This document shows positions 1-64,000 of a DNA stretch of 64,000 bases, piece by piece. A program made the translations under genes and the position numbers. The DNA is from Thermoanaerobaculia bacterium (GTDB lineage: Bacteria; Acidobacteriota; Thermoanaerobaculia; Gp7-AA8): the NCBI GenBank assembly GCA_035516895.1, contig DATIZY010000017.1, positions 3,472-67,471 of the forward strand, written 5' to 3'. The notes below the pieces were generated by a model. That model had not been told where the DNA came from and made no database searches. It saw only the letters and a list, made by a program, of their open reading frames with translations. How positions within the stretch are numbered: the stretch's first letter is position 1; each line of letters begins with the position of its first letter.

Positions 1-273
1 TCTTCGACGATCAGAGCTCGGTGGCCTTGTGTCATCGGTTACGGCGGCGTCAAATTCCTGTGTCGCGCTAACTTTCCCGCCATGTTCGCGTCTCAATGTA
101 CAAGATGAGACGGCCCGCCGCGATTCTGATTCTTCTGCTTGTGACGAGCTGCCGCTTTTCCGATTCGGGGAAGCGCCTCGCGGCCGATGCCGTACTCCAA
201 ACGGTGATGCACCTTCAAGCGAGCGCGCCGCTGACCCAGAGCGCAGCGCGCACGCCGGCCGTCCGGGCGCACT

Positions 274-830
274 CACGCGCGTGCCGTCTCATCGCCTCTC
301 CAGAGATTCTGCGACGCGATGCGAAGCGCACGGTTGAACTTTGCCGACGCGTTCTCCCACGCCACGATTTCCGTCAGCTCCACGATCTCGTCCTCGTCGT
401 AGAGCGCGCGAACGCGCGAAAAAAGCTCGTCCGACACATCGCGGCCCGTGGTGCTGATGGCGTCTGCAAATTCCAGGACGGTCCGTTCTTCGGCTGAGAA
501 GAGCGGCGAGGTCGCGTAGTCGTTCAGCGCGAGAAGCTTTTCATCGCTGATCCCGAGCCCGCTGCCGACCGCAGCGTTGATGTCCTGTCAGAATTCGCAG
601 CCGTTCAGAGATGCGACGCGGCGGTTGATCAGCGCCTGCAGCTTCGGATCGATCAGCGCGGAGGCGTCGATGCCGCTCCACATCGCGCGCACGCCGTAGA
701 AGATCGACGGCCGCCGCGCATAGATCAAGTGATTGTTGAGCGGCGCGCCCCATCGTTTTCGCTGCGCTTCGAGCACGGCGCGCACGCGCGGCTCGACGCT
801 GTCCGGATCGACTCCCGAGATTCTGGCCAT
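274..830 (-). CDS. AhpD-like / carboxymuconolactone decarboxylase family protein, candidate selenoprotein: one in-frame TGA (588..590) at the CxxC position, read as Sec to give a ~185-aa protein
   Basis: ORF 588..899(-) ends ...ASLNGCEF-TGA. The same frame continues without a further stop to TGA at 274..276 as QDINAAVGSGLGISDEKLLALNDYATSPLFSAEERTVLEFADAISTTGRDVSDELFSRVRALYDEDEIVELTEIVAWENASAKFNRALRIA..., which is typical of the C-terminal half of the CMD/AhpD family. The TGA replaces the second Cys of the N-G-C-x-(F/Y)-C redox motif. A GGUC-loop hairpin lies 12 nt downstream. Confidence 0.5.
561..575 (-). other. Candidate bacterial SECIS apical hairpin: gcugc-GGUCG-gcagc, 12 nt downstream of the in-frame UGA
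   Basis: Minus-strand RNA reads UGA cag gac auc aac GCUGC GGUCG GCAGC. The spacing and the GGUC loop are the same as the E. coli fdhF SECIS minimal element (UGA, then a ~12-nt spacer, then a stem with a GGUC loop). Confidence 0.4.
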
Positions 831-844
831 GAAAGAATGATCGC

Positions 845-1609
845 ATGCCGGAGCTGCCGGAAGTCGAGATCTACAAACGCTTTTTCGAGCGGCATGCACT
901 CGGACAGACCGTCACACGCGTGCGCGTCCTCGACGCGCGCATCGCCGGCACGCGCAAGCTCTCGCAGCTCGCCGGCCGCGAGTTCCGGCGCGTGCGGCGA
1001 CACGGCAAACACCTCTTCGCCGACGCCGGCGACCTCTGGCTGCACATTCACTTCGGCATGAGCGGCGATCTCGCGTACTACCGCGACGGCGATCCGCCCC
1101 GGTTCGCGCGGCTCATCATCGATTTCGAGGGCGGGGAACATCTCGCGTACGAGGACATGCGCCTCTTCGGCATCGTCGACCTCACGCCTTCGCCCGAGGC
1201 GTATGTTCGAGAGCACGATCTCGGACCGGATCCGCTGGAGATCGATCTGCGCCGCTTCCGCGAGCGCATCGCCGGCCGCCGCGGCCGCATCAAAGCGCTG
1301 CTGCTTTCGCAGAATGTGATCGCCGGCGTCGGCAATCTCTACGCGGACGAGGCGCTGTTTCGGTCGGGCCTCCGGCCGGATCGTCCGTCCGTCCGGCTCA
1401 CCGCTGACGAGGTGAAGACGCTCTTCACGAAGATCCGCGGCGTGTTGCGCGAGACGATCGCGTTCAAATCGCGCGGCGAGACGTATCCCGCGCGCTTTCT
1501 CATCCAGCATCGTGAGGAGGGCGATCGCTGTCCGAAATGCGGCGGGACGATCCGGCGCACGGTTGTTGCAGGTCGGACGACGTACTTTTGCGCGAGGCAT
1601 CAGACGTGA
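845..1609 (+). CDS. Fpg/Nei-family DNA glycosylase/AP lyase (MutM-like)
   Basis: N-terminal MPELPEVE with catalytic Pro2/Glu3, a central helix-two-turn-helix region, and a C-terminal zinc finger CPKCGG...YFCARHQ. 254 aa. Confidence 0.85.
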   Translation: MPELPEVEIYKRFFERHALGQTVTRVRVLDARIAGTRKLSQLAGREFRRVRRHGKHLFADAGDLWLHIHFGMSGDLAYYRDGDPPRFARLIIDFEGGEHLAYEDMRLFGIVDLTPSPEAYVREHDLGPDPLEIDLRRFRERIAGRRGRIKALLLSQNVIAGVGNLYADEALFRSGLRPDRPSVRLTADEVKTLFTKIRGVLRETIAFKSRGETYPARFLIQHREEGDRCPKCGGTIRRTVVAGRTTYFCARHQT

Positions 1610-1614
1610 GCGAC

Positions 1615-2466
1615 GTGACGAGACTCATTGAAAGAATTGGTGATAATAAATCATTACAAAATGCGGCGGAGCCGATCCAGAACGTCGTGCGCGAGGCGCT
1701 GCCGGGCGACGTCAGGAACTTCCTGCACGGCACCTGGCTCGGTCATCCGCTGCATCCCGCGGTCACCAACATTCCGGTCGGCGCCTGGACCGCGGCGCTC
1801 TTCTACGATCTGATCGGCGAAGAGAAGGCGGCGACCTTGGCGATCGGCGTGGGCCTCGCGGGCGCCCTCGCATCGGCCCTCACCGGCCTGACCGACTGGT
1901 CGGAGACCGACGATCGCGCGCGCAGCATCGGACTGCTGCACGGCACGTTGAATGTCGCCGCCACCGCGCTCTACACGGCGTCACTGCTCGCACGCACGAG
2001 CGGACGACCCCGCGGCCGCGGCACCGCTCTCTCGACCCTCGGCTACGCCATCGCGATGGCCTCGGCGTACCTCGGCGGACATCTCGTATTCGCAGAGCAG
2101 GTGGGAGTCGATCACACCGCGACCGCGGACATGAAGAAGCCGGAGACGTTCACGCGCGCGGTCAAGATCGACGATCTGCGCGAGAACAAACCGGCGCGTG
2201 CGCTCGCCGGCGGCGTCGCGGTGCTGCTCGTCAAACGCGGCGACAACATTTTCGCGATCACCGAAACCTGTCCGCACATGGGTGGTCCGCTTTCGGAGGG
2301 AACGATCGCCGGCGACGCGATCGAGTGTCCGTGGCACGGCTCGCAGCTCGCGCTCGACGATGGTCATGTCGTGAACGGCCCGACCGCGTTTCCGGCGCGC
2401 TGCTTCGATGTGCGCCTGCGCGGCGGGTATGTCGAAGTGCGCGCACGGAGCGCGGGCTCTCGGTAG
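1615..2466 (+). CDS. Membrane protein with DUF2231-like N-terminal transmembrane domain and C-terminal Rieske [2Fe-2S] domain
   Basis: C-terminus carries CPHMGGPL...CPWHG, the Rieske CxH...CxxH boxes. N-terminus has several hydrophobic helices (HGTWLGHPLHP motif). The start was taken as GTG just after the fpg stop; GTG at 1606 is an alternative. Confidence 0.65.
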   Translation: MTRLIERIGDNKSLQNAAEPIQNVVREALPGDVRNFLHGTWLGHPLHPAVTNIPVGAWTAALFYDLIGEEKAATLAIGVGLAGALASALTGLTDWSETDDRARSIGLLHGTLNVAATALYTASLLARTSGRPRGRGTALSTLGYAIAMASAYLGGHLVFAEQVGVDHTATADMKKPETFTRAVKIDDLRENKPARALAGGVAVLLVKRGDNIFAITETCPHMGGPLSEGTIAGDAIECPWHGSQLALDDGHVVNGPTAFPARCFDVRLRGGYVEVRARSAGSR

Positions 2467-2505
2467 CGGCGAAGGGCCGTCGAGGCTCCGCGTTATGATC
2501 GCCGC

Positions 2506-2946
2506 ATGCCGACATGGGCGAAGGTGCTTTTCGGCATCGGCTGCGGGCTGGTGCTGCTGCTGATTGCGGTCGGTGCCGGCGTTTATTTCTTCGTCAACCG
2601 GCACAAAGACGAGTGGCTGGCCGAAGGCAGAAAAGCGCGCGAGGAGGCCCGAACGTTCGCCGCCGGACGAACGGGCGCCGACTGCGTCGAGGAGTCGATT
2701 CGGCGTCTGCGCGAATGTTCGGGGCTGATGTGCGAAGTGCGTGCGCGCGTGTTTCTCGACGGCTGTCTCGATGCCGCCGCCGACTCGCCGCGGCTTTGCG
2801 AGGGCGTTCCGCCGCGCAGTGAAATCATGAAAACCGTTCGTTGGTCGCTCGACGAGTGCTCACGGCGCGGCATGCCGGGGAGCCAGCCGTGCTCGCGTTT
2901 GGTCCAGGAAATCCAGAAGTACTGCGACCGAACGCTCCATCGGTGA
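2506..2946 (+). CDS. Hypothetical membrane-anchored Cys-rich protein
   Basis: N-terminal transmembrane helix (VLFGIGCGLVLLLIAVGAGVYFFV) followed by a soluble domain with eight Cys residues. No recognised family. Confidence 0.4.
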   Translation: MPTWAKVLFGIGCGLVLLLIAVGAGVYFFVNRHKDEWLAEGRKAREEARTFAAGRTGADCVEESIRRLRECSGLMCEVRARVFLDGCLDAAADSPRLCEGVPPRSEIMKTVRWSLDECSRRGMPGSQPCSRLVQEIQKYCDRTLHR

Positions 2947-2950
2947 GCGT

Positions 2951-3979
2951 TCATCGCCCGGCGCGCAGCACGAGCGGCATCGCCCAGTCCTGCCGCGCGG
3001 TCGCGATGTCGCGGCTGAAACGCAGCGTCGCGCCGTCGGACATCCACCGTCCGTCGCTGCAGCGTGAGATGGTCTCGATCGTTCTGCCCGTGCGAATGCG
3101 AATCGCGTTGGCCGTCGCCTCGCGCTCGGCGCGGTAGCGGAAGGCACGACGCCAGACGGACGAAAGATCGGTGCCGAGGTCGTTCATGGGCGCGTGCACG
3201 TCGCAGCGGGTCTCGCGGAAGAGCCCTTCGGCGATGCGGCGATCGCGCTCGATCGAATCGGCGAGCCACTTCGTCGGAAAAAATTGGGCGCCGCTCTTCC
3301 AATACGCCGCCGCCTGATATTGAAACGCTTCGAGCAGCCGCGGTACGACGTCGCGCTGCTGCAGCTCGGCGAACCAGGCAGGCGCGGGCAGCGGCATCTT
3401 CCAGCCGATGGCGTTGATCATGCGCAGCATCGACAGCGCCGCCGTCTGCGCCATCATTTCCTGCTGCGGCTCGAGCGAACGAGCGAGGTTCCACACCGCG
3501 TGCAAGTCGTCCCAGGCTCCCGGATCGTGCTTTCCCGCTTTCATGAGCGCGCTCGCGATGAGCGACCTCGCGATCGTCATCTGCATCCCGCGTCTCTCCG
3601 CCGTTTCGTTGTTGCCGACGCCGCTGATGCCGCCGTTGCGCTTCCAGACAATCCCCTCGCGCAGCAGGAGCTCGCGGATTGCGGAGACGTCGGGCAGGAC
3701 CGGCGGCTCGCCGATCGTGAGATCGCCGCGCGCGATCTCCCGCGCGACGTAGCCATCCAGTTGATCGCTTTTCGCCAGCGCGCCGCCGAGCACGGCCAAT
3801 TTCGCAGATGGCGCGTTGCCTGACAGCGGCGGGTACCGGCCGGCGACGGAGTCGAGCGTGCCCAGCCCCGCCGGCCACGTCTGCGCGGCGGCAACGGCAA
3901 CGGGTCGTTCGGCGCGGAACCAGGAGATGACCCAGACGACGAGGGCGAGCGCGGCCACGACGCCCAACGCTTTTTTCAT
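2951..3979 (-). CDS. Hypothetical signal-anchored protein
   Basis: N-terminal [21 protein letters not shown] signal/anchor and protein-like composition. Lies 10 nt downstream of the next minus-strand gene, so probably in an operon with it. Confidence 0.45.
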
Positions 3980-3988
3980 GTTCGACGT

Positions 3989-5302
3989 CTAGCGCGAGGA
4001 CGCGGCTGTGACCTTCGCCGTCGCACGCGCGAGATCGGCCACCGACGCCGCGCGATTCGGCGTCCGCAGCAGCGATGCGTTGAATTGCTCGATCGCGTCG
4101 CTCGTCCTGCCGTCCTGCAGGAGCAGCTCTCCGTAGAGCTCGTGCGCCGGCTTGAAATTCTCGGGCGGGCCCGACGGCACGCCGAGCGTCTCCTCCGCGG
4201 CAACGGCGAGCTCTGCCTGGTGCAGCGCATCGTTGAGGTTCCCGCGAGCCGCGTCGAGGAGCGCCGTCGCTTCGAGGCGATCCGTTTCCGATTCGATCTG
4301 CGGCAGCGATTTCCCGGCGTCGTCGAGCCGCTTGCCGGCGATCGACTGCAGCGTTTTGCCGAGCGGCTCGTCGAACGTGAAGCTGTCCCAATCGCCGGTC
4401 TCGACCGCGTATCGCACCTTCATCGTCTCCTTCGGCCGGCCGGTCGCCTCGTCGATGAGCTTCTTCGCTTCGGCGTAGCGGTGCATCTGCAGATCGGCGT
4501 ACTCGAGCCACGAGAGGCTGTGCATGTCGGGCTGCTTCCACTGTTTCGACAGCGCGAATGCGGCCTGATTCGATCGCGCGGTCTCTTCCCACATCCCGAG
4601 CTGCAGAAAGATGTGCGACGGCATGTGCAGCGCGTGCGGCGCCGACGAAGCCACGTTCGCGTAGCGGCGCGCGGCGCGAAGCCCGAGCGGCGCAAGAATT
4701 GGATCGTCATACGCGTGGATCATGTAGTGCAGCACGCCGGGATGATCGGGGTGCGACGGCAGCAGGTCCTCGAGGATCGCCGCCGCGCGGATCGATCTCC
4801 GCTCGTCGCGCTGATGCCATTCGCGTGCGCCGAGGATCGAGAGGGCCCAGAAGGTCTGCGCTTCGACATCCGCCGGAAACGCGCGCGCGAGCCGCTCCAT
4901 CGCCGCTTCGTACGCTTCGTTGCGCTGCTGCCTCTCGCCGCGGCCGTACAGCGCTTCGACCGCTTCGATGTAGCCGCGCTCGCGCGGAGTGGCGGAGGCG
5001 GCGAGCGGAATCATCTCCTGGACGACGCGCCGGCCGCCCTCGATGTCCTGCTGGTTCCAGAGCGGATGGTTGTACGTCATGGCCTCGCCCCAGTAAGCGA
5101 GGGCGAACTTCGGATCGACCTTCTGCGCCTCGCGGAACGCCTCGGCCGCCTGCGGATACGCGAAGTTGTGCAGGAGCAGCACGCCCCGGAGAAACGCCGG
5201 CTGTGCTTCCGGCGTGCCCGAGTTCGGGAAAACGATCGTGCCGAGGTGGTTCTGAGCGTGCGCGGCGGCGGCGAGGAGAGCGATCAGGAAGAATTTCCGC
5301 AT
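3989..5302 (-). CDS. Secreted TPR-like repeat protein
   Basis: Signal peptide MRKFFLIALLAAAAHAQ. Helical repeat-like segments (AEAFREAQKVDPKFALAYWGEAMTY...) consistent with a TPR-like fold. Confidence 0.5.
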   Translation of the reverse strand: MRKFFLIALLAAAAHAQNHLGTIVFPNSGTPEAQPAFLRGVLLLHNFAYPQAAEAFREAQKVDPKFALAYWGEAMTYNHPLWNQQDIEGGRRVVQEMIPLAASATPRERGYIEAVEALYGRGERQQRNEAYEAAMERLARAFPADVEAQTFWALSILGAREWHQRDERRSIRAAAILEDLLPSHPDHPGVLHYMIHAYDDPILAPLGLRAARRYANVASSAPHALHMPSHIFLQLGMWEETARSNQAAFALSKQWKQPDMHSLSWLEYADLQMHRYAEAKKLIDEATGRPKETMKVRYAVETGDWDSFTFDEPLGKTLQSIAGKRLDDAGKSLPQIESETDRLEATALLDAARGNLNDALHQAELAVAAEETLGVPSGPPENFKPAHELYGELLLQDGRTSDAIEQFNASLLRTPNRAASVADLARATAKVTAASSR

Positions 5303-5330
5303 GTCTGCATCTTATTCGCCGTGAGCCTTT

Positions 5331-5446
5331 TTTGAATTTCGAATTTCGAATTTCGAATTTCGAATTTCGAATTGAGAATGACGAATCGGCGATCTCTTCA
5401 TTCTTCATTCTGCATTCTTCATTCGAAATTCGAAATCCGAAATTCA
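5331..5446. repeat. Composite inverted tandem-repeat element: (GAATTTC)x5 tandem at 5334..5368, a 47-nt spacer rich in GAATGA/TCATTC, then inverted (GAAATYC)x3 at 5425..5445
   Basis: Read directly from the sequence. The two arms are reverse complements and could form a long hairpin/cruciform. Located in the divergent intergenic region between the minus-strand gene starting at 5302 and the plus-strand gene starting at 5464. Confidence 0.8.
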
Positions 5447-5463
5447 ATTAGACTCCTCCCGGC

Positions 5464-6171
5464 ATGAGAGTCCGCACCGGCACGAGCGGCTACAGCTACA
5501 AGGAATGGAAAGGCAGCTTTTATCCAGAAGATTTACCAGCAAATAAAATGCTGCAATATTATTCCGGCCGCTTCGAGACCGTCGAAATCAACAACACGTT
5601 CTATCGAATGCCGGACACGAAGATGCTCGCGAAATGGAGCGAACAGGTACCGCCATCGTTCACGTTCGTTCTGAAAGCGCCGCAGCGGATCACGCATCAG
5701 AGGAGACTCGCCGGCGCGGAGGAGGACGTCCGCCAGCTCTTCGACGTCGCCACCGCCCTCGGTCCGCAGCTCGGTCCGGTGCTGTTTCAGCTGCCGCCGT
5801 TCGCGCGCAAAGATGCTGCGAAGCTCCGCGATTTTCTCGGCATTCTTCCGCCGAAGGCGCAGGTGGCATTCGAGTTTCGCCACGACTCATGGTGCGATGA
5901 TGAGATCGACTCGATCCTGCGGGCGCGCGATGTGCCGATGTGCCTTTCCGACACCGACGAGGTCGCCGATCCGAACGCGCTCGTGATTCCGACGGCGTCG
6001 TGGGGCTATTTGCGGCTGCGGCGCACGGAGTACGACGATCGCGCGCTCGACGACTGGGCGCGGCGCGTCGAGGCGCAGCCGTGGCGCGAGGCCTACGTCT
6101 TCTTCAAGCACGAGGACGAAGCGAAAGGGCCGCTCTTTGCCGAACGGTTTCGCCGCAGAATCAGTGCCTAG
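5464..6171 (+). CDS. DUF72 (YecE/UPF0759) family protein
   Basis: N-terminal RTGTSGYSYKEWKGSFYP is the hallmark of DUF72. 235 aa. Confidence 0.8.
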   Translation: MRVRTGTSGYSYKEWKGSFYPEDLPANKMLQYYSGRFETVEINNTFYRMPDTKMLAKWSEQVPPSFTFVLKAPQRITHQRRLAGAEEDVRQLFDVATALGPQLGPVLFQLPPFARKDAAKLRDFLGILPPKAQVAFEFRHDSWCDDEIDSILRARDVPMCLSDTDEVADPNALVIPTASWGYLRLRRTEYDDRALDDWARRVEAQPWREAYVFFKHEDEAKGPLFAERFRRRISA

Positions 6172-6174
6172 TGC

Positions 6175-6873
6175 CTAGGCACTGACGTGTTCGCGAATGA
6201 AGTCGATCGTGCGGCGGATGATCGCCCGCGAGCGGTCGTCATCATTCAAAAGATCGAAGCCGTGCTCGCCGTTCGGATGGGCCATCACTTCGAGCTCGAT
6301 GTTTCGTGTGAGCGCTTCGCTGATGAATGCATCCACCGACGCGTTCAGCGCCTGGTGATCCTTGCCGGCGCGTGCGATCAGCATCGGCGGACAGTGCGCA
6401 CCGCTGCGCAGGCGCTCGAGCGGTGACGCGAGGATCGCGTAGTACGAAACGAGCGCGCGCACGTTCGGCTGATCGAAGCCGAAACTGAGGAAGGGACCGC
6501 CGCCGGAAAATGCCCAGAAGATCAGCCGCTCGGCATCGACCTCCGGCTGCACGCATGCGAACTCGATCGCCTCTTCGACGTCCTTCGTCGCTTGCGCGAT
6601 CGCGCTGCCGAAGAAGCGATGATTGAACGTCATCGCGGCGAAGCCGGACGAGGCCGCGAGCGCGCCGTAATCGCGGAACAGCTGCATGTTCTTCGGCTGG
6701 GCGCCGTCGGGCACCGGACCGCCGTGAATGAAAATGATCGCGGCATTCGGCCGGTCGTCCGGCGCGTAAACGTCGGCGAGGACGCCCGGCGCGTATTCGA
6801 TGTCGCTGCGGACGCGAATGCGGGTTTGCGGCGGACGCAACACCAGCGGCTTCGTTGCAATGGACTCCGGCAT
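6175..6873 (-). CDS. Alpha/beta-hydrolase fold esterase/lipase
   Basis: HGG oxyanion motif (IFIHGGP), nucleophile elbow FSGGG (GxSxG variant), and a conserved acidic/His region near the C-terminus. The start is ambiguous: Met at 6879 or 6873. Confidence 0.65.
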   Translation of the reverse strand: MPESIATKPLVLRPPQTRIRVRSDIEYAPGVLADVYAPDDRPNAAIIFIHGGPVPDGAQPKNMQLFRDYGALAASSGFAAMTFNHRFFGSAIAQATKDVEEAIEFACVQPEVDAERLIFWAFSGGGPFLSFGFDQPNVRALVSYYAILASPLERLRSGAHCPPMLIARAGKDHQALNASVDAFISEALTRNIELEVMAHPNGEHGFDLLNDDDRSRAIIRRTIDFIREHVSA

Positions 6874-6877
6874 GCGC

Positions 6878-7645
6878 ATGCTAACCTTCGCGCTCGTGTC
6901 TCTCTTCCGCAGCGTGGCGGTCTTCTCGCTCCTGTGGCTGCTGAAAGCGCTGAGCAGGATCTTTTATCGCCCCGACTTCGGCTGGATCGGCCCGACGCCG
7001 CGCGATCCATGGGCGGGCATCCGGCTCGTCGTGTTTCTCAATCACACGAGCCTCTTCGAGCCGGTGTTTGTCTGCGGAGTGCCGAACCGCTTCATCTGGC
7101 GTCTCGCCGCGCATGGCGTCATTCCCGCGGCGGCCAAAACGACCGAGCGCCCGCTCGTCGGCATGGTGTTCAAGTTCGTGGCGCACCACGTCGTTCCGAT
7201 CACGCGACAACGCGATCACACGTGGTTCGCGGTGCTCGACCGCATCGATCCGAAGTCGATGGTGGTCATCGCGCCGGAAGGCCGGATGAAGCGCGAGACG
7301 GGCCTCGACCTGCAGGGCAATCCGATGACCGTGCGCGGCGGCGTGGCCGACATCATGCTGTCGATCGAGCGCGGGCGCATGCTGCTCGCGTACAGCGGCG
7401 GTCTGCATCACGTGCAGGTGCCCGGCCATTTGCCGAACGTGTTCGAGCGGGTGCAGATGCGGATCGAGAACCTCGAGATCGCCGACTACATGGCCGAGCA
7501 GATGGCGAAAGGGGGAGCGGGCGAGTTCAAGAAGAGCGTCATTCGCGATCTCGAGGCGCGGCGCGACCGCTACTGCGTCGACGACCGCGAGAGAACGCTC
7601 GTGAATTCGACCGCCGGCATCGGCTCGCTGAACAGAAATCCCTGA
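6878..7645 (+). CDS. Lysophospholipid/1-acyl-glycerol-3-phosphate acyltransferase-like protein (PlsC family)
   Basis: N-terminal transmembrane helix, an NHTSLFEP motif (the NHxxxxD/E acyltransferase block I) and PEGRM (PEGTR-like block III). Starts within a few nt of the divergent hydrolase start. Confidence 0.55.
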   Translation: MLTFALVSLFRSVAVFSLLWLLKALSRIFYRPDFGWIGPTPRDPWAGIRLVVFLNHTSLFEPVFVCGVPNRFIWRLAAHGVIPAAAKTTERPLVGMVFKFVAHHVVPITRQRDHTWFAVLDRIDPKSMVVIAPEGRMKRETGLDLQGNPMTVRGGVADIMLSIERGRMLLAYSGGLHHVQVPGHLPNVFERVQMRIENLEIADYMAEQMAKGGAGEFKKSVIRDLEARRDRYCVDDRERTLVNSTAGIGSLNRNP

Positions 7646-8319
7646 ATGAATTCGCAGCGGTGTTCGCGCAGAAACGCCAGCTGCTCCTCGTTCTCCACCC
7701 CCTCGGCGATCACTTTGAGGCCGAGCTCGTGCGCGAGATCGAGGATGCTGCGGGTGATGGCGCGCGATCGCTCGGACCCTTCGACGCCTTTGACGAACGT
7801 GCCCGGAATCTTGACTCCGTCGACGTCGAGCGTCAGCAGGTGCGACAGCGACGAATGGCCGGTGCCGAAGTCGTCGAGCCAAAGCTCGGCGCCGAGGGAG
7901 CGGATTTCGTCGCCGACGGAGCGGAGATGTTTCGGATTTCTGATGAACGATGTCTCGGTGATCTCGAGATTGAGCCGCGAGATGCCGCCGAGTTTTTTCA
8001 GCCGCTGCGCGAGGCGGCCCTGCTCGAACTCGCGCGGCGAGAGATTCACGTTGAGCCGGAGTCCGTCCCAGCCCGCCGAATCGCGCAGAGCCTGCTGCAT
8101 CATCCACGAGTCGAGGCGGAACATTTCCGGACCTTCCTCGGCTCCGTGCGCGATGGGGACGCCGCTGCGGATCTCGCCGGTCGGACGGCGCGCGCGCAGC
8201 AGCGTCTCGGCCGCGACGATCGTTCGCGAATCGAGCTCGTGAATGGGCTGATAAAAGAGGACGAGCTGCTTCCGGTTCAGCGCGCGGCGGACGCCCGCTC
8301 GAGGTGCGGTCTTCGACAT
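7570..8319 (-). CDS. Stand-alone EAL-domain protein (c-di-GMP phosphodiesterase-like)
   Basis: Carries the QPIhELdsr, NLSPREF, EITET and DDFGTGHSSLS..L motifs, and the KIPGtFV and EGVEnEEQ motifs typical of EAL domains. The start was taken at the internal MSKTAPRAG; the longer upstream ORF region is Arg-rich and not protein-like. Confidence 0.7.
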   Translation of the reverse strand: MSKTAPRAGVRRALNRKQLVLFYQPIHELDSRTIVAAETLLRARRPTGEIRSGVPIAHGAEEGPEMFRLDSWMMQQALRDSAGWDGLRLNVNLSPREFEQGRLAQRLKKLGGISRLNLEITETSFIRNPKHLRSVGDEIRSLGAELWLDDFGTGHSSLSHLLTLDVDGVKIPGTFVKGVEGSERSRAITRSILDLAHELGLKVIAEGVENEEQLAFLREHRCEFIQGFLFSEPMPAVEFTSVLSRSSTQ

Positions 8320-8349
8320 GTCGCCATCAGCCTCTACAATCGGCGCGCC

Positions 8350-8988
8350 ATGCCGGTGGAGATTCTTCGCGTAGAGTCGCGTCGCGCGGCGCGGCAGCGG
8401 CGGATGCAGAAGGTGCAGCATCTGTTCGCGGCGGCGCTGCTGATCACGACGGCCATGCAGCACGGCCTCCGATCGCCGCTGGCGATCGCCGAAATCGCAG
8501 CCGGCGCGCTGTTGATTGCTGCGTTCGTGCGCGAGCGACTGCGCCACGGCCATCACGGCGGCGTGGCGTGGGTCGAGATCGCGGGCGCGGCGATGACGCT
8601 CGTCGAGGCGGTCGAGCGGACGCGCGGCCGTCATCATCTTTCGTTTGTCGTGCTGTCGTTTCTCGCGCCGGCGGTGCTGCTCGTCTTCGCGATCTTCGAC
8701 GCCCGCATCGCCGAAGCGCGCTACCTCAAAGCGGACGAGGACGGTTTCGAGGTCCGGCTTCGGCTCTTCTTCCGGCGCCGCGTGCGATGGAAAGAGATCC
8801 GCGGATTTCGAGCGACGAGCGACGCGATCGAGCTCGAAGGCGCTCGGAACATCTCGTTGCGCGGCATCGTCGATCGGGAGGCCGCGGTGCAGTGGAGTGT
8901 TGAGCAGTTCCGCAAGCGAGGCGTGCCGGAGCTAGAAGACACGGCGGACCAGGAGCAGCGTCGCATAGGCGAGGCCGGCGATCGCTAG
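8350..8988 (+). CDS. Putative membrane protein with bacterial PH-like (bPH_2/YdbT-like) C-terminal domain
   Basis: In-frame ATG at 8350 followed by three hydrophobic helices, then a DGFEVRLRLFFRRRVRWKEIRGF segment resembling bPH_2. It is the 3' portion of a long, otherwise implausible ORF (6592..8988). Confidence 0.4.
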   Translation: MPVEILRVESRRAARQRRMQKVQHLFAAALLITTAMQHGLRSPLAIAEIAAGALLIAAFVRERLRHGHHGGVAWVEIAGAAMTLVEAVERTRGRHHLSFVVLSFLAPAVLLVFAIFDARIAEARYLKADEDGFEVRLRLFFRRRVRWKEIRGFRATSDAIELEGARNISLRGIVDREAAVQWSVEQFRKRGVPELEDTADQEQRRIGEAGDR

Positions 8989-9645
8989 CAGGATCGTCCA
9001 CTTGTTGTCTTTGATCACCTGCCAGAGCGACGCCTGCTCCGGCGGTTTGTTCTGCTTCCGCGCGAGCACGTCCATGCGCGTATGTTCCTGCCGCAGGTCC
9101 TGCATGGTGTCGTTGACGCGCTGCTCGAACTGCTTGAGCGGCTGCGGCGATTCGGCGGGCACCGCGACGCCGCGCTGCGTGTCGATCTTCACGAGGTCCG
9201 AGGGCACCGGAGCGACAACGCGATCGCCGTGCTCGTCGCTCGTGACGTCGTACGCGCCCTGGTCGAAGAAGAGCACGGTCGGCCCCACGTTCGAGTCTTT
9301 GACGAAGAGCACGTTCTCTGCACCGGGACGAAACGCCGGGACGCCGATGCTGGTCTGATGCAGCGAACCGATGTGCCCGCCTGGAGTCACGATTGTGACT
9401 TCCGGTGCGGCCGATCCTTTCATCGCCTTCTCGACCTGGAATGTCGAGTACGTCAGGATCCAGCGGCCGCTGGGATCGAACCGCGATTCCTGGCTGACGC
9501 ATTTGCCGAGGATGATGGCCGCGGCTTTGTCGACTTTCTGCTGGAACGAAGCGGCCACGGCCAAGGAAGCCTGAAGAGCCGGCGCGGTGAAGAGAAGCGC
9601 GGAGAAGGCGAGGGCGCAGACTCGGTTATTTGAAGTCATGTCCAC
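8932..9645 (-). CDS. Secreted protein with C-terminal transmembrane anchor (hypothetical)
   Basis: Signal peptide MDMTSNNRVCALAFSALLFTAPALQA and C-terminal hydrophobic helix WTILLAIAGLAYATLLLV. Last gene of the minus-strand surface-protein operon. Confidence 0.5.
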   Translation of the reverse strand: MDMTSNNRVCALAFSALLFTAPALQASLAVAASFQQKVDKAAAIILGKCVSQESRFDPSGRWILTYSTFQVEKAMKGSAAPEVTIVTPGGHIGSLHQTSIGVPAFRPGAENVLFVKDSNVGPTVLFFDQGAYDVTSDEHGDRVVAPVPSDLVKIDTQRGVAVPAESPQPLKQFEQRVNDTMQDLRQEHTRMDVLARKQNKPPEQASLWQVIKDNKWTILLAIAGLAYATLLLVRRVF

Positions 9646-9678
9646 CGATGAACAAGCAATCGACAGGCCACGTTCCCG

Positions 9679-11070
9679 TCATGGACGCGGGGGCAAAACG
9701 ATGGCCCTTTCTTCGCTCGTTTCAATGACTTCCGTCTTATTGCCGATGCCGTGAACTCGCCAGCGGGCCGCCTTCCTGATCCTGCCGCGTGGGAGGAGAT
9801 CGATGTCGGGCCGGACCATCGGGAACGAGGTCTTCGGCGTCTGCGCGGCGAAGAGCACGCTGCCTGTGTCATCGAGAATTTCGAAGACGAAAAACGACGC
9901 GGCGCCCGGCTGAGACTCGTGCCACGAGAACGCGAGCTGACCGGCGAGCGTCACGCCGTCGAACGGCGCGTCGGGGATGATCGTCGGCCCCGTCGGTGCG
10001 GGGCCGAGGAGGATCGCTCCGGGACCGCTGTTCGATGCTGAGGCTGTCGATGCGACCGCGGCCACCGGGCCGCGTGCTGCAGTCAATGAGACAAGCACGT
10101 CGACGGTTGCTTCGGTCGGCGACGTGAACAGCGGCGTGCCGACGATCGTCACGTCTTTGCCGAATGTGATCGTCGTCTCCGATGAAAAGTTCTTGCCGAT
10201 GAGGTGAAGTGTGTATCGCTGGCCGGCCTGCAGCTTCGAGGGAGAGATGACATCGATGCGCGGCCCGATCACCATCTCGGTCGGACGCACCGGCTGCGGC
10301 ACTTCCGGTTGCGGCACGGGCACCGGTTCGGGCTGCGGTGCGGGTGGGGGCGGCGTGATGCGACTGCCAGCCGCTTCGCCGGATGGTTGCGGCTGTGGCT
10401 GCGGCTGCGGCTGTGGAACGGGAGCGGGCTGCGGCTGTGGCTGCGTGCCGGGGAGTTTTCCTGCCGTCGGTTCGCCGGTCGGCTGCGGAACCGGAGTCGG
10501 CTGCGGAACCGGAACAGGCTTTGGCTCTGGAGGAGGTTGCGGCGTCGGAACGGGCGCCGGTTGCGGCTGAGGAACAGGCGTGGGTTGTGGCTGCGGCTGC
10601 GGTTGCGGTTGCGGTTGTGGTTGTGGTTGTGGTTGCGGCTGCGGCTGCGGTTGTGGTTGTGGCTGTGGCTGTGGTTGTGGTTGCGGCTGCGGTTGCGGTT
10701 GTGGCTGCGGTTGCGGCTGTGGTTGTGGCTGCGGCTGCGGGTTCACGGTGAACGCATTCGCAACGCGCACCGGCGTCGGCGCGGCAGCCGTCGCCACGGG
10801 CGTGTAGACGAATGTGTACGCGCTCGTTGGCGCCGTCGGCGAGATCTGAATCGTGAATTGCAGGAACCTGTTCGGATTGCGCGGATTGGAAACGGCGATT
10901 TTGCCCGCTGGTTCGAACGAGATCCCGCCGCCCGGTGGCCACGTCACGTTTGTCGTGATGTCGAGAGTCTCGCCCTGGATGCCGCTGGACGGCGTGAGCG
11001 CGACCTTCGGAAGGGCGACCGACGCCGCGATGAGCAGCGCGCCGAGGGCGACGAAGAAGAGACGCTTCAT
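9679..11070 (-). CDS. Secreted PQ-repeat surface protein: two globular domains joined by a (PQ)n / Pro-rich linker
   Basis: Signal peptide MKRLFFVALGALLIAASVA. About 26 perfect PQ dipeptide repeats flanked by PxP-rich sequence, and a C-terminal beta-rich domain. The start ATG overlaps the stop of the upstream giant gene (ATGA), implying translational coupling. Confidence 0.6.
   Translation of the reverse strand: MKRLFFVALGALLIAASVALPKVALTPSSGIQGETLDITTNVTWPPGGGISFEPAGKIAVSNPRNPNRFLQFTIQISPTAPTSAYTFVYTPVATAAAPTPVRVANAFTVNPQPQPQPQPQPQPQPQPQPQPQPQPQPQPQPQPQPQPQPQPQPQPQPQPQPQPTPVPQPQPAPVPTPQPPPEPKPVPVPQPTPVPQPTGEPTAGKLPGTQPQPQPAPVPQPQPQPQPQPSGEAAGSRITPPPPAPQPEPVPVPQPEVPQPVRPTEMVIGPRIDVISPSKLQAGQRYTLHLIGKNFSSETTITFGKDVTIVGTPLFTSPTEATVDVLVSLTAARGPVAAVASTASASNSGPGAILLGPAPTGPTIIPDAPFDGVTLAGQLAFSWHESQPGAASFFVFEILDDTGSVLFAAQTPKTSFPMVRPDIDLLPRGRIRKAARWRVHGIGNKTEVIETSEERAIVLPPRP
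10584..10741. repeat. Perfect hexanucleotide microsatellite (GGYTGY)n of ~26 units, encoding (PQ)26 on the minus strand
   Basis: Directly visible as ggttgtggctgcggctgcggttgcggttgcggttgtggttgtgg... Degenerate copies extend upstream to ~10300. Confidence 0.85.
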
Positions 11071-14000
11071 TGGCTCACCGCGGACGTCGTCGAAGGATTG
11101 TTCGTCTTGGTTGCGTTGATGCTCGCCGGCACGGCGACCACCGTCGTTCCGTTCATCGCCTGGCCGCTGCTCGCGCCCCAGTTGAACGACATGGTCCCGA
11201 CGTATTGGTGAATGAACTTCGGCGGCGGGATCTGCCCTGTGGAGCTGCTGCGGTTCGCGTCGGCTGAGAACTGCAGGGACAAGTGCTGCGTGAGGCGCTG
11301 CGGCGTCCATGTGACGAGCGCCTGGTAATCCTCGCTGCGCGACTCCAGGTTCGTCAGGTCATTTTTCGAACGGCTGAAATTGACGCGGGGCTGCAGCATG
11401 ATTCCCCAGTTTGGGAGCGTCCAGCTCGGCTGCAGTGACGCGAGATACTGATCCGTGGTCCCGACGGCGGAGCTGCCCGCCGTACGCGTGCCCGACAGCA
11501 CAGCCGACAGATTGAGGTACGGCGTCGGAGTGCCGCCGAAGGTCAGCGTCGCCGCGCTCGTGGTCGAGTCGGAGATCGGTGTGATGCGATCGTGAAGTTT
11601 CTGCACCGTCATGGTCTGCGACAAATTGAAGATCCCGATCGCCTCGGTCACCGTGCCGTTGGCTCCCGATTGGGTGCGATCGAGATCCGGCAGTCCGTAG
11701 CTGGGATTGCCCGAGCCGCGATCGGCCGTCCAGTTCCCGCCTAACGCGAGCGTCGTTCGCTGGCCGATGGAGGTCGTGACCGCCAGGACTCCGCCATTTT
11801 CGCGATTGCGCGGAAGGATCGCGCCCGACGAGTTGCCGTCGCGGAGCGTTCGCAGCTGCAGCGAGAGCGACGTGCGATTGATGACCTTGGTCAGCGAGAG
11901 ATTCGCGCCCGTTCGATCGGGAACGCCGCCGGGTGTGAGTGCGCGGTTCGCCGGATTGACGTAGTCCGCCTCGGTTCGCCGCAGATTGAGCACATATGCG
12001 AACGTTCCCCAGTTGCCGGTCGCGTCGAGCCGCAGCGCGCTGCCCTCGTGTTTCGGTCCGACGGTGGTGGGGTTCGGGTCGAAGCCGCCGTGCGATCCTT
12101 CGAAGATCAGCGTCAGCTTCGGATCGAAGATGTACTTCGCGAAGACGCCGAACGCTTTGCCGACTCCGCCGGCGGAGTTCGGGCCGGCGTCGTCCGTGAC
12201 GCGGAAACCCATCAGCCGGAAGTCCCACTTGTCGTTCGGCTCGGTCTGCAGGGCCGCGGCGCGGATGATCGTCTTCGGACCGAAGTCTCCCGCGAGAACG
12301 CCGGCCGGCTTTGTGCCGAAGGTCTCATATCCCGAGGCGATCATGTGGAAGAGGTGGAGGCGGCCTTCGACGCCGCCGCGCGCGACGCCTGTCGCGAGCA
12401 GCTCCGACTGATCGAGAAAATCGGGCGCGGCGTAACCGATCTTCGCTTCCGGCTGCACGAGGCCCTGCTGCCGCGTGAAATCAGTCAGCCAGTTGCGGCT
12501 CTCCTGCACGGTCTTGTTCGGGTCGGCGAGATCGTGGCGCACCGACATGTCGCCGGTGACTTTCGCTCCCTTGGCGTTCTCGGCGAGGTCGGTTTGCGCG
12601 GAGAACTGCGTGCGCGCGGCATTCGGCTGTCCCGGCGCATCGCCGCCGGCGGCGGTGATCGTGCCGTTCGGCGTCACCGCCCAATCTTTTTGCAGCGATG
12701 GCGCGGCAGGCTGCGCCGCTTCGGGAGCGACCTCCACGTCGAAGCTCCACGTCGTGACCGCGCCCGCGAGCGACAGCCGGACCGAGTGCGTGCCGTTTGC
12801 GAGCGGCAGGAGCGAGTCGTAGTTGATCGAAGCCGCGTCGATTTTCGAGACATTCGTGACGTCGGTCTGATCGAGAGTCATCGCGACGTCCTGCGCTTTC
12901 ACCGTGCCGCTCCATGTCGCGCTGATGTGCGGCTGGTTCGTTGCGACTTTCGATCCGTCCGCCGGCTGCTGATTCGTGACGGCGGGCTTCTGCTGCACGA
13001 GAGCGATCGGCTGCTTCGCGGGCGCGCGCCCGACGTTCGCCGTCGGCGATGCGCCTAACACAACGCCGCCGGGCCCGATCGCCGTCACACGGACGGACGT
13101 GCCGCCGACGCCCGGCGGAATCGCGAAGTCGCTGGCTGCGGTGAGCGCCGAATAGACGACGTTGCCGGCGGCATCGAGCACGTCCACGCGGTACAGCAGC
13201 CCGCTGACGCCGCCGCGCCAGCGCACGTGCCGCTGCTGCACGGTCGCGGTGAGATCGACGTGCTGCGGCACGATCGCGAAGCGCTGCCACTCCGTCGGCT
13301 CGCTTTCGGTTTCGCCGGCGAACACGGCACGGACGCGCCAGCGATGAATGCCCGGCCCGATCTCCTGCAGCGTCCGGGCGCTCGGCTTCCATTGCGCGTC
13401 CGACAGCCGGAAGCGGCGCGGCAGGAGATCGTTGTCGATCTCCACGACGTAGCCGCTGCTGTTCGGAACGAGCGACCAGCGGAACAGCGGCGACGCGCTT
13501 CCGATCACCATGCCGTCGCGCGGCGCGAGCAGCGTCAGGCGCGAGACGCTGTTCGGCGCCATCAGCACGTGCAGCGAAGGTGCGGCGGCGAATTGCGGCG
13601 ACTCGATCTGCAGCTCGAGCGTGTGCGCGCCCTCGTACGAGATCGGCAGCGGCAGATGCGTGCGGACTTCGGCCGGATATCCGCCGCCGACGTTCACCGT
13701 GAATCGATCGAACGGCACGCCGTCGAACTTCCAGACGCCGATGATCGTGCCCGTTCCGGTCGTGGCCAGCAGGCCGCGGGGAAAGACGTTTTGCGACGGC
13801 GCGATCATCGTTCCTTCCGCCGGGAAAACGATCGCCGCGGTCGTGACGCCGAGGGGCGCGGCGATCGAGCCGCGCGGGTAGACGAGAAGCGTCGCGGTTG
13901 CGCTGCCGCCGTCGGGATTCGTCAGCATCAGCGTCGTCGCTCCCGGCGGCGCCTCGGCGATGACGCTCATCGTCACATCGGCGATTTCCGGCGTGATGAC

Positions 14001-16664
14001 GTTGACATTCTCGATGCGGACGCCGGGGTTGACGACCGACACGCGTGCACCCGGCTCGAAGAAGCGGCCTAACAAACGCTCGACGATCGAGCGCTCGCCC
14101 GTCGCGACCGCCGGCGGAACGACGGTGGTAATCACGGGACGCGGAGGCAGAATGCTGAGTGCGACGTCGACGAAATGCGTCGGATCGCTGTTGCCGATGA
14201 AGCGGAGCGTGGCCGGACCCACCGTCGCGTTCGCGGCGATGTCGATCTCGACCTGCTGCGTCTGCCCTGGCGCAATCGTGAACGATGGCGGATTCAGCGA
14301 CACGCCCGGAGGCGGAGTCGCCGTGATCGCGACGCCGCCGGTGAACGCGTTCGATCCGACGACGCCGATCGTCACATTGCCGCTGCTGCCGGCCGCGATC
14401 GAAGTCGCGGATGGCGCGGCGGTGAGCGCGTAATCGGGGCGGCCGCTGACGTTGATGTTCAGCGTCGCGGTCCTTGGGCCGCTGACACCGGCTGCGGTTC
14501 CGGAGAACAACACGCTGCCGGAACTCACGAGTGTGGAGGTGCCGATCGAGATCGTGACGTTGAGCGGAGTGCCCGGAGTCAGCGTGAATGCCGATGGAGT
14601 CACCGAAACGCCCGCAGTCGGGGACGTTGTGACGCTGACCGGACCCGAAAAACCGTTGAGGCCCGTCGCCAGCACGCTCACCTGCATGCTCGCCGATTGC
14701 GCGAGCGAGATCATCGACGGCGAGACCGAGAGTGTGAAGTCGGGCGACCCGGTGATCGTGATGAGGACCGGCGCGGTGTGCGTGCCGACGCCGGTTGCGG
14801 TGCCCGTGAACACGCCGCTGAATGTCGCGGGAGCCGCGCCCGGCGCGATCTTCACCGTGACCGTTTGCGATCCGCCGGCCGGTATCGTGAAGGCCGAAGG
14901 CGTGAAGGTGACGTCGGCGCTGCCCGGCGACGTGACGGACACGGAACCGGTGAATCCGTTCAGCGGTTGCGTCGAGACGGTGAGCGTCGACGTTCCGCCG
15001 GAGGCGATCGAAAGGGAGGAGGGATCAGCGGTGAGAGTGAAGTCGGGGCCGGCGACGACGTTCACCGCGATCGGAGCGGTGCGCGAGCCGGTGATGCCGG
15101 GCGCGGTTCCGGTGAACACGCCGTTGTGCAGCGCCGGCGTCGCGTTGGTCGCGGCGCTGATCGTCACGGTTTGCGAGGCGCCGGGCAGCAGAGAGAACGT
15201 CTGCGGCGAGAACGCGATGCCTGCCAGCGCCGGCGCGTTGACCGTGATGCTGCCGGCGAATCCGTTCACTCCCGCGGCGGAGACGTTCACCGTCGTGCTC
15301 TGCCCCGGAGCAATCGTGACGCTCGGCGGCGCGACGGTGAGTCGGAAATCGGGCGCAGCGACGACTGTGATCGTGACGTTCTGCGTCTTCGTCGTGCCGG
15401 ATGCCGGCGTGAAGGTGAACGTCGAGGTGTACGTTCCCGGCGCGACGTTGCTCGCGGCCTGAGCGACGAACGTCGCCGGCGCCGCGCTGCTCGTCGGAGT
15501 GAACGTGATTCCCGGCGGAGCGGCGGGCGTGACGGTGACCGTGCTGGTGAAGCACGCGTTCGGCGTGATCGACGCGTTGATCGATTGTCCTCCGCCGCCG
15601 GCGGTCAGCGTGATCGCGTTCGGGATGGCGGCCGGCGTGTAGTCGGGCGCGGTGACGGTGATCGAGAGGTTGACGTTCTTGTTGATGTTCGCGGCGGGAT
15701 CGGAAACGTTCAGGACCGCGATGTACGTCCCCGGCGCGGCAGTCCCCGCGTCGACGTTGAACGGAAGCGACTGGTTCGGCGGCATCGCCGCGGCGGCGGG
15801 AAGCGCACTGATGTTGACCCCCGCTGGAATCGAGGTGAACGCGACGCGCGGTGTGCCGCTGTAGCCGTTGACCGGAGCGAGATTGATCGCATCGGAGGCC
15901 GGCGCGCCGCCCTGACAAACGTTGATCGCAGGATTGCTGAAGATCGCCGAGATGTCGGGCTGCTGCACGATGATCGTCAGCGCGTTCGGAAATACCTTCT
16001 GAACTCCAAGCTCGTCGACGCCAGTGAGCGTGCCGCTGTACGCTCCCGGCGTCGCCCCTGCGCCTAACGAGAACGTGAACGTCAGCGGGTTGTACGGTTG
16101 TGGCGTCGTCTGCGCCGGAGGCACGTTGATGAACGACGGGAATCCGCTGAACGAGTACGTGAGCTGTTTCGCGCCGAAGCCGGGATCGGGTTTCGTCGTC
16201 ACGGTCACCGACTGCGCCGTCCCGCCGATGACCAGCGTCGTCGGGTTCGGAGCGACGCTCGCGGTGTACGACGGAGTGTTGACGACGAGTGTGACGGTCG
16301 TCGTGCCCGCGCCGAACGCATCGCGGAGAGTGATGGGATACGTGCCTGGGGTCGTGCCGGCGCCGACCGCGAATCGAAACGATGTCGACGCCGATGTCGA
16401 GTTGAGCGTGTACGGATAGGTCACCGGCGACGGCAGCGTGTTGACGCCGGCCGGCAGTCCGCCGACGACCACGGTTCCGGTGGCATTGACGCTGCCGGTC
16501 GCATAGGTGAGCGTGACTGCGACGGCCGGAGTGGTCTGCGTCGGAAGGGCGCTGACCATCGCGGGGACGGCATTCACGATCGCGTACGCAATCGGGACAG
16601 CGCAGAGAATCAGACCTGTCCAGAATGCGCGCCGAAAAACCACTCCACCGGGTCGAATGTCCAT
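11067..16664 (-). CDS. Giant (1865 aa) secreted cell-surface protein with >=7 tandem Ig-like repeats and a C-terminal beta-rich domain
   Basis: Signal/anchor at N-terminus. Repeated ~100-aa units begin PDF(T/R)L(T/S)... or PDY... and contain G(F/S)(T/A/S)GS..V and GVFTGTA blocks. The C-terminal ~530 aa is Ser/Thr/Asn/Gly-rich with alternating hydrophobic residues, possibly a beta-barrel or beta-helix. Confidence 0.8.
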   Translation of the reverse strand: MDIRPGGVVFRRAFWTGLILCAVPIAYAIVNAVPAMVSALPTQTTPAVAVTLTYATGSVNATGTVVVGGLPAGVNTLPSPVTYPYTLNSTSASTSFRFAVGAGTTPGTYPITLRDAFGAGTTTVTLVVNTPSYTASVAPNPTTLVIGGTAQSVTVTTKPDPGFGAKQLTYSFSGFPSFINVPPAQTTPQPYNPLTFTFSLGAGATPGAYSGTLTGVDELGVQKVFPNALTIIVQQPDISAIFSNPAINVCQGGAPASDAINLAPVNGYSGTPRVAFTSIPAGVNISALPAAAAMPPNQSLPFNVDAGTAAPGTYIAVLNVSDPAANINKNVNLSITVTAPDYTPAAIPNAITLTAGGGGQSINASITPNACFTSTVTVTPAAPPGITFTPTSSAAPATFVAQAASNVAPGTYTSTFTFTPASGTTKTQNVTITVVAAPDFRLTVAPPSVTIAPGQSTTVNVSAAGVNGFAGSITVNAPALAGIAFSPQTFSLLPGASQTVTISAATNATPALHNGVFTGTAPGITGSRTAPIAVNVVAGPDFTLTADPSSLSIASGGTSTLTVSTQPLNGFTGSVSVTSPGSADVTFTPSAFTIPAGGSQTVTVKIAPGAAPATFSGVFTGTATGVGTHTAPVLITITGSPDFTLSVSPSMISLAQSASMQVSVLATGLNGFSGPVSVTTSPTAGVSVTPSAFTLTPGTPLNVTISIGTSTLVSSGSVLFSGTAAGVSGPRTATLNINVSGRPDYALTAAPSATSIAAGSSGNVTIGVVGSNAFTGGVAITATPPPGVSLNPPSFTIAPGQTQQVEIDIAANATVGPATLRFIGNSDPTHFVDVALSILPPRPVITTVVPPAVATGERSIVERLLGRFFEPGARVSVVNPGVRIENVNVITPEIADVTMSVIAEAPPGATTLMLTNPDGGSATATLLVYPRGSIAAPLGVTTAAIVFPAEGTMIAPSQNVFPRGLLATTGTGTIIGVWKFDGVPFDRFTVNVGGGYPAEVRTHLPLPISYEGAHTLELQIESPQFAAAPSLHVLMAPNSVSRLTLLAPRDGMVIGSASPLFRWSLVPNSSGYVVEIDNDLLPRRFRLSDAQWKPSARTLQEIGPGIHRWRVRAVFAGETESEPTEWQRFAIVPQHVDLTATVQQRHVRWRGGVSGLLYRVDVLDAAGNVVYSALTAASDFAIPPGVGGTSVRVTAIGPGGVVLGASPTANVGRAPAKQPIALVQQKPAVTNQQPADGSKVATNQPHISATWSGTVKAQDVAMTLDQTDVTNVSKIDAASINYDSLLPLANGTHSVRLSLAGAVTTWSFDVEVAPEAAQPAAPSLQKDWAVTPNGTITAAGGDAPGQPNAARTQFSAQTDLAENAKGAKVTGDMSVRHDLADPNKTVQESRNWLTDFTRQQGLVQPEAKIGYAAPDFLDQSELLATGVARGGVEGRLHLFHMIASGYETFGTKPAGVLAGDFGPKTIIRAAALQTEPNDKWDFRLMGFRVTDDAGPNSAGGVGKAFGVFAKYIFDPKLTLIFEGSHGGFDPNPTTVGPKHEGSALRLDATGNWGTFAYVLNLRRTEADYVNPANRALTPGGVPDRTGANLSLTKVINRTSLSLQLRTLRDGNSSGAILPRNRENGGVLAVTTSIGQRTTLALGGNWTADRGSGNPSYGLPDLDRTQSGANGTVTEAIGIFNLSQTMTVQKLHDRITPISDSTTSAATLTFGGTPTPYLNLSAVLSGTRTAGSSAVGTTDQYLASLQPSWTLPNWGIMLQPRVNFSRSKNDLTNLESRSEDYQALVTWTPQRLTQHLSLQFSADANRSSSTGQIPPPKFIHQYVGTMSFNWGASSGQAMNGTTVVAVPASINATKTNNPSTTSAVSQ
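14160..16280. repeat. Tandem ~290-300-bp coding repeats (Ig-like domain units) inside the giant surface-protein gene
   Basis: Protein-level periodicity of ~97-105 aa (PDFTLTADPSSLSIASGG..., PDFTLSVSPSMISLAQSAS..., PDYALTAAPSATSIAAG...) maps to roughly this DNA interval. Confidence 0.6.
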
Positions 16665-16700
16665 CTGCCGCGACTCCCCGACTCGTTTTGGACGAGGGCG

Positions 16701-17348
16701 CTAGTGTAGTTGCCGCGCGATGAAATCCGCAACGACCGCGATCGATTCCGGCGTCACGAAGTGCCCCATCGGGAACTCGTGATACTCCGGCTCGACGCCG
16801 TGACTCTCGAGCACGCGCCGCATGCGCCGTGCCGCGAGCACCGGAATCACCTCGTCCTCCGTCCCGTGCACGATGAGCACGGGGATGTCGCGCGAGAACG
16901 GCGGCGGGTCGTCCTCGTTCAGCGCGCCGCTCATGACGACGATTCCTGCCGGCTTCTTCTGCAATCGAAAGCCGGCGTCGAGCGACATCAGCCCTCCCTG
17001 CGAGAATCCCCCGAGAATCATCGCATCCGGCGGCGTGGCGTAGCGGTCACGAAGTTCATCTATGAATTTGATTAACAATTCTCGTGAACGTTTTAGCGAG
17101 CCCGGCTCCGCGGGCCAGCCGTCGAACCACGTGTAGCCGAATGTGAACCCGGGCGCCGGCTCGAACGGCTCCGGCGCGTTGGGAAAAACAAAGCGGCAGC
17201 CGCTGCCCATCATCGGCGCAAGGTCGCTCAGATCCTTCGCATCGGCGCCGCGGCCGTGCAGCACGATCACCAGCGGAAGTTCGGTCGAATCAACGGCCCC
17301 GTCTGGCGCCCTAAGTTCATACCGCAGTGAGAGTTCGCCTTCGCGCAT
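16701..17348 (-). CDS. Phospholipase/carboxylesterase-family alpha/beta hydrolase
   Basis: VIVLHGRGAD, GFSQGG (GxSxG nucleophile), and Asp/His positions (LIVHGTEDEV..., MGHFV) matching the carboxylesterase/PHB-depolymerase-like fold. Start set at the internal Met so that it does not cover the pilT RBS. Confidence 0.65.
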   Translation of the reverse strand: MREGELSLRYELRAPDGAVDSTELPLVIVLHGRGADAKDLSDLAPMMGSGCRFVFPNAPEPFEPAPGFTFGYTWFDGWPAEPGSLKRSRELLIKFIDELRDRYATPPDAMILGGFSQGGLMSLDAGFRLQKKPAGIVVMSGALNEDDPPPFSRDIPVLIVHGTEDEVIPVLAARRMRRVLESHGVEPEYHEFPMGHFVTPESIAVVADFIARQLH

Positions 17349-17389
17349 TTCGCTGTACAATAATGCCTTAATCCAGCGAGGAGACATCC

Positions 17390-18571
17390 GTGCACATCAA
17401 CGACCTGCTGAAAATTGCCGCCGAACGGCGCGCGTCCGACCTCCACATCAAGGTCGGTTCGCACCCCGTCATCCGCGTCGACGGCGAGCTCACTCCGCTC
17501 GTGGAGCTGAAGCGTTTGATGCAGGAAGACACGATCGCCATGGCGTTCTCGATCATGTCTTCGCGGCAGAAGGAAAAGTTCAAAAATAATTACGAAATCG
17601 ATATCGCCTATTCTGTCCCCGGCCTCGGCCGTTTCCGCTGCAACATCTTCCAGCAGCGCGGCACGGTCGGCATGGTCCTCCGCGTCATCCCGGTCAAGAT
17701 CCTCTCGATCCGCGAGCTGATGCTGCCCGTTGTCCTCGAAAGGATCGCCGAAGAGCGGCGCGGGTTGATTCTCTGCACCGGAACGACCGGCTCGGGCAAG
17801 TCGACGACGCTCGCCGCGATGATCGACTACATCAACACGCACCGCACCGAGCACATCATGACGGTCGAGGACCCGATCGAGTTCCTCCACCGCGACAAAA
17901 AATCGATCGTCAATCAGCGCGAAGTCGAAGTCGACACGAAGTCGTTCTCCGGCGCGCTCCGATCGGCACTGCGCCAGGACCCCGACGTCATCCTCGTCGG
18001 CGAAATGCGCGACTACGAGACGATCGAGACCGCGCTGACCGCCGCCGAAACGGGCCACCTCGTGTTCTCGACGCTGCACACGATGGACGCGACCGAGACG
18101 GTCAACCGCATCATCTCGGTCTTCCCGCCGCACCAGCAGAAGCAGATCCGTTTGCAGCTCGCGGCCGTGCTCAAAGCCGTCGTCTCCCTGCGACTTCTCC
18201 CGCGCGCCGACGGCCTCGGCCGCGTTCCGGCGGCGGAAGTGCTCATCTCGACCGCGTACATCCGCGACTGCATCGAGAACAAAGAGAAGACGAAGCTGAT
18301 CAAGGACGCGATCGCGCAGGGCACGTCGCAATACGGCATGCAGACGTTCGACCAGTCGCTCTACACGCTCTACAAGAACGGACTGATCACGCTCGACGAA
18401 GCGCTGCGCCGCGCCTCGAACCCGGACGAATTCCGCCTCAAGCTGCAGGGCATTCAGTCGACCTCGGACATCTCCAAGGAAGAGATGGAGCAGAAGCTCA
18501 CGGTGGGCAGCGCAGGCGAGGCCGATCCGTTCTCGGACGATTCGCCGTTCGACTTCTCGAACCAGGTCTAG
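17390..18571 (+). CDS. pilT: Type IV pilus retraction ATPase PilT (twitching motility protein)
   Basis: DLHI N-terminal motif, Walker A GTTGSGKSTTLAAMI, Asp box and His box (LVGEMRD, TGHLVFSTLHT), and length (393 aa) all match PilT. GTG start preceded by AGGAG. Confidence 0.9.
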   Translation: MHINDLLKIAAERRASDLHIKVGSHPVIRVDGELTPLVELKRLMQEDTIAMAFSIMSSRQKEKFKNNYEIDIAYSVPGLGRFRCNIFQQRGTVGMVLRVIPVKILSIRELMLPVVLERIAEERRGLILCTGTTGSGKSTTLAAMIDYINTHRTEHIMTVEDPIEFLHRDKKSIVNQREVEVDTKSFSGALRSALRQDPDVILVGEMRDYETIETALTAAETGHLVFSTLHTMDATETVNRIISVFPPHQQKQIRLQLAAVLKAVVSLRLLPRADGLGRVPAAEVLISTAYIRDCIENKEKTKLIKDAIAQGTSQYGMQTFDQSLYTLYKNGLITLDEALRRASNPDEFRLKLQGIQSTSDISKEEMEQKLTVGSAGEADPFSDDSPFDFSNQV

Positions 18572-18602
18572 TTGATCGATCTTCGTGTTCGTGCTTCGTG
18601 AG

Positions 18603-18630
18603 GTGGTTCGTCAATGACACTACGAACCAC
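18603..18630 (+). other. Hairpin (9-bp stem GTGGTTCGT/ACGAACCAC, 10-nt loop) embedded in an extended imperfect palindrome with TTCGTG repeats, overlapping the downstream start codon
   Basis: Read directly from the sequence, 32 nt after the pilT stop. The ATG at 18614 of the next ORF lies in the loop. Confidence 0.4.
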
Positions 18631-21265
18631 AAACCACGAACAACGGATCACTCTTCATCTCGCGCTCTCCGGCATCTTCTTTCTGTCCGGCGGCGCGTCG
18701 CTGCTGTTCGAGACGCTGTGGTTCCGCGAGTGCGGTCTCGTCTTCGGCAACAGCGCCTGGGCCTCCGCGATCGTCCTCGGCGCGTTCATGGCGGGCCTGG
18801 CGATCGGGAACCTGATCGCACCAGGACTTCGCGCTGAGCCGCTGCGCGTCTACGCTGCGATCGAGATCACGATCGGTGTCTGCGGCTTTCTTCTCGTCCT
18901 CGTTCTGCCGCTGCTTTCGCCCGCATTCGCGCCGCTGTTCCGGCATCTCCTCGATTCGCCGATGCTCAACGCGGCGCGCCTCGTCGGCGCGTTCGTGTTG
19001 CTCGTGATTCCGGCCACCGGAATGGGCGCAACGCTGCCAACGCTCGTTCGCGCGCTCTCTCGGCGCGACGAGAGCTTCGGCCGCGTCCTCGGCCTGCTCT
19101 ACGGGTTCAATACGATCGGCGCGGTCGCCGGCGCGCTCGCCGGCGAGCTGATTCTCATTCGCGCGCTGGGCGTCCGCGGCACGGGCGCGTTTGCGGCGCT
19201 CTGCTCGATCACGGCGGGCGTATTGGCGTCACGACTGCGTGGCGCCGGCTCTCAGCCGGCGCAGAGCCGGTTCAGAAGCGGCTCTACCCCGATACGCTTT
19301 CTCCTCGCTGCCGCCTGCTCCGGCTTCGCCCTGCTGGCGCTCGAAGTGATCTGGTTCCGCTTCGTCCTGTTTTTCGTCGTCTCGACGAGCATCGCGTTCG
19401 CCGTAATGCTGGCGGTCGTCCTGGCCGGGATCGGCATCGGCGCGCTCATCGCATCGACGATCTGGAATCGCTTTCCGGACGCCGACGCGTACACGCCCGT
19501 GGTCGCCGCGGGATCGGCGGCGGCACTCGTGCTCTGCTACAGCGGCTTTTCGCCGATGCCGGTCCGGCATCTCGCGTCGAGCATGTTCATCGACGGCGCG
19601 CGTCTGATGCTGCCGGTCAGCATCCTCTCCGGCATTCTCTTCACGTTCATCGGACGTGCCCTCGAGCGCGAGATCAACGACGAATCGCGCGCGGCGGCCC
19701 TGGTCACCTTCGCGAACACCGTCGGTGCGGCGTTCGGCCCGCTCGTCGCCGGCTTCGCCCTGATTCCGTCGATCGGCATCGAAGCGTCGTTCTTCGCGAT
19801 CGGCGTGCTGTACGTCGTCGTCGCGTTGCTCACGATGCGATCGCTGCGCGTCGCGATCGCCGCCGCGGCCATCGCTTCGCTCACGCTCGTCTTTTTTCCG
19901 TGGCACCTCTGGAGGAACTACTTCCTTCCGCTCGCGACGCATCCGTACCGCCAGACGCACATCGTCGCGGTGTCGGAGGCGCCGACGGAGACCGCGGTGT
20001 ACCTCGAAGAAGACATCGCCGGCGATCCGTACGTCTACACGCTCTACACCAATGGGTTTTCGATGTCGGGCACCGCGTTTCCCTCACGGCGCTACATGAG
20101 CATGTTCGTCTATCTGCCGATCGCGCTGCGTCCGCAAACGAAGAGCGCGCTGCTGATCAGCTACGGCGTCGGCATCACCGCGAAGACTCTCACGCGGACG
20201 AAGCAGCTCGAATCGATCGATGTCGTCGACATCTCCCGCTCGATCCTCGACCACGGCCGCATCATCTGGCCGGGCGCGTCGTATCCGCTCGCCGATCCGC
20301 GCGTGCACGTGCACGTCGAGGACGGCCGCTTCTTTCTGCTGGCCACGCCGAAACGTTTCGATCTGATCACTGCCGAGCCGCCGCCGCCGAAAAATGCGGG
20401 CATCGTCAATCTCTACACGCGCGAGTATTTCCAGCTCATGCACGACCGCCTGACCGATCGCGGCATCGCGTCGTACTGGCTGCCGGCCTATCAGATGTCG
20501 CAATCCGACAACCTGGCGATCATCCGCGCGTTCTGCGATGTGTTCGACGACTGCAGCCTCTGGACGGGCGCACGCGCGGAGTGGATTCTCGTCGGCAGCC
20601 GGGGAGCCGATACGGCGCCCAGTGAGGAGGATTTTTCGCGGCAGTGGAGCGATCCGGCGACCCGCGCGTCGCTCGTCCGCATCGGTGTGGAGCGGCCGGA
20701 TCAGATGGCGACGACATTTCTCGCCGACGCGCCGATCCTCGAGCGCCTCACCGCGAATGCGAAGCCGCTCACCGACGATCATCCGCTGCGGCTCAGCGCC
20801 GAGATTCCGGTCGGCCTCTGCGATCTGATCTACGAAGTCACCGGCAACGCGCCGCGCGCGTTTCTCACGAGCGATTTCATTCGCCGGATTCTGCCGCCGC
20901 GAATTCGTGCCGCGGCTCCGTCCGACTTTCGCGCGCAGCAGGTCTTCGACGCGACTCTCTACGCGGAGCTCGGCATGAAGTCGCCGCGATCGCCGGAGCT
21001 CGTCCGAGCGCTCGTGACCCAGACGAACCTTCGTGCGCTGCCGCGCCTCGTGATGGGCAGCGACTTCTGGCTCGAGGACATCGCGCTGCGCGCGCGTGCG
21101 CGCGGCAGCCGCGATCCCTATCTCGCGTACATCGCGGCCGTCGGCGCGCTCAGCGATCACGACTTCGCCCGCGCCCGCGACCTTTTCGCCGAGGCGCGGA
21201 GGGGGTTGCCGAAGGCGAGCGAGATTCCGCAGTACGAGGCGCTCGCGTCGTCGCTCGCGCGGTAG
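18614..21265 (+). CDS. Fused polytopic membrane (MFS-like) / spermidine-synthase-like protein
   Basis: About 12 predicted transmembrane helices in the N-terminal ~450 aa. The C-terminal part has a spermidine synthase (PABS)-like methyltransferase fold: ALLISYGVGITAKTL ... VDVVDIS ... DPRVHVHVEDGRFFL ... FDLITAEPPPP. Confidence 0.75.
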   Translation: MTLRTTNHEQRITLHLALSGIFFLSGGASLLFETLWFRECGLVFGNSAWASAIVLGAFMAGLAIGNLIAPGLRAEPLRVYAAIEITIGVCGFLLVLVLPLLSPAFAPLFRHLLDSPMLNAARLVGAFVLLVIPATGMGATLPTLVRALSRRDESFGRVLGLLYGFNTIGAVAGALAGELILIRALGVRGTGAFAALCSITAGVLASRLRGAGSQPAQSRFRSGSTPIRFLLAAACSGFALLALEVIWFRFVLFFVVSTSIAFAVMLAVVLAGIGIGALIASTIWNRFPDADAYTPVVAAGSAAALVLCYSGFSPMPVRHLASSMFIDGARLMLPVSILSGILFTFIGRALEREINDESRAAALVTFANTVGAAFGPLVAGFALIPSIGIEASFFAIGVLYVVVALLTMRSLRVAIAAAAIASLTLVFFPWHLWRNYFLPLATHPYRQTHIVAVSEAPTETAVYLEEDIAGDPYVYTLYTNGFSMSGTAFPSRRYMSMFVYLPIALRPQTKSALLISYGVGITAKTLTRTKQLESIDVVDISRSILDHGRIIWPGASYPLADPRVHVHVEDGRFFLLATPKRFDLITAEPPPPKNAGIVNLYTREYFQLMHDRLTDRGIASYWLPAYQMSQSDNLAIIRAFCDVFDDCSLWTGARAEWILVGSRGADTAPSEEDFSRQWSDPATRASLVRIGVERPDQMATTFLADAPILERLTANAKPLTDDHPLRLSAEIPVGLCDLIYEVTGNAPRAFLTSDFIRRILPPRIRAAAPSDFRAQQVFDATLYAELGMKSPRSPELVRALVTQTNLRALPRLVMGSDFWLEDIALRARARGSRDPYLAYIAAVGALSDHDFARARDLFAEARRGLPKASEIPQYEALASSLAR

Positions 21266-21274
21266 ACTGCCGGC

Positions 21275-21769
21275 GTGGACGATCGCGACCTCTGCTACGC
21301 ATCGAGTCTGCGGATCCTGAAGTATCGCTTCAACAGCACGGCCGAGCTGCGGCGGAAGCTGCGGTCGAAAGGTTTCGATCGCGAAACGATCGAAGCGACG
21401 CTCGCGCGTTTGCGCGAGGAGAAGTGGCTCGACGACGCGCGCTTTGCCGCTGCGTTCGTCCGCACGCAGGCGCTCAAGCGCAAGGGGCGGCGGCGCATCC
21501 GCCGCGAGCTGATGGGAGCGGGCGTCGACGACGCGACGATTGCGAACGCCGTCGCGGAGAATGTCGATGCCGAGGGCGAGCGCGAGCGCGCGGCGGCGGC
21601 GGCGCAAAAGCGGCTGCCGATTCTCGCCAGACGCTACGGGTCGGAGGACGTGCGAAACAAATTGCGCGCGTATTTGTTGAAGCAGGGTTACGAAGCGTCA
21701 CTCGTATACGATGTGGTCGCTGATTTGATCAAGCGAGCGGCGAGCGGCGAGCAGCGAGCGGACGATTGA
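21275..21769 (+). CDS. recX: RecX regulatory protein
   Basis: Three-repeat helical architecture with AELRRKLRSKGF, EEKWLDDARFAAAFVR and RKGRRRIRRELMGAGV motifs. Lies immediately upstream of alaS, a conserved arrangement. Confidence 0.75.
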   Translation: MDDRDLCYASSLRILKYRFNSTAELRRKLRSKGFDRETIEATLARLREEKWLDDARFAAAFVRTQALKRKGRRRIRRELMGAGVDDATIANAVAENVDAEGERERAAAAAQKRLPILARRYGSEDVRNKLRAYLLKQGYEASLVYDVVADLIKRAASGEQRADD

Positions 21770-21811
21770 ACACCGCTTGCCGCTCGCCGGCCGCCCCTCG
21801 CCGGAGGCACG

Positions 21812-24496
21812 GTGCCGAGCGCTGACGAGATCCGCAGAACATTCCTCGACTACTTCGTCCGCAACGGACATCGCGAAGTGGCCAGCTCGTCGCTCGTTCC
21901 GGCCGGCGACCCGACGCTGCTCTTCACCAACGCCGGCATGAACCAGTTCAAAGACGTTTTCCTCGGCCGCGAGCCGCGCGATTACAAGCGCGCGACGACG
22001 TCGCAGAAATGCGTGCGCGCCGGCGGAAAGCACAACGATCTCGAAAACGTCGGCCGCACCGCGCGCCATCTCACGTTTTTCGAGATGCTCGGCAATTTCT
22101 CGTTCGGCGATTACTTCAAAGCCGACGCGATCCGCTTCGCGTGGGATCTGCTCGTCAACGGCTACAAGCTCGACAAGAACCGATTGTGGTTCACGGTGTT
22201 CGAAGGCGACGATGCGGTTCCGGCGGACGACGAAGCCGCGGATCTCTGGGTGAACGTCGGCGCTCCGCGCGATCGCGTGCTGCGCTTCGGCAAGAAGGAC
22301 AACTTCTGGTCGATGGGCGACACCGGTCCCTGCGGGCCGTGCTCGGAGATCCATTACTTCCGCGGCGAAGACATGTCGAAGAACACCGCCGCGCTCGTCA
22401 ACGGCCCCGGCGACGACACGATGGAGATCTGGAACCTCGTGTTCATGCAGTACGACCGCGATGCGGACGGCAAGCTCACGCCGCTGCCCGCGCCGTCGGT
22501 CGACACGGGCATGGGCCTCGAGCGCCTGACGAGCGTGCTGCAGAGGGTCGATACGGTTTACGACACGGATTCGTTCCGCACGATCATGAATGCGATCGCG
22601 GATTGCGCCGGGCGCGCATACGGCGGCGACATGGAGGACGAGCTCGACACCGCGATGCGCGTGCTTTGCGATCATGCGCGCTCGTCGACGTTCCTCATCA
22701 GCGACGGCGTCATTCCGGCGAACGAAGGCCGCGGCTATGTGCTGCGGCGCATCATCCGCCGCGCGATCCGCTTCGGACGAAAGCTGCCGAACGCCGTGCT
22801 GCTGTCGCAGCTCGTCGAGTCGGTGATCGCAGCGATGGGAGGCGCATATCCCGAGCTGAAATCGCGGCGACAGGCTGTTCTCGCGACGCTCACGGCCGAA
22901 GAGGAGCGCTTCTCGCGAACGCTGACCACCGGCATGGAGCGGGTCGGCCAGCTTCTCGACGAGATTCGCGCCCGCGGCGAGCGCACGATTTCAGGCGAGG
23001 AAGTCTTCCGCCTCTACGACACGTACGGCATTCCGATCGAGCTGATCGGCGAGATGGCCGAAGAGGAAGGCGTCACGCTCGACCGCGAAGGATTCGAGAC
23101 GATGATGGCCGGCGCGCGCGAGAAAGCGAAAGCGTCGTCGAAGTTCAAGAGCTCGACCGACGCGGCGACATTCGCGCGCATCGCCGAGAAAGTCGGGCCG
23201 GTCGAGTTCGTCGGCTACGAGCAGTTCGTCGACGTGCCATCGAGTGTCAAAGCGATTCTCATTGACGGCGAGGAGCAGGTCGTCCTGCATCACGGCACGG
23301 AAGGCGACGTCGTCCTCACGCCGACGCCGTTCTACGCCGAATCGGGCGGACAGATCGGCGACGCCGGAACGCTCGAGTGGGAGGGCGGCCGCGCGACCGT
23401 GCTCGACACGCAGAAGCCGGTCGGCGATCTCGTCGTTTCCCGCGTACGTGTCGACGAAGGCCACCTCGCGCACGGAAGCACGGTCCGCGCGAGCGTGCCC
23501 GTGCCGACACGCCTCGACACCACCGCGAATCACACGGCCACACACCTGCTGCACAAAGCGCTGAAGGACGTGTTAGGCGAGACCGTGCAGCAGGCGGGAT
23601 CGCTCGTCGCGCCCGATCGTCTGCGCTTCGACTACACGTATCACCAGCCGCTCACCGATGAACAGACGAAGCGCATCGAAGATCTTGTGAACGAGAAGAT
23701 CCGCGAGAACGTGCAGGTCACGAAGACCGTCATGCCCATCGCCGAGGCGAGGAAGAGCGGCGCGGTGGCGATGTTCGGGGAGAAGTACGGCGACAGTGTG
23801 CGCATCGTCGCGGCCGGCGACTGGTCGCGCGAGTTCTGCGGCGGATGCCACGTCGACCGCACCGGCGACATCGGCGTGTTCAAGATCGTCTCCGATCGAT
23901 CGCTCGCCGCCGGCGTGCGGCGCATGGAAGCGCTCACTGGACGCGGCGCGCTCGCGTATTTCCAGAACCTCGACGAATCGGCGCACGAGCTCCAGCAGCA
24001 GCTCAACGCGCGTTTGCCCGAGGTGCCGGCGTTCGTCCGCTCGCTGCAGGAAAAGCAGAAGCAGCTCGAGCGCGAGGTCAAGCAGCTGCGCATGAAACTG
24101 GCGTCAGGCGCCGGGTCACAGGCGTCGGAAGGTCCGATTCAGGTCGACGGCGTGTGGCTCGTCCGGCTGCGGATCGACGACATGAGCGCCGGAGATCTGC
24201 GCAACCTTGCCGATCAGGAGAGGTCCCGACTGAAGGGCGCCGGAGTCGTGGTCATCGGAAGCAGCAGCACGAACGAAGGCAAAGTCACGCTGCTGACCGC
24301 CGTGACGAAAGACCTCGTCGATCGCGTGCCGGCGAACACGCTGATTCAGAAGCTCGCGCCGATCGTCGGAGGCAAAGGCGGCGGCAAAGCCGATCTCGCG
24401 CAGGCCGGCGGAAAAGACGCCGGCAAGCTCGACGACGCTCTCGACAGCGCGCAGGGCGCGCTGCGAGAGCTCTTGTCCGCTACTGCTGAAGTGTGA
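21812..24496 (+). CDS. alaS: Alanine--tRNA ligase
   Basis: N-terminal IRRTFLDYFVRNGHREVASSSLVP..DPTLLFTNAGMNQFK, a C-terminal editing domain and C-Ala domain, 894 aa. Confidence 0.95.
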   Translation: MPSADEIRRTFLDYFVRNGHREVASSSLVPAGDPTLLFTNAGMNQFKDVFLGREPRDYKRATTSQKCVRAGGKHNDLENVGRTARHLTFFEMLGNFSFGDYFKADAIRFAWDLLVNGYKLDKNRLWFTVFEGDDAVPADDEAADLWVNVGAPRDRVLRFGKKDNFWSMGDTGPCGPCSEIHYFRGEDMSKNTAALVNGPGDDTMEIWNLVFMQYDRDADGKLTPLPAPSVDTGMGLERLTSVLQRVDTVYDTDSFRTIMNAIADCAGRAYGGDMEDELDTAMRVLCDHARSSTFLISDGVIPANEGRGYVLRRIIRRAIRFGRKLPNAVLLSQLVESVIAAMGGAYPELKSRRQAVLATLTAEEERFSRTLTTGMERVGQLLDEIRARGERTISGEEVFRLYDTYGIPIELIGEMAEEEGVTLDREGFETMMAGAREKAKASSKFKSSTDAATFARIAEKVGPVEFVGYEQFVDVPSSVKAILIDGEEQVVLHHGTEGDVVLTPTPFYAESGGQIGDAGTLEWEGGRATVLDTQKPVGDLVVSRVRVDEGHLAHGSTVRASVPVPTRLDTTANHTATHLLHKALKDVLGETVQQAGSLVAPDRLRFDYTYHQPLTDEQTKRIEDLVNEKIRENVQVTKTVMPIAEARKSGAVAMFGEKYGDSVRIVAAGDWSREFCGGCHVDRTGDIGVFKIVSDRSLAAGVRRMEALTGRGALAYFQNLDESAHELQQQLNARLPEVPAFVRSLQEKQKQLEREVKQLRMKLASGAGSQASEGPIQVDGVWLVRLRIDDMSAGDLRNLADQERSRLKGAGVVVIGSSSTNEGKVTLLTAVTKDLVDRVPANTLIQKLAPIVGGKGGGKADLAQAGGKDAGKLDDALDSAQGALRELLSATAEV

Positions 24497-25727
24497 TCGT
24501 CGCCGGCAACGAGTCGACCGTTCCGCATGCGTTCGATACGCGCACCCAATACATCGTCGGGTCCTTGAGGCCGGTGACGGTCATCGTGTCGGTCGTGCCG
24601 CTTGCGAGGGGTGCTGTGGTTACACCGGGAATTCCCTGGTACCACTGATACACGAAGGGTCCGGTTCCTTCGACCGCGACTTTGAGCGATGCGGTCTCGC
24701 CGCGGTTCAACCGCGAGCTGTGCGGCTGATTGATGCCCAGAATCCGAGGCGGATCGCACAGAATGCCGACGGGGAACACGGCTGAGGATTGCGTGCCGTC
24801 CGGCGTACTCGCAGTCACCGTGACCTGATACACGCGCGGAAACGTCATCGCTTCCGTATGGATCGTCACGACCGCGTCGCCGATACCGGGAGCGGGAATC
24901 GTTTGCGGCGAGATCGAAACCGTGAACGCATCGTTCGGCCCCGCGTTGCTCGTTGCTGCGAGAGCGACGTCTCCGTTGAAGGTCGGAAGCGTGGCCGTCG
25001 AGATCAGAACCGTCGTCTCGGCACCGTTCGGCAAATACAGCGGCTGCTGGCGGACCGAGCTCGGGAGGACCACGGTCACGTTTTTCGGCGGCGGGGGCGG
25101 CGCGGGGGCGGGCGAGCCGCCGGGCGTCGTACCGCCGCCGCAATCGACTCCGCTCGTATCGGCGTACGTCAGCGTGCCGCGCAGCGCAGTCGCTCCGCCT
25201 TCGCAATGCTGTTCGAACGTGGCGCTGAATTCGGCGACGTGCGGATTGAGAGTGCCGGCATCGTTTTGTTTGCAGTCGATCGTGAGGCTGGTAATCGTGA
25301 ACGTACCTGTGTCCGTGTTACAACCGCGCCCGTTTCCGGTAATGGACAGTCCCGGGTGGCCGGGGTCTTCGAAGGGCCACCGCATCGCGTTCGTGTATGT
25401 CCCGGCCGCGAGCGCCTCGTTGAGCATCGCGGTCGAGAAAACCAGGTCCCAATTAGTTCCGACTCCCGGCGCACCGCCGCCTGTGGACGACGCCTGGAAG
25501 TTGAACTCCACAGTATCGATCGTGCTCGTCGAGGCGCCTCCCTGCAAGTCTGCGGTCCAGGCGCCGTCGTTCTGAGTTATGTTCCAGGTCAAGCCCTGAC
25601 CGATGAAGTCACCGCTGTCGCTCTTCATCGTCAAGGTAACTGTCTGCGTTCCCGTTGTTTGAGCGAATGCAGCAACCGACAGTATGCTCAGCGCGAGCAC
25701 GCATGGCGCCCAGACACGAATTGCCAT
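24480..25727 (-). CDS. Secreted protein with C-terminal Ig-like domain (hypothetical)
   Basis: Signal peptide MAIRVWAPCVLALSILSVAAFAQ, a Pro-rich linker (PAPAPPPPP), and a C-terminal segment (PFVYQWYQG...MYWVRVSNACGTVDS) resembling an Ig I-set-like domain. Converges on alaS with a 17-nt overlap. Confidence 0.55.
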   Translation of the reverse strand: MAIRVWAPCVLALSILSVAAFAQTTGTQTVTLTMKSDSGDFIGQGLTWNITQNDGAWTADLQGGASTSTIDTVEFNFQASSTGGGAPGVGTNWDLVFSTAMLNEALAAGTYTNAMRWPFEDPGHPGLSITGNGRGCNTDTGTFTITSLTIDCKQNDAGTLNPHVAEFSATFEQHCEGGATALRGTLTYADTSGVDCGGGTTPGGSPAPAPPPPPKNVTVVLPSSVRQQPLYLPNGAETTVLISTATLPTFNGDVALAATSNAGPNDAFTVSISPQTIPAPGIGDAVVTIHTEAMTFPRVYQVTVTASTPDGTQSSAVFPVGILCDPPRILGINQPHSSRLNRGETASLKVAVEGTGPFVYQWYQGIPGVTTAPLASGTTDTMTVTGLKDPTMYWVRVSNACGTVDSLPATITLQQ

Positions 25728-25782
25728 CGCCTTCCCCCCTGCCGAAAATAACCAGAACGAAAATATTGTACCTCAATTTGTA

Positions 25783-26523
25783 ATGACGACACACGCGTGG
25801 GGAACACAGCCTGAGATGTTCGGGCCGAGGCACGAGCACCGGCTCGCAATTATTTTGAGGGAGGCCCGGTGCCTGCCGGCCGCCGGTCGCGTCCTCGATG
25901 CCGCGGTCGGCCTCGGTCAGCTTGCAGATCGTCTGGCTGCGAGCGGCCTGCGGCCGGTCGGGATCGATGCGTCGTTCGAGGCCGTGCTCCACGTCCGCCG
26001 CACCACGGCGATTCCGGTGGTCCTCGGCGACCTCACGCGGCTGCCGTTTCGGGATCGCGTGTTCGACGGAGTGACGACCGGCGAGACGCTCGAGCACCTC
26101 GATGACGACGCGGGCGCGGCGGGCGAGATCGGCCGCGTTCTGAAGCGGGACGGATCGGTGATCGCCACCGTGCCCGCACTGCAGTCGCTCTGGTCGGCGA
26201 GTGACGATTACTACGAGCATCGCCGCCGCTACTCGCGCGAGCAGCTCGCGAATCTGTTTCGCCGCGCCGGCCTAACAGTGCGCCGCGCGCGCTACTGGGG
26301 GTTCCCGGTCGTACTCACGTACGACACGCTGTTTCTGCTGCCGATGAACAAACGCCGCGCGCGGCGAAGCGTTGCGAGCGACGCCGCGCTGCAATCGGTG
26401 GCGCGGGCGGGACGCTCGCGCGCGCTCGTCGGGCTGGTGCGCGCGGCCTTTGCAGTCGATCGGCTGTTCGGCTGGGTCCCGTTCGGGCCCGGACTATTGC
26501 TGGTCGCACGAAAGTTAGAATGA
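25783..26523 (+). CDS. Class I SAM-dependent methyltransferase
   Basis: Motif I VLDAAVGLGQLADRLA (GxGxG-like), motif post-I IDAS, and acidic loop FDGVTTGETLEHL. Start at the internal Met to avoid the Arg-rich upstream stretch. Confidence 0.65.
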   Translation: MTTHAWGTQPEMFGPRHEHRLAIILREARCLPAAGRVLDAAVGLGQLADRLAASGLRPVGIDASFEAVLHVRRTTAIPVVLGDLTRLPFRDRVFDGVTTGETLEHLDDDAGAAGEIGRVLKRDGSVIATVPALQSLWSASDDYYEHRRRYSREQLANLFRRAGLTVRRARYWGFPVVLTYDTLFLLPMNKRRARRSVASDAALQSVARAGRSRALVGLVRAAFAVDRLFGWVPFGPGLLLVARKLE

Positions 26524-26529
26524 GACGTC

Positions 26530-28173
<1,644 letters not shown>

Positions 28174-28178
28174 CTCGC

Positions 28179-28329
28179 ATGAGTGCTATCATCTCTCGCA
28201 CATGATCACCACTGCCCGAATCTTCGCGCTGTTTTTTAGCCGCGACAGAGCGGGCTCGGTGACCGTCTAACAAACGTTCGCGAACAGAATCGAGGCCCGC
28301 TACCGCAAGGCAGCGGGCCTTTTTGTTTT
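28179..28329 (+). promoter_or_regulatory. Candidate pheA leader-peptide transcription attenuator
   Basis: A 22-codon mini-ORF (28202..28270) encodes MITTARIFALFFSRDRAGSVTV with 3 Phe in 5 residues. It is preceded by an 8-codon mini-ORF overlapping via ATGA. The segment AGCGGGC (28249..28255) can pair with GCCCGCT (28296..28302) as an antiterminator, as an alternative to the downstream terminator stem. Confidence 0.3.
28293..28329 (+). terminator. Intrinsic terminator: perfect 9-bp GC-rich stem (AGGCCCGCT/AGCGGGCCT), 10-nt loop, then TTTTGTTTT
   Basis: Read directly from the sequence. Lies between the mutase gene and the pheA RBS (GGAGGA at 28331). Confidence 0.7.
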
Positions 28330-28340
28330 CGGAGGAAATC

Positions 28341-29177
28341 ATGAGAGTGGCGTACCAGGGCGAAGCAGGCGCATTCAGTGAATCGGCGGCACGGCGGATC
28401 CTCGGCGGCGACATCGTCGGCGTGCCCTGCCATTCGTTCGAGCGGATGTTTGCCGCGGTCGGCGACGGCGACGCCGACTGCTGCGTCGCGCCGATCGAGA
28501 ACAGCCTCGCCGGCTCGATCCATCGCAACTACGATCTCCTGCTCGAATCGCAGCTGACGATCGCCGGCGAAACGAGCATGCGCATCGTGCACAACCTCAT
28601 CGCGCCGCCCGATGCCGCGCTCGATCGCATCCGCCGCGTCTACTCGCACCCGGTCGCGCTCGCGCAATGCGCGCGCTTTTTCACGACGCACCCCCATCTC
28701 GAAGCCGTGCCGGTGCACGACACCGCGGGCGGGGTGCGGATGGTGATGGACCGCCGCCGCGACGATGAAGGCGCAATCGCGTCGGCCACCGCCGCGGAGA
28801 TTTACGGCGGACGGGTCCTGCTCGAGAGCATCGAGGATAACGCGCAGAACTACACGCGATTTTTTCTGCTGACGGCGGCCGATCGCGCGCGCGACGTCGT
28901 TCTGCGCGAGACACCGCGGCGCTGGAAGACGTCGATCGTCTTTCGCGTCGCGAACAAACCCGGCGCGCTGTTTCGCGCCCTCGGCGCCTTTGCAATCTTC
29001 GAAATCGATTTGTCGAAGATCGAGTCGCGGCCGGTCGCCGGACGGCCGTGGGAGTACGCCTTCTATCTCGATCTCGCGGGCAAGTCGGATGACGCACAAG
29101 TGTCGCGCGCGCTCGACAACCTCATCGGGATGGCCGAAATGGTCCGCATCCTCGGCTCCTATCCCACGCGCTGGTGA
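28341..29177 (+). CDS. pheA: Prephenate dehydratase (monofunctional, with C-terminal ACT domain)
   Basis: RVAYQGEAGAFSE N-terminus, TRF (FLL) and ESRP motifs (IESRPVAGRPWEYAFYLD), ACT domain region, strong RBS. 278 aa. Confidence 0.85.
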   Translation: MRVAYQGEAGAFSESAARRILGGDIVGVPCHSFERMFAAVGDGDADCCVAPIENSLAGSIHRNYDLLLESQLTIAGETSMRIVHNLIAPPDAALDRIRRVYSHPVALAQCARFFTTHPHLEAVPVHDTAGGVRMVMDRRRDDEGAIASATAAEIYGGRVLLESIEDNAQNYTRFFLLTAADRARDVVLRETPRRWKTSIVFRVANKPGALFRALGAFAIFEIDLSKIESRPVAGRPWEYAFYLDLAGKSDDAQVSRALDNLIGMAEMVRILGSYPTRW

Positions 29178-29252
29178 AGGATCGCGAAACGTGATTTGGA
29201 TCACCTTCGCAATGGAATTCTTGTAGAATCCTTTGCCTCGGAGGCTTTTCGA

Positions 29253-31070
29253 ATGCGTTTTCGCCCACAGCTAATTTTTGCAATTGCTATTTTTGCAACT
29301 TCAGCATTTGCAAATGATGTCTATCTTGCCATCGGCGGCAGCGTCGGTTCGTTCCGCACGGACACGAGAATCTTCAATCCCTCGTCGACGAAAGACATTC
29401 AGATCCAGGCGTACTTGCTTCCCACCGGCAACGTTGACAACACCGGCGTGCAGCCGACGTCGATGACCGTACCGAAGCGCTCGATGCTCGAATACGACGA
29501 CGTCGTGAGCTCGCTCTTCGGTACGACCGGTCTCGGAGGCATTCGCTTCAGCTCGTCCGATGACTTCGTCGCCACGCAGCGCGTGTACTCGAGCGCGTCG
29601 GATGGAAGTACGAACGGCCAGTTCGTGGCTGGCGTCGACGGCGCGAACGCGCTCACGAACGGCGTCATCATCCAGATGAAGTCGAACGGATCGCCCGGGC
29701 AGGCGCGCACGTTCCGCACGAATCTCGGCCTTGTCAATCCGAACACGACCGCCGCCAACGTCACCTGGCGCGTCTACGACAAGGACAACAACCAGGTTGG
29801 TCAGTCGTTCACGCAGAAGGTCGCGCCACTCGGCGTCGTGCAGCCGTTGCCCATCAGCGCGTTCCAGAATACCGGGACGCCGTCCGCCGACCTGAGCGAC
29901 ACGTGGATCAGCTTCACCTCCGACCAGCCGGTGATCGCGTACGGTTCGGTCATTGACAACCTGAACAACGCCGGTACGTACATCGCTGCGGCCCCGGATG
30001 TCGCGAGCTCCACTCCGACAGCCATCGACCTCAGCATCGGCGGCAGCGTCGGCGCGTTCCGCACCGACATGCGAATCTTCAATCCGTCGACGCAGCCCAT
30101 TCAGATTCAGGCCTATCTTCTGCCGATCGGCAACGTTGACAACTCCGGCGTCCAGCCGAAGACCATCACCGTTCCGGCGCGTTCGATGGCGGTCTACGAC
30201 GATGTCGTGAGCTCGCTCTTCGGCGCATCCGGACTCGGCGGCATTCGTTTGAGCGCATCTTCGAATTTCATCGCCACGCAGCGCGTCTATTCGACCGCGG
30301 CCGATGGCAGCACGAACGGACAGTTCGTCGCCGGCGTCGACGAAACGGCTGCGATGAAAAACGGCGTCGTCATTCAGATGAAGTCGAACGGCTCACAGGG
30401 TCAGGCGCGCACGTTCCGCACGAACATCGGAGTGGTGAATCCGACCACCAGCGCGGCGAACGTGACGTGGCGCGTCTACGACAAGAACAACAATCTCGTC
30501 GGCCAGCCGTTCACGCAGACGATGCCGCCGCTCGCGGTCATCGGACCGTCGGCGATCTCCGCGTTCCAGGCTCCCGGATCGCCCTCGGCGGACCTCAGCG
30601 ACACGTGGGTGACGTTCTCCTCCGATCAGCCGATCCTCGCGTACGGCTCCGTCATCGACAATCTGAACAATGCGGGAACGTATGTCGCAGGAGCGTCCGA
30701 CAGCGGCGGGATCGCGGCGGGGCCGCCGGCTCCGCAGGGGAAGTCGTACAACGTCACGGAACGGAGCTTCTCGATCACGATCAGCCCGTCGATTCTTCCC
30801 GAGGATCTGAAGCCGGGCGCTGTGGTGACGCTGCACATCTCGGTCAGAGACTCCGATCACGGCTTCGAGCTGATCGATCCGAACGGCGAGGTGTTGATCG
30901 GCCCGGTGATCTTCAACCCCGGCGACGAGATCGACGAGACGTTCACCGTCACCGCGAACGGGACGTACACGTACTTCTGCACGAATCCCAGCTGTGGTAC
31001 TGGTCACTACAGCATGGCCGGCACATTCGACGTCGGCTCATCGTCGGACGGCACAGGCCCGCACTACTGA
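29253..31070 (+). CDS. Secreted protein with internally duplicated ~235-aa domain and C-terminal cupredoxin-like domain
   Basis: Signal peptide MRFRPQLIFAIAIFATSAFA. Two near-identical halves (AIGGSVGSFRTDTRIFNPS... / SIGGSVGAFRTDMRIFNPS...). C-terminus HGFELIDPNGE...YTYFCTNPSCGTGHYSMAGTFDV offers His/Cys/His/Met as candidate type-1 Cu ligands. Confidence 0.6.
   Translation: MRFRPQLIFAIAIFATSAFANDVYLAIGGSVGSFRTDTRIFNPSSTKDIQIQAYLLPTGNVDNTGVQPTSMTVPKRSMLEYDDVVSSLFGTTGLGGIRFSSSDDFVATQRVYSSASDGSTNGQFVAGVDGANALTNGVIIQMKSNGSPGQARTFRTNLGLVNPNTTAANVTWRVYDKDNNQVGQSFTQKVAPLGVVQPLPISAFQNTGTPSADLSDTWISFTSDQPVIAYGSVIDNLNNAGTYIAAAPDVASSTPTAIDLSIGGSVGAFRTDMRIFNPSTQPIQIQAYLLPIGNVDNSGVQPKTITVPARSMAVYDDVVSSLFGASGLGGIRLSASSNFIATQRVYSTAADGSTNGQFVAGVDETAAMKNGVVIQMKSNGSQGQARTFRTNIGVVNPTTSAANVTWRVYDKNNNLVGQPFTQTMPPLAVIGPSAISAFQAPGSPSADLSDTWVTFSSDQPILAYGSVIDNLNNAGTYVAGASDSGGIAAGPPAPQGKSYNVTERSFSITISPSILPEDLKPGAVVTLHISVRDSDHGFELIDPNGEVLIGPVIFNPGDEIDETFTVTANGTYTYFCTNPSCGTGHYSMAGTFDVGSSSDGTGPHY
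29300..30700. repeat. Intragenic tandem duplication (~700 bp x2) encoding the two homologous domains
   Basis: The protein halves are ~60-70% identical with conserved blocks in the same order, which implies a DNA-level tandem duplication. Confidence 0.6.
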
Positions 31071-31166
31071 TCGTGCGGGCGGGCGGCGGGGCGGGTTTGC
31101 GGAGTGTGCCTGCCCTTGGGCCCGGCAACAGTCAGCCTCGAGGTTGACGCGCGCCGGTCTGAACTG

Positions 31167-31203
31167 AGGGCGGGCACGCCACGCCCGCCGCCCGCTCTTT
31201 CTG
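31167..31203 (+). terminator. Possible intrinsic terminator: GC-rich hairpin GGGCGGGC-acgccac-GCCCGCC followed by a weak T-rich tract
   Basis: Read directly from the sequence, ~100 nt after the stop of the duplicated-domain gene. The T tract is interrupted (TCTTTCT). Confidence 0.3.
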
Positions 31204-31238
31204 CTAATCTGTTCCATGCGCAGAACGTGGCGGGTGTG

Positions 31239-33716
31239 ATGGAGCTGTTGCATTTCGCAAAGAGCCGGCGCGGCGGAGAGCTGATCGGAATCGTCGTTCT
31301 CGCCGCCGGGATCAGCCTCGCCGCGGCCATCCTCACGTACCACCCGAACGATTCCTCCGCGTTCTACACCTCCACGAACACCACGATCTCGAACGCCATC
31401 GGCTACTACGGCGCGAGCGTCGCGTGGATCTTCGTCGGATTCTTCGGTTTCGGCAGCCTGCTCTTCCCGCTGTCGCTGCTCATCATCGGATGGCAGAAGT
31501 TCGTCGGACAAGAGCTCGAGTACCTGCAGACGAAGCTGATCGGATTCGTCACGCTCGTCGTCTCCGTCCCGCCGATGCTGCATTTGCTTTTCGGCAGCGT
31601 TTGGGTCCGCGGCGCGCTCCTCGCCGCCGGCGGCTACCTCGGACAGGAAATCGAGCGCACCGCAACCGCGAATCTCAATCGCCCCGGCGCGGCGATTCTC
31701 TTCGCCACGCTGATTCTCGTCGGCCTGTTGCTCGCGACGCGCATGAGCCTCGCGGCGACGTTAGGCGCGCTGCAGAAGAAGATCGTCGAAGGGCTGCGCG
31801 CGCTGTCGCTGCAGTGGGCCCGCCTGACGGAGCGCCGGCGCAAGGAGAAAATGAAGGAGGCCGTCGTGCGCAAGCACGCGCTTCGCCTCGTCGAGCCGGA
31901 CGAGATGCCGGCCGCGGCCCCGGAGAGCGGGCCCGTCGTGCGCGAGGTGAAAGGCGCCGGCCGATTTCAGATCCGCAAAGTGACGAAAGCCGATCTGCGG
32001 AAAGCCGCGGAAGCGCTTCAGGAAAATCCCGATCCGTTTTCGCTGTACGGCGGCGAAGGTGCAGCGACGGGCCTCAGCCCGTCGAACGGCGCCCTCAATG
32101 CCGCCGCCTCCAGCGACCGCGAAGAAATCGAAGAGCAATTCGAGGAGCCGCTGTTTCTCAGACCGAAGCCGCCGATTCCGCGGCCCGCGCCGAAGCGAGA
32201 GGCGAAACCGGCGAAGCGGGAGATGCGCTCGTGGAGCGATCAGCTGCCGTCGGTCGGTCTCCTGACCGCCGGACCGCAGCAGGACCAGATCAACGAGGAA
32301 GTCCACAGGAAGTTTCTCGAGATCGGGCATCTGATCGAGGAGAAGTGCCGCGAGTTTTCGGTCGACGGCGAGGTGACCGCCTACCATCCCGGTCCCGTCG
32401 TCACGACGTTCGAGTTCAAACCCTCCGCCGGCGTGAAGTACGCGAAGGTCGTGAATCTCGGCGACGACCTGGCGATGGCGCTCAAAGCGGAGTCGATCCG
32501 CATCGAGCGCATCTCCGGATCGTCGACGGTCGGCATCGAAGTTCCGAACCGCAAGCGCGACCGCATCATGCTGCGCGACGTCATCGATCACGAGAGCTTC
32601 GCGAACTCGACGACGCTCCTCACGCTCGCACTCGGCAAAGACATTCACGGCGAGCCGATCGTCACGGACCTCGCCCGCATGCCGCATCTGCTCGTCGCCG
32701 GCGCGACCGGCTCCGGCAAATCGGTCGGCCTCAACTCCATGATCGTCTCGCTGCTCTACAAAGCGCTGCCGCGGCAGCTCCGCATGCTGATGATCGATCC
32801 GAAGATGGTCGAGCTGAAGATCTACGAGGACATCCCGCATCTGCTGCATCCGATCGTCACCGATCCGAAGCTCGCATCGAATGCGCTCATCTGGGCGGTC
32901 GCCGAGATGGAGAATCGCTATCGCACGCTCGCCGAATGCGGCGTGCGCAACATCGATCAGTACAACGCTCTGCTCAAGGACCCCGAGGCGCATCGCCGCG
33001 CGCGCAAGGCGGCGCCGGACGATCCGACGCCGACTCCCGAGCCGATGCAGTACATCGTGATCATCATCGACGAGTTCGCGGATCTGATGATGGTCGCGCC
33101 GAAAGACGTCGAGGATTCGGTCACCCGGCTCGCGCAAAAGGCGCGTGCGGTCGGCATTCATCTGATCGTCGCGACGCAGCGGCCGTCGGTCGACGTCATC
33201 ACCGGCGTGATCAAAGCGAATTTCCCGTCGCGCATCGCCTATCAGGTCGCGTCGAAAGTGGACTCGCGCACCATCCTCGACACGCAGGGCGCCGAAAAGC
33301 TCCTCGGCTCGGGCGACATGCTGTTCCTTCCGCCGGGCACCGCGCGCATTCGCCGCATCCATGGCGCGTACGTTTCGGAGAAAGAGATCAACGACATCGT
33401 CGATTTCGTGAAGAAGAATCAGGGCGAGCCGAAGTTCCTCGAAGAGATCACGAGAGTCGCGGAAGAAAAGACCGCGGCCGACGGAATCGAATACCTCGAC
33501 GATCCGAAGTACGACGACGCCGTTCGCGTGGTGCTCTCGACCGGACAGGCTTCGGCGTCCTATCTGCAGCGCCGCATGAAGCTCGGCTACTCGCGCGCCG
33601 CGCGCCTGATCGAGATCATGGAAGCGAACCGCATCGTCGGGCCGTCGCAGGGTTCGAAGCCGCGCGAGATCCTGATCCGCGCCGAGGATTACCCGCCGGC
33701 GAGCGGACAGCTGTAG
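31239..33716 (+). CDS. ftsK: DNA translocase FtsK/SpoIIIE
   Basis: N-terminal transmembrane helices, a Pro/charged linker, Walker A LLVAGATGSGKSVGLN and Walker B IIIDEFADLM, and a C-terminal gamma (winged-helix) domain SYLQRRMKLGYSRAARLIEIME. Confidence 0.9.
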   Translation: MELLHFAKSRRGGELIGIVVLAAGISLAAAILTYHPNDSSAFYTSTNTTISNAIGYYGASVAWIFVGFFGFGSLLFPLSLLIIGWQKFVGQELEYLQTKLIGFVTLVVSVPPMLHLLFGSVWVRGALLAAGGYLGQEIERTATANLNRPGAAILFATLILVGLLLATRMSLAATLGALQKKIVEGLRALSLQWARLTERRRKEKMKEAVVRKHALRLVEPDEMPAAAPESGPVVREVKGAGRFQIRKVTKADLRKAAEALQENPDPFSLYGGEGAATGLSPSNGALNAAASSDREEIEEQFEEPLFLRPKPPIPRPAPKREAKPAKREMRSWSDQLPSVGLLTAGPQQDQINEEVHRKFLEIGHLIEEKCREFSVDGEVTAYHPGPVVTTFEFKPSAGVKYAKVVNLGDDLAMALKAESIRIERISGSSTVGIEVPNRKRDRIMLRDVIDHESFANSTTLLTLALGKDIHGEPIVTDLARMPHLLVAGATGSGKSVGLNSMIVSLLYKALPRQLRMLMIDPKMVELKIYEDIPHLLHPIVTDPKLASNALIWAVAEMENRYRTLAECGVRNIDQYNALLKDPEAHRRARKAAPDDPTPTPEPMQYIVIIIDEFADLMMVAPKDVEDSVTRLAQKARAVGIHLIVATQRPSVDVITGVIKANFPSRIAYQVASKVDSRTILDTQGAEKLLGSGDMLFLPPGTARIRRIHGAYVSEKEINDIVDFVKKNQGEPKFLEEITRVAEEKTAADGIEYLDDPKYDDAVRVVLSTGQASASYLQRRMKLGYSRAARLIEIMEANRIVGPSQGSKPREILIRAEDYPPASGQL

Positions 33717-33812
33717 GGCGGCCCGACCGGGCACCGCGTCGTTCCCGAGACCCGAAGTTCGTGCACGCGGCGCCGTTTGCAGGGTGGTGCTAACCTTCTC
33801 GCGTCAGTTTCC

Positions 33813-34523
33813 ATGATCCACCGGTACGAGAGCGCGCCGCAGCCACATCTAATCATCGAGGAAATCTTGCCGGCCGACGTTTATGCGTCGCTTCGATTTC
33901 CCGACCACCTGATCGCCGATGGTGAGGCCTGGGGCATTACGGCGAGCGATGACGCGTACGCGAAGGTGCTCGAGGACCCGGGGTGGCGCGCGCTGCACGA
34001 TCATTTGTGCGGGGAACAGTTCGTGATGGAAGTCCTGCGCGCATTCGCCGTGGACATGCAGCGCGAACGCTGCCTCGTCGATGCCCGCCGCGCGCGGCTG
34101 GTCCCTTTCAGCGAATCGCGCGCGGAGAAGGCGATGCGCACGCTTTCGGATCCCGCCGACCCGAACGAGATCTTCACGCGTCTCGATTTCCAGTCGAAGA
34201 AAGCGGGGGGCTACCGTGATTTCGTCCATCTCGACTGGGCACGGCGGATCACCGGCGGCATACTTTTTTTCTCCGATGCTGCCGAAGAAGACCTCGAAGG
34301 TGGCGAGCTCGCGTTCTATCGAGACCGCGATTTCCGTAATGATCGCTGGTGCCACGACCCGGAGCTCGTCACGCAATATGCTCCGCGGGCGAACAGCGGT
34401 GTGATTTTCCTCAACACCAACGGCGCGTTTCACGGCCCGCGGCCCATCGTGCGTTTGCGCGGACGCCGCCGGTGGCTGTACTACGCGATTTCCAGCCGCA
34501 TCGACGTCTGGCCGCACGACTGA
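33813..34523 (+). CDS. Putative 2OG-Fe(II) oxygenase-like protein (hypothetical)
   Basis: Candidate H-x-D...H triad (VHLDWAR ... AFHGP) within a double-stranded beta-helix-like pattern. Its stop overlaps the start of the downstream glycosyltransferase (TGATG). Confidence 0.4.
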   Translation: MIHRYESAPQPHLIIEEILPADVYASLRFPDHLIADGEAWGITASDDAYAKVLEDPGWRALHDHLCGEQFVMEVLRAFAVDMQRERCLVDARRARLVPFSESRAEKAMRTLSDPADPNEIFTRLDFQSKKAGGYRDFVHLDWARRITGGILFFSDAAEEDLEGGELAFYRDRDFRNDRWCHDPELVTQYAPRANSGVIFLNTNGAFHGPRPIVRLRGRRRWLYYAISSRIDVWPHD

Positions 34524-35656
34524 TGAACGTTCTTCTCGTCTGGAACGGGCCCGACAGCGACGAGGAGCGATCCGTGCTCGCGCGGCGCGAGATCGACTTT
34601 CTCCACCGCCTCCGCGAGCTGCATGTCGACGCATCGGTTGCACTCTTCGGAGATCGCGGAGGGCTCGCCGCCGATCTCAAAGCCGCCGGCATATCCACCT
34701 TCGTGCTGCCGACTGCGCTGCCGCCGGCCGCGCAATCGGTGACGCGCCTTCCCTTCGCCGCGGCCGGGCTGCGGAGACTCGTGAGGCGGCTTCGGCCCGA
34801 CGTGATCGAGGCGACGGAGCCGATGCCCGCGATCGCGGCGGGACTCGCGACCGTGGGACTTCGAGCATCCCGGGCGGTGATCTATCGCCGCCAGCACGCC
34901 GGCGGAAGGATGCGAGTGCGGCTTGCCGGCCGCGTCGCGGCGGGGCTCAATCACCGGACAATCGTCTCGTGCGAGGCGATGCGGGCACTCGCGTGCACCG
35001 ACGACCGATCGCGTGCCGCTCTCGTCGACATCGCGACGACAGGGTCAACGGTGCCCGCGGACGTCGATCCGGGCGACGTCGCCGCGGCGCGGCGCGCCCT
35101 CGGCATCGATGACGCCGCGCACGTCGTCGGCAGCATCGCGCAACTTCGGCATGAGAAAGGGATCGATGTGCTGATCCGCTGCCTCGAGCACATCGCTCTC
35201 GACGACGTGCATCTGGTGATCGCCGGCTGCGGACCGGAGGAGCGGAATCTTCGGCGGATCGCCGCGGCACAGCGCGTCCCGGTGCACTTTCTCGGGCATC
35301 GATCGGATATCTCCCTCTGGCTGCGGGCCGCGGACGTGATCGCCATTCCGAGCCGGCGGCAATCGGTCGGCCGCCTGACGCTCGAGGCAATGGCCGTCGG
35401 GAAACCTGTCGTCGCGTCGCGCGTGGGCGGCTTGCCGGAGGCGCTGATCGACGGCCAGAGCGGACTGCTCGTTGCGGCCGAGGATGAGGTAGCGCTCGCG
35501 GGGGCGTTGCGCGAAGTCCTCAGCGACCGGGCGCTTGCGACGCGACTGGGCGCCGGCGCGCACGAACGCTGGCGCTCGCGCTATACGATGGCACACATGG
35601 CCGCGTCCCGTGTCGCCGTGTGGCGGCGCGCTCTCGCCGCTCGGGAGAGAACGTGA
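34523..35656 (+). CDS. GT family 1 glycosyltransferase (GT4-type, GT-B fold)
   Basis: N-terminal MNVLLVWNGPDSD, C-terminal EAMAVGKPVVASRVGGLPE (the E-x7-E motif region) and QSGLLV. 377 aa. Confidence 0.8.
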   Translation: MNVLLVWNGPDSDEERSVLARREIDFLHRLRELHVDASVALFGDRGGLAADLKAAGISTFVLPTALPPAAQSVTRLPFAAAGLRRLVRRLRPDVIEATEPMPAIAAGLATVGLRASRAVIYRRQHAGGRMRVRLAGRVAAGLNHRTIVSCEAMRALACTDDRSRAALVDIATTGSTVPADVDPGDVAAARRALGIDDAAHVVGSIAQLRHEKGIDVLIRCLEHIALDDVHLVIAGCGPEERNLRRIAAAQRVPVHFLGHRSDISLWLRAADVIAIPSRRQSVGRLTLEAMAVGKPVVASRVGGLPEALIDGQSGLLVAAEDEVALAGALREVLSDRALATRLGAGAHERWRSRYTMAHMAASRVAVWRRALAARERT

Positions 35657-36723
35657 TCACGCTCTTCTGCGTTCGTCCGCGCGGCCTGAACGTCGGCAAC
35701 GATACGATCTTCGTCGGCCTTCGCCATCTGCTGCGCGGCGCGTTCGACGATCTCGTGAACATCGTTCAGATCGAGGCTGCCGGCGGCGCTCCGGGCGAGA
35801 GCGGGCTCGAAGCGCGCACGATTCACGAGATGAACCTGTACGGTCACGGCGTTGTGGTAGGCGGTGGCAATCTGTACGAGAACGGTCAGCTGCGCGTTGA
35901 TCCGAACGCCCTTCGGGCGCTTCGTCCTCCGCTGATGCTCTTCAGTTTGTCCTACGGCCGCGTCTACGACAGCCGCCACGAGCTCGTCCGGCGCACCGAC
36001 GCGATGCCGGAGCCGCTGGTCATCGAGCTGCACCGGCAGGCTGCGATCTCGGTCGCACGCGACGAAGCGACGCTCGCGTATCTCCGCTCCCTCTCGTTCG
36101 ACCGTCCGATCCTCGGCGGATGTCCGTCGCTGCTCGTGAACGACATTGACATTCCGGCGGCATCGTCTCCCGGCTGTCTTCTGGCAATCCGTCATCCCGC
36201 GCTCATGAGCGTGCCGCTCCGCGACCAGACACGGCTGCACGCCACGCTCGTCAATCTCATCAACGCACTGGAGGCGGACGGATTCGGCCCGGTTCGCATC
36301 CTCTGTCACGACACGCGCGACGTCGCGTTTGCGGCGTCGCTCGCCGACATCGAGTACGTCCTCGCGGACGACGTCTACGCGCAGCTGGCGATGCTGCGGG
36401 CAGCGCGTCTCGTGGTCACGTTCCGCCTCCACGCTTTTCTTCCATGCGTCAGCTTCGGGACGCCCGCGATCAATCTCAGCTACGACGAGCGGTCGATGAG
36501 CCTCGTGCGAACGATCGGCATGGAAAGCTGGGACATCGATCTGATTCGCAGCGGCGACGTCGTGGCCGAAGTCCGCAAACGATGTGCGAGGCTCGAGGAC
36601 TACGCAGCGATTCGAGACGCGACGGCGCAGCGGCGCAGCGAGCTCGCCGCGACGATGCGCGCGCAGATGGCCGAGTTCGCAGGCCTCGTCAGGGACTACG
36701 CGTCACTCCAGCCATCCCGATAA
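35653..36723 (+). CDS. Polysaccharide pyruvyl transferase family protein (CsaB/WcaK-like)
   Basis: N-terminal GLNVGNDTIFVGL (the G-x-N-x-GD/N motif of the PS_pyruv_trans family), length ~356 aa. GTG start overlaps the glycosyltransferase stop (GTGA). Confidence 0.65.
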   Translation: MITLFCVRPRGLNVGNDTIFVGLRHLLRGAFDDLVNIVQIEAAGGAPGESGLEARTIHEMNLYGHGVVVGGGNLYENGQLRVDPNALRALRPPLMLFSLSYGRVYDSRHELVRRTDAMPEPLVIELHRQAAISVARDEATLAYLRSLSFDRPILGGCPSLLVNDIDIPAASSPGCLLAIRHPALMSVPLRDQTRLHATLVNLINALEADGFGPVRILCHDTRDVAFAASLADIEYVLADDVYAQLAMLRAARLVVTFRLHAFLPCVSFGTPAINLSYDERSMSLVRTIGMESWDIDLIRSGDVVAEVRKRCARLEDYAAIRDATAQRRSELAATMRAQMAEFAGLVRDYASLQPSR

Positions 36724-37533
36724 ATCGCGTCCGATCAGCCGGCCGGTTGCGACGATGTCGTCGCGGTAAATGCCGATCAGGTGATTGCGAACCTCCGGGT
36801 CGATCCGCGGCGCCGGCCGGTACGTCCGGGCCAGGAGCGCTTCGATCATCCCCGTTCCCCGCCAGCGCCGCGGCACGAGCGATTGCAGCGCGACGACCGA
36901 CGGCCAGAGAACGCGGTTGAGCGCCCTCGAACGCGGGATGGCGGCCGCGTTGTGTCGTCGTGAAGGATCGATCGGAACGTCGGGATCGACACCGAGAAAC
37001 GCGAACAGCGATCGAAGGGCGATGCGAGGCCCGGACGCGAAATCGTCGTAGAGCATGACGTGAATCCGATCGCGCGCGAACCGATCGAAGTAGCGCTGCA
37101 GCCGGGGAAAGTAAAAGCCCCGTTCGCGGCAGGGCCGGCCGGGCGCCGTGGCCTCCTCGAAGCTTCCGTGCTCACGCAAAATTCGCGTCAAGCCGAGGTA
37201 GTCGGACCAGGCGCGGTCCGCGGGATTTCGAAGGCAAACGACGATCCGGACATCGGGCAGATCGCGACGGATGCGCTCCGCGGCGGTCGCGCTGTCGAGG
37301 TAGTTCGGTGAAATCTCGCCGATCGCGGTTTGATTCGTCACGCCATCGAAGAGCCGCTCGTAGTCGGCGAGCGCTTGTGCAGTCTCGCGGCCGTGCTCTC
37401 GCGCTTCGGTCCAGAAGAAGTTTGTCTCCTTGACCGGCGTCAGGTAGATCGCGGGATGCTGTCGAAGGTAGTGGTGCAGCGAGGTCGTGCCCGCCTTCGC
37501 CGCGCCGATGACGAGAAAATTCGGCCGCGTCAC
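36703..37533 (-). CDS. Sulfotransferase-family protein
   Basis: 5'-PSB motif PNFLVIGAAKAGTTSL (PxxxxGxxKxGTT) and 3'-PB motif VCLRNPADRAWSDY (RNPxDRxxS). GTG start overlaps the flippase stop (GTGA). Confidence 0.7.
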   Translation of the reverse strand: MTRPNFLVIGAAKAGTTSLHHYLRQHPAIYLTPVKETNFFWTEAREHGRETAQALADYERLFDGVTNQTAIGEISPNYLDSATAAERIRRDLPDVRIVVCLRNPADRAWSDYLGLTRILREHGSFEEATAPGRPCRERGFYFPRLQRYFDRFARDRIHVMLYDDFASGPRIALRSLFAFLGVDPDVPIDPSRRHNAAAIPRSRALNRVLWPSVVALQSLVPRRWRGTGMIEALLARTYRPAPRIDPEVRNHLIGIYRDDIVATGRLIGRDLSGWLE

Positions 37534-38903
37534 GTCCGCCGGACCTCGGCGAGGATCACGGCAACGTCTCCGCTCCGGACCAGAACGAAGAGGGCGAGGG
37601 CGAGCGCGGCGATCGCTCCGAGCGGTGCGCTCACTCGGGCGATTCCGACGCCGATGAGAGCCGCCGCGCCGATGAACAGGAGCGGTGCGTCCGCGAGGCC
37701 GATCTTCGCGAATCGCCGCATCGCGGTCATCAGGAGTCCGCGTCCGATCAGTCTGCCGATGAGGACTCCCGCCGCAACGCCGATCGCGCCGAAGCGCGCG
37801 AGGAGCGCCACCGCGAGGATCGTCGATCCGGCTCCGCGCGCCGTTACCCGGAAAAGCTCGGGCGCGTGGCCGGTGCAGAGGAGCGTCGAGCCGGCCGGTC
37901 CACTCGAGACGAGAACAGCGGCGGCGACCGAGAGCAGCACGAGCGGAGCGCCGCCGGCGCCCGCGTACGCCGGGCCGAAGATCGAGAGCATCACCTGCGG
38001 CGCGGCAATGCAGACGACGAGCAGAGGCAGCGCCAGCGTCAGCATCCATCGCGCGGCCGAATGGTAGTAGTGCGCGAGAAGCGTGCGATCGCTCGTCAGC
38101 GTGCGCATGAACGGCGTGGCCGCCGTCGTGATCGCGCCGTGAAGCAGCAGAAACGCCGAGGCGATTTTCTGCGCGACGGCGTAGCGAGCCACCTCGGTCG
38201 TCGCAGCAAACGCGCCGAGAATCAGAATGTCTGCCGATGCCGCGGCCTGATGCATCACGACCACGCCGAGCATCGACCGGCCGCTGCGAAGGAACGCGCT
38301 GCGGTCGAGCCGGCCGACGCGCCATCGCACGTGGAATCCGAAGAGCAGGGTCACCGCCCACGAGATCGCAAACGCAAGGGCGAAATTCGATGCGGCGGGC
38401 GATTGGGCGGACACGATCAGCGCGCCCGCCGCCGCGACCGCCGGTTGTACGACCGAATCCGCCGCTGCGGCGATGACCACATTACCGCTCGCGCGCAACG
38501 CGCCCGCGACATATTGACCGGCTGCCATGCACGGCAGCGCCGCCGCGAGCCAGAGGCCGAACGTCGGCAGCGCATGACCCGTGATCAAAGACCCGGCAAC
38601 GGTGGCCGCGGCGATTCCCGTGGAAGTGGCGACAACGACGATCGCACCGAATCGATTCGCTGCACCGTCGGGATTGATTGCGAGAAGCGCTTGATCGAGA
38701 CCCAGCCGCGCCGCCGGCGCGACGAACTGAAGAATGGTGAATCCGACGACGAAGCGTCCGAACTCATCGACCGGAATCGAACGCGCAACGGTCGCGTAGA
38801 AGACATAGGTGGCGAGGACATCGAAGCCACGGCCGGCGATCGTTGCCAACGTTCCCCGCGTGACGCCGCGGACGCGGAACGCCAGCTCCTCTGCTCCGCT
38901 CAC
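37530..38903 (-). CDS. Polysaccharide biosynthesis protein / oligosaccharide flippase (Wzx-like, MOP superfamily)
   Basis: About 12-14 transmembrane helices and the overall polysaccharide-transporter profile. 457 aa. Confidence 0.7.
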   Translation of the reverse strand: MSGAEELAFRVRGVTRGTLATIAGRGFDVLATYVFYATVARSIPVDEFGRFVVGFTILQFVAPAARLGLDQALLAINPDGAANRFGAIVVVATSTGIAAATVAGSLITGHALPTFGLWLAAALPCMAAGQYVAGALRASGNVVIAAAADSVVQPAVAAAGALIVSAQSPAASNFALAFAISWAVTLLFGFHVRWRVGRLDRSAFLRSGRSMLGVVVMHQAAASADILILGAFAATTEVARYAVAQKIASAFLLLHGAITTAATPFMRTLTSDRTLLAHYYHSAARWMLTLALPLLVVCIAAPQVMLSIFGPAYAGAGGAPLVLLSVAAAVLVSSGPAGSTLLCTGHAPELFRVTARGAGSTILAVALLARFGAIGVAAGVLIGRLIGRGLLMTAMRRFAKIGLADAPLLFIGAAALIGVGIARVSAPLGAIAALALALFVLVRSGDVAVILAEVRRT

Positions 38904-39316
38904 CGGCGGGCACCCGGGGAGTGTCGCATTTCGAAGTCGCGTCGGCCGCCCGCGAAACGTGCCGACAACCGCGCCCTAAACGGCGAGGTCGTGCGAGCGT
39001 GGTATCGGCAGACGCGCGCGTAGGCGTCCGCCGCGCCGCGCACGTAGAGTGTTGCGGTCGGGCCCGCCATCTGACGTACTCTCGCGGATGCAACGCGACG
39101 CGCGTCGCGATCGGATCTCGCGGAATGAATGCGTTCGATCAGCAGACGATGCTGCCGGTCCGCGATCGCGGCGACGCGCGAACACACGGAGTCCTGGCCG
39201 ATTGCTCCGATGAGAATGAACCCGGCGCCAAAATCGGCCTCGACCGTTGTCATCTCTCTCAGCGCCTCCCGATCGTTTGGATCGGGGAGAATGGCGACGC
39301 GGTTTGTCCTGGGCAT
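38900..39316 (-). CDS. Hypothetical protein (possible polysaccharide-cluster component); the ORF could extend to 39691
   Basis: Its stop overlaps the flippase start by 4 nt (ATGA). The C-terminal half is protein-like (VAILPDPNDREALREMTTVEADFGAGFILIGAIGQ). No family recognised. Confidence 0.3.
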   Translation of the reverse strand: MPRTNRVAILPDPNDREALREMTTVEADFGAGFILIGAIGQDSVCSRVAAIADRQHRLLIERIHSARSDRDARRVASARVRQMAGPTATLYVRGAADAYARVCRYHARTTSPFRARLSARFAGGRRDFEMRHSPGARR

Positions 39317-39796
39317 GTCGAGACGAACGTTCCGAAGCGGTCGCGTGATACTACACCGGCGCCGCTGGGCCGAGGTTCGCCTATCAAGCGGCACCGGCAC
39401 ATCCCTCGCACGCACGTACTCTCCACTCCGATGAGTTTCGAGTTGCTCTGGACGAACGCGGTCCACCATCGCCCGGTCGCACGCAACCTGCGGCCGCTCG
39501 TCGAAAGCGTGCATCGCGATCTCGTCGAGCGCAGCCCATCGCTCGGGCGCGACCTCGAGGCGCTCGTCGAATTTCTCGCCTCGGATTTCGGACGCACCGA
39601 CGCGAATTGCTGCGCCGTCGATCGCTTCTTCGCCGGGACGGAAGACCTGGGGCGGACTGCCCGAGCCGGTGCGTGCGATCTTCGCGGACATGAGCGGAAC
39701 GCTGCACGACGCGATTTACGCGCCGAACATCGCATCGACGTTCGACAGTCTTCCGGAGCAGCTCCTCACGCGCATCCGCGCGCTACAATTTCGTCG

Positions 39797-40093
39797 ATGA
39801 CCGCGTTTCTCGAAGCGACGGCGCTGCTGCTTCCGATCGACGCCGGCGGCCGCAGCGAGCCGATCGCGCCGCGCGAGGGCTCCTATCGCCCGCGCGCCGG
39901 ATCGATGCGCGTTCGTTTCATCGAAGGGCCGCCGTCGCTGGAGCCCGGCGGCTGCGCGCGAGTCGTCCTCGAAGTCGAGGAAGGTGTCGAAGCCGATCTC
40001 GCTCGCGGCAGCGAGCTGCCGATCATCGAAGACGATCGCATCGTCGGCATGCTCACCGTCACGCGGCTGTGGCGCAGCGCGATCGCGGTTTAG
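39797..40093 (+). CDS. Small hypothetical protein (beta-barrel-like, ~98 aa)
   Basis: In-frame ATG and protein-like composition (MRVRFIEGPPSLEPGGCARVVLEVEEG...IVGMLTVTRLW). Ends 10 nt before the deacetylase-family gene. Confidence 0.3.
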   Translation: MTAFLEATALLLPIDAGGRSEPIAPREGSYRPRAGSMRVRFIEGPPSLEPGGCARVVLEVEEGVEADLARGSELPIIEDDRIVGMLTVTRLWRSAIAV

Positions 40094-40102
40094 AATGGAA
40101 GC

Positions 40103-40969
40103 GTGATCGTTGGACGGGAGGGGAGACGCAGGCTCACGTCGCGGCGAAGCTCGTTCCGCACCATCGCCCTCCTCACGCTGATTCCGGTTTTCGCGCTCCT
40201 CGCGATTCTCGTCTGGAGCTTCATCGCGATGAACGTGCGCTTCCCGCTTCCCGCCGCGCACAAATCGCCGCTGAGGCCCGCGCCGCCGCCGGCCGCCGCC
40301 GTGCCGCATCGGGGAGACATCGTGCTGATCCTCGACGACGTCGGCTTCGACCATCAGCCGGTCGAGGAGGCCATGCGCATCGATCCGAACCTGAACTTCT
40401 CCGTGCTGCCGAACGCGGCGCACGCGCGTGAGGTGGCCACGCTGCTGCACGAGCATGGCTTCGAAGTTCTCTGCCATCTGCCGATGGAGCCGGAGCACTT
40501 TCCGCAAGTCTCGCCCGGATCGGGCGCGGTGCTGACGTCGATGACCGACGAAGAGATCGCGCGCACGACGATCGAGAACGTCGAATCCGTGCCGTACGCT
40601 CGCGGCGTGAACAATCACATGGGCTCGCGCGCGACCGCGGATTCGCGGGTCATGCAATCGGTGCTCTCTGCGCTGCCCGAGGACATGTATTTCATCGATT
40701 CGCGAACGACGCCCGATTCCGTCGCCGCATCTCTCGCGCATCGGATGCGCATTCCCGCAGCGACGCGCAATGTATTTCTCGACGACGTGCCGCACGACGA
40801 CGCGATCCGGCGCCAGCTCGAGGAGCTCGCGCGCGAGGCACACGCGCGCGGCGTCGCCATCGGCATCGGTCACATGTACCCGTCGACGATCCGCGTTCTC
40901 ACGGCCGAGGCGCCGGCGCTGCGGCGCGAGGGATTCCGGTTCGTTCGCGCGAGCCAGGCCGTGCGATGA
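40103..40969 (+). CDS. Divergent polysaccharide deacetylase family protein (YibQ-like)
   Basis: N-terminal transmembrane anchor, then IVLILDDVGFD, NFSVLPNA, EVLCHLPMEP and ARGVNNHMGS blocks characteristic of the divergent polysaccharide deacetylase family. Confidence 0.7.
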   Translation: MIVGREGRRRLTSRRSSFRTIALLTLIPVFALLAILVWSFIAMNVRFPLPAAHKSPLRPAPPPAAAVPHRGDIVLILDDVGFDHQPVEEAMRIDPNLNFSVLPNAAHAREVATLLHEHGFEVLCHLPMEPEHFPQVSPGSGAVLTSMTDEEIARTTIENVESVPYARGVNNHMGSRATADSRVMQSVLSALPEDMYFIDSRTTPDSVAASLAHRMRIPAATRNVFLDDVPHDDAIRRQLEELAREAHARGVAIGIGHMYPSTIRVLTAEAPALRREGFRFVRASQAVR

Positions 40970-41045
40970 TCGTCCGCCGCTCACCGCTGGCCGTTCGCCG
41001 AGCATCGGTTTCGGCCTGCGGGTCGCGGTCACCGGCCACCGACGG

Positions 41046-41765
41046 ATGCTTCTCGCGCTTTTCCTGATCGATCTCGCGGCGGGTCTCTATCTTTTCCTGC
41101 CGCTCGTCGGCCGGCGCAACGCCGGCGTGAAGTTTTATCGGCTGATCTTCGTCGTCAGCGGCGCACTCGTCCTTTGCTCGCTGATCGGGCATTGGACCGT
41201 CATCGATTCGATCATCATCGCGCTGACGCTCATCGTGTACTCGACGCTGCGTTATCCGAAGCGGCTCATCTTCCGCGTTCCCGTCGTTCTGCTCGGCATG
41301 GCGTACATCGCAGATGCGATCGCGCTCTGGCACGCCGCGACCGGATCGTCGTGGGCGTGGAGTGTCGCCGGCGCGATCTCCAGCATCGCTCTGCTGGGCT
41401 GCGTGAACCTCGCCATGCTCCTCGGCCACTGGTATCTCGTCGTGCGCGGAATGAGCATCGATCCGCTGAAGCGGCTGACGCACGCGACGCTCGCCGCCTC
41501 GATCGTGCGCGTGATCGTCGTTGCGATCGCGCTCCTCATGCCCGGCGTCTGGAATGCGATCGCGATCCGGCAGGGGATCTTCTTCTGGATGCGCGCCGGT
41601 TGGGGACTGGTCGGGCCGCTCGCGCTCTACCCGATGGTTTGGGGAACGGTGAAGATTCGCTCCACGATGGCGGCGACGGGGATTCTTTACGTCGACGTCG
41701 TTGCGGTCGTCATCGGCGAGGTGTTAGGCGCGTGGCTGTCGGCGCTCGGTCATCTGCCGCTGTAG
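41046..41765 (+). CDS. Hypothetical integral membrane protein (6-7 transmembrane helices)
   Basis: Strongly hydrophobic helical segments throughout. The upstream part of the ORF is Arg/Ser-rich and was discarded. Confidence 0.5.
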
Positions 41766-42524
41766 CGCGCCGGCGACGTTCTCCTCCAGGTGCTGCACCT
41801 TCGACGTGCCGGGGATCGGCAGCATCACGGTCGACCGATCGAGCAGCCACGCCAGTGCGTCGCCCGGATCGAGCTTGCCGACGGCCAGCGGGAACCACGG
41901 GATGAAGCCGATCTGCTCGCGCTCGCAATAATCGACGACGTCATCCCACTGCCGCTCCTGCATGTTGTATTTGTTCTGCACCGAAACGACCGGAAAGAAT
42001 CTTCGCGCGCGCTCGATCTGCTCGATGTTCACTTCCGACAGTCCGGCGTGGCGGATTTTTCCTTCGCGCTGAAACTGCTGAATCGCCTCGAACTGATCTT
42101 CTTCCGCCACGTTCGGATCGATTCGATGCAGCTGCCACAAATCGATGCGTTCGAGCCGCAAACGTTTCAGACTGCCGTCGATCTCTTCGCGCAACCGCTC
42201 GGGACGGCCGTTCGGCACCCACTGACCCGGACCGGGGCGATCGAGGCCGCCTTTCGTCGCGATCACCAGACCTTTCGGATAAGGATGCAATGCCTCGGCG
42301 ATGATCTGCTCGCTGACGTGCGGCCCGTACGATTCGGCCGTGTCGATCAGATTGATGCCGAGCTCGATCGCGCGCCGAAGCACCGCGATGCATTCCCTGC
42401 GATCGTTCGGCGGTCCCCAGACGCCGTCGCCGGTTAGGCGCATGGCGCCGAATCCGAGGCGGTGAACCGGAAGGTCTCCGCCGAGCTTGAACGTGCCGCT
42501 CCCGGCGGCGCTGATCGTTTTCAT
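41724..42524 (-). CDS. Aldo/keto reductase
   Basis: [49 protein letters not shown] and [13 protein letters not shown] motifs. Confidence 0.75.
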
Positions 42525-42532
42525 GTCGTGCC

Positions 42533-42964
42533 TCATTCCTCCGCACCGGGTGGCGCGGCACCGTAGACGTGGCGATCGTGCGTTGCAAGATCGAATCCGT
42601 GGAGCGCCGGATTCGGCGGATATCCGCGGTGCACCGCCTGGCATCGATAGCACACGATCACGTCCTTCACCATGCGCCAGACGATGTAGTCGAGAATCGT
42701 AACGCCGAGGAGCGACAGGCCGTACGTCCACGGAACGAAAATCGATCCGACGACCACGATGGCGATGCCGGTGGTGCGGTTGAAATCTTTCTGAAAGTAG
42801 AGCTGGTCGTGACCGCAGGCGGCGCAGCGGCCGATGATCGAGCCGTCCGGCGGAGCGATCACGTCGTTCGGCGCGCCGCACCGATCGCAGAGACGCGCGG
42901 TTTCGCCCGCTTCGCGCGCCTGGCGCGCGTCGCATTTCGGGCAGAGAAAGTGGACGGAGGCCAC
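42533..42964 (-). CDS. Zinc-ribbon membrane protein (hypothetical)
   Basis: Four CxxC pairs (CPKCD...CDRCG, CAACG, CYRCQ) flanking one transmembrane helix. Confidence 0.45.
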
Positions 42965-42971
42965 GCGCGGA

Positions 42972-43529
42972 TTATCGCGCGCGCTCGATGTAGCGGTTCT
43001 CGCTGGGGTCGACGATGATCTCTTCGCCCGCGGTGACGAACGGCGGCACCTGCACGACGACGCCGTTTTCGAGCGTCGCAGGTTTGTACGACGCGGACGC
43101 CGTGGCGCCCTTCATCATCGGCTGCGTCTCGACGATCTTCGCTTTGACGGTCTTCGGCAGCTCGATGCCGAGCGGCCTTCCCTCGTAGAACTGCACCTGC
43201 AGCTTCACCCCGGGCGACAGCCACGCGGCGGAGTCGCCGAGGTCGTCTTCGGAGATCTCGATCTGCTCGTAATTCTCGGTGTTCATGAAGTGATGCGCAT
43301 GACCGTCGGAGTAGAGGTACTCCATCTCGTGCTGGTTGATGAAGGCCTGCTCGATTTCGTCCTGAGATCGGAAACGATGCTCGAACTGGTTGCCGGTGCG
43401 CAGGTTGCGCATCTTGACCTGGACCATCGCGCGGAGGTTGCCGGGCGTGTGGTGATGGAAATCGAGGACCTTGCAGAGGTCGCCGTTGAAGAGGACGACC
43501 ATTCCCTTGCGTAGATCATTTGCCTGCAT
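42972..43529 (-). CDS. efp: Translation elongation factor P
   Basis: NDLRKGMVVLFNGDLCKVLDFHHHTPGNLRAMVQVKMRNLRTGN (a KOW-like domain carrying the conserved modified Lys region), three-domain length of 185 aa. Confidence 0.9.
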   Translation of the reverse strand: MQANDLRKGMVVLFNGDLCKVLDFHHHTPGNLRAMVQVKMRNLRTGNQFEHRFRSQDEIEQAFINQHEMEYLYSDGHAHHFMNTENYEQIEISEDDLGDSAAWLSPGVKLQVQFYEGRPLGIELPKTVKAKIVETQPMMKGATASASYKPATLENGVVVQVPPFVTAGEEIIVDPSENRYIERAR

Positions 43530-43577
43530 GCGGCACCCCAAACGGCTGATTCAGCGGGCGTTATTCCAGTGGCGGCG

Positions 43578-45563
43578 CTAGGTCGGCAGGACGCGGATCG
43601 GCAGCACGATCGCCTGAAGTCCGTCGAACTGCAGCCGCCGCTGGATCGCGTTCGGCGTCTCGTTGTGCAGCAGCCGGTAGTACCACTTTTCGTCGCGGAA
43701 GATCAGCTTGCCCACGAAGAAGATCGCGCGCGGATACTCCTCCGCGATCTTCTTGCACACTTCGGTGATGCTGTCGACGGCTTCCGTTCCGATCGCGATG
43801 CGGTAGTCGGCGGCCATGCCCTGGCTCTGCGCCCACCGCACGTACTTCTGCAGATTCGCGCGCGTTTCACTGTCGAGCGATTCGATCTCCTGCGCGCCCT
43901 TGAACGTACCGGAGTCGACAACGGCGGCGCTGACGAAAATGAAATTCTTGAACATGCGCGGAAAGAGCCGGTGGATCGACAGCACCTCGTGAATGCCGAA
44001 ACCGGAAAACGACTTCACCATGATGACGGCCGTCGGCGCGTTCTTTTCGAGCTGCGGCGCGGATTTGACGTCCGGCGCCGGCGGAACCGTCGCCAGAATC
44101 TCGTCCAGGCTGCGCATCCCGGCGCTGACGTTCTGATAATGCTTGTGAATCGCGAACGCGATGAAGACGAGAACGGTCGTGATCGCGATGGTGATCCAGC
44201 CGCCCTGGCGGAACTTCTCCATGATCGTAATGCCGAGGATGCTGACGCACAGGATGAATCCGAAGCCGTGAATCGCGAGTCGGCTCCTCCACTTCGGCTC
44301 CTTCTTTCGGTCCTGGATCCAATGTTTCGCCATGCCGAGCAGCGACAGCGAGAACGTGATGAACACGTTGATCGAATACATGACCACGAGCGTCGTGATG
44401 TCGCCTCGCGTGTAGAGCAGCGCCGCGAGACCGGCGAGGCCCATCAGCAGGATGCCGTCCTGGGTGACCAGACGGTCGGACAACTGGGAGAAGCGATGCG
44501 GCATCCATGAATCGATTGCCATGTTGGACAGGATCCGAGGACCATCGAGGAATCCCGCCTGCGCCGCCACGAACAGCAGCGCCGCCTCGGTGATGAGCGT
44601 GAAGACGATGACGGTCGCGCCGAAGGAGAAATGGCCGAAGAGGTTGCCGAGCAGCACAGCGTTCATCGTCTTGCCGCTCTCCGGACGGGCGTCGGTCAGC
44701 AGGTAGCCGAAGATGATGCCGCCCGCCGTGAAGGCCAGCGATGCCGCCATCAGCGCCATCGTTTTTTTCGCCGTGACGACGCGCGGCTCGCGAAGGATCG
44801 ACACGCCGTTCGAGACCGCCTCGATGCCGGTGTACGTGCCGCCGCCCATCGACCAGGCGCGCAGGATCAACAGCATCAGCGGAATCCACCCGAGCGATTG
44901 CGCCGAAACGTGAAAGTCGTGCGCCGCGTCGGTGAAGACTCTCGGCAGGCCGCGCCAGTCGACGAGCAGCGCGTAGGAGATCGCAAGGACGTGCATGATC
45001 ACGAACGCGACGAAGATCGGCGTGAGGAGCTTGACCGATTCCTTCACGCCGCGAAGATTCAAAACGACGAGAAACGCGAGGATCAGAATCTCCGCCGGCA
45101 TCTTCAAGTGATGCACGCGGATCGGAAGGAACGAGAAGATCTGCTCGCATCCGTCGGAGATCGACACGGTGATCGTCAGGACGTAATCGACGAGCAGCGC
45201 GCAGCCGGAGATGACGCCAACGCGGTTGCCGAGAAGCTTCGTGGCGACGAGGTATCCGCCGCCGCCGCCCGGGAAGTACTCGATCAGGTTCGCGTACGCG
45301 GTGGAGATCACGGTGATCGTCAGCGCGGTCATCGCGGCGAGGATGATCGCCAGGTGCGTGTGGGTGCCGAGCGCGCGGTAGGCCTCGTCGGGGCCGTACG
45401 CCGAGGACGACAGGCCGTCCGCGCCGAGACCGACCCACGCGAGGAAGGCGATCAGCGACGTGTGGTGAAAGATCTCCGGATCGCTGACGTTGCGCGCTTT
45501 TCCGATCACGATCCGCCGCAGACGGCGGATCCGCGTCTCTTCTCCTTCCGGATTCTCGCTCAT
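43578..45563 (-). CDS. APC-superfamily transporter with ~200-aa cytoplasmic C-terminal domain (KimA/YdaO-like candidate K+ importer)
   Basis: 12 transmembrane helices of the amino-acid/polyamine/organocation (APC) fold, plus a soluble tail. The ATG overlaps the kup stop (TGATG). Confidence 0.7.
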   Translation of the reverse strand: MSENPEGEETRIRRLRRIVIGKARNVSDPEIFHHTSLIAFLAWVGLGADGLSSSAYGPDEAYRALGTHTHLAIILAAMTALTITVISTAYANLIEYFPGGGGGYLVATKLLGNRVGVISGCALLVDYVLTITVSISDGCEQIFSFLPIRVHHLKMPAEILILAFLVVLNLRGVKESVKLLTPIFVAFVIMHVLAISYALLVDWRGLPRVFTDAAHDFHVSAQSLGWIPLMLLILRAWSMGGGTYTGIEAVSNGVSILREPRVVTAKKTMALMAASLAFTAGGIIFGYLLTDARPESGKTMNAVLLGNLFGHFSFGATVIVFTLITEAALLFVAAQAGFLDGPRILSNMAIDSWMPHRFSQLSDRLVTQDGILLMGLAGLAALLYTRGDITTLVVMYSINVFITFSLSLLGMAKHWIQDRKKEPKWRSRLAIHGFGFILCVSILGITIMEKFRQGGWITIAITTVLVFIAFAIHKHYQNVSAGMRSLDEILATVPPAPDVKSAPQLEKNAPTAVIMVKSFSGFGIHEVLSIHRLFPRMFKNFIFVSAAVVDSGTFKGAQEIESLDSETRANLQKYVRWAQSQGMAADYRIAIGTEAVDSITEVCKKIAEEYPRAIFFVGKLIFRDEKWYYRLLHNETPNAIQRRLQFDGLQAIVLPIRVLPT

Positions 45564-47440
45564 CAAATCTCGATTTGCGCGCCGAGCTCCAGCACCTGAT
45601 TCGGCGGGAGACAGAAGTAGGTCGATGCGCTCGAAGCGTTGCGCAGCATCCAGCCGAAGAGGTGATCGCGCCACAGCGCCATGCCGGGCGCGCGCGTGGC
45701 GATCAGCGTCTCGCGTCCGAGGAAGTAGCTCGTGGTCATCGGAGCAAACGTGACGGGGCCTTTGATTTTCGCGAGGAGCTTCGGCAGATCGGGCTCCTCG
45801 ATGAATCCGAAATGGACGACGAGACGATACACGCCGCTCCCGAGGTCCTTCCAGAAGTAGCGTTGCCCCTCGGCAACGCGCGCCGTCTCGTCGATCTCGA
45901 CGTTGAGCAGGACGACGGTCTCGTGGACGACCTTGTTGTGTTTGAGATTGTGCAGCAGTGTGGTCGGGATGCCTGTTTGCGACCGCGACAGAAACACCGC
46001 CGTGCCCGGCACGCGCGGAACGGTGTTGCTGGCCAGATCACGGAGGAAATCATCGATCGAGAGCGCTTGCTGCCCGAGCCGCTGATTCAAAATGCGCCGC
46101 CCAGTCTGCCACGTCGTCATCAAAGTATAGATGGCAATGCCCACGGCGAGTGGAAACCACCCGCCCTCCGCCACCTTGACGATATTGGCGAGAAAGAACG
46201 AAAGATCGATCGTCAGAAGGGGCACGGTGACGGCGATGATCGTCGCCAGCGACCAGCGCCACAGCTCCCGCTCGACGACGGCGACGAGCGCGGTGGTGAT
46301 CGCCATCGTCGTCGTCACCGCAACGCCATACGCCGCGGCGAGGTTCGTCGACGCACGGAAGGCGAGGACGAGGCCGATCGAGCAGATCATCAGGATCCAG
46401 TTGACCGAGGGGATGTAGATCTGCCCGATCTCCCGTGCCGAGGTGTGGCGGATGACCAGCCGCGGCGAGTAGCCGAGCTGTACCGCCTGCCGCGACAGCG
46501 AGTACGCGCCGGAGATGACGGCCTGCGAGGCGATGATCGTCGCCATCGTCGCCAGAATCACGAGCGGAACCTGCGCCCATCGCGGAGCGAGCAGGAAGAA
46601 CGGATGCTCGGTGCCCCGCGGATGATGCAGCAGCAGCGCGCCCTGGCCGAGATAATTCAGAACGAGCGATGGAAAGACGAGCACGAACCAGGCGATGCGA
46701 ATCGGCTTCGCGCCGAAATGGCCCATATCGGCATACAGCGCCTCGCCGCCCGTGACCGCGAGAAACACAGCGCCGAGAACGAGAAACCCGCGATGGCCGT
46801 TGCGGACAAAGAAGTCGATTGCGTACTGCGGATCGAACGCGAGCAGCACGCGCGGAACCTGAATGATGTGCCAGATGCCGAGCAGCGCAATGACCACGAA
46901 CCAGAGACCCATCACCGGTCCGAACGCCGCACCCACTCTCGCAGTCCCGAACCGCTGCACGACGAAGAGCGCCACCAGCACGATGACCGTGATGGGCACG
47001 ACATACGGCGTGAACACCGGCGTCGCCACCTCGATGCCTTCGATCGCGCTGAGCACCGAGATCGCCGGCGTGATCATCCCGTCGCCGTAGAGCAACGCCG
47101 CTCCGAAGAGGCCGAGGCTGACGAGAACGAACCGCCGGCGGCGGTCGCCGCGGGCGCCGACGAGCGACATCAGCGCGAGGATGCCGCCTTCTCCGCGGTT
47201 GTCGGCGCGCATCACCAGCGCGAGGTACTTGATCGAAATGATCACCACGAGCGACCAGATGATCAGCGACAGCGTGCCGAGGACGTTGGCGGGAGTGGGG
47301 AGGACGCCGTGCGCGGGCCGGAAGCATTCGCGCAGCGCATACAGCGGGCTCGTGCCGATGTCGCCGTACACGACGCCGAGCGCGCCAACGGAGAGGACGA
47401 GGAGATAACGACGGTTACTCTGCCCGGGTACAGGTTCCAT
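45563..47440 (-). CDS. kup: KUP/HAK/KT family potassium transporter
   Basis: N-terminal LGALGVVYGDIGTSPLY signature, ~12 transmembrane helices, and a C-terminal cytoplasmic domain. 625 aa. Confidence 0.85.
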   Translation of the reverse strand: MEPVPGQSNRRYLLVLSVGALGVVYGDIGTSPLYALRECFRPAHGVLPTPANVLGTLSLIIWSLVVIISIKYLALVMRADNRGEGGILALMSLVGARGDRRRRFVLVSLGLFGAALLYGDGMITPAISVLSAIEGIEVATPVFTPYVVPITVIVLVALFVVQRFGTARVGAAFGPVMGLWFVVIALLGIWHIIQVPRVLLAFDPQYAIDFFVRNGHRGFLVLGAVFLAVTGGEALYADMGHFGAKPIRIAWFVLVFPSLVLNYLGQGALLLHHPRGTEHPFFLLAPRWAQVPLVILATMATIIASQAVISGAYSLSRQAVQLGYSPRLVIRHTSAREIGQIYIPSVNWILMICSIGLVLAFRASTNLAAAYGVAVTTTMAITTALVAVVERELWRWSLATIIAVTVPLLTIDLSFFLANIVKVAEGGWFPLAVGIAIYTLMTTWQTGRRILNQRLGQQALSIDDFLRDLASNTVPRVPGTAVFLSRSQTGIPTTLLHNLKHNKVVHETVVLLNVEIDETARVAEGQRYFWKDLGSGVYRLVVHFGFIEEPDLPKLLAKIKGPVTFAPMTTSYFLGRETLIATRAPGMALWRDHLFGWMLRNASSASTYFCLPPNQVLELGAQIEI

Positions 47441-47525
47441 CGACGGCCGCGGCACGGTACCACATGCTTGATATACTCCGCGCCCTCTGCCCAGCAACGT
47501 GCACCGCGAACTGGGGTTGAGGGCA

Positions 47526-48959
47526 ATGCGAGAGATTCAGGGGTTGCGCCAGGTAGCTGCAGTTGTCCTCCTGCTGGTCGCGGCAGCGGCGCGTGGTGAT
47601 TGCGTTTCGACTGTCCGCAGCGTCAGCCAGTTGTCGATCTTTCCGAATCTCGTGGCGGGTCCGATTGCCACGAATGGATCGATCGTCGTCGCCGGCAAAA
47701 CGGATCCGAGCACCTCGACTCCGGGCGTCGACTATTCCCTCTACGACACGAGCCTGAATCCGATCTCGGCCGACAGGCAGGTGGCCACGAGCTCTTTCAA
47801 CGGTCCGGTGGCGCTCCTTTACGCAGACTCCTCGAACGCATTCGGTCTGTTCTTTCAGCAAACGAACGGCGTCCTCATGCTGCAACGGATCGATGCAAGC
47901 GGGAATCCCATCGGAGCTCCGATCGCGATGCCGCACAACTGGTCGCTCAACGACGACTTCCAGGTGGTGTGGGACAAGGCCGCGGGCGCGTACGCCCTCG
48001 CTCACCTCGTCACCAGCGGCCCCGACCTCGGCGCCTGGCTCACGCTCGTCTCGCCGTCGGGCAGCATCGTCTCCGATACGAATGTCACGCTCTTCGCAAC
48101 CGGAAGCGTGCGCGTCGCGGTCCTGCCCGATGGCACCGCCGCGGTCCTGTGGTCGCGCCCCGGCTCGCCGGGTCCGACCTTCGTCACGCTCGTCAGCAAC
48201 GGGGCGGTCACACATTCGACGCTGGTCACGTCGCAGCAGTTGGACGGTCCGGTCATCGCTACGAACGGCAGCTCGATTCTGGTGATTTATCAATCGCCGA
48301 AGAGCGGTGGCGGGACGGAGCTGCGCGACTTCATTGTCAACGCGTCCGGCACAGTCACTTCAGCAGATGCGTCGATGATGAGCGGCAAGGGAGTCGACAT
48401 CGCTCCGCTGTCGCTGCAGTGGAATCCCGCGCTCTCCGAATGGGCGCTCGTGTACGCCGATTCCGTCGTCGGCTTCAACGAGTTCCCCGGCGAGGTGCAC
48501 CTTCGCCGCTTCCAGACGCTTTCCGGTACAGCGAGCGACACGTTCCTCTCGCCCAATGCGATCTTCGATCTTCTGCCCGCGCGCTTTCCGATCGTCTTTC
48601 TGAACAACGGCTACGTCGCCTCGATCGCGCGACTCCTCTCGATTCAGCAGGGCGGCGAGTCGTATCTCGTCAGCCTCTGTCCGCTCGTTGGATCGATTGC
48701 CGTCGATCGCACGCTGGCGCGGCCGTTCGACACGATCACGTTCCGCGGAAGCGCCAGCGGCGGTACGCCTGGCTATACCTACACGTGGCAATTCGGCGAC
48801 AACGATTCCCTCAGCGGCCAGACGGTGCAGCATCACTATTCCGCCGTCGGCACCTACACCGTGACGCTGACGGCTCACGACGCCGCCGGAGCGACTTCGG
48901 TCGCCAGGATCACCGTGGGGATCAGCGACACCGTGCGGGGCCGCGCAGCACGGCATTGA
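47526..48959 (+). CDS. Secreted protein with C-terminal PKD domain
   Basis: Signal peptide after MREIQ...; C-terminal YTWQFGDNDSLSGQTVQHHYSAVGTYTVTLTAHDAAGAT matches the PKD domain consensus (WxFGDG...HxY...GxYxVxL). Confidence 0.6.
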   Translation: MREIQGLRQVAAVVLLLVAAAARGDCVSTVRSVSQLSIFPNLVAGPIATNGSIVVAGKTDPSTSTPGVDYSLYDTSLNPISADRQVATSSFNGPVALLYADSSNAFGLFFQQTNGVLMLQRIDASGNPIGAPIAMPHNWSLNDDFQVVWDKAAGAYALAHLVTSGPDLGAWLTLVSPSGSIVSDTNVTLFATGSVRVAVLPDGTAAVLWSRPGSPGPTFVTLVSNGAVTHSTLVTSQQLDGPVIATNGSSILVIYQSPKSGGGTELRDFIVNASGTVTSADASMMSGKGVDIAPLSLQWNPALSEWALVYADSVVGFNEFPGEVHLRRFQTLSGTASDTFLSPNAIFDLLPARFPIVFLNNGYVASIARLLSIQQGGESYLVSLCPLVGSIAVDRTLARPFDTITFRGSASGGTPGYTYTWQFGDNDSLSGQTVQHHYSAVGTYTVTLTAHDAAGATSVARITVGISDTVRGRAARH

Positions 48960-48968
48960 GGCGCTCGG

Positions 48969-51900
48969 TCAGCCGGCGCTGACGTCGTCCGGCGCTGCTG
49001 TCAGCAGCTCGATGAACTTCTCCGCCGGAACGGGCGCCTTGATGAGGTAGCCCTGCATCTGATCGCAGCCGAACTTCTTGAGGAACGACGATTGCTCGGT
49101 GAACTCCACGCCTTCCGCGATGACTTTGAGGCGCAGGCTGTGCGCCATTGCGATGATCGCGGTGACGATCGCCGCGGTGTCGGGATCGTGGGTGATGTCG
49201 CGGACGAACGACTGATCGATCTTCAGCGTGTCGATCGGGAATCGTTTGAGGTAGCTGAGCGACGAATGTCCCGTGCCGAAGTCGTCGAGCGAGATCCGAA
49301 CGCCGAGCTTCTTGAGCTCGTAAAGCGTCCGCACGCTCGTCTCGGGGCTCTGCATCGCGCTGCTCTCGGTGATCTCCAGCTCGAGCAGCCGCGGCGGCAG
49401 TCCGGTTTCCTGCAGGATTTCGCGCACGCTCTGCACGAGGTCGGGCTGCTGCAGTTGGACGACCGAAAGATTGACCGCGAGCGAGAGCGCGCGATGGCCG
49501 GCGTCGTGCCATGCCTTGGCCTGCGCACACGCCGCACGCAACGCCCAGCCGCCGATCGGAATCATCACTCCGATCGCCTCGGCGAGCGGAATGAAGACGC
49601 TGGGGGGGATCATCCCGAGCGTCGGATGGTTCCAGCGGAGCAGCGCTTCCATTCCGCTGATGCGGCCCGTGCGGAAATCGAAGATCGGCTGGTAGTAGAC
49701 CGCGAGCTCGTTGTTCGCGAGCGCTTTGCGCAGCCCATGCTCGAGCGCGATGCGCTGCAGCGCTTTCGCGTTGATGAACGCGTTGAAGAGCTGGTAGTTG
49801 TCGCGGCCCTGCTCCTTCGCCTGATACATCGCCGTGTCGGCGTTCTTGATCAGCGTCTCGGCGTCGAACCCGTCGTCGGGATAGAGGCTGATGCCGATCG
49901 ACGTCGTCATGAAGAATTCGCGTCCTTCGATCTGGAACGGATAGCGCACGGCGTCGATGATCTTCTGCGCGACGAGCGCCGCGTCTTCACCCTGGAACAG
50001 GTGCGGCAGGAGGATCGTGAATTCGTCGCCGCCGAGGCGGGCGACGGTGTCGCTTTCGCGGACGCAGGACTGCACGCGCGCGGAGACCGCCTGCAGCAGC
50101 TGATCGCCGATGTTGTGGCCGAGCGAGTCGTTGATGACTTTGAACCGGTCGAGATCGAGGAAGAGCACCGCGAGCTTCGACCGCTCGCGCTGCGCGTGTG
50201 AGATCGCCACGGTCAGGCGGTCTTTGAACAGCAGCCGGTTCGGCAGCCCGGTCAGCGCATCGTGATACGCCAGGTGCTTGATCTGCTCCTCGGCGTAGGT
50301 GCGCTCGGTGATGTCGCGCGCGACGCAGACGAAGCCGCCGCCCTCGATCGCGCTGATCGAGATCTCCTGCGGGAACGTGAGGCCGTCGTGACGCAGGCCG
50401 GGCGCTTCGCCGCGCCACTTTCCGCGCTGCTTCACGATCGGCAGAATCGTCGAGGTGAAACGCTCGTACGTCGACGGCTCGTAGAGCGTGTGCAGCGAGA
50501 GGCCGATCATCTGCCTCGGATCGGCATAGCCGTACAGCTTCGCGAGCGCGTCGTTGACGACGGTGAGCTCGAGACGATGGTTGACGATGCCGATGCCGTC
50601 CATCGACGCGGTCATCGCCGCCGATTGCTTCTGCAGTGTTTCTTCCGCGCGCTTCCGCTCGGTGACGTCGTTCGCGACGTGGAGGAAGCCGGTGAGCCAG
50701 CCGTCGTCGCGGCGCAGCGAGGTGACCGACAGCAGCACCGTGATCGCGGTCGCGTCGCTCTTGACGTACGTCCACTCGCGCTCCTCGATGCCTTCGCGAT
50801 CGGCGCGATGCGCCACGATGTCGAATCCGCTGAGGCGATATCCGAACTCGCTCTGCAGCCGGTTCGCGTGGTCCTCGAGCTCTTCGGGCCGGTGCAAGTC
50901 GATGACCGAGCGCCGGCCGATGACGTCGGAGGCTTTGTAGCCGAGCATCCTCTCCGCGCCGGAGTTGAACACGGTGATGATGCCTTCGGCGTCGGTGGCG
51001 ATGATCGAGACGCCGGTCGCCGCATCGAGCACCGCTTTGCGCTGCGCATTCGCCGACGCGAGCTGCTGCTCGGCCATCCTGCGCTCGGTGATGTCGTAGA
51101 CGAAGCTCTCGAACAGCGGCGGCTCGTCTTCATCGTGCACCATGTGCGCATTGATCTGCACCCACAGCGGAGTCCCGTTCTTCTTGCGCCACAGGACCTG
51201 TGTTTCGGCCACTTCGCCGCTGGCTGCATGCGCGATGAGATCCGCGTGACGCTCTTCCGGATTGAGGTAGACCTCGGCGAGGTTCATCCGCAGCAGCTCG
51301 TCGGGCGAGTCGTAACCCAGCATGCGGGCCAGCGCGTTGTTCGCGGTGGTCAGGCGTCCGTCGACGGTCGCCTGGAAAATGCCGACGGATGCGAAGTTGA
51401 AAATGTTCCGGTACTTCTCTTCCGAAGCGGCGAGCGCTTTCTCGGCCTGACGCCGCTCGGTAACGTCGTGAATGATCGAGTAGAGGTAGCGATGCGGCCC
51501 GATCTCGACCGGGCCGGAATGCACCTCGACGTCGCGGATCGCGCCGTTCGCGACGCGGTGCCGGAACTCGAACACGGAGCGGTCCTGCCGTGCGGCGTTC
51601 GCCATTTCTCTGCGGATGTGTTCCTGTTCGAGCAGATTGATGTCCCAGATTTTCATCGAGCGCAGGCGCTCGACGCTCCATCCGTAGTACTCGGAGGCCG
51701 CGACGTTCGCGTCGATGATCGCGCCGCTGTCAGGATCGAGGATCAGCTGCACGGCGCGGTTGTTCTCGAACATCTGCCGGTAACGGCGCTCGTTTTCGCG
51801 CAGCGCGGTTTCCTGGCGCTTCTGATCGATCGCCGATGCGACCTGCTGCGCGACGAATACGAGGATCTCCTTGTCCCGCGTTGTCAGCCGTTTGTCGGCC

Positions 51901-52781
51901 TCGTACGTCTGTACGCCGATCACGCCCCACGTCCGCTCGCCGGTCCTGAGCGGCGCGCCGAGCCAGTCCATCGAGCGATGTCCGACAAGCTCGATCTCGC
52001 CTTCGGCGCACAGCCGGTCGAAGACCTCCGGTGTGGCGAGCAGCGGTTTGCCGGTCCGCAGGACGAACGCCGTGCATCCCCGGCCGGGCGGCTCGCCCTC
52101 GGGCGCCGGATCGTAGGCGTCGACGAAGTATGGATAGCTGAGGATGTTGCGCGCCGCGTCGTACTCCGCGATGTAGAAGTTGCTCGCCTCCATCAGCGTC
52201 TGGATGACGGCGTGGATCTCGGGATAAAACTCGGCGAGATCGCTCGTCTCGCGCGCCATCTGGGCGATGCGGAAGAGCGCCGCCTGCAGCCCCTCGACGC
52301 GCCGCGATTCGGTGACGTCGCGGAAGTGCCACGCGCGGCCGGCGCATTTGCCGTCCGCGATCACCGGCACCGAGCCTCGCATCAGCGTGCGGCCGTCTTT
52401 GAGCGGAATCGGATCGCCCGTGCGGATCTCGTTCGGATGTTTGTAGAGGTAGGTGACCTCGTCGATGAAGCTGTTCCAGTCGGCGACCCTTTGCGCCGCG
52501 TACTGGAGCAGATGCTCGTCATCTGCGCTCGCCGCCACGTTTTCCGGAATGCCCCAGATCTCGAGAAATCTGCGGTTGTACGACAGCACCTTGCCGTCGG
52601 GATCGACGACCAGCACGCCGTCGAGCATCGCCTCCTGCTGCGCCTTGAGGACCGCCACCGTCGTTCGAGGCGAGCGCAGCCCTGCCGCGCGCAGGGCGCG
52701 GAACCAGCGCGCAAAGTCGCGGCGCGCTTTCGCCAGCCGCGACGAGCGCGGACGAGAGTACTCGGGCAGATGGAGGCTCAT
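48969..52781 (-). CDS. Multidomain sensor: PAS/GAF repeats, GGDEF diguanylate cyclase, EAL phosphodiesterase
   Basis: Several PAS-like blocks, a GAF-like region, RLGGDEFTILL (the GGDEF motif), and an EAL domain with ELEITESSAM / DDFGTGHSSLSYL / QGYLIKAP. Confidence 0.85.
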   Translation of the reverse strand: MSLHLPEYSRPRSSRLAKARRDFARWFRALRAAGLRSPRTTVAVLKAQQEAMLDGVLVVDPDGKVLSYNRRFLEIWGIPENVAASADDEHLLQYAAQRVADWNSFIDEVTYLYKHPNEIRTGDPIPLKDGRTLMRGSVPVIADGKCAGRAWHFRDVTESRRVEGLQAALFRIAQMARETSDLAEFYPEIHAVIQTLMEASNFYIAEYDAARNILSYPYFVDAYDPAPEGEPPGRGCTAFVLRTGKPLLATPEVFDRLCAEGEIELVGHRSMDWLGAPLRTGERTWGVIGVQTYEADKRLTTRDKEILVFVAQQVASAIDQKRQETALRENERRYRQMFENNRAVQLILDPDSGAIIDANVAASEYYGWSVERLRSMKIWDINLLEQEHIRREMANAARQDRSVFEFRHRVANGAIRDVEVHSGPVEIGPHRYLYSIIHDVTERRQAEKALAASEEKYRNIFNFASVGIFQATVDGRLTTANNALARMLGYDSPDELLRMNLAEVYLNPEERHADLIAHAASGEVAETQVLWRKKNGTPLWVQINAHMVHDEDEPPLFESFVYDITERRMAEQQLASANAQRKAVLDAATGVSIIATDAEGIITVFNSGAERMLGYKASDVIGRRSVIDLHRPEELEDHANRLQSEFGYRLSGFDIVAHRADREGIEEREWTYVKSDATAITVLLSVTSLRRDDGWLTGFLHVANDVTERKRAEETLQKQSAAMTASMDGIGIVNHRLELTVVNDALAKLYGYADPRQMIGLSLHTLYEPSTYERFTSTILPIVKQRGKWRGEAPGLRHDGLTFPQEISISAIEGGGFVCVARDITERTYAEEQIKHLAYHDALTGLPNRLLFKDRLTVAISHAQRERSKLAVLFLDLDRFKVINDSLGHNIGDQLLQAVSARVQSCVRESDTVARLGGDEFTILLPHLFQGEDAALVAQKIIDAVRYPFQIEGREFFMTTSIGISLYPDDGFDAETLIKNADTAMYQAKEQGRDNYQLFNAFINAKALQRIALEHGLRKALANNELAVYYQPIFDFRTGRISGMEALLRWNHPTLGMIPPSVFIPLAEAIGVMIPIGGWALRAACAQAKAWHDAGHRALSLAVNLSVVQLQQPDLVQSVREILQETGLPPRLLELEITESSAMQSPETSVRTLYELKKLGVRISLDDFGTGHSSLSYLKRFPIDTLKIDQSFVRDITHDPDTAAIVTAIIAMAHSLRLKVIAEGVEFTEQSSFLKKFGCDQMQGYLIKAPVPAEKFIELLTAAPDDVSAG

Positions 52782-52838
52782 CGAGAAAAGCTACTTATTT
52801 TAGATGAATTTCCGTCAAAAGCGCCGCTGCGGCGGCGC

Positions 52839-52890
52839 GTTGTCAGTTGTCAGCGGGAGGCTGCCGGCGGCGGGATTGACAACTGACAAC
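52839..52890. repeat. Palindromic element GTTGTCAGTTGTCAG, a 22-nt GC-rich spacer, then TTGACAACTGACAAC (14/15 match)
   Basis: Read directly from the sequence. It abuts the TAG stop of the M50 protease gene and sits upstream of the sensor gene start. The same heptamer motif recurs at 54756..54807. Confidence 0.75.
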
Positions 52891-53579
52891 TAGTCTTCCG
52901 GGCGATTGTACGACCGGAAGAACTGCCACTGCTGATAGCTGGACCAGACAAACCACGCCATCAGCAGAGCGATGAAAGGCTGGCGCAGGAACATGCTGAC
53001 AATGGTCAGCAGCGCGCCGACGATCATCGAGAGCCAGATCGAGATCAGAAACGAGGTCCGTTCGCTCGCGAAGAGCCGCAGAAAATGCCGGACCATCGCG
53101 TAGCCGTCGAGGGGCGCTACGGGCAGTAGATTGAAGAATCCCCACAGAATGTTCGCCTCCGCAAGGAGCGGCAGAAGCGCGGCAAAGAACGGGTCCTGCG
53201 ACATCCGCGGAAACGACACGATCACGATGCGAAGCAGAAACGCGAGCAGAAAGCTCGAGCACGGCCCGGCCGCGCTGATCAGCAGGTCCTGCCACGGTCG
53301 CGCGCGCCGCTCGTTCATCGTCACGCCGCCGATGCCCTGCAGCATGATGCGGCTCGGCCCGAAGCCGAACGCGCCGATCACTGCCGCGTGCGCGAGCTCG
53401 TGAAAAAGCACGCTGATGACGATGACCGGAATCCACAGCAGCGCGTATTTCATGCCGCCCGCGCCGCCGACATCGCTCATCACCCAGAAGGCGAGGAGGA
53501 TGAGGAAGCTGAAGTCGAGATCGATCGTCGTGCCCAGGATCGAGCCGAGGTGAATGCGCCCCACGGTTGCGTAGGTTAC
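52890..53579 (-). CDS. Site-2 protease family (M50) membrane metalloprotease
   Basis: HELAHA zinc-binding motif within a transmembrane helix, a downstream LDG motif (NLLPVAPLDG), multiple transmembrane helices. The start is uncertain (GTG); the upstream ORF part is Arg-rich. Confidence 0.65.
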   Translation of the reverse strand, partial: VTYATVGRIHLGSILGTTIDLDFSFLILLAFWVMSDVGGAGGMKYALLWIPVIVISVLFHELAHAAVIGAFGFGPSRIMLQGIGGVTMNERRARPWQDLLISAAGPCSSFLLAFLLRIVIVSFPRMSQDPFFAALLPLLAEANILWGFFNLLPVAPLDGYAMVRHFLRLFASERTSFLISIWLSMIVGALLTIVSMFLRQPFIALLMAWFVWSSYQQWQFFRSYNRPED

Positions 53580-53635
53580 GCGAAAAGTTCGCCGTTCGCC
53601 GATGTCGCGAACTGCGAACCCGATATGCTTTCCGC

Positions 53636-54757
53636 ATGAAGTTCGAGACGAAAGCCGTGCACGTCGGCGGCAAACCCGATGAATCGACGGGCGCGATCGC
53701 GCCTCCGATCGAGCTCTCGACGACGTTCGAGCGGAGCGGCAAAGACGGCGAACCGGCACACGGTTACAGCTACATCCGCGATCACAATCCAACGCAGACG
53801 CGTCTCGAAGCGGCGCTCGCGGCGATCGATTCGGCCGAGGCGGCGCTGGTGTTCAGCTCGGGGATGTCGGCGGTGTCGGCGCTCTTTCAATCGCTGCCGC
53901 CCGGCTCGCACGTTCTTCTGCCGGGCGACGGCTACTACGCCGTGCGGATCCTCGCGAACGATTTTTTCCCACGCTGGGGGCTCACGCACGATCTCGTGTC
54001 GCTCACCGATGTCGACGCCGTGCGCAAAGCGATCCGCAAGGAAACGCGCGCGATCTGGTGCGAGTCGCCGTCGAATCCGATGATGCACATCTGCGACATC
54101 GCCGCGCTCGCCGACGTCGCCCATCGCGCGAACGCGATTCTCATCGCCGACGATACCTTCGCAACGCCCGCGCTGCAGCGTGCGATCGAGCTCGGCGCCG
54201 ACCTCGTCATGCACTCGACCACCAAATACCTCGGCGGCCACAGCGACGTGCAGGGCGGCTCGCTCGCGTTCCGGCGCCGCGACGAGCGGTTCGAGAAGGT
54301 CGAGCATGTGCGCACGATCGTCGGCGGCGTCGCGTCGCCATTCAATTCGTGGCTCGTGCTGCGCGGCATTCGCAGCCTCGCTCCGCGCATGCGCCTGCAT
54401 TGCGAGAACGCGGGCGCCGTCGCGGAGTTTCTGGCGAAGCATCCGCGCGTCGAGGCGGTGCACTATCCCGGCCTCGCGTCGCATCCGGGCCACGCGATCG
54501 CCGCCCGTCAGATGTCCGACTTCGGCGGGATGATGTCCTTCCGCGTGAAGGGCGGGCGGGAGGAAGCGCTGACGGTGACCGCGAAGGTGAAGGTGTTCAC
54601 GCGCGCGACGTCGCTCGGAGGGGTCGAAAGCCTCATCGAGCATCGCGCGTCGAGCGAAGGGCCGGCTTCCCGCACACCGCCGAACCTGCTTCGGATGTCG
54701 ATCGGCCTCGAGCACAGGGACGACCTCATCGCCGACCTCGATCAGGCGCTAGAATAG
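53636..54757 (+). CDS. Cys/Met-metabolism PLP-dependent enzyme (cystathionine gamma-synthase / beta-lyase / O-succinylhomoserine sulfhydrylase family)
   Basis: SGMSAV, DDTFATP, and HSTTKYLGGHSD with the PLP lysine. 373 aa. Confidence 0.85.
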   Translation: MKFETKAVHVGGKPDESTGAIAPPIELSTTFERSGKDGEPAHGYSYIRDHNPTQTRLEAALAAIDSAEAALVFSSGMSAVSALFQSLPPGSHVLLPGDGYYAVRILANDFFPRWGLTHDLVSLTDVDAVRKAIRKETRAIWCESPSNPMMHICDIAALADVAHRANAILIADDTFATPALQRAIELGADLVMHSTTKYLGGHSDVQGGSLAFRRRDERFEKVEHVRTIVGGVASPFNSWLVLRGIRSLAPRMRLHCENAGAVAEFLAKHPRVEAVHYPGLASHPGHAIAARQMSDFGGMMSFRVKGGREEALTVTAKVKVFTRATSLGGVESLIEHRASSEGPASRTPPNLLRMSIGLEHRDDLIADLDQALE

Positions 54758-54807
54758 TTGTCAGTTTTCAGTTGTCAGTTGTCAGAGAAAGCGATCGACA
54801 ACTGACA
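54756..54807. repeat. Second copy of the TTGTCAG-heptamer palindrome: (TTGTCAG)x3.5, then a 13-nt loop, then GACAACTGACA
   Basis: Read directly from the sequence, immediately after the TAG stop of the PLP-enzyme gene and before the small zinc-ribbon ORF. Confidence 0.75.
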
Positions 54808-54819
54808 CCGAACGACTCC

Positions 54820-55107
54820 ATGAAGAACTTCGAGATCCAATGCCCCTGCTGCGAAGCGACGATCGTCGTCGACCGGATGACCGGCGAGATCCTTCTGCAC
54901 AAGGCGAAGGAAAAGAAAGCGAATCAGTCGCTCGAGTCGATGGTCTCGAATCTCCAGACGCAGAAGGGCGAGATGGAGAAGTTTTTCGAGAAGCAGATCG
55001 AAAGCCAGAAGGACCGCTCCCGCATTCTCGAGGAAAAATTCAAAGAGGCGATGCAGCGCGCCGACAAATCCGACAAGCCGCTCATCAATCCGCTGGACCT
55101 CGATTGA
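54820..55107 (+). CDS. Small zinc-ribbon / coiled-coil protein (hypothetical, 95 aa)
   Basis: N-terminal CPCCE...; the rest is Lys/Glu-rich and helical. Ends 50 nt before the agmatinase-family start. Confidence 0.4.
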   Translation: MKNFEIQCPCCEATIVVDRMTGEILLHKAKEKKANQSLESMVSNLQTQKGEMEKFFEKQIESQKDRSRILEEKFKEAMQRADKSDKPLINPLDLD

Positions 55108-55156
55108 GTTGCCGGTCGCCGATGTCGCGCGGCGCGGAAACCGGCAAACGGCAACC

Positions 55157-56131
55157 ATGAAGAAGCACTTCGATCCCGATGCGGCGGCGTCGGAAGGCTC
55201 CGGCATCTACGGCCTTCCGTTCACGCCCGACGAGGCGAAGGTCGTCATCATCCCGGTGCCTTTCGAAGCGACGACCTCGTATGGTGGCGGCACGTCGCGC
55301 GGTCCGGCGGCGGTGTTCGAGGCATCGAAGCAGGTCGATTTGCTCGATCACGAGACCGGCCGGCCGTACGAGGCGGGCATCGCGATGCTTCCGATCCCGC
55401 GGAAGGTCGTCAACTGGAACGCGAAGGCGAAGAAGTCGGGCCGAAAGCGCGTCCGCGCGATCAATGCGATCAGCGAGTCCGTCAACAACTGGGTCTACGA
55501 GACAACGCGCGACCTCCTCCACGCCGGCAAGATGCCCGTCGTCCTCGGCGGCGATCACTCGGTGCCGTTCGGCGCGATCTGCGCGTACGGCGAACGCTAT
55601 CCGCACATGGGCATCCTGCACCTCGATGCGCATTGCGATCTGCGCGATTCGTACGAGGGGTTCACGTACTCGCACGCGTCGATCTTTCACAATGTGATCA
55701 TGCGAACGCGGCTGAGAAAGCTCGTGCAGGTCGGCGTGCGCGACGTCGGCAGCCGCGAGATCCGCCTGATCGACAACTCGTTCGGCCGCATTCGCACGTT
55801 TTTCGACGACGAGCTCGCCGCGCGCAAGGAACAAGGCGTGCCGTGGGGCGACATCGCCGAGGAAATCGTCGACGAGCTTCCGTACGACGTCTATCTGTCG
55901 TGGGACATCGACGGGCTCGATCCGACGCTCTGTCCCGGAACCGGAACGCCGGTGCCGGGTGGACTCTCGTGGAACGAAGCGATCGGCCTGTTGCGCGCGA
56001 TCCTCCGGGCGAAAAAGCGGATCGTCGGCCTCGATCTGTGCGAAGTCGCGCCGGGAAGAACGGAGTGGGACGCGAACGTCGGCGCGCGCCTGCTCTACAA
56101 GATGATCGGCTTCGCCCTCGCGACGCAATGA
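55157..56131 (+). CDS. Arginase/agmatinase/formiminoglutamase-family ureohydrolase (agmatinase-like)
   Basis: Mn-binding signature blocks GGDHS, DAHCD and SWDIDGLDP. Confidence 0.8.
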   Translation: MKKHFDPDAAASEGSGIYGLPFTPDEAKVVIIPVPFEATTSYGGGTSRGPAAVFEASKQVDLLDHETGRPYEAGIAMLPIPRKVVNWNAKAKKSGRKRVRAINAISESVNNWVYETTRDLLHAGKMPVVLGGDHSVPFGAICAYGERYPHMGILHLDAHCDLRDSYEGFTYSHASIFHNVIMRTRLRKLVQVGVRDVGSREIRLIDNSFGRIRTFFDDELAARKEQGVPWGDIAEEIVDELPYDVYLSWDIDGLDPTLCPGTGTPVPGGLSWNEAIGLLRAILRAKKRIVGLDLCEVAPGRTEWDANVGARLLYKMIGFALATQ

Positions 56132-56466
56132 CGGCGAAGCAGATCTTCAATCGCCTGCGAAAGAAAGCGCTGACCTATCCCGGCGCCGTCGAGGATCATC
56201 CCTGGGGCGACACGGCCATCAAAGTCAACGGCAAAGTGTTCGTGTTCCTCGGCGAAGAGGGCGCGTCATTCAAGCTGCCGAACTCGCGCGACATGGCGCA
56301 CGATCTGCCGTTTGCCGAGCCGACGCGCTACGGTCTGGGCAAGCACGGATGGGTGAGCGCGCACTTCACGAGAAAATCGAAGCCGTCGATCTCGCTGCTC
56401 GAAGCGTGGCTCGATGAGAGCTATCGCGCCGTCGCTCCGAAGAAGATGGTCGAGAGGCTCGGCTGA
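56128..56466 (+). CDS. MmcQ/YjbR-family protein
   Basis: ALTYPGAVEDHPWGDTAIKVNGKVFVFL is the YjbR family signature. ATG overlaps the agmatinase stop (ATGA). Confidence 0.6.
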   Translation: MTAKQIFNRLRKKALTYPGAVEDHPWGDTAIKVNGKVFVFLGEEGASFKLPNSRDMAHDLPFAEPTRYGLGKHGWVSAHFTRKSKPSISLLEAWLDESYRAVAPKKMVERLG

Positions 56467-56504
56467 TCCGTCGTGAGGGGTGAGTGCGGGCCGTGGGTCC
56501 GGAG

Positions 56505-57194
56505 TCACGCGCTCGGCATGTGCACGTACATCGACTGAATCGCCACTTTGCCCGGTCCGGTGAAGCGGTTCATGAACAGAGTGAATCCGCCTAACAAGCC
56601 TGTCGAGAGCCGCTGCGCGATCGTTTCCATCTTGACGTGCGTGTCTTTGTAGAGCCAGCCGCCCGGCTCGACGTCGATCTGCTCGTGCGGCTCGAGCGTT
56701 TTCTCGAAGACGTTGCCGTAGCCGTGAAGCCAGAGGATTCCGCTGCCCTGCCGCGCGTGAAAGCGATCGATGAAGAAGCCGGTGCCGCCGAAGAGAATGT
56801 TGGCGACGCCTTTGACGCGCTCGAAGTCGTAATCGATGTTGCCCGTCGCGGCGAGGAACTGGTGCTCGCGCACGTGGATCTCGTCGCCGTGCTCCATGTG
56901 GATCGCGAAGATGTGTCCGGCGCCGTCGCGGCTGAAGGCGATCTGCCCGCGGCCGGTGGTCTCGGTGATGAAGATCTGCATGCCGGCCATCATTCGCTTG
57001 AACGCGCCGGCCATCGGGCGGACGCCGATGCCGACCGTCGGATTTTTCCAGAGAAGAATGTGATGCTCGAAGTAGACCGGCACGGTGGAGACGTCGACGG
57101 TCAGGACGGGCACGAGCTCGCCGTCGACGTGGTAGGTCACGCCGGCGAAAGTTTCCTCGTGAGCGGCAGTCTTGAGAAGAACGGGTGCAGTCAT
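56505..57194 (-). CDS. AIM24 / TIGR00266-family protein
   Basis: ~229 aa with the conserved AIM24 (DUF124) profile (GELVPVLTVD..., ILFGGTGFFIDRF..., GSGILWLHGYGNVFE...). Confidence 0.65.
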   Translation of the reverse strand: MTAPVLLKTAAHEETFAGVTYHVDGELVPVLTVDVSTVPVYFEHHILLWKNPTVGIGVRPMAGAFKRMMAGMQIFITETTGRGQIAFSRDGAGHIFAIHMEHGDEIHVREHQFLAATGNIDYDFERVKGVANILFGGTGFFIDRFHARQGSGILWLHGYGNVFEKTLEPHEQIDVEPGGWLYKDTHVKMETIAQRLSTGLLGGFTLFMNRFTGPGKVAIQSMYVHMPSA

Positions 57195-57196
57195 TC

Positions 57197-57730
57197 TTAC
57201 AACCTCAAAATCAATTTCGTCATGTCGTGCTGATTGCCGTCGGGATCGGTTCCGTAACCGGGCTGGGGGAACGCCTTGAATCCGAGGTTCTCGAGCGTTC
57301 GGACGGCGTCGGCCTCGAGGTCGGAGATCAGCATCGCATTGACGTGGCGCAGGCCGCGGTCGCGTGCGATATCGATCAGGTGATTCACGAGCAGGGTGCC
57401 GAGGCCGCGGCCGCGGAATTGCGGGTTGAGCATCCATTTGATTCTGCCGACGAGGCGCAGCGGTCCGCCGAGCCGGTGCAGCGTCGCGTCGGCGAGGATC
57501 TCGTTTCCCTTTAGCGCGAGAAGCGGGAACACCTTTGCAAAGTCGATGTTCTGTCCCCACTGCTCGATGAGCGCGCGGTTGTCGACCATGTCCCAGGCGA
57601 AGCGTTTGTAATTGTCCGGCAGTCGGTGAAAAAAGTCGTAGAGCGCATCGACGTCATGCTCGCCGAACGGCCGGAGCATGACGCGCGTACCGTCGCGGAG
57701 GACGGCTTCCTGCGGATAGCGATGCAGCAT
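57197..57730 (-). CDS. GNAT-family N-acetyltransferase
   Basis: Acetyl-CoA binding motif A (RGRGLGTLLVNHLIDIAR) and overall GNAT fold. Separated by 2 nt from the downstream AIM24 gene. Confidence 0.7.
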   Translation of the reverse strand: MLHRYPQEAVLRDGTRVMLRPFGEHDVDALYDFFHRLPDNYKRFAWDMVDNRALIEQWGQNIDFAKVFPLLALKGNEILADATLHRLGGPLRLVGRIKWMLNPQFRGRGLGTLLVNHLIDIARDRGLRHVNAMLISDLEADAVRTLENLGFKAFPQPGYGTDPDGNQHDMTKLILRL

Positions 57731-57751
57731 CTCTCGCCCGCGCATTGTAGT

Positions 57752-58795
57752 GGGGTCAGAGCTGTACTTGTGATTTTTCTACGATGCGTAGAGTGCCGAA
57801 AGTGCCGAGGTACTCTCGGTCGCTATGTCACGACCGCTTCGACTCGAATTTCCCGGCTCCGTTCACCACGTCACCTCTCGCGGCAATGCGCGTCAATGCA
57901 TCTTCTTCGACGACGCCGATCGCGAATGCTTTCTCGATCTGCTCGGCACTGCGGTCAAACGTTTCGACTGGATCGTGACCGCGTACGTGCTGATGTCGAA
58001 TCATTTTCATTTCGTCGCTCAACTGACGGATGAGAATCTCTCGCGCGGCATGCAGTGGCTGAACGCGCAATACGCGGCGGCGTTCAATCGCGATCATGGC
58101 CGCTCCGGACATGTGCTCCAGGGACGGCCTGACATCCGGCTCATCGATCACGAAACGTACGCGCTCGAGGTGCTGCGCTACGTTGTGCTGAATCCGGTTC
58201 GCGCGCGCATGGTCCGTAAGCCGGAGTACTACGAGTGGAGCAGCCATCGCGCGGTGCTCGGGGTCGCGACGGCTCCGGAGTGGCTGGCGGTCGACGACGT
58301 GCTTATGCAGTTCGGATCGGAGCGCGACCTCGCTCGCGCCGCCTATCGCGAGTTCGTCGATGCGGCGATCGGATCGACGGAATCGCCCTGGGCGAACCTC
58401 GTCGGACAGATGTACCTCGGCAGTGAAGGGTGGATGCAGCGCGTGCGCGAACGCGTCGATCTGAAGCCGCGCTCTTCCGATCATCGGCGATCGCAGCGGT
58501 TCCTTCCATCGGCAACCATGGCAGAGATCATCCGGCGCGTGGCCGAAGCCTTTTCGATCGAGGAGACCCAGATCCGTTTTGGACGCGGCGGTCTGGCGCG
58601 GACCGTTGCGGCCTGGGTCGCCTGGCACGAGGGTCAGCTCACGGCGACCGAGATTGCTGCCGGCCTTCGGTTTCGCTGTGCGGGTTATGTCGCTCGGCTC
58701 GTACGGCGCTGTGAGCGGGAGCTGACGCGCGATGCCAGGCTTCAGCAGATCGTCTCTACGATTTGTAGAAAAATCACAAGTACAGCTCTGACCCC
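57752..58795 (+). mobile_element. 1044-bp element bounded by ~42-bp terminal inverted repeats (GGGGTCAGAGCTGTACTTGTGATTTTTCTAC...TAGAG) carrying a REP-associated tyrosine transposase-like gene
   Basis: Left IR 57752..57793 and right IR 58754..58795 are reverse complements: 31 nt perfect, a 6-nt mismatch block, then 5 nt perfect. A possible TAGT direct repeat flanks both ends. Confidence 0.65.
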
Positions 58796-58799
58796 CTAG
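57825..58799 (+). CDS. REP-associated tyrosine transposase-like protein (HuH Y1 transposase domain plus C-terminal DnaA-like HTH)
   Basis: Matches the RAYT-like family: HHVTSRGNARQCIF, the HuH motif region YVLMSNHFHFV, and GHVLQGR ... YVVLNPVRA. The C-terminal ~90 aa resemble the DnaA C-terminal helix-turn-helix. The last codons lie inside the right inverted repeat. Confidence 0.75.
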   Translation: MSRPLRLEFPGSVHHVTSRGNARQCIFFDDADRECFLDLLGTAVKRFDWIVTAYVLMSNHFHFVAQLTDENLSRGMQWLNAQYAAAFNRDHGRSGHVLQGRPDIRLIDHETYALEVLRYVVLNPVRARMVRKPEYYEWSSHRAVLGVATAPEWLAVDDVLMQFGSERDLARAAYREFVDAAIGSTESPWANLVGQMYLGSEGWMQRVRERVDLKPRSSDHRRSQRFLPSATMAEIIRRVAEAFSIEETQIRFGRGGLARTVAAWVAWHEGQLTATEIAAGLRFRCAGYVARLVRRCERELTRDARLQQIVSTICRKITSTALTP

Positions 58800-59791
58800 T
58801 CGTCGAGGGCGCCGTCGGGGAGGGCAACGCGGCGCCCGCTGATCGCTGCAACGATACGCGGCACGTGCACATGGCACGTCTCGACGATCACGCTCACCTT
58901 TCGCGGCGGCGTCCCGGCGACGGCCGTGCCGGCGATGAAGACGCCCGGCACGTTCGTCTCCATCGTCTCGGGATCGTGCAGCGGCGCGCGCTCGGGGCCC
59001 CGCAGCTGCACGCCTAACATCTCGAACAGCGTCGGATCCTGACGGTATCCCGTCATCAGCAGCACGAAATCAAACGGGAGCTCTTTCCCGGACAGAACGA
59101 CCGAATCGGGACGGATCGCGTCGACGCATGTTCGCGGCAGAAAGCGCACATGGCCGTCGCGAACGAGCGCGCGAACTTCGGGCAGCAGCCAGAACTTGAC
59201 GACTTTCGGATCGAAGTCGTCGCCGCGATAGCTGAGGGTGACGTCGGCTCCGGCGCGATGGCAGCGCACCGCCGCCTCCACCGCCGAGTTTCGCCCGCCG
59301 ACGACCAGCAGCCGCTTGCCGAAATACTTGTGCGGATCGCCGAGGTAGTGCGAGACGTGCGGGAGGTCCTCGCCGGGGACGTCGATCAGCCGCGGCGCGT
59401 GAAATGCGCCGATTGCCAGCACCACCACTTCGACGCGAATGCGGGCCCGGGTCGTCTCCAGCTCGAAGCCGCCGGGCCTCTTCTGAATGTCGACGACGCG
59501 CTCATACGTCCGGACTGTCAGGCCGAAATGCTGGACGAGCGCGCGGAGGTAGGCGAGGAACTCCTCGCGCGTGATCTTCTGCTGATTCGCCGTCTGGATC
59601 GGCATGCCGGCGAGCGCGAGCCGGTCGGAGCTCGAATGAAAGAGCATCAGCGGCGGATACCACTCGATCGTCGAGCCGATCTGCGCGGCGTCGAGCTGCA
59701 CGTAGTCGATGCCCGCTTGCTTCAACGCGACGGCGAGCTCGAGTCCGATCGGCCCCGCGCCGATCACCGCAACAGGATGCGACTCGATCAT
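58796..59791 (-). CDS. FAD-dependent pyridine nucleotide-disulfide oxidoreductase (YpdA / thioredoxin-reductase-like)
   Basis: N-terminal dinucleotide fold VAVIGAGPIGLELA, a second Rossmann motif LLVVGGRNSAVEAA, and C-terminal GVFIAGTAV. 331 aa. Confidence 0.75.
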   Translation of the reverse strand: MIESHPVAVIGAGPIGLELAVALKQAGIDYVQLDAAQIGSTIEWYPPLMLFHSSSDRLALAGMPIQTANQQKITREEFLAYLRALVQHFGLTVRTYERVVDIQKRPGGFELETTRARIRVEVVVLAIGAFHAPRLIDVPGEDLPHVSHYLGDPHKYFGKRLLVVGGRNSAVEAAVRCHRAGADVTLSYRGDDFDPKVVKFWLLPEVRALVRDGHVRFLPRTCVDAIRPDSVVLSGKELPFDFVLLMTGYRQDPTLFEMLGVQLRGPERAPLHDPETMETNVPGVFIAGTAVAGTPPRKVSVIVETCHVHVPRIVAAISGRRVALPDGALDD

Positions 59792-60249
59792 GTGCTCATG
59801 CCCAGCTCGCGCAGCACGCTGACTTTTGCGTCGATCATGACGTGATGCTCGAGACCGAGAAGGTCGGCGAGCTTGCGGACGAGGTAGTTCTCGTAGTCCG
59901 TCAGCTTGCGGTCGGAGTAGACGATGCGCCACATCGTCCTGACGATCTCGATGCGCTCGGCGAGCGACGAGTTCTTGCGAATATAATTCGTGAGCGCGAA
60001 GTGATCGATCGTCCGGCCCCGCAGCTCGTCGGCCTGCGCGATCAGCATGCGCGCGTCGTCGTCGCTCAGTGTGAACGCGCCCTTCAGAAACCCGACTACG
60101 TCTCCATCCTCGGCCGGCGAGAACTGGCCGTCGGCATATGCGATCTCGAGGAGGACCGCGGCGGTGGCGAGGCGCAGCGGGTCCTGGCGCGGGCCGCTTT
60201 CTTCGGCGCGGCTCTTGAACACCTGCATCAGTTTTGCGAAGCTCACCAC
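59788..60249 (-). CDS. TerB-family (tellurite-resistance-like) protein
   Basis: TerB-like helical pattern (AAVLLEIAYADGQFSPAEDGDV ... ERIEIVRTMWRIVYSDRKLTDYENYLVRKLADLLGL). Its stop overlaps the oxidoreductase start (ATGA). Confidence 0.6.
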   Translation of the reverse strand: MVSFAKLMQVFKSRAEESGPRQDPLRLATAAVLLEIAYADGQFSPAEDGDVVGFLKGAFTLSDDDARMLIAQADELRGRTIDHFALTNYIRKNSSLAERIEIVRTMWRIVYSDRKLTDYENYLVRKLADLLGLEHHVMIDAKVSVLRELGMST

Positions 60250-60263
60250 TGGAGTTTAAACGA

Positions 60264-60740
60264 ATGCCTCGCGTCGACATTTCGCATCTTCCCGACGACT
60301 CCCGCATCTGGATCTTCGGCATCTCGCCCGCGCTCGACGATCGCAAATCCGCGCGTCTCACGGCCGAGGTCGATTCGTTCCTCGACCGCTGGGCCGCGCA
60401 CGGCCAGCCGATCGTCTCCGCGCGCGATCTGCTGCACGGCAGCTTTCTCGTCATCGCGGTCGATCGTCGGTCGGAGACCTCCGGCTGCTCGATCGATCGA
60501 ATGTTCGGACTTCTGCAACAGCTCGAGCGCGAGCTCGGCGTCTCGATCCTCGATGCCAATCGCGTCTTCTACCGCGGCGGCGATGGCGCCGTGCTTGCGA
60601 TGAGCCGCGCGCATTTTCGAGACAGCGGCGACCGCCACACGGTTGTGTTCGACACGATCGCGGAGCGGCTGAGTGCGGTTCGGAGCGGCGCCTGGGAGCG
60701 CGCCGCCGAAGCGTCGTGGCATCGCGCGTTGCTGGCGTGA
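60264..60740 (+). CDS. Hypothetical protein
   Basis: Protein-like ORF divergent from the TerB-like gene. No family recognised. Confidence 0.35.
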   Translation: MPRVDISHLPDDSRIWIFGISPALDDRKSARLTAEVDSFLDRWAAHGQPIVSARDLLHGSFLVIAVDRRSETSGCSIDRMFGLLQQLERELGVSILDANRVFYRGGDGAVLAMSRAHFRDSGDRHTVVFDTIAERLSAVRSGAWERAAEASWHRALLA

Positions 60741-60767
60741 AATCAGACACTTCGGTGAGCACTGCCC

Positions 60768-61316
60768 TTGCAAAAGATCAGCAGCGTGAGCACTGCCCTG
60801 CCAAAGAAGCCCCCGCTTCTGATCGTCGACGACGACAAGGCCGTCGCCCGCCTTCTCGCGCGCGTCGCCGAGCGCGCGGGCTTCGACGCCGACGTCGCGA
60901 AGGACGGGGTGCAGGCGGTGGAAATGCTCGACAAGAAGCCGTACGACATCGCCATCATCGACCTGATGATGCCGCGCATGAGCGGCTACGACCTCGTGCA
61001 GAAGATCAGCACATTGCAGCCGCGGCCCGTCGTGCTCGTGGCCACCGCGCTGATGAACGGCGACGTCGCCAGCCTCGACGATTCGATGGTCCGGCGCGTC
61101 ATCAAGAAACCGTTTGATATCAATGCAGTCGCCGAAGCGCTGATCGAGACCGCGCGCGAGGTCGCCGAGCGGCGCGCTGCGACGCCGCTCCCGTCGGTCA
61201 CGGTGATCGCCGGGAATGCGACGATCATCGCGAAGGAAGCAAACGTCGTCGTGCCTCCGCCGGACGAAACGACCCCCGACGACTCAGCCGCGCCGCCACC
61301 CGAAAAAACGAAGTAG
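60768..61316 (+). CDS. Single-domain response regulator (CheY-like receiver)
   Basis: LLIVDDD, phosphoacceptor region DIAIIDLMMP, T/S and K positions (VLVATALM ... KKPF). Confidence 0.7.
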   Translation: MQKISSVSTALPKKPPLLIVDDDKAVARLLARVAERAGFDADVAKDGVQAVEMLDKKPYDIAIIDLMMPRMSGYDLVQKISTLQPRPVVLVATALMNGDVASLDDSMVRRVIKKPFDINAVAEALIETAREVAERRAATPLPSVTVIAGNATIIAKEANVVVPPPDETTPDDSAAPPPEKTK

Positions 61317-61327
61317 CGCCCGACGCA

Positions 61328-62224
61328 TCAGCGCCGGTCGTGGTGCTTGTGCTGGTCCTTGTCGTCGCCGTGGTGACCGTTGCTGTCCTTGTGCTGGTTC
61401 TTGTCGTCCTGGTGCGAATGCTGGCCGTGTTGATCGTGCGTCGAGTGGTGGACCGTCTGGTGATGCTCGTGGACCGGCCCTGAATAGCGGTGCAAGTCGT
61501 AATGGTGCACGTAGGTCCTGCGGTTCACCCACGTGCGACGCCACGGCGCGTTGTTGATGTAGACGACGTGCGTGCCCCAGCCGAAGCGGCTCGTGCCCCA
61601 GCCCCATGGCGAGAAGACGGCGCCGAGGGTCACGCCGGCGCTGAAGCGGATGGCGGCGCCGATCGTGAAGCCGTGTCGCGGCGGCGCGTACACGATCACC
61701 GGATCGTACGACGGCACGACGATATAGTCGCGCCGCGCCGGCACGATCTCGATGTACGGTCCGCTGTTGACGACGATGTCGCTGTTGGATCGCAGGTAGC
61801 CGTACTCGTAGGCCCGATGCCGCATTCGCTGCACGGCATCCATCACCTGCGTGGGTTGCGCGAGAAACGCCTCGCCGAGCCGCTGCGTCCAGTCGGGATC
61901 CGAAGCCATCGTCTCGAGCACGGACGGGAACGGCAGCAACGCCTGAACGCTCGGGTCCCACGGCAGCTGATCCTCGGAGATGGCAGCTATCAGCGCCTCG
62001 CCGTGAAGACCGTGGTGGTCGTCGGCCCAGTTGGCAGCGTCGGGAATCTGATCCCAGTATGTCGAAGCGGTCAGAATCTGGGCGAGCAGCGGATCGGGAT
62101 CGAGCGCAACGCGCGAGACGATGTCATCGAGCTCGCGCGGGGAGAAGGATGGCGCCGGAGGACCGCTGACCGCGAACGCCTGAACGGCAATGAATAGAAG
62201 GGACATCGAGAGTACAGATCGCAT
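61328..62224 (-). CDS. Secreted hypothetical protein with His-rich C-terminal tail
   Basis: Signal peptide MRSVLSMSLLFIAVQAFA. The C-terminus HHYDLHRYSGPVHEHHQTVHHSTHDQHGQHSHQDDKNQHKDSNGHHGDDKDQHKHHD is extremely His/Asp-rich. Confidence 0.5.
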   Translation of the reverse strand: MRSVLSMSLLFIAVQAFAVSGPPAPSFSPRELDDIVSRVALDPDPLLAQILTASTYWDQIPDAANWADDHHGLHGEALIAAISEDQLPWDPSVQALLPFPSVLETMASDPDWTQRLGEAFLAQPTQVMDAVQRMRHRAYEYGYLRSNSDIVVNSGPYIEIVPARRDYIVVPSYDPVIVYAPPRHGFTIGAAIRFSAGVTLGAVFSPWGWGTSRFGWGTHVVYINNAPWRRTWVNRRTYVHHYDLHRYSGPVHEHHQTVHHSTHDQHGQHSHQDDKNQHKDSNGHHGDDKDQHKHHDRR

Positions 62225-62325
62225 CCGCGCAGGATACACAACTGCCGGGTTCGCTTGCAGCGCGGAGCGCCGCAGTTATCAGTCCGGCGGGCTGAGAGGC
62301 CGCCGCTCCACTGAAGGCGCCGCCG

Positions 62326-64000
<1,675 letters not shown>

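What the first reader, a model, noticed from the sequence alone, without database searches (positions are those of the whole stretch)
33813..40969. Exopolysaccharide-modification cluster combining GT1, pyruvyl transferase, sulfotransferase, flippase and a YibQ-like deacetylase: a likely sulfated, pyruvylated glycan
Plus-strand genes (2OG-oxygenase-like, then GT family 1 glycosyltransferase, then pyruvyl transferase) are chained by overlapping stop/start codons (TGATG, GTGA). They converge on a minus-strand set (hypothetical, then Wzx-like flippase, then sulfotransferase), also chained by ATGA/GTGA overlaps. A divergent-type polysaccharide deacetylase follows. PAPS-dependent sulfotransferases with clear 5'-PSB/3'-PB motifs are uncommon in bacterial EPS loci, and pyruvylation plus sulfation together would yield a strongly anionic polymer. 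No polymerase (Wzy), chain-length regulator (Wzc) or priming transferase is present in this window, so the rest of the pathway must be encoded elsewhere.
Basis: partly seen in the sequence, partly recalled or inferred. Interest (0 to 1): 0.55.

Follow-up and report, generated by a model that had tools for sequence, protein, structure and literature searches.

The report
Inserted sugar-decoration cassette: pyruvate plus sulfate
A 5.7-kb inserted block of five genes in an uncultured soil acidobacterium most likely adds a sugar carrying pyruvate and sulfate groups to a cell-surface polysaccharide made elsewhere in the genome; sulfated polysaccharides are rarely reported in bacteria other than cyanobacteria, and the block's conserved core includes an oxygenase whose role is unknown.

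Summary
The five enzyme and transporter genes are real and are arranged as described. They are a 2OG dioxygenase, a "group 1" (CAZy GT4, not GT1) glycosyltransferase and a PF04230 pyruvyl transferase on the + strand, converging on a MOP flippase and a sulfotransferase on the - strand. The TGATG and GTGA overlaps are verified.

Two parts of the reading fail. The "hypothetical" ORF shadows a frameshifted + strand gene. The YibQ-like gene belongs to a housekeeping block (small98-YibQ-membrane protein-EF-P) that is conserved in about 80 relatives lacking the cassette. The true unit is window 33718-39416, an indel between ftsK and that block.

In relatives, the dioxygenase and pyruvyl transferase are always neighbours. 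A GT4 (Acidobacteriota) or GT2 (Solirubrobacterales) accompanies them. Variable add-ons include:
- HS-type or Stf0-type sulfotransferases, or an O-methyltransferase;
- MOP or ABC transporters;
- sometimes Wzy_C proteins and priming transferases.

The sulfotransferase has the 5'-PSB, 3'-PB and catalytic Glu motifs, and it groups with carbohydrate sulfotransferases.

Best reading: an accessory cassette that decorates a lipid-linked glycan. A sulfated, pyruvylated product is plausible but unproven. PAPS supply could not be checked. Moderately interesting.

The parts
33718..39416 (.). Extent of the inserted cassette (an indel relative to the closest relative that lacks it)
   Evidence: blastn against L028: window 33000-33717 aligns to L028 183-900 (88%) and window 39417-40970 aligns to L028 1941-3476 (78%). 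The 5.7 kb in between has no counterpart in L028; about 1 kb carrying an unrelated membrane-protein gene sits there instead. Six other relatives have ftsK 1.7-4 kb upstream of small98 with no cassette genes between them. No flanking repeats or mobility genes were found.
33813..34523 (+). Fe(II)/2-oxoglutarate dioxygenase-like protein (236 aa); first gene of the + operon and the best-conserved cassette member
   Evidence: Pfam 2OG-FeII_Oxy_3, 24.7 bits against a gathering score of 27. The family has 198 members at 63% identity or more, with invariant H139-x-D141...H207 and R218-R220. AF2 model pLDDT 89; the fold is a prolyl-hydroxylase-like DSBH, TM 0.4-0.55. No TM segment.
34523..35656 (+). 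Glycosyltransferase, Pfam 'group 1' / CAZy GT4-type (377 aa)
   Evidence: Glycos_transf_1 115 bits, Glyco_trans_1_4 114 bits, and weaker Glyco_trans_4_4 and Glyco_transf_4 N-terminal hits. No NCBIfam equivalog. The ATG overlaps the upstream stop codon, TGATG. Orthologs at 43-59% identity occupy the same position in acidobacterial loci.
35653..36723 (+). Polysaccharide pyruvyl transferase family protein (356 aa)
   Evidence: PF04230, 50 bits against a gathering score of 25.3. Weak CsaB (40.6 bits) and WcaK matches in NCBIfam. All 120 best relatives carry PF04230. Invariant R136, R180, R222, R258-L259-H260 and R280. AF2 model pLDDT 94 with a GT-B-type fold. GTGA start/stop overlap with the GT4 gene.
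36703..37533 (-). PAPS-type carbohydrate sulfotransferase (276 aa)
   Evidence: Sulfotransfer_3 60 bits and Sulfotransfer_1 41 bits. 100% identical to an NCBI 'sulfotransferase' from a Thermoanaerobaculia MAG. PDB: 3RNL at 1e-44, then heparan sulfate NDST and 3-OST at 5e-9 to 1e-6, with 5'-PSB, 3'-PB and catalytic Glu aligned. Its 3' end overlaps the pyruvyl transferase gene by 21 nt.
37530..38903 (-). MOP-superfamily (Wzx-like) flippase (457 aa)
   Evidence: Polysacc_synt_3, 31.8 bits against a gathering score of 23. Weak TuaB match. At least 9 hydrophobic segments. Orthologs at 50-64% identity lie directly upstream of the sulfotransferase in L003 and L004 and beside the pyruvyl transferase in L011. 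L024 has a MatE/Polysacc_synt_3 protein in the same place. GTGA overlap with the sulfotransferase start.

Best explanation
Window 33718-39416 is an accessory glycan-decoration cassette. It was horizontally acquired, or at least it is strain-variable.

All four enzymes lack membrane segments, so they should work in the cytoplasm on an undecaprenyl-phosphate-linked oligosaccharide whose priming transferase, polymerase and export machinery are encoded elsewhere. The proposed steps are:
1. The GT4 enzyme adds a side-chain or terminal sugar.
2. The PF04230 enzyme transfers pyruvate from PEP onto it as a ketal.
3. The HS-type sulfotransferase adds sulfate from PAPS.
4. The Fe(II)/2OG dioxygenase makes an oxidative change (probably a hydroxylation) that is tightly coupled to the pyruvyl-transferase step.
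5. The MOP-family protein flips the decorated unit to the outer face of the inner membrane.

The product would be a strongly anionic surface or extracellular polysaccharide.

Shown: gene identities, catalytic motifs, linkage across genomes, and the insertion boundaries. Inferred: the substrates, the order of steps, the role of the dioxygenase and the nature of the final polymer.
For: - Gene identities and motifs.
- Cytoplasmic enzymes plus a multi-TM MOP protein.
- Translational coupling within each arm.
- The dioxygenase and pyruvyl transferase are adjacent, or separated only by the GT, in every informative locus examined: L001, L002, L004, L005, L011-L016, L018, L019 and L022-L025.
- The sulfotransferase clade at 55% identity or more sits beside that operon in 5 of 6 related loci.
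- Sulfotransferases were recruited independently. Stf0-type (PF09037) enzymes flank GT2-dioxygenase-pyruvyl-transferase in the Solirubrobacterales loci L016 and L022.
- Lipid-linked-glycan machinery lies next to the module in other genomes:
  - L002: Wzy_C, a Glycos_transf_4/CoA_binding_3 priming enzyme and more GTs.
  - L016: Bac_transf priming transferase.
  - L018: ABC_membrane/ABC_tran exporter.
  - L014: UDP-sugar dehydrogenase, a GT and a Wzy_C-like protein.
  - L003, L004, L011, L024: MOP flippases.
- The accessory decorator is interchangeable. L024 has a TylF-type O-methyltransferase with the flippase where the window has the sulfotransferase.
- Insertion into conserved synteny.
- GC3 of the cassette genes is 0.75-0.79, against 0.83-0.89 for flanking housekeeping genes.
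Against: - There is no biochemical or compositional evidence. All carriers are uncultured MAGs.
- The module often stands alone, with no polysaccharide gene within 10 kb (L001, L005, L025), so the acceptor is unknown and need not be a polymer.
- PAPS synthesis genes are absent from the window, and the rest of the genome could not be examined.
- The pyruvyl-transferase assignment rests on a Pfam match and a residue pattern. A family profile does not reach the one solved pyruvyl transferase, and Foldseek returns only generic GT-B proteins in its top 50.
- The dioxygenase scores below Pfam's gathering threshold, and its fold matches give no substrate.
- The flippase is present in only about a quarter of the loci.
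Confidence: 0.6

Rival explanations
1. This is a fragment of one contiguous exopolysaccharide locus that includes the hypothetical gene and the YibQ-like deacetylase. The deacetylase acts on the same polymer, and the rest of the locus lies just outside the window.
For: All the named domains are present and lie next to each other. Polysacc_deac_2 is nominally a polysaccharide deacetylase.
Against: - The YibQ-like gene, with small98, a 7-TM protein and efp, forms a block conserved in about 80 related loci that lack every cassette gene.
- No relative carrying the cassette has YibQ beside it.
- The 'hypothetical' is an orphan shadow ORF.
- The 30 kb on either side of the cassette are housekeeping genes with no polysaccharide functions.
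Confidence: 0.08
2. The module makes or modifies a non-polymeric glycoconjugate, for example a sulfated and pyruvylated glycolipid or a small glycoside, rather than a polysaccharide repeat unit.
For: - The three- or four-gene module frequently stands alone, without a flippase, polymerase or priming enzyme nearby (L001, L005, L025, L023).
- The Stf0 family that accompanies it in actinobacterial loci is, from my own knowledge, the family of the mycobacterial trehalose sulfotransferase that starts sulfolipid synthesis (Pfam name).
- The best NCBIfam matches of the GT4 include small-acceptor enzymes (MshA, BshA, GlcN-PG synthase), although far below their cut-offs.
Against: - Where neighbours are informative, they are lipid-linked-oligosaccharide machinery: Wzy_C, Bac_transf, Glycos_transf_4, and MOP or ABC flippases.
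- No lipid or scaffold biosynthesis genes (PKS, acyltransferase pairs) accompany the module.
- PF04230 enzymes characterised so far act on glycans or lipid-linked saccharides (PMC6801904, PMC10435577).
Confidence: 0.15
3. The dioxygenase is a protein prolyl hydroxylase, and the GT, pyruvyl transferase and sulfotransferase build a glycan on the resulting hydroxyproline of a cytoplasmic or secreted protein. The analogy, from my own knowledge, is the eukaryotic Skp1 hydroxyproline glycosylation pathway.
For: - The top Foldseek matches are prolyl 4-hydroxylases and the ribosomal and EF-Tu prolyl hydroxylases: 6iuq, 4j25, OGFOD1 4nhx and Tpa1.
- All the enzymes are soluble.
- The dioxygenase is first in the operon and is the most conserved member.
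Against: - TM-scores are only 0.3-0.55 at 12-20% identity, which shows shared DSBH architecture and not a shared substrate.
- Sugar-acting 2OG enzymes (PolD, PasI) score equally well.
- No candidate target protein is conserved next to the module.
- Flippases and priming transferases recur beside it.
Confidence: 0.07
4. The cassette in this genome is a decaying or silent acquisition with no current function.
For: - It sits in a variable slot.
- The adjacent conserved 128-aa gene is frameshifted.
- A clearly degraded copy exists in L021, where a deletion fuses a truncated dioxygenase to a truncated pyruvyl transferase and removes the GT4.
- No sigma-70-like promoter was detected.
Against: - All five ORFs are intact and full length relative to their orthologs.
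- They keep every invariant catalytic residue.
- Stop/start coupling is preserved.
- Three other assembly records (L008, L009, L027) carry the cassette at 99.6-100% protein identity; L026 carries only its flippase end.
- The promoter scan is uninformative for this phylum.
Confidence: 0.05

Closest known systems
Synechocystis sp. PCC 6803 xss cluster (synechan, a sulfated exopolysaccharide; Maeda et al. 2021, PMC8205485)
   Same: PF00685/PF13469-type sulfotransferases sit among glycosyltransferases and a Wzx flippase. Sulfation is presumed to happen on the lipid-linked repeat unit before flipping.
   Different: xss is a complete cluster of about 19 genes with eight GTs, Wzy, PCP and its own regulators. 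The paper does not mention pyruvylation (0 occurrences) and lists no 2OG dioxygenase among the cluster's genes. Here there is one GT, no polymerase or PCP, and a dioxygenase/pyruvyl-transferase core. The host is an acidobacterium, whereas that paper states that sulfated polysaccharides are scarcely known outside cyanobacteria.
Ketal-pyruvyl transferases of PF04230: CsaB (Paenibacillus alvei), Pvg1p (S. pombe), WcaK, GumL, ExoV (PMC10435577, PMC4872226, PMC6801904)
   Same: The Pfam family is the same and the match is above the gathering score. The predicted fold is GT-B-like, as reported for Pvg1p. An invariant R...R-x-H...(20 residues)...R pattern resembles CsaB R148/R306/H308/K328 and Pvg1p R217/R337/H339/K361.
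   Different: The relationship is very distant: CsaB NCBIfam scores 40.6 bits against a cut-off of 213, and there is no profile hit to 5AX7. In the sources read here, none of the characterised enzymes is described as paired with a 2OG dioxygenase or a sulfotransferase.
Heparan sulfate N-sulfotransferase (NDST) and 3-O-sulfotransferases, and the uncharacterised bacterial sulfotransferase 3RNL
   Same: The 5'-PSB (GxxKxGTT), 3'-PB (RNPxDRxxS) and catalytic Glu align. 3RNL aligns end to end at E = 1e-44.
   Different: The matches to the animal enzymes have E-values of only 5e-9 to 1e-6. The acceptor-binding regions do not align. 3RNL has no known substrate.
Actinoplanes missouriensis wps-1 cluster (PMC13390465)
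   Same: A non-cyanobacterial Wzx/Wzy-type locus with two sulfotransferases, one of them heparan-sulfate type. It is proposed, but not shown, to make a sulfated polysaccharide.
   Different: That locus is complete, with Wzx, Wzy and Wzz. The paper does not mention pyruvyl transferases (0 occurrences) and the passages read list no 2OG dioxygenase. It is in a different phylum.
KdoO, the Fe(II)/2OG dioxygenase that hydroxylates Kdo of LPS (own knowledge: Chung and Raetz 2011)
   Same: It sets a precedent for a soluble 2OG dioxygenase modifying a lipid-anchored sugar acid at the cytoplasmic face, at a carbon derived from PEP/pyruvate.
   Different: No sequence relationship was detected here: no Kdo_hydroxy Pfam hit. 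The substrate of the window's enzyme is unknown.

Membership tests
PAPS-dependent sulfotransferase fold (PF00685 / PF13469) | Profile match above the curated threshold | tested here: met
   Sulfotransfer_3 60.4 bits (GA 27) and Sulfotransfer_1 41.1 bits (GA 22).
PAPS-dependent sulfotransferase fold (PF00685 / PF13469) | 5'-phosphosulfate-binding loop (GxxKxGTT) and 3'-phosphate-binding motif (R...S) | tested here: met
   G10AAKAGTTS18 aligns with NDST GPQKTGTTA, and R102NPADRAWS110 aligns with NDST INPADRAYS.
PAPS-dependent sulfotransferase fold (PF00685 / PF13469) | Catalytic base (Glu in NDST and 3-OST) | tested here: met
   E73 in G-E-I-S-P-N-Y aligns with the E of NDST F-E-K-S-A-N-Y. That this Glu is the catalytic base is from my own knowledge.
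PAPS-dependent sulfotransferase fold (PF00685 / PF13469) | Carbohydrate rather than small-molecule acceptor | tested here: inconclusive
   The nearest characterised solved relatives are all heparan sulfate enzymes, and no cytosolic SULT has E <= 0.01. The genomic neighbours are GTs. The acceptor site itself was not compared.
PAPS-dependent sulfotransferase fold (PF00685 / PF13469) | Donor supply: APS kinase and ATP sulfurylase in the same genome | not testable with these tools
   Absent from the 64-kb window.
Polysaccharide pyruvyl transferase (PF04230) | Profile match above the curated threshold | tested here: met
   50 bits against GA 25.3, covering model positions 1-279 of 280. All 120 best relatives carry PF04230.
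Polysaccharide pyruvyl transferase (PF04230) | PEP-binding Arg, Arg-x-His and Lys/Arg residues as defined in CsaB and Pvg1p | tested here: inconclusive
   Invariant R136, R258-L259-H260 and R280, with H-to-R spacing of 20 as in CsaB H308-K328 (PMC10435577). The correspondence is by pattern only, because no alignment to CsaB or Pvg1p could be produced.
Polysaccharide pyruvyl transferase (PF04230) | Structural similarity to the solved pyruvyl transferase Pvg1p (5AX7) | tested here: inconclusive
   The model (pLDDT 94) has a GT-B-type fold, as Pvg1p is reported to have. However, the 50 listed Foldseek hits are epimerases and GTs, not 5AX7 (PMC4872226).
Fe(II)/2-oxoglutarate dioxygenase superfamily | HxD/E...H iron-binding triad and a basic residue for the 2OG C5 carboxylate | tested here: met
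   H139, D141, H207 and R218-R220 are invariant in 37 sequences.
Fe(II)/2-oxoglutarate dioxygenase superfamily | Double-stranded beta-helix fold | tested here: met
   AF2 pLDDT 89, pTM 0.89. There are 69 PDB matches at E <= 1e-3, and nearly all of the 50 listed are 2OG oxygenases.
Fe(II)/2-oxoglutarate dioxygenase superfamily | Pfam family-level membership (2OG-FeII_Oxy_3) | tested here: not met
   24.7 bits, below GA 27. Only some relatives carry a precomputed PF13640 hit. It is therefore a superfamily member outside the curated family boundaries.
MOP/Wzx-type lipid-linked oligosaccharide flippase | Profile match and a polytopic membrane topology | tested here: met
   Polysacc_synt_3 31.8 bits (GA 23). 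At least 9 strongly hydrophobic 19-mers in 457 aa. Flipping activity was not tested.
Complete Wzx/Wzy-dependent polysaccharide locus | Priming phosphoglycosyl transferase, Wzy polymerase, PCP/Wzc and OPX/Wza encoded together | tested here: not met
   None is present in the window. They occur beside the module only in some other genomes.
Cluster membership of the YibQ-like Polysacc_deac_2 gene | Conserved co-location with the other cluster genes | tested here: not met
   It is absent beside the module in all the module-carrying related loci examined. It is present without the module in about 80 loci, always with the same housekeeping neighbours.

The most novel reading that the evidence does not exclude
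The invariant, translationally coupled pair of a 2OG dioxygenase and a PF04230 enzyme carries out chemistry not yet described for glycans. For example, the dioxygenase might hydroxylate or oxidatively remodel the pyruvate ketal (or the carbon next to it), creating the position that the recurrently recruited sulfotransferases (HS type in Acidobacteriota, Stf0 type in Solirubrobacterales) or O-methyltransferases then cap. The module would then define a new class of anionic glycan substituent shared by two phyla through horizontal transfer.
Probability: 0.15. Interest if true: 0.7.

Novelty: new variant of a known kind. Interest (0 to 1): 0.45.

Why it matters
Sulfated polysaccharides are valued biomaterials, and the literature I read regards them as almost exclusive to cyanobacteria among bacteria (PMC8205485, PMC13390465). 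A compact, portable cassette that pairs pyruvylation with sulfation in soil Acidobacteriota and Actinomycetota would widen that picture. It would also offer a small gene set for engineering highly anionic glycans. In addition, it flags an uncharacterised, highly conserved 2OG dioxygenase family (about 200 clusters at 63% identity or more) whose strict partnership with a pyruvyl transferase gives a concrete, testable lead on its function. For genome annotation, the case shows how a shadow ORF and a housekeeping 'polysaccharide deacetylase' can be wrongly drawn into a glycan locus.

Tried and rejected
1. Sequence search of the pyruvyl transferase and the dioxygenase against PDB chains gave no usable hits. 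A profile of the pyruvyl-transferase family also gave none.
2. Foldseek with the pyruvyl-transferase model returned only generic GT-B proteins, so it could neither confirm nor refute similarity to Pvg1p.
3. Foldseek with the dioxygenase model gave a prolyl-hydroxylase-like DSBH but no substrate clue.
4. NCBIfam gave no equivalog for any cassette protein.
5. Rfam on the whole window gave nothing. The promoter and terminator scan of the cassette was at background level.
6. The repeat search at the island edges found only a 31-nt, 71%-complementary pair (33699-33729 and 39055-39085). I regard it as chance in 66% G+C DNA. There is no integrase or transposase at the edges.
7. I considered that L021 might be a natural dioxygenase/pyruvyl-transferase fusion. 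It is a deletion remnant lacking the distal His and the GT4.
8. I considered a link to the nearby efp gene (EF-P modification). I rejected it because the cassette lies next to efp only in this strain.
9. Literature searches for a known pyruvyl-transferase plus sulfotransferase locus, or for EPS in Thermoanaerobaculia, found nothing specific.

Full report
**Source and gene calls**

The window has about 65% G+C. Its sulfotransferase is 100% identical to an NCBI protein from a Thermoanaerobaculia (Acidobacteriota) metagenome-assembled genome. I called genes from third-position G+C, and the calls agree with those on record for an independent assembly of the same sequence (L008).

**The observation**

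Pfam confirms these genes:

| Window coordinates | Strand | Identity | Score |
|---|---|---|---|
| 33813-34523 | + | 2OG-oxygenase-like protein | 24.7 bits, just under the gathering score of 27 |
| 34523-35656 | + | Glycos_transf_1 (CAZy GT4-type) glycosyltransferase | 115 bits |
| 35653-36723 | + | PF04230 pyruvyl transferase | 50 bits |
| 36703-37533 | - | sulfotransferase | 60 and 41 bits |
| 37530-38903 | - | Polysacc_synt_3 membrane protein | 31.8 bits |
| 40103-40969 | + | Polysacc_deac_2 (YibQ-like) protein | 236 bits |

The junctions read TGATG, GTGA, GTGA and GTGA. The two arms converge with a 21-nt overlap. The four enzymes have no hydrophobic segments, and the flippase has at least nine.

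The sulfotransferase aligns end to end with the uncharacterised bacterial structure 3RNL (E = 1e-44). It then aligns with heparan sulfate NDST and 3-O-sulfotransferases. The 5'-PSB loop (G10AAKAGTTS18), the catalytic-Glu region (E73) and the 3'-PB motif (R102NPADRAWS110) are all in register. No small-molecule SULT appears at E <= 0.01.

I scanned every credible ORF in the 64 kb and found no Wzy, Wzc, Wza, priming transferase or PAPS-synthesis gene.

**What is not right in the observation**

The 'hypothetical' ORF (38900-39691, - strand) has no relative among 1.84 billion representative proteins except a fragment of itself. On the opposite strand, 39437-39658 (frame +2) and 39648-39779 (frame +3) encode, at 66-70% identity, a protein of about 128 aa. 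That protein sits immediately upstream of small98 in at least eight related loci. In the window it is split by a +1 frameshift, and two other assemblies show the same split. The 'hypothetical' is therefore largely the antisense shadow of a frameshifted gene.

The 98-aa ORF at 39797-40093 is real. It is conserved at 50-79% identity ahead of the YibQ-like gene in many relatives.

The YibQ-like gene belongs to the block small98 - YibQ - 7-TM protein - (aldo-keto reductase) - EF-P. That block recurs in about 80 metagenomic loci at 63-100% YibQ identity, and none of them, other than the window's own strain, carries any cassette gene. Conversely, none of the related loci that carry the cassette has YibQ beside it.

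**True extent**

In six relatives, ftsK lies 1.7-4 kb upstream of small98 with other genes in between. At the DNA level:
- window 33000-33717 matches the closest cassette-free relative, L028, at 88%;
- window 39417-40970 matches L028 at 78%;
- the 5.7 kb in between is replaced in L028 by about 1 kb carrying an unrelated membrane-protein gene.

The unit is thus an indel at window 33718-39416 inside conserved housekeeping synteny. No flanking repeats or mobility genes were found. The third-position G+C of the cassette genes (0.75-0.79) is lower than that of the neighbours (0.83-0.89).

**Comparative anatomy**

I fetched loci through sulfotransferase homologs, through dioxygenase homologs and through a scan of 185,579 species genomes with a dioxygenase alignment. 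That scan gave 13 loci, all from MAGs:
- Thermoanaerobaculia, Vicinamibacterales and other Acidobacteriota;
- five loci from Solirubrobacterales (Actinomycetota).

tblastn tabulation and Pfam scans give a clear hierarchy:

1. **The invariant pair.** The dioxygenase and the pyruvyl transferase are together in every informative locus.
2. **The glycosyltransferase.** A GT always accompanies them. In Acidobacteriota it is a GT4 placed between them. In all six Solirubrobacterales-type loci it is a GT2 placed upstream.
3. **The variable decorating enzyme.**
   - The window's HS-type sulfotransferase is used in L001, L002, L004, L005 and L013.
   - Two Stf0-type sulfotransferases (PF09037) flank the trio in L016 and L022.
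   - L024 has a TylF-type O-methyltransferase.
4. **The variable export and assembly partners.**
   - MOP flippases: window, L003, L004, L011, L024.
   - An ABC_membrane/ABC_tran protein: L018.
   - Wzy_C with a Glycos_transf_4/CoA_binding_3 priming enzyme and more GTs: L002.
   - A Bac_transf priming enzyme: L016.
   - A UDP-sugar dehydrogenase, a GT and a Wzy_C-like protein: L014.
5. **Stand-alone copies.** In several genomes the trio or quartet stands alone among unrelated genes (L001, L005, L025).

L021 holds a decayed copy. A deletion there joins dioxygenase residues 1-203 to pyruvyl-transferase residues 107-356.

**The proteins**

*Dioxygenase.* The family has 198 hits, all of the listed ones at 63% identity or more. 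H139-x-D141, H207 and R218-R220 are invariant. A confident AlphaFold model (pLDDT 89) has the double-stranded beta-helix fold. Its best PDB matches are prolyl hydroxylases, but also the sugar-acid-acting PolD and PasI. TM-scores are only 0.3-0.55. I conclude that it is an active 2OG dioxygenase of unknown substrate.

*Pyruvyl transferase.* The subfamily has 625 hits, and all of the top 120 carry PF04230. R136, R180, R222, R258-L259-H260 and R280 are invariant. The R-x-H motif followed by a basic residue 20 positions later mirrors CsaB R306/H308/K328 and Pvg1p R337/H339/K361 (PMC10435577, PMC4872226).

I could not align this family to either enzyme. Foldseek gave only generic GT-B proteins. That is compatible with the GT-B-like fold reported for Pvg1p, but it is not specific.

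*Other libraries.* NCBIfam gave no equivalog for any cassette protein.

**Mechanism**

The most economical reading has soluble enzymes decorating an undecaprenyl-phosphate-linked saccharide at the cytoplasmic face:
1. the GT adds a sugar;
2. the PF04230 enzyme adds a pyruvate ketal from PEP;
3. the sulfotransferase adds sulfate from PAPS;
4. the dioxygenase performs an oxidative step tied to the pyruvyl-transferase step;
5. the MOP protein flips the product.

Priming, polymerisation and export are supplied from elsewhere in the genome.

Gene identities, motifs, linkage and boundaries are shown. Substrates, step order and product are inferred.

The association of sulfotransferases from two unrelated families with the same pair in two phyla is the strongest argument that sulfation and pyruvylation fall on the same glycan. 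I give this reading 0.6.

The rivals are:
- a non-polymeric glycoconjugate (0.15);
- hydroxyproline-linked protein glycosylation (0.07);
- a silent, decaying acquisition (0.05).

**Comparison with what is known**

The closest described systems are:
- the cyanobacterial xss/synechan cluster, which has sulfotransferases, GTs and Wzx/Wzy/PCP; the paper does not mention pyruvylation and lists no dioxygenase (PMC8205485);
- the Actinoplanes wps-1 cluster (PMC13390465);
- the classical pyruvyl transferases CsaB, WcaK and Pvg1p.

Both papers state that sulfated polysaccharides are essentially confined to cyanobacteria among bacteria.

The present module differs in three ways. It is a small accessory cassette. 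It combines pyruvylation with sulfation. It is built around an uncharacterised dioxygenase.

I class it as a new variant of a known kind. It is moderately interesting because the prediction is well supported by comparative genomics, but it rests entirely on uncultured genomes and has no chemistry behind it. PAPS supply in this genome remains unchecked.

Noticed in passing
window 39437-39779 (+), overlapping the called ORF 38900-39691 (-): A conserved gene of about 128 aa ('...NLRPLVESVHRDL...GRTDANCC.VDRFF...') is found upstream of small98 in at least eight relatives. In the window it is split by a +1 frameshift near 39650, and the same split is seen in two other assemblies (L026, L027). Gene callers instead call a 263-aa orphan on the opposite strand.
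   Followed up: yes
window 39797-40093 (+), 40103/40229-40969 (+), 41046-41765 (+), 42972-43550 (-): A conserved housekeeping block consists of a 98-aa protein with no Pfam or NCBIfam match, a YibQ-like Polysacc_deac_2 protein, a 7-TM protein with no Pfam or NCBIfam match, (an aldo-keto reductase) and EF-P. It recurs in about 80 related metagenomic loci. The slot between ftsK and this block varies in content between relatives.
   Followed up: partly
L016 6595-11110 and L022 7836-12242 (the same Solirubrobacterales MAG): There are two paralogous copies of the arrangement Stf0-type sulfotransferase - GT2 - 2OG dioxygenase - pyruvyl transferase - Stf0-type sulfotransferase. In L016 the next gene is a Bac_transf priming transferase fused to an ATP-grasp domain. 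The dioxygenase is 63-67% identical to the acidobacterial one, which suggests transfer between phyla.
   Followed up: partly
L021 9767-11266: A single ORF joins dioxygenase residues 1-203 to pyruvyl-transferase residues 107-356, and the GT4 gene is deleted. It is a decayed copy of the cassette, not a functional fusion.
   Followed up: yes
L024 4475-9802: A sulfate-type ABC uptake operon (porin, SBP_bac_11, two BPD_transp_1 proteins, and an ABC ATPase with a CysA C-terminal domain) lies immediately upstream of a cassette copy that carries an O-methyltransferase rather than a sulfotransferase.
   Followed up: no
window 57792-58799 (+): An ORF has a weak IS200-like Y1 transposase match (25.4 bits). 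It is the only mobility-related signal in the window and lies about 18 kb from the cassette.
   Followed up: no
window 11067-16700 (-): A very long ORF (1877 aa) has only faint Ig-like and fn3-like matches. It is probably a large surface or secreted repeat protein.
   Followed up: no
window 18602-21265 (+): An 887-aa protein has 11 predicted membrane segments fused to a spermidine-synthase-like domain. It follows a PilT/T2SSE-type ATPase gene.
   Followed up: no
L044 6607-8148, L049 5348-6742, L041 885-2471, L043 1737-3278: In several relatives the ftsK-small98 slot holds a multi-TM protein with a 464-528-codon stop-to-stop reading frame ('...FPTQDGPSHLYNAFVLAHYFD...'). It was not annotated further, and the window has no counterpart to it.
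   Followed up: no

What the first reader, a model, noticed from the sequence alone, without database searches (positions are those of the whole stretch)
57752..58799. RAYT-like Y1 (HuH) transposase gene bounded by 42-bp terminal inverted repeats, forming an IS-like unit inserted between GNAT and oxidoreductase genes
The protein has the HuH/Y1 catalytic core typical of REP-associated tyrosine transposases plus a DnaA-C-like HTH. Unusually, it is flanked by long, nearly perfect terminal inverted repeats (31/31 + 5/5 nt), a structure more typical of DDE insertion sequences than of IS200/RAYT elements. RAYTs normally sit between short REP hairpins. The right IR overlaps the last codons and the stop codon. 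A possible TAGT target duplication flanks the element. The element lies 21 bp from the GNAT gene start and directly abuts the 3' end of the convergent oxidoreductase gene, so the insertion may affect the expression or the C-terminus of neighbours.
Basis: partly seen in the sequence, partly recalled or inferred. Interest (0 to 1): 0.6.

Follow-up and report, generated by a model that had tools for sequence, protein, structure and literature searches.

The report
Known TIR-flanked RAYT-like transposase gene (TIRtron)
This is a real gene for a single-strand-DNA "tyrosine transposase" bracketed by 42-bp inverted repeats, but it belongs to an already described class (TIRtron/TIRYT) and has been inherited in place for a long time, so it is not a fresh insertion.

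Summary
Arms 57752-57793 and 58754-58795 are 42 nt and 93% complementary, with the outer 31 nt perfect. They bracket a 324-aa ORF with an HuH/Y1 domain (NHFH, Y119-x3-NP) and a DnaA-domain-IV-like HTH.

The interpretation needs correcting. This architecture was described in 2013 as a TIRtron, whose protein is a TIRYT (TIR-associated tyrosine transposase). It includes an Acidobacteria group and a GGGGWSAS terminal motif; here the terminus is GGGGTCAG.

It is not a recent IS insertion. Orthologues at 65-75% identity sit at the same GNAT/oxidoreductase site, with synonymous sites saturated and dN/dS of 0.14-0.22. More distant relatives occupy two other fixed sites.

All ten lineages keep the arm plan TA-GGGTCAG, a variable ~15 nt, T5, CYAC-N5-GTRG. 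The variable core differs between lineages but matches between the two arms of each lineage (19 of 28 pairs changed on both sides).

Three gene-less "minis", each two arms forming a hairpin, exist in related contigs, one with clean empty sites. The TAGT duplication is not reproduced, and the neighbour's C-terminus is native.

This is a new member of a known kind. Genome-wide repeat copy number could not be measured.

The parts
57752..57793 (.). Left terminal inverted repeat. Layout: GGGGTCAG (57752-59), lineage-specific core (57760-73), T5 (57774-78), CTAC-GATGC-GTAG (57779-91), AG.
   Evidence: The repeat pair was found and occurs only twice in the window. The same architecture is present in 10 lineages. 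An nhmmer model of the arms scores it at E=6.5e-10.
58754..58795 (.). Right terminal inverted repeat. Layout: CT, CTAC-GATTT-GTAG (58756-68), A5 (58769-73), core (58774-87), CTGACCCC (58788-95). It encodes the last 14 codons of the ORF.
   Evidence: The C-terminal tail is conserved as DNA motifs (S-T..R-K comes from CTAC..GTAGAAA) rather than as protein.
57825..58799 (+). TIRYT gene, 324 aa (Y1 HuH transposase class 2, long form).
   Evidence: Pfam and NCBIfam matches. More than 5,700 homologues. 35,146 representatives at 50% identity with E<=1e-3. dN/dS of 0.14-0.22.
57825..58274 (+). HuH/Y1 catalytic domain (about aa 1-150). HuH codons lie at 58002-58010 and the catalytic Tyr119 codon at 58179-58181.
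   Evidence: These residues are invariant columns. Foldseek's best hit is 4er8_A (TnpA_REP), E=5.7e-7, followed by the IS608 and ISDra2 TnpA structures.
58506..58790 (+). C-terminal DnaA-domain-IV-like helix-turn-helix domain (about aa 228-322).
   Evidence: Profile against the PDB: 2hcb and 1l8q, E=0.0056. Foldseek: 3pvp and 1j1v, TM 0.86-0.87, rmsd 1.5-1.6 A. Model pLDDT is about 90 in this region.
58796..58799 (.). CTAG: the overlapping stop codons of the TIRYT (+, TAG 58797-99) and of the convergent Pyr_redox_3 gene (-, 58796-98), directly abutting the right arm.
   Evidence: The oxidoreductase TAG is native, because it is present in orthologues without the element (L041, L042).
57746..57751 (.). 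Outer left flank TGTAGT, lying between the GNAT start region and the left arm. It contains the recurrent TA(G).
   Evidence: A similar CATTTGTAG flanks both ends of mini L034.
57197..57745 (-). Context only: the GNAT acetyltransferase gene. Its likely start is M6 at 57730, 21 bp from the arm. It is inverted relative to lineages L003 and L007.
58796..59791 (-). Context only: the convergent Pyr_redox_3 oxidoreductase gene, followed by TerB.

Best explanation
The locus is a TIRtron. A single-copy gene for a TIR-associated tyrosine transposase (TIRYT; Y1 HuH class 2, subclass 2.1, with a DnaA-domain-IV-like HTH) sits between its own cognate terminal inverted repeats in a Thermoanaerobaculia (Acidobacteriota) genome.

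Shown by the data:
- The gene-plus-arms unit has been inherited vertically at the GNAT/Pyr_redox_3 site under purifying selection.
- Deeper relatives occupy two other fixed sites.
- The two arms of each lineage are kept matched while their central ~15 nt diverge freely between lineages.
- Gene-less two-arm minis exist. They are REPIN/MITE-like, fold as long hairpins, and include one with demonstrable empty sites.

Inferred, not shown:
- The HuH domain nicks and rejoins single-stranded DNA at the arm termini, next to TA(G), as TnpA_REP and IS608 TnpA do at their sites.
- The HTH domain anchors the protein on the conserved T5-CYAC-N5-GTRG module.
- The arms are the cis sites through which the protein mobilises the minis in trans, and only rarely itself.
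- Arm-to-arm matching is maintained because both ends must be read by the same protein, or must pair with each other as single strands.
For: Protein identity.

Same site in four diverged lineages: W, L003/5, L007 and L038. Flanking proteins are 77-90% identical and the TIRYT is 65-75% identical. The unrooted topology is congruent. Synonymous divergence (dS) is 1.1-1.8 and dN/dS is 0.14-0.22.

Other fixed contexts: Tricorn/Aldedh in 5 lineages and Chalcone_3/GH77 in 1.

Arms are present in all 10 lineages with one architecture. Left-versus-right identity within a lineage is 94-95%, against 52-62% between lineages. In the 28-pair arm helix, 19 pairs changed on both sides and 95.9% of cells are paired. 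None of 500 shuffles reaches this, and slid controls give 40-45%. The N5 spacers and inner flanks do not match between arms (32-35%), which argues against simple recent copying of whole ends.

Minis:
- L034 and L035 carry arms 97-100% identical to the window/L005-type arms and have window-like composition (tetranucleotide r 0.97-0.98).
- A third mini lies in L038, 1.9 kb from that contig's TIRYT. The same junction is empty in the window, L003, L007 and L041.
- Hairpin free energies are -38 to -48 kcal/mol, z -11 to -14.

Literature: TIRtron/TIRYT with the GGGGWSAS motif, TIRs overlapping the gene's 3' end, TIR dimers, and an Acidobacteria group (PMC3733652). Subclass 2.1 with a Bac_DnaA_C-like C-terminus, no REPs and a Y---NP signature (PMC6006769).
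Against: - No biochemical activity of any TIRYT is reported in the papers read.
- Genome-wide copy number of the arms could not be measured. My first two collection scans used a mis-designed pattern, and the corrected genome scan found no genome of this lineage.
- Only the flanking pair occurs in the 64-kb window and in two 21-kb loci.
- Minis L034 and L035 lie on other contigs and are not proven to share a genome with a TIRYT.
- The L038 mini has a different variable core from the resident TIRYT arms.
- The CYAC/GTRG mini-hairpin shows no compensatory change, and its C.A mismatches are uncompensated. It may therefore be a sequence motif and not a hairpin.
- DnaA base-contact residues are not conserved (alignment), so the HTH target is unknown.
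Confidence: 0.75

Rival explanations
1. It is an autonomous, recently inserted IS-like element. On this view a mobile Y1 transposon with TIRs and a TAGT target duplication has recently landed between GNAT and the oxidoreductase.
For: TIRs bound the gene tightly. The family occupies at least three genomic contexts. Gene-less derivatives with identical arms exist. Bertels Group 1 (= subclass 2.1) has the most IS-like statistics among RAYTs, with 6% duplicates and 1.2% on plasmids (PMC5581495).
Against: The element is at the same site in four lineages with dS above 1 and congruent flanks. There is a single copy in 64 kb. TAGT is not repeated elsewhere. The element's GC content (0.62) is close to that of its flanks (0.63-0.65). 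The oxidoreductase C-terminus and stop codon are native.
Confidence: 0.1
2. The inverted repeat is primarily an RNA feature. On this view the 5' UTR pairs with the 3' end of the coding region to form a ~30-40 bp duplex that controls stability or translation of the TIRYT mRNA, for example as an RNase III substrate. The covariation would reflect RNA pairing.
For: There is strong arm-to-arm covariation. The left arm lies 31-62 nt upstream of the ATG and the right arm lies inside the ORF end in all lineages, so both could be on one transcript.
Against: The same arms occur as gene-less minis at unrelated sites. Arm mismatches show no bias toward G.U-compatible changes on the mRNA strand: about 7 are plus-strand compatible, 6 are minus-strand compatible and 9 are transversions (read). 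There is no Rfam match and no promoter or terminator consensus hit. The outer TA-GGGG termini and the GGGGWSAS motif are shared with TIRtrons of other phyla.
Confidence: 0.08
3. It is a classical REPtron: a RAYT flanked by GTAG-tagged REP hairpins. The CTAC-N5-GTAG module would be the REP and the rest of the arm would be incidental.
For: GTAG, the hallmark of RAYT-associated REPs (PMC3733652, PMC6006769), is invariant in all 20 arms at a fixed distance from the terminus. The best structural match is TnpA_REP bound to a REP hairpin.
Against: The 4-bp stem is weak: folding is not better than shuffles, z -0.6 to -1.8. It shows no compensatory change. The NCBIfam REP_Tyr_transpos score is below its cut-off. 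The 27-nt outer part is the part that co-varies and that is retained in the minis. No dispersed REP family is seen in the window.
Confidence: 0.05

Closest known systems
TIRtrons / TIRYTs (Di Nocera, De Gregorio & Rocco 2013, BMC Genomics 14:522, PMC3733652), especially the Acidobacteria group (Koribacter versatilis, Terriglobus saanensis, Acidobacterium capsulatum, Granulicella mallensis)
   Same: A RAYT-like Y1 protein that is longer than RAYTs. The gene is flanked by TIRs instead of REPs. The outer motif GGGGWSAS fits (GGGGTCAG here). The TIR can overlap the gene's 3' end. Some TIRs also occur as dimers or repeat families. The host phylum is Acidobacteriota.
   Different: The host class is Thermoanaerobaculia, which is not among the genomes listed in the passages I read from that paper. 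The following features are not mentioned in the passages I read: deep synteny, arm covariation, the universal T5-CYAC-N5-GTRG module, and the TA(G) abutment.
TnpA_Y1 class 2, subclass 2.1/2.1.2 (Quentin et al. 2018, BMC Genomics 19:475, PMC6006769), which corresponds to RAYT Group 1 of Bertels et al. 2017 (PMC5581495)
   Same: Y---NP tyrosine motif. Long protein. C-terminal Bac_DnaA_C-like HTH. No REPs nearby. Low copy number.
   Different: Assignment here rests on motifs, domain architecture and structure. It was not made by placing the protein in their tree or MCL clusters. Pfam Bac_DnaA_C does not hit this sequence directly.
E. coli TnpA_REP / REPtron and REPIN-RAYT systems (Nunvar 2010; Bertels & Rainey 2011; PDB 4er8)
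   Same: Best structural match for the catalytic domain. A single-copy, vertically inherited gene flanked by its cognate repeats in inverted orientation. Non-autonomous two-arm hairpin derivatives exist (REPIN-like minis). A GTAG tetranucleotide lies in the cis element.
   Different: The arms are 42-nt non-palindromic TIRs, not 20-40-nt REP hairpins. The protein is twice as long and carries an extra HTH domain. The NCBIfam RAYT model scores below its cut-off. Abundance of the repeats is unknown and appears low locally.
IS200/IS605 (IS608, ISDra2) TnpA
   Same: HuH/Y1 fold (Foldseek E about 1e-3). No target duplication. The element abuts a short specific flank sequence (TA(G) here; TTAC for IS608, from my own knowledge of that system).
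   Different: IS200/IS605 ends are asymmetric subterminal hairpins without TIRs, and the elements are multi-copy and mobile. Here the ends are symmetric TIRs and the gene is stationary.

Membership tests
TIRtron / TIRYT (Di Nocera 2013) | RAYT-like Y1 protein with an HuH motif and a catalytic Tyr | tested here: met
   NHFH and Y119 are invariant. Pfam Y1_Tnp scores above its cut-off. The fold matches 4er8.
TIRtron / TIRYT (Di Nocera 2013) | Gene flanked by terminal inverted repeats rather than REP palindromes | tested here: met
   42-nt arms in the window and arms in all 10 lineages examined.
TIRtron / TIRYT (Di Nocera 2013) | Outer TIR motif GGGGWSAS (present in the majority type) | tested here: met
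   GGGGTCAG at 57752-57759 and its complement at 58788-58795. GGGTCA[GC] is present in 8 of 10 lineages.
TIRtron / TIRYT (Di Nocera 2013) | In some genomes the TIRs belong to a dispersed repeat family (singles, dimers, clusters) | tested here: inconclusive
   Three two-arm minis were found in related contigs. No extra copy occurs in the 64-kb window. The whole-genome count was not obtainable.
TIRtron / TIRYT (Di Nocera 2013) | Sequence membership in the Acidobacteria TIRYT subgroup | not tested
Only the host taxonomy is consistent: homologues are named Thermoanaerobaculia/Acidobacteriota.
TnpA_Y1 class 2, subclass 2.1 (Quentin 2018) | Y---NP tyrosine motif | tested here: met
   R118-Y119-V-V-L122-N123-P124, invariant except at the two V positions. 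The signature is as stated in PMC6006769.
TnpA_Y1 class 2, subclass 2.1 (Quentin 2018) | C-terminal HTH related to Bac_DnaA_C, HTH_23 or HTH_28 | tested here: met
   Pfam on the single sequence is negative. The family profile hits DnaA domain IV at E=0.0056. The predicted structure superposes on DnaA DNA-binding domains at TM 0.86-0.87.
RAYT sensu stricto / REPtron | Scores above the NCBIfam NF047646 (REP_Tyr_transpos, equivalog) cut-off | tested here: not met
   66 bits against a cut-off of 80.
RAYT sensu stricto / REPtron | Flanked by GTAG-tagged REP hairpins that are abundant in the genome | tested here: not met
   Only a 4-bp CYAC/GTRG module is present. Its folding is not better than shuffles and it shows no compensatory change. 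No dispersed copies occur in the window. Genome-wide abundance is not testable here.
Autonomous IS200/IS605 element | Multiple near-identical copies, evidence of recent transposition, and asymmetric hairpin ends without TIRs | tested here: not met
   The gene is single-copy and syntenic across lineages with saturated dS. The ends are symmetric TIRs.
DDE-type insertion sequence (TIR plus target-site duplication) | DDE transposase and direct target duplication | tested here: not met
   The only domains are Y1_Tnp and an HTH. TAGT is not reproduced in other lineages. The flanks are TA(G) in inverted orientation.

The most novel reading that the evidence does not exclude
TIRtrons of this clade may be long-lived, vertically inherited "mother" loci whose two ends are held together by DNA-DNA complementarity rather than by a protein dimer. 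That would explain why 19 of 28 arm positions co-vary while the internal N5 spacers do not. On this reading they insert, and seed hairpin minis, precisely 3' of TA(G), often a neighbour's TAG stop codon. The conserved T5-CYAC-N5-GTRG module would be the docking site of the DnaA-like domain. Minis would then be able to supply or abut the stop and start codons of tightly packed genes. In L038 a mini separates a formerly overlapping gene pair, with TAG on one side and ATG on the other.
Probability: 0.3. Interest if true: 0.5.

Novelty: new member of a known kind. Interest (0 to 1): 0.3.

Why it matters
The locus itself is ordinary. It adds a Thermoanaerobaculia example to a very large, already described family (35,146 representatives at 50% identity).

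The comparison across lineages has some value for people who work on RAYT/REPIN-type domesticated transposases:
- It gives a clean natural series in which the protein, its two cis arms and its gene-less derivatives can be followed over deep time at fixed loci.
- It shows strong arm-to-arm covariation.
- It shows a GTAG-containing conserved inner module in TIRs that the 2013 paper called unrelated to REPs.
- It suggests a TA(G)-adjacent insertion rule.

All of these are testable with oligonucleotides and purified protein.

Tried and rejected
**1. Mis-designed scan pattern.** My first collection pattern, GGGTCAGAGCTNNNNTTGTGNNTTTCT, had one N too few and does not match the window's own arm.
- It recovered two minis only because each has a T-tract-variant arm.
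- The corrected pattern on genome contigs gave only two hits, in compositionally unrelated MAGs. These are L036 and L037, with tetranucleotide r about 0 against the window. I treat them as chance.
- So the lineage is not among the GTDB representatives, and genome-wide copy number stays unknown.

**2. Searches that returned nothing.**
- Pfam on the C-terminal half alone.
- A single-sequence PDB search.
- Rfam on the region.
- The promoter/terminator consensus scan.

**3. REP-like hairpins within single arms.** Folding is not better than shuffles, and the CYAC/GTRG stem has no compensatory changes.

**4. TAGT target-site duplication.** Rejected on the other lineages.

**5. RNA-pairing reading.** There is no strand bias in wobble-type mismatches.

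**6. DnaA-box resemblance of T5-CYAC.** It matches TTWTNCACA at 7-8 of 9 positions. I kept it only as a lead, because the DnaA base-contact motif is not conserved.

**7. Clean empty site at the GNAT/oxidoreductase junction.** L041 lacks the whole YjbR-GNAT-TIRYT block and L042 has a different neighbour. These loci show that the TAG stop is native, but they do not give a precise excision footprint.
Full report
**Observation.**
- The repeat finder reports arms 57752-57793 and 58754-58795, 42 nt, 93% complementary, 960 nt apart.
- The outer 31 nt (GGGGTCAGAGCTGTACTTGTGATTTTTCTAC) are perfect. They occur only at these two places in the 64-kb window, against none in 100 shuffles.
- Between the arms lies ORF 57825-58799 (+), 324 aa.
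- The right arm encodes the last 14 codons. The TAG stop (58797-99) lies just outside the arm and overlaps, in CTAG, the stop of the convergent Pyr_redox_3 gene (58796-98).
- A GNAT gene starts 6 bp from the left arm, or 21 bp if the conserved Met-6 is the true start.

**Protein.**
- Pfam gives only Y1_Tnp (25.5 bits, cut-off 23). NCBIfam REP_Tyr_transpos scores 66 bits, below its cut-off of 80.
- In an alignment of 40 homologues at 53-74% identity, the HuH motif (N59-H60-F-H62) and the tyrosine motif R118-Y119-x-x-L-N123-P124 are invariant. Y---NP is the signature of TnpA_Y1 class 2, the RAYT side of the superfamily (PMC6006769).
- The DnaA-like HTH is not detected by Pfam on the single sequence.
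- A profile of the family hits DnaA domain IV in the PDB (2hcb/1l8q, E=0.0056, profile positions 220-310) and weakly hits TnpA_REP (4er8, E=0.51).
- An AlphaFold2 model (mean pLDDT 84) matches TnpA_REP bound to a REP hairpin best (4er8_A, E=5.7e-7). IS608 and ISDra2 TnpA follow. The C-terminal domain superposes on DnaA DNA-binding domains 3pvp and 1j1v at TM 0.86-0.87 and rmsd 1.5-1.6 A.
- The family is very large: more than 5,700 clusters at 90% identity among the scored candidates, and 35,146 representatives at 50% identity with E<=1e-3, many full-length at 33-45% identity.

**The gene is not a recent insertion.**
- Homologues at 65-72% identity (P0003, P0016, P0026) lie at the same place as in the window, between GNAT and the convergent Pyr_redox_3-TerB pair.
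- Between these four lineages the flanking proteins are 77-90% identical and the TIRYT is 65-75% identical. Distances fit the same unrooted topology.
- Synonymous sites are saturated (dS 1.1-1.8), and dN/dS of the TIRYT is 0.14-0.22, against 0.07-0.19 for the neighbours.
- More distant homologues (55-60% identity) sit in two other conserved contexts. Five lineages have Tricorn protease | TIRYT | convergent aldehyde dehydrogenase. One has Chalcone_3 | TIRYT | convergent GH77.
- So the unit has changed place a few times in deep time but is stationary and selected within each clade.
- Homologues and the neighbouring oxidoreductase are named Thermoanaerobaculia/Acidobacteriota by NCBI. The window's own oxidoreductase is 100% identical to one from an NCBI Thermoanaerobaculia MAG contig of 69 kb.

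**The arms are a family-wide, co-evolving feature.**
- Every lineage examined (10) has a flanking inverted repeat of 24-48 nt.
- Aligned in arm orientation, all 20 arms share one plan:
  - TA, usually TAG;
  - a G-run with TCAG (GGTGC in two lineages);
  - about 15 variable nt;
  - T4-6;
  - CYAC;
  - 5 unconserved nt;
  - GTRG-A.
- In the 28 columns from the G-run to the T-tract, left and right arms of one lineage agree at 94% of positions. A left arm and a right arm from different lineages agree at 62%. In the 15-nt core the figures are 95% and 52%.
- Written as a long-range helix, 19 of 28 pairs show changes on both sides and 95.9% of cells are paired. None of 500 shuffles reaches any of the five measures. 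Sliding the partner by 1-3 columns drops pairing to 40-45%.
- By contrast the N5 spacers and the sequence inside GTRG-A do not match between arms (32-35%). The arms are therefore not simply fresh copies of each other's whole neighbourhood.
- The CYAC/GTRG tetranucleotides are conserved. Their putative 4-bp hairpin has no compensatory change, and C.A mismatches are left uncompensated. Single arms do not fold better than shuffles. I treat this module as a conserved bipartite motif that contains GTAG, not as a proven hairpin.

**Gene-less derivatives and insertion sites.**
- A mis-designed pattern (see "Mistakes and dead ends" below) still pulled out two contigs with window-like composition (tetranucleotide r 0.97-0.98). 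One comes from the same JGI sample as a 99%-identical copy of the window locus.
- Each carries two arms only 37 nt apart and no gene: L034:1668-1774 and L035:1290-1382. L035's arms are 100% identical to the window's arm over 27-32 nt. L034's arms match the L005-type right arm.
- An nhmmer model of the arms then found a third mini in L038 (7971-8072), 1.9 kb upstream of that contig's TIRYT. It has a different variable core.
- As single strands the minis fold into 30-40-bp hairpins (-38 to -48 kcal/mol, z -11 to -14).
- The L038 mini sits between a 96-aa gene and the arginase gene. In the window, L003, L007 and L041 the same junction is empty, with the two genes 49 bp apart, 13 bp apart, or overlapping. 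This is direct evidence of insertion polymorphism.
- At the oxidoreductase junction, orthologues without any TIRYT (L041, L042) end in the same ...ALDD-TAG. So the stop codon and C-terminus of the neighbour are native, and the arm begins immediately after it.
- TA abuts the G-run at 16 of 26 arm ends, whereas TA precedes G at 0.7% of window positions. In most cases the TA is part of a neighbour's TAG stop, although TAG makes up only 29% of stops in these loci.
It is not seen elsewhere.
- Whether TA(G) is the element's own terminus, a preferred target, or a 2-bp duplication cannot be decided from these data.

**Comparison with what is known.**
- Di Nocera, De Gregorio and Rocco (2013, PMC3733652) described RAYT-like genes flanked by TIRs instead of REPs. 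They named the units TIRtrons and the proteins TIRYTs.
- They reported:
  - a shared terminal motif GGGGWSAS;
  - TIRs that may overlap the gene's 3' end;
  - TIR families present as singles, dimers or clusters in some genomes;
  - a sharply defined Acidobacteria group.
- Quentin et al. (2018, PMC6006769) placed most TIRYTs in subclass 2.1, which corresponds to Bertels' RAYT Group 1. These are long proteins with a Bac_DnaA_C/HTH-like C-terminus and no REPs nearby.
- Bertels et al. (2017, PMC5581495) found Group 1 mostly single-copy, with modestly repeated flanking 16-mers.
- The window locus meets every one of these features that I could test (see the membership table). The "unusual" combination is therefore an already named kind.
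- It fails the stricter RAYT/REPtron criteria (NCBIfam cut-off, REP hairpins). It also fails those of an autonomous IS200/IS605 element or a DDE-type IS.

**Mechanism.**

Shown by the data:
- a conserved, selected Y1 HuH protein with an added DnaA-IV-like HTH;
- two matched cis arms kept over long periods;
- gene-less arm dimers that have inserted at new sites.

Inferred, by analogy with TnpA_REP and IS608 TnpA, whose fold it shares:
- the catalytic domain cuts and rejoins single-stranded DNA at the arm termini next to TA(G);
- the HTH domain docks on a conserved part of the arm, with T5-CYAC-N5-GTRG as the obvious candidate;
- the protein acts mainly in trans on arm dimers and only very rarely moves its own gene.

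Why the arms stay matched is open. Three possibilities remain:
- both ends are read by one co-evolving protein;
- the ends pair with each other as single strands, which would bring the two cleavage sites together for a monomeric enzyme;
- mismatches are corrected in such a paired intermediate.

The near-complete matching over 28 positions and the sharp loss of matching in the N5 spacers favour a pairing-based explanation, but they do not prove it. An RNA-level role of the pairing is less likely, because the same arms occur without the gene and mismatches show no mRNA-strand wobble bias.

**Mistakes and dead ends.**
- The pattern used had one N too few and did not match the window's own arm. 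This cost the only metagenome scan.
- The corrected genome scan found only two compositionally unrelated, chance-like hits.
- Locally there is no further copy in the window or in two 21-kb loci.

**Verdict.** The locus is a new member (Thermoanaerobaculia) of a known kind (TIRtron/TIRYT, Y1 class 2 subclass 2.1). It was inherited in place and not freshly inserted. Interest is modest, at 0.3. The comparative by-products are leads worth a specialist's test but do not change the category: arm covariation, the GTAG-containing inner module, TA(G) abutment, and minis with empty sites.

Noticed in passing
L038:7971-8072 (empty counterpart in window 55108-55156): A third gene-less two-arm mini lies 1.9 kb upstream of that contig's TIRYT, but its variable core differs from the resident arms. 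It sits between a 96-aa gene (TAG abutting) and arginase (ATG abutting). In L007 and L041 those two genes overlap. In the window and L003 they are 49 and 13 bp apart without any arm.
   Followed up: yes
window 56505-57745, compared with L003:2367-2900, L007:2385-2918 and L038:9365-9973: The GNAT gene next to the left arm is inverted between lineages: minus strand in the window and L038, plus strand in L003 and L007. The window also has an AIM24-family gene (56505-57194, minus strand) between YjbR and GNAT. One breakpoint of the rearrangement lies at or near the left arm.
   Followed up: partly
L041:5001-6975: In a contig from the same metagenome as L028, where the TIRYT is at the Tricorn/Aldedh site, arginase converges directly on, and overlaps, the Pyr_redox_3 gene. 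The whole YjbR-GNAT-TIRYT block is absent.
   Followed up: partly
L034:1668-1676 and 1766-1774; window 57743-57751: Both convergent genes flanking the L034 mini end in the identical 9 nt CATTTGTAG (His-Leu-stop), so the inverted repeat extends 9 nt beyond the G-run. The window's left flank has a similar CATTGTAGT. The arms of this sub-lineage may be longer than 42 nt, or the mini may have arisen by fold-back copying of one end together with its flank.
   Followed up: partly
window 57774-57782 and 58765-58773; all arms: The conserved T5-CYAC (TTTTTCCAC in several lineages) matches the relaxed DnaA-box consensus TTWTNCACA at 7-8 of 9 positions. However, the DnaA base-contacting motif (DHTTV.H) is replaced by SSGHVS-like residues in the TIRYT. 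This is a lead only.
   Followed up: partly
window 57805-57819: A small hairpin, CCGAG-GTACT-CTCGG, lies 5 nt upstream of the TIRYT start codon and covers an SD-like GAGG. Its conservation in other lineages was not checked.
   Followed up: no
L031:2917-2930 and 3978-3991; L028:2899-2914: Some lineages carry short extra repeats of the terminal G-rich unit outside the main arm, for example TAGGGGAT-GGGGTCAG in L031 and a 16-nt direct repeat of the arm end in L028.
   Followed up: no
L037:3756-3812: This is a chance hit of the corrected pattern in an unrelated low-GC gammaproteobacterial MAG. It is an ordinary terminator-like hairpin (AAAAGGGGTCAGAGC...GCTCTGACCCCTTTT) and is not related to the TIRtron.
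   Followed up: yes
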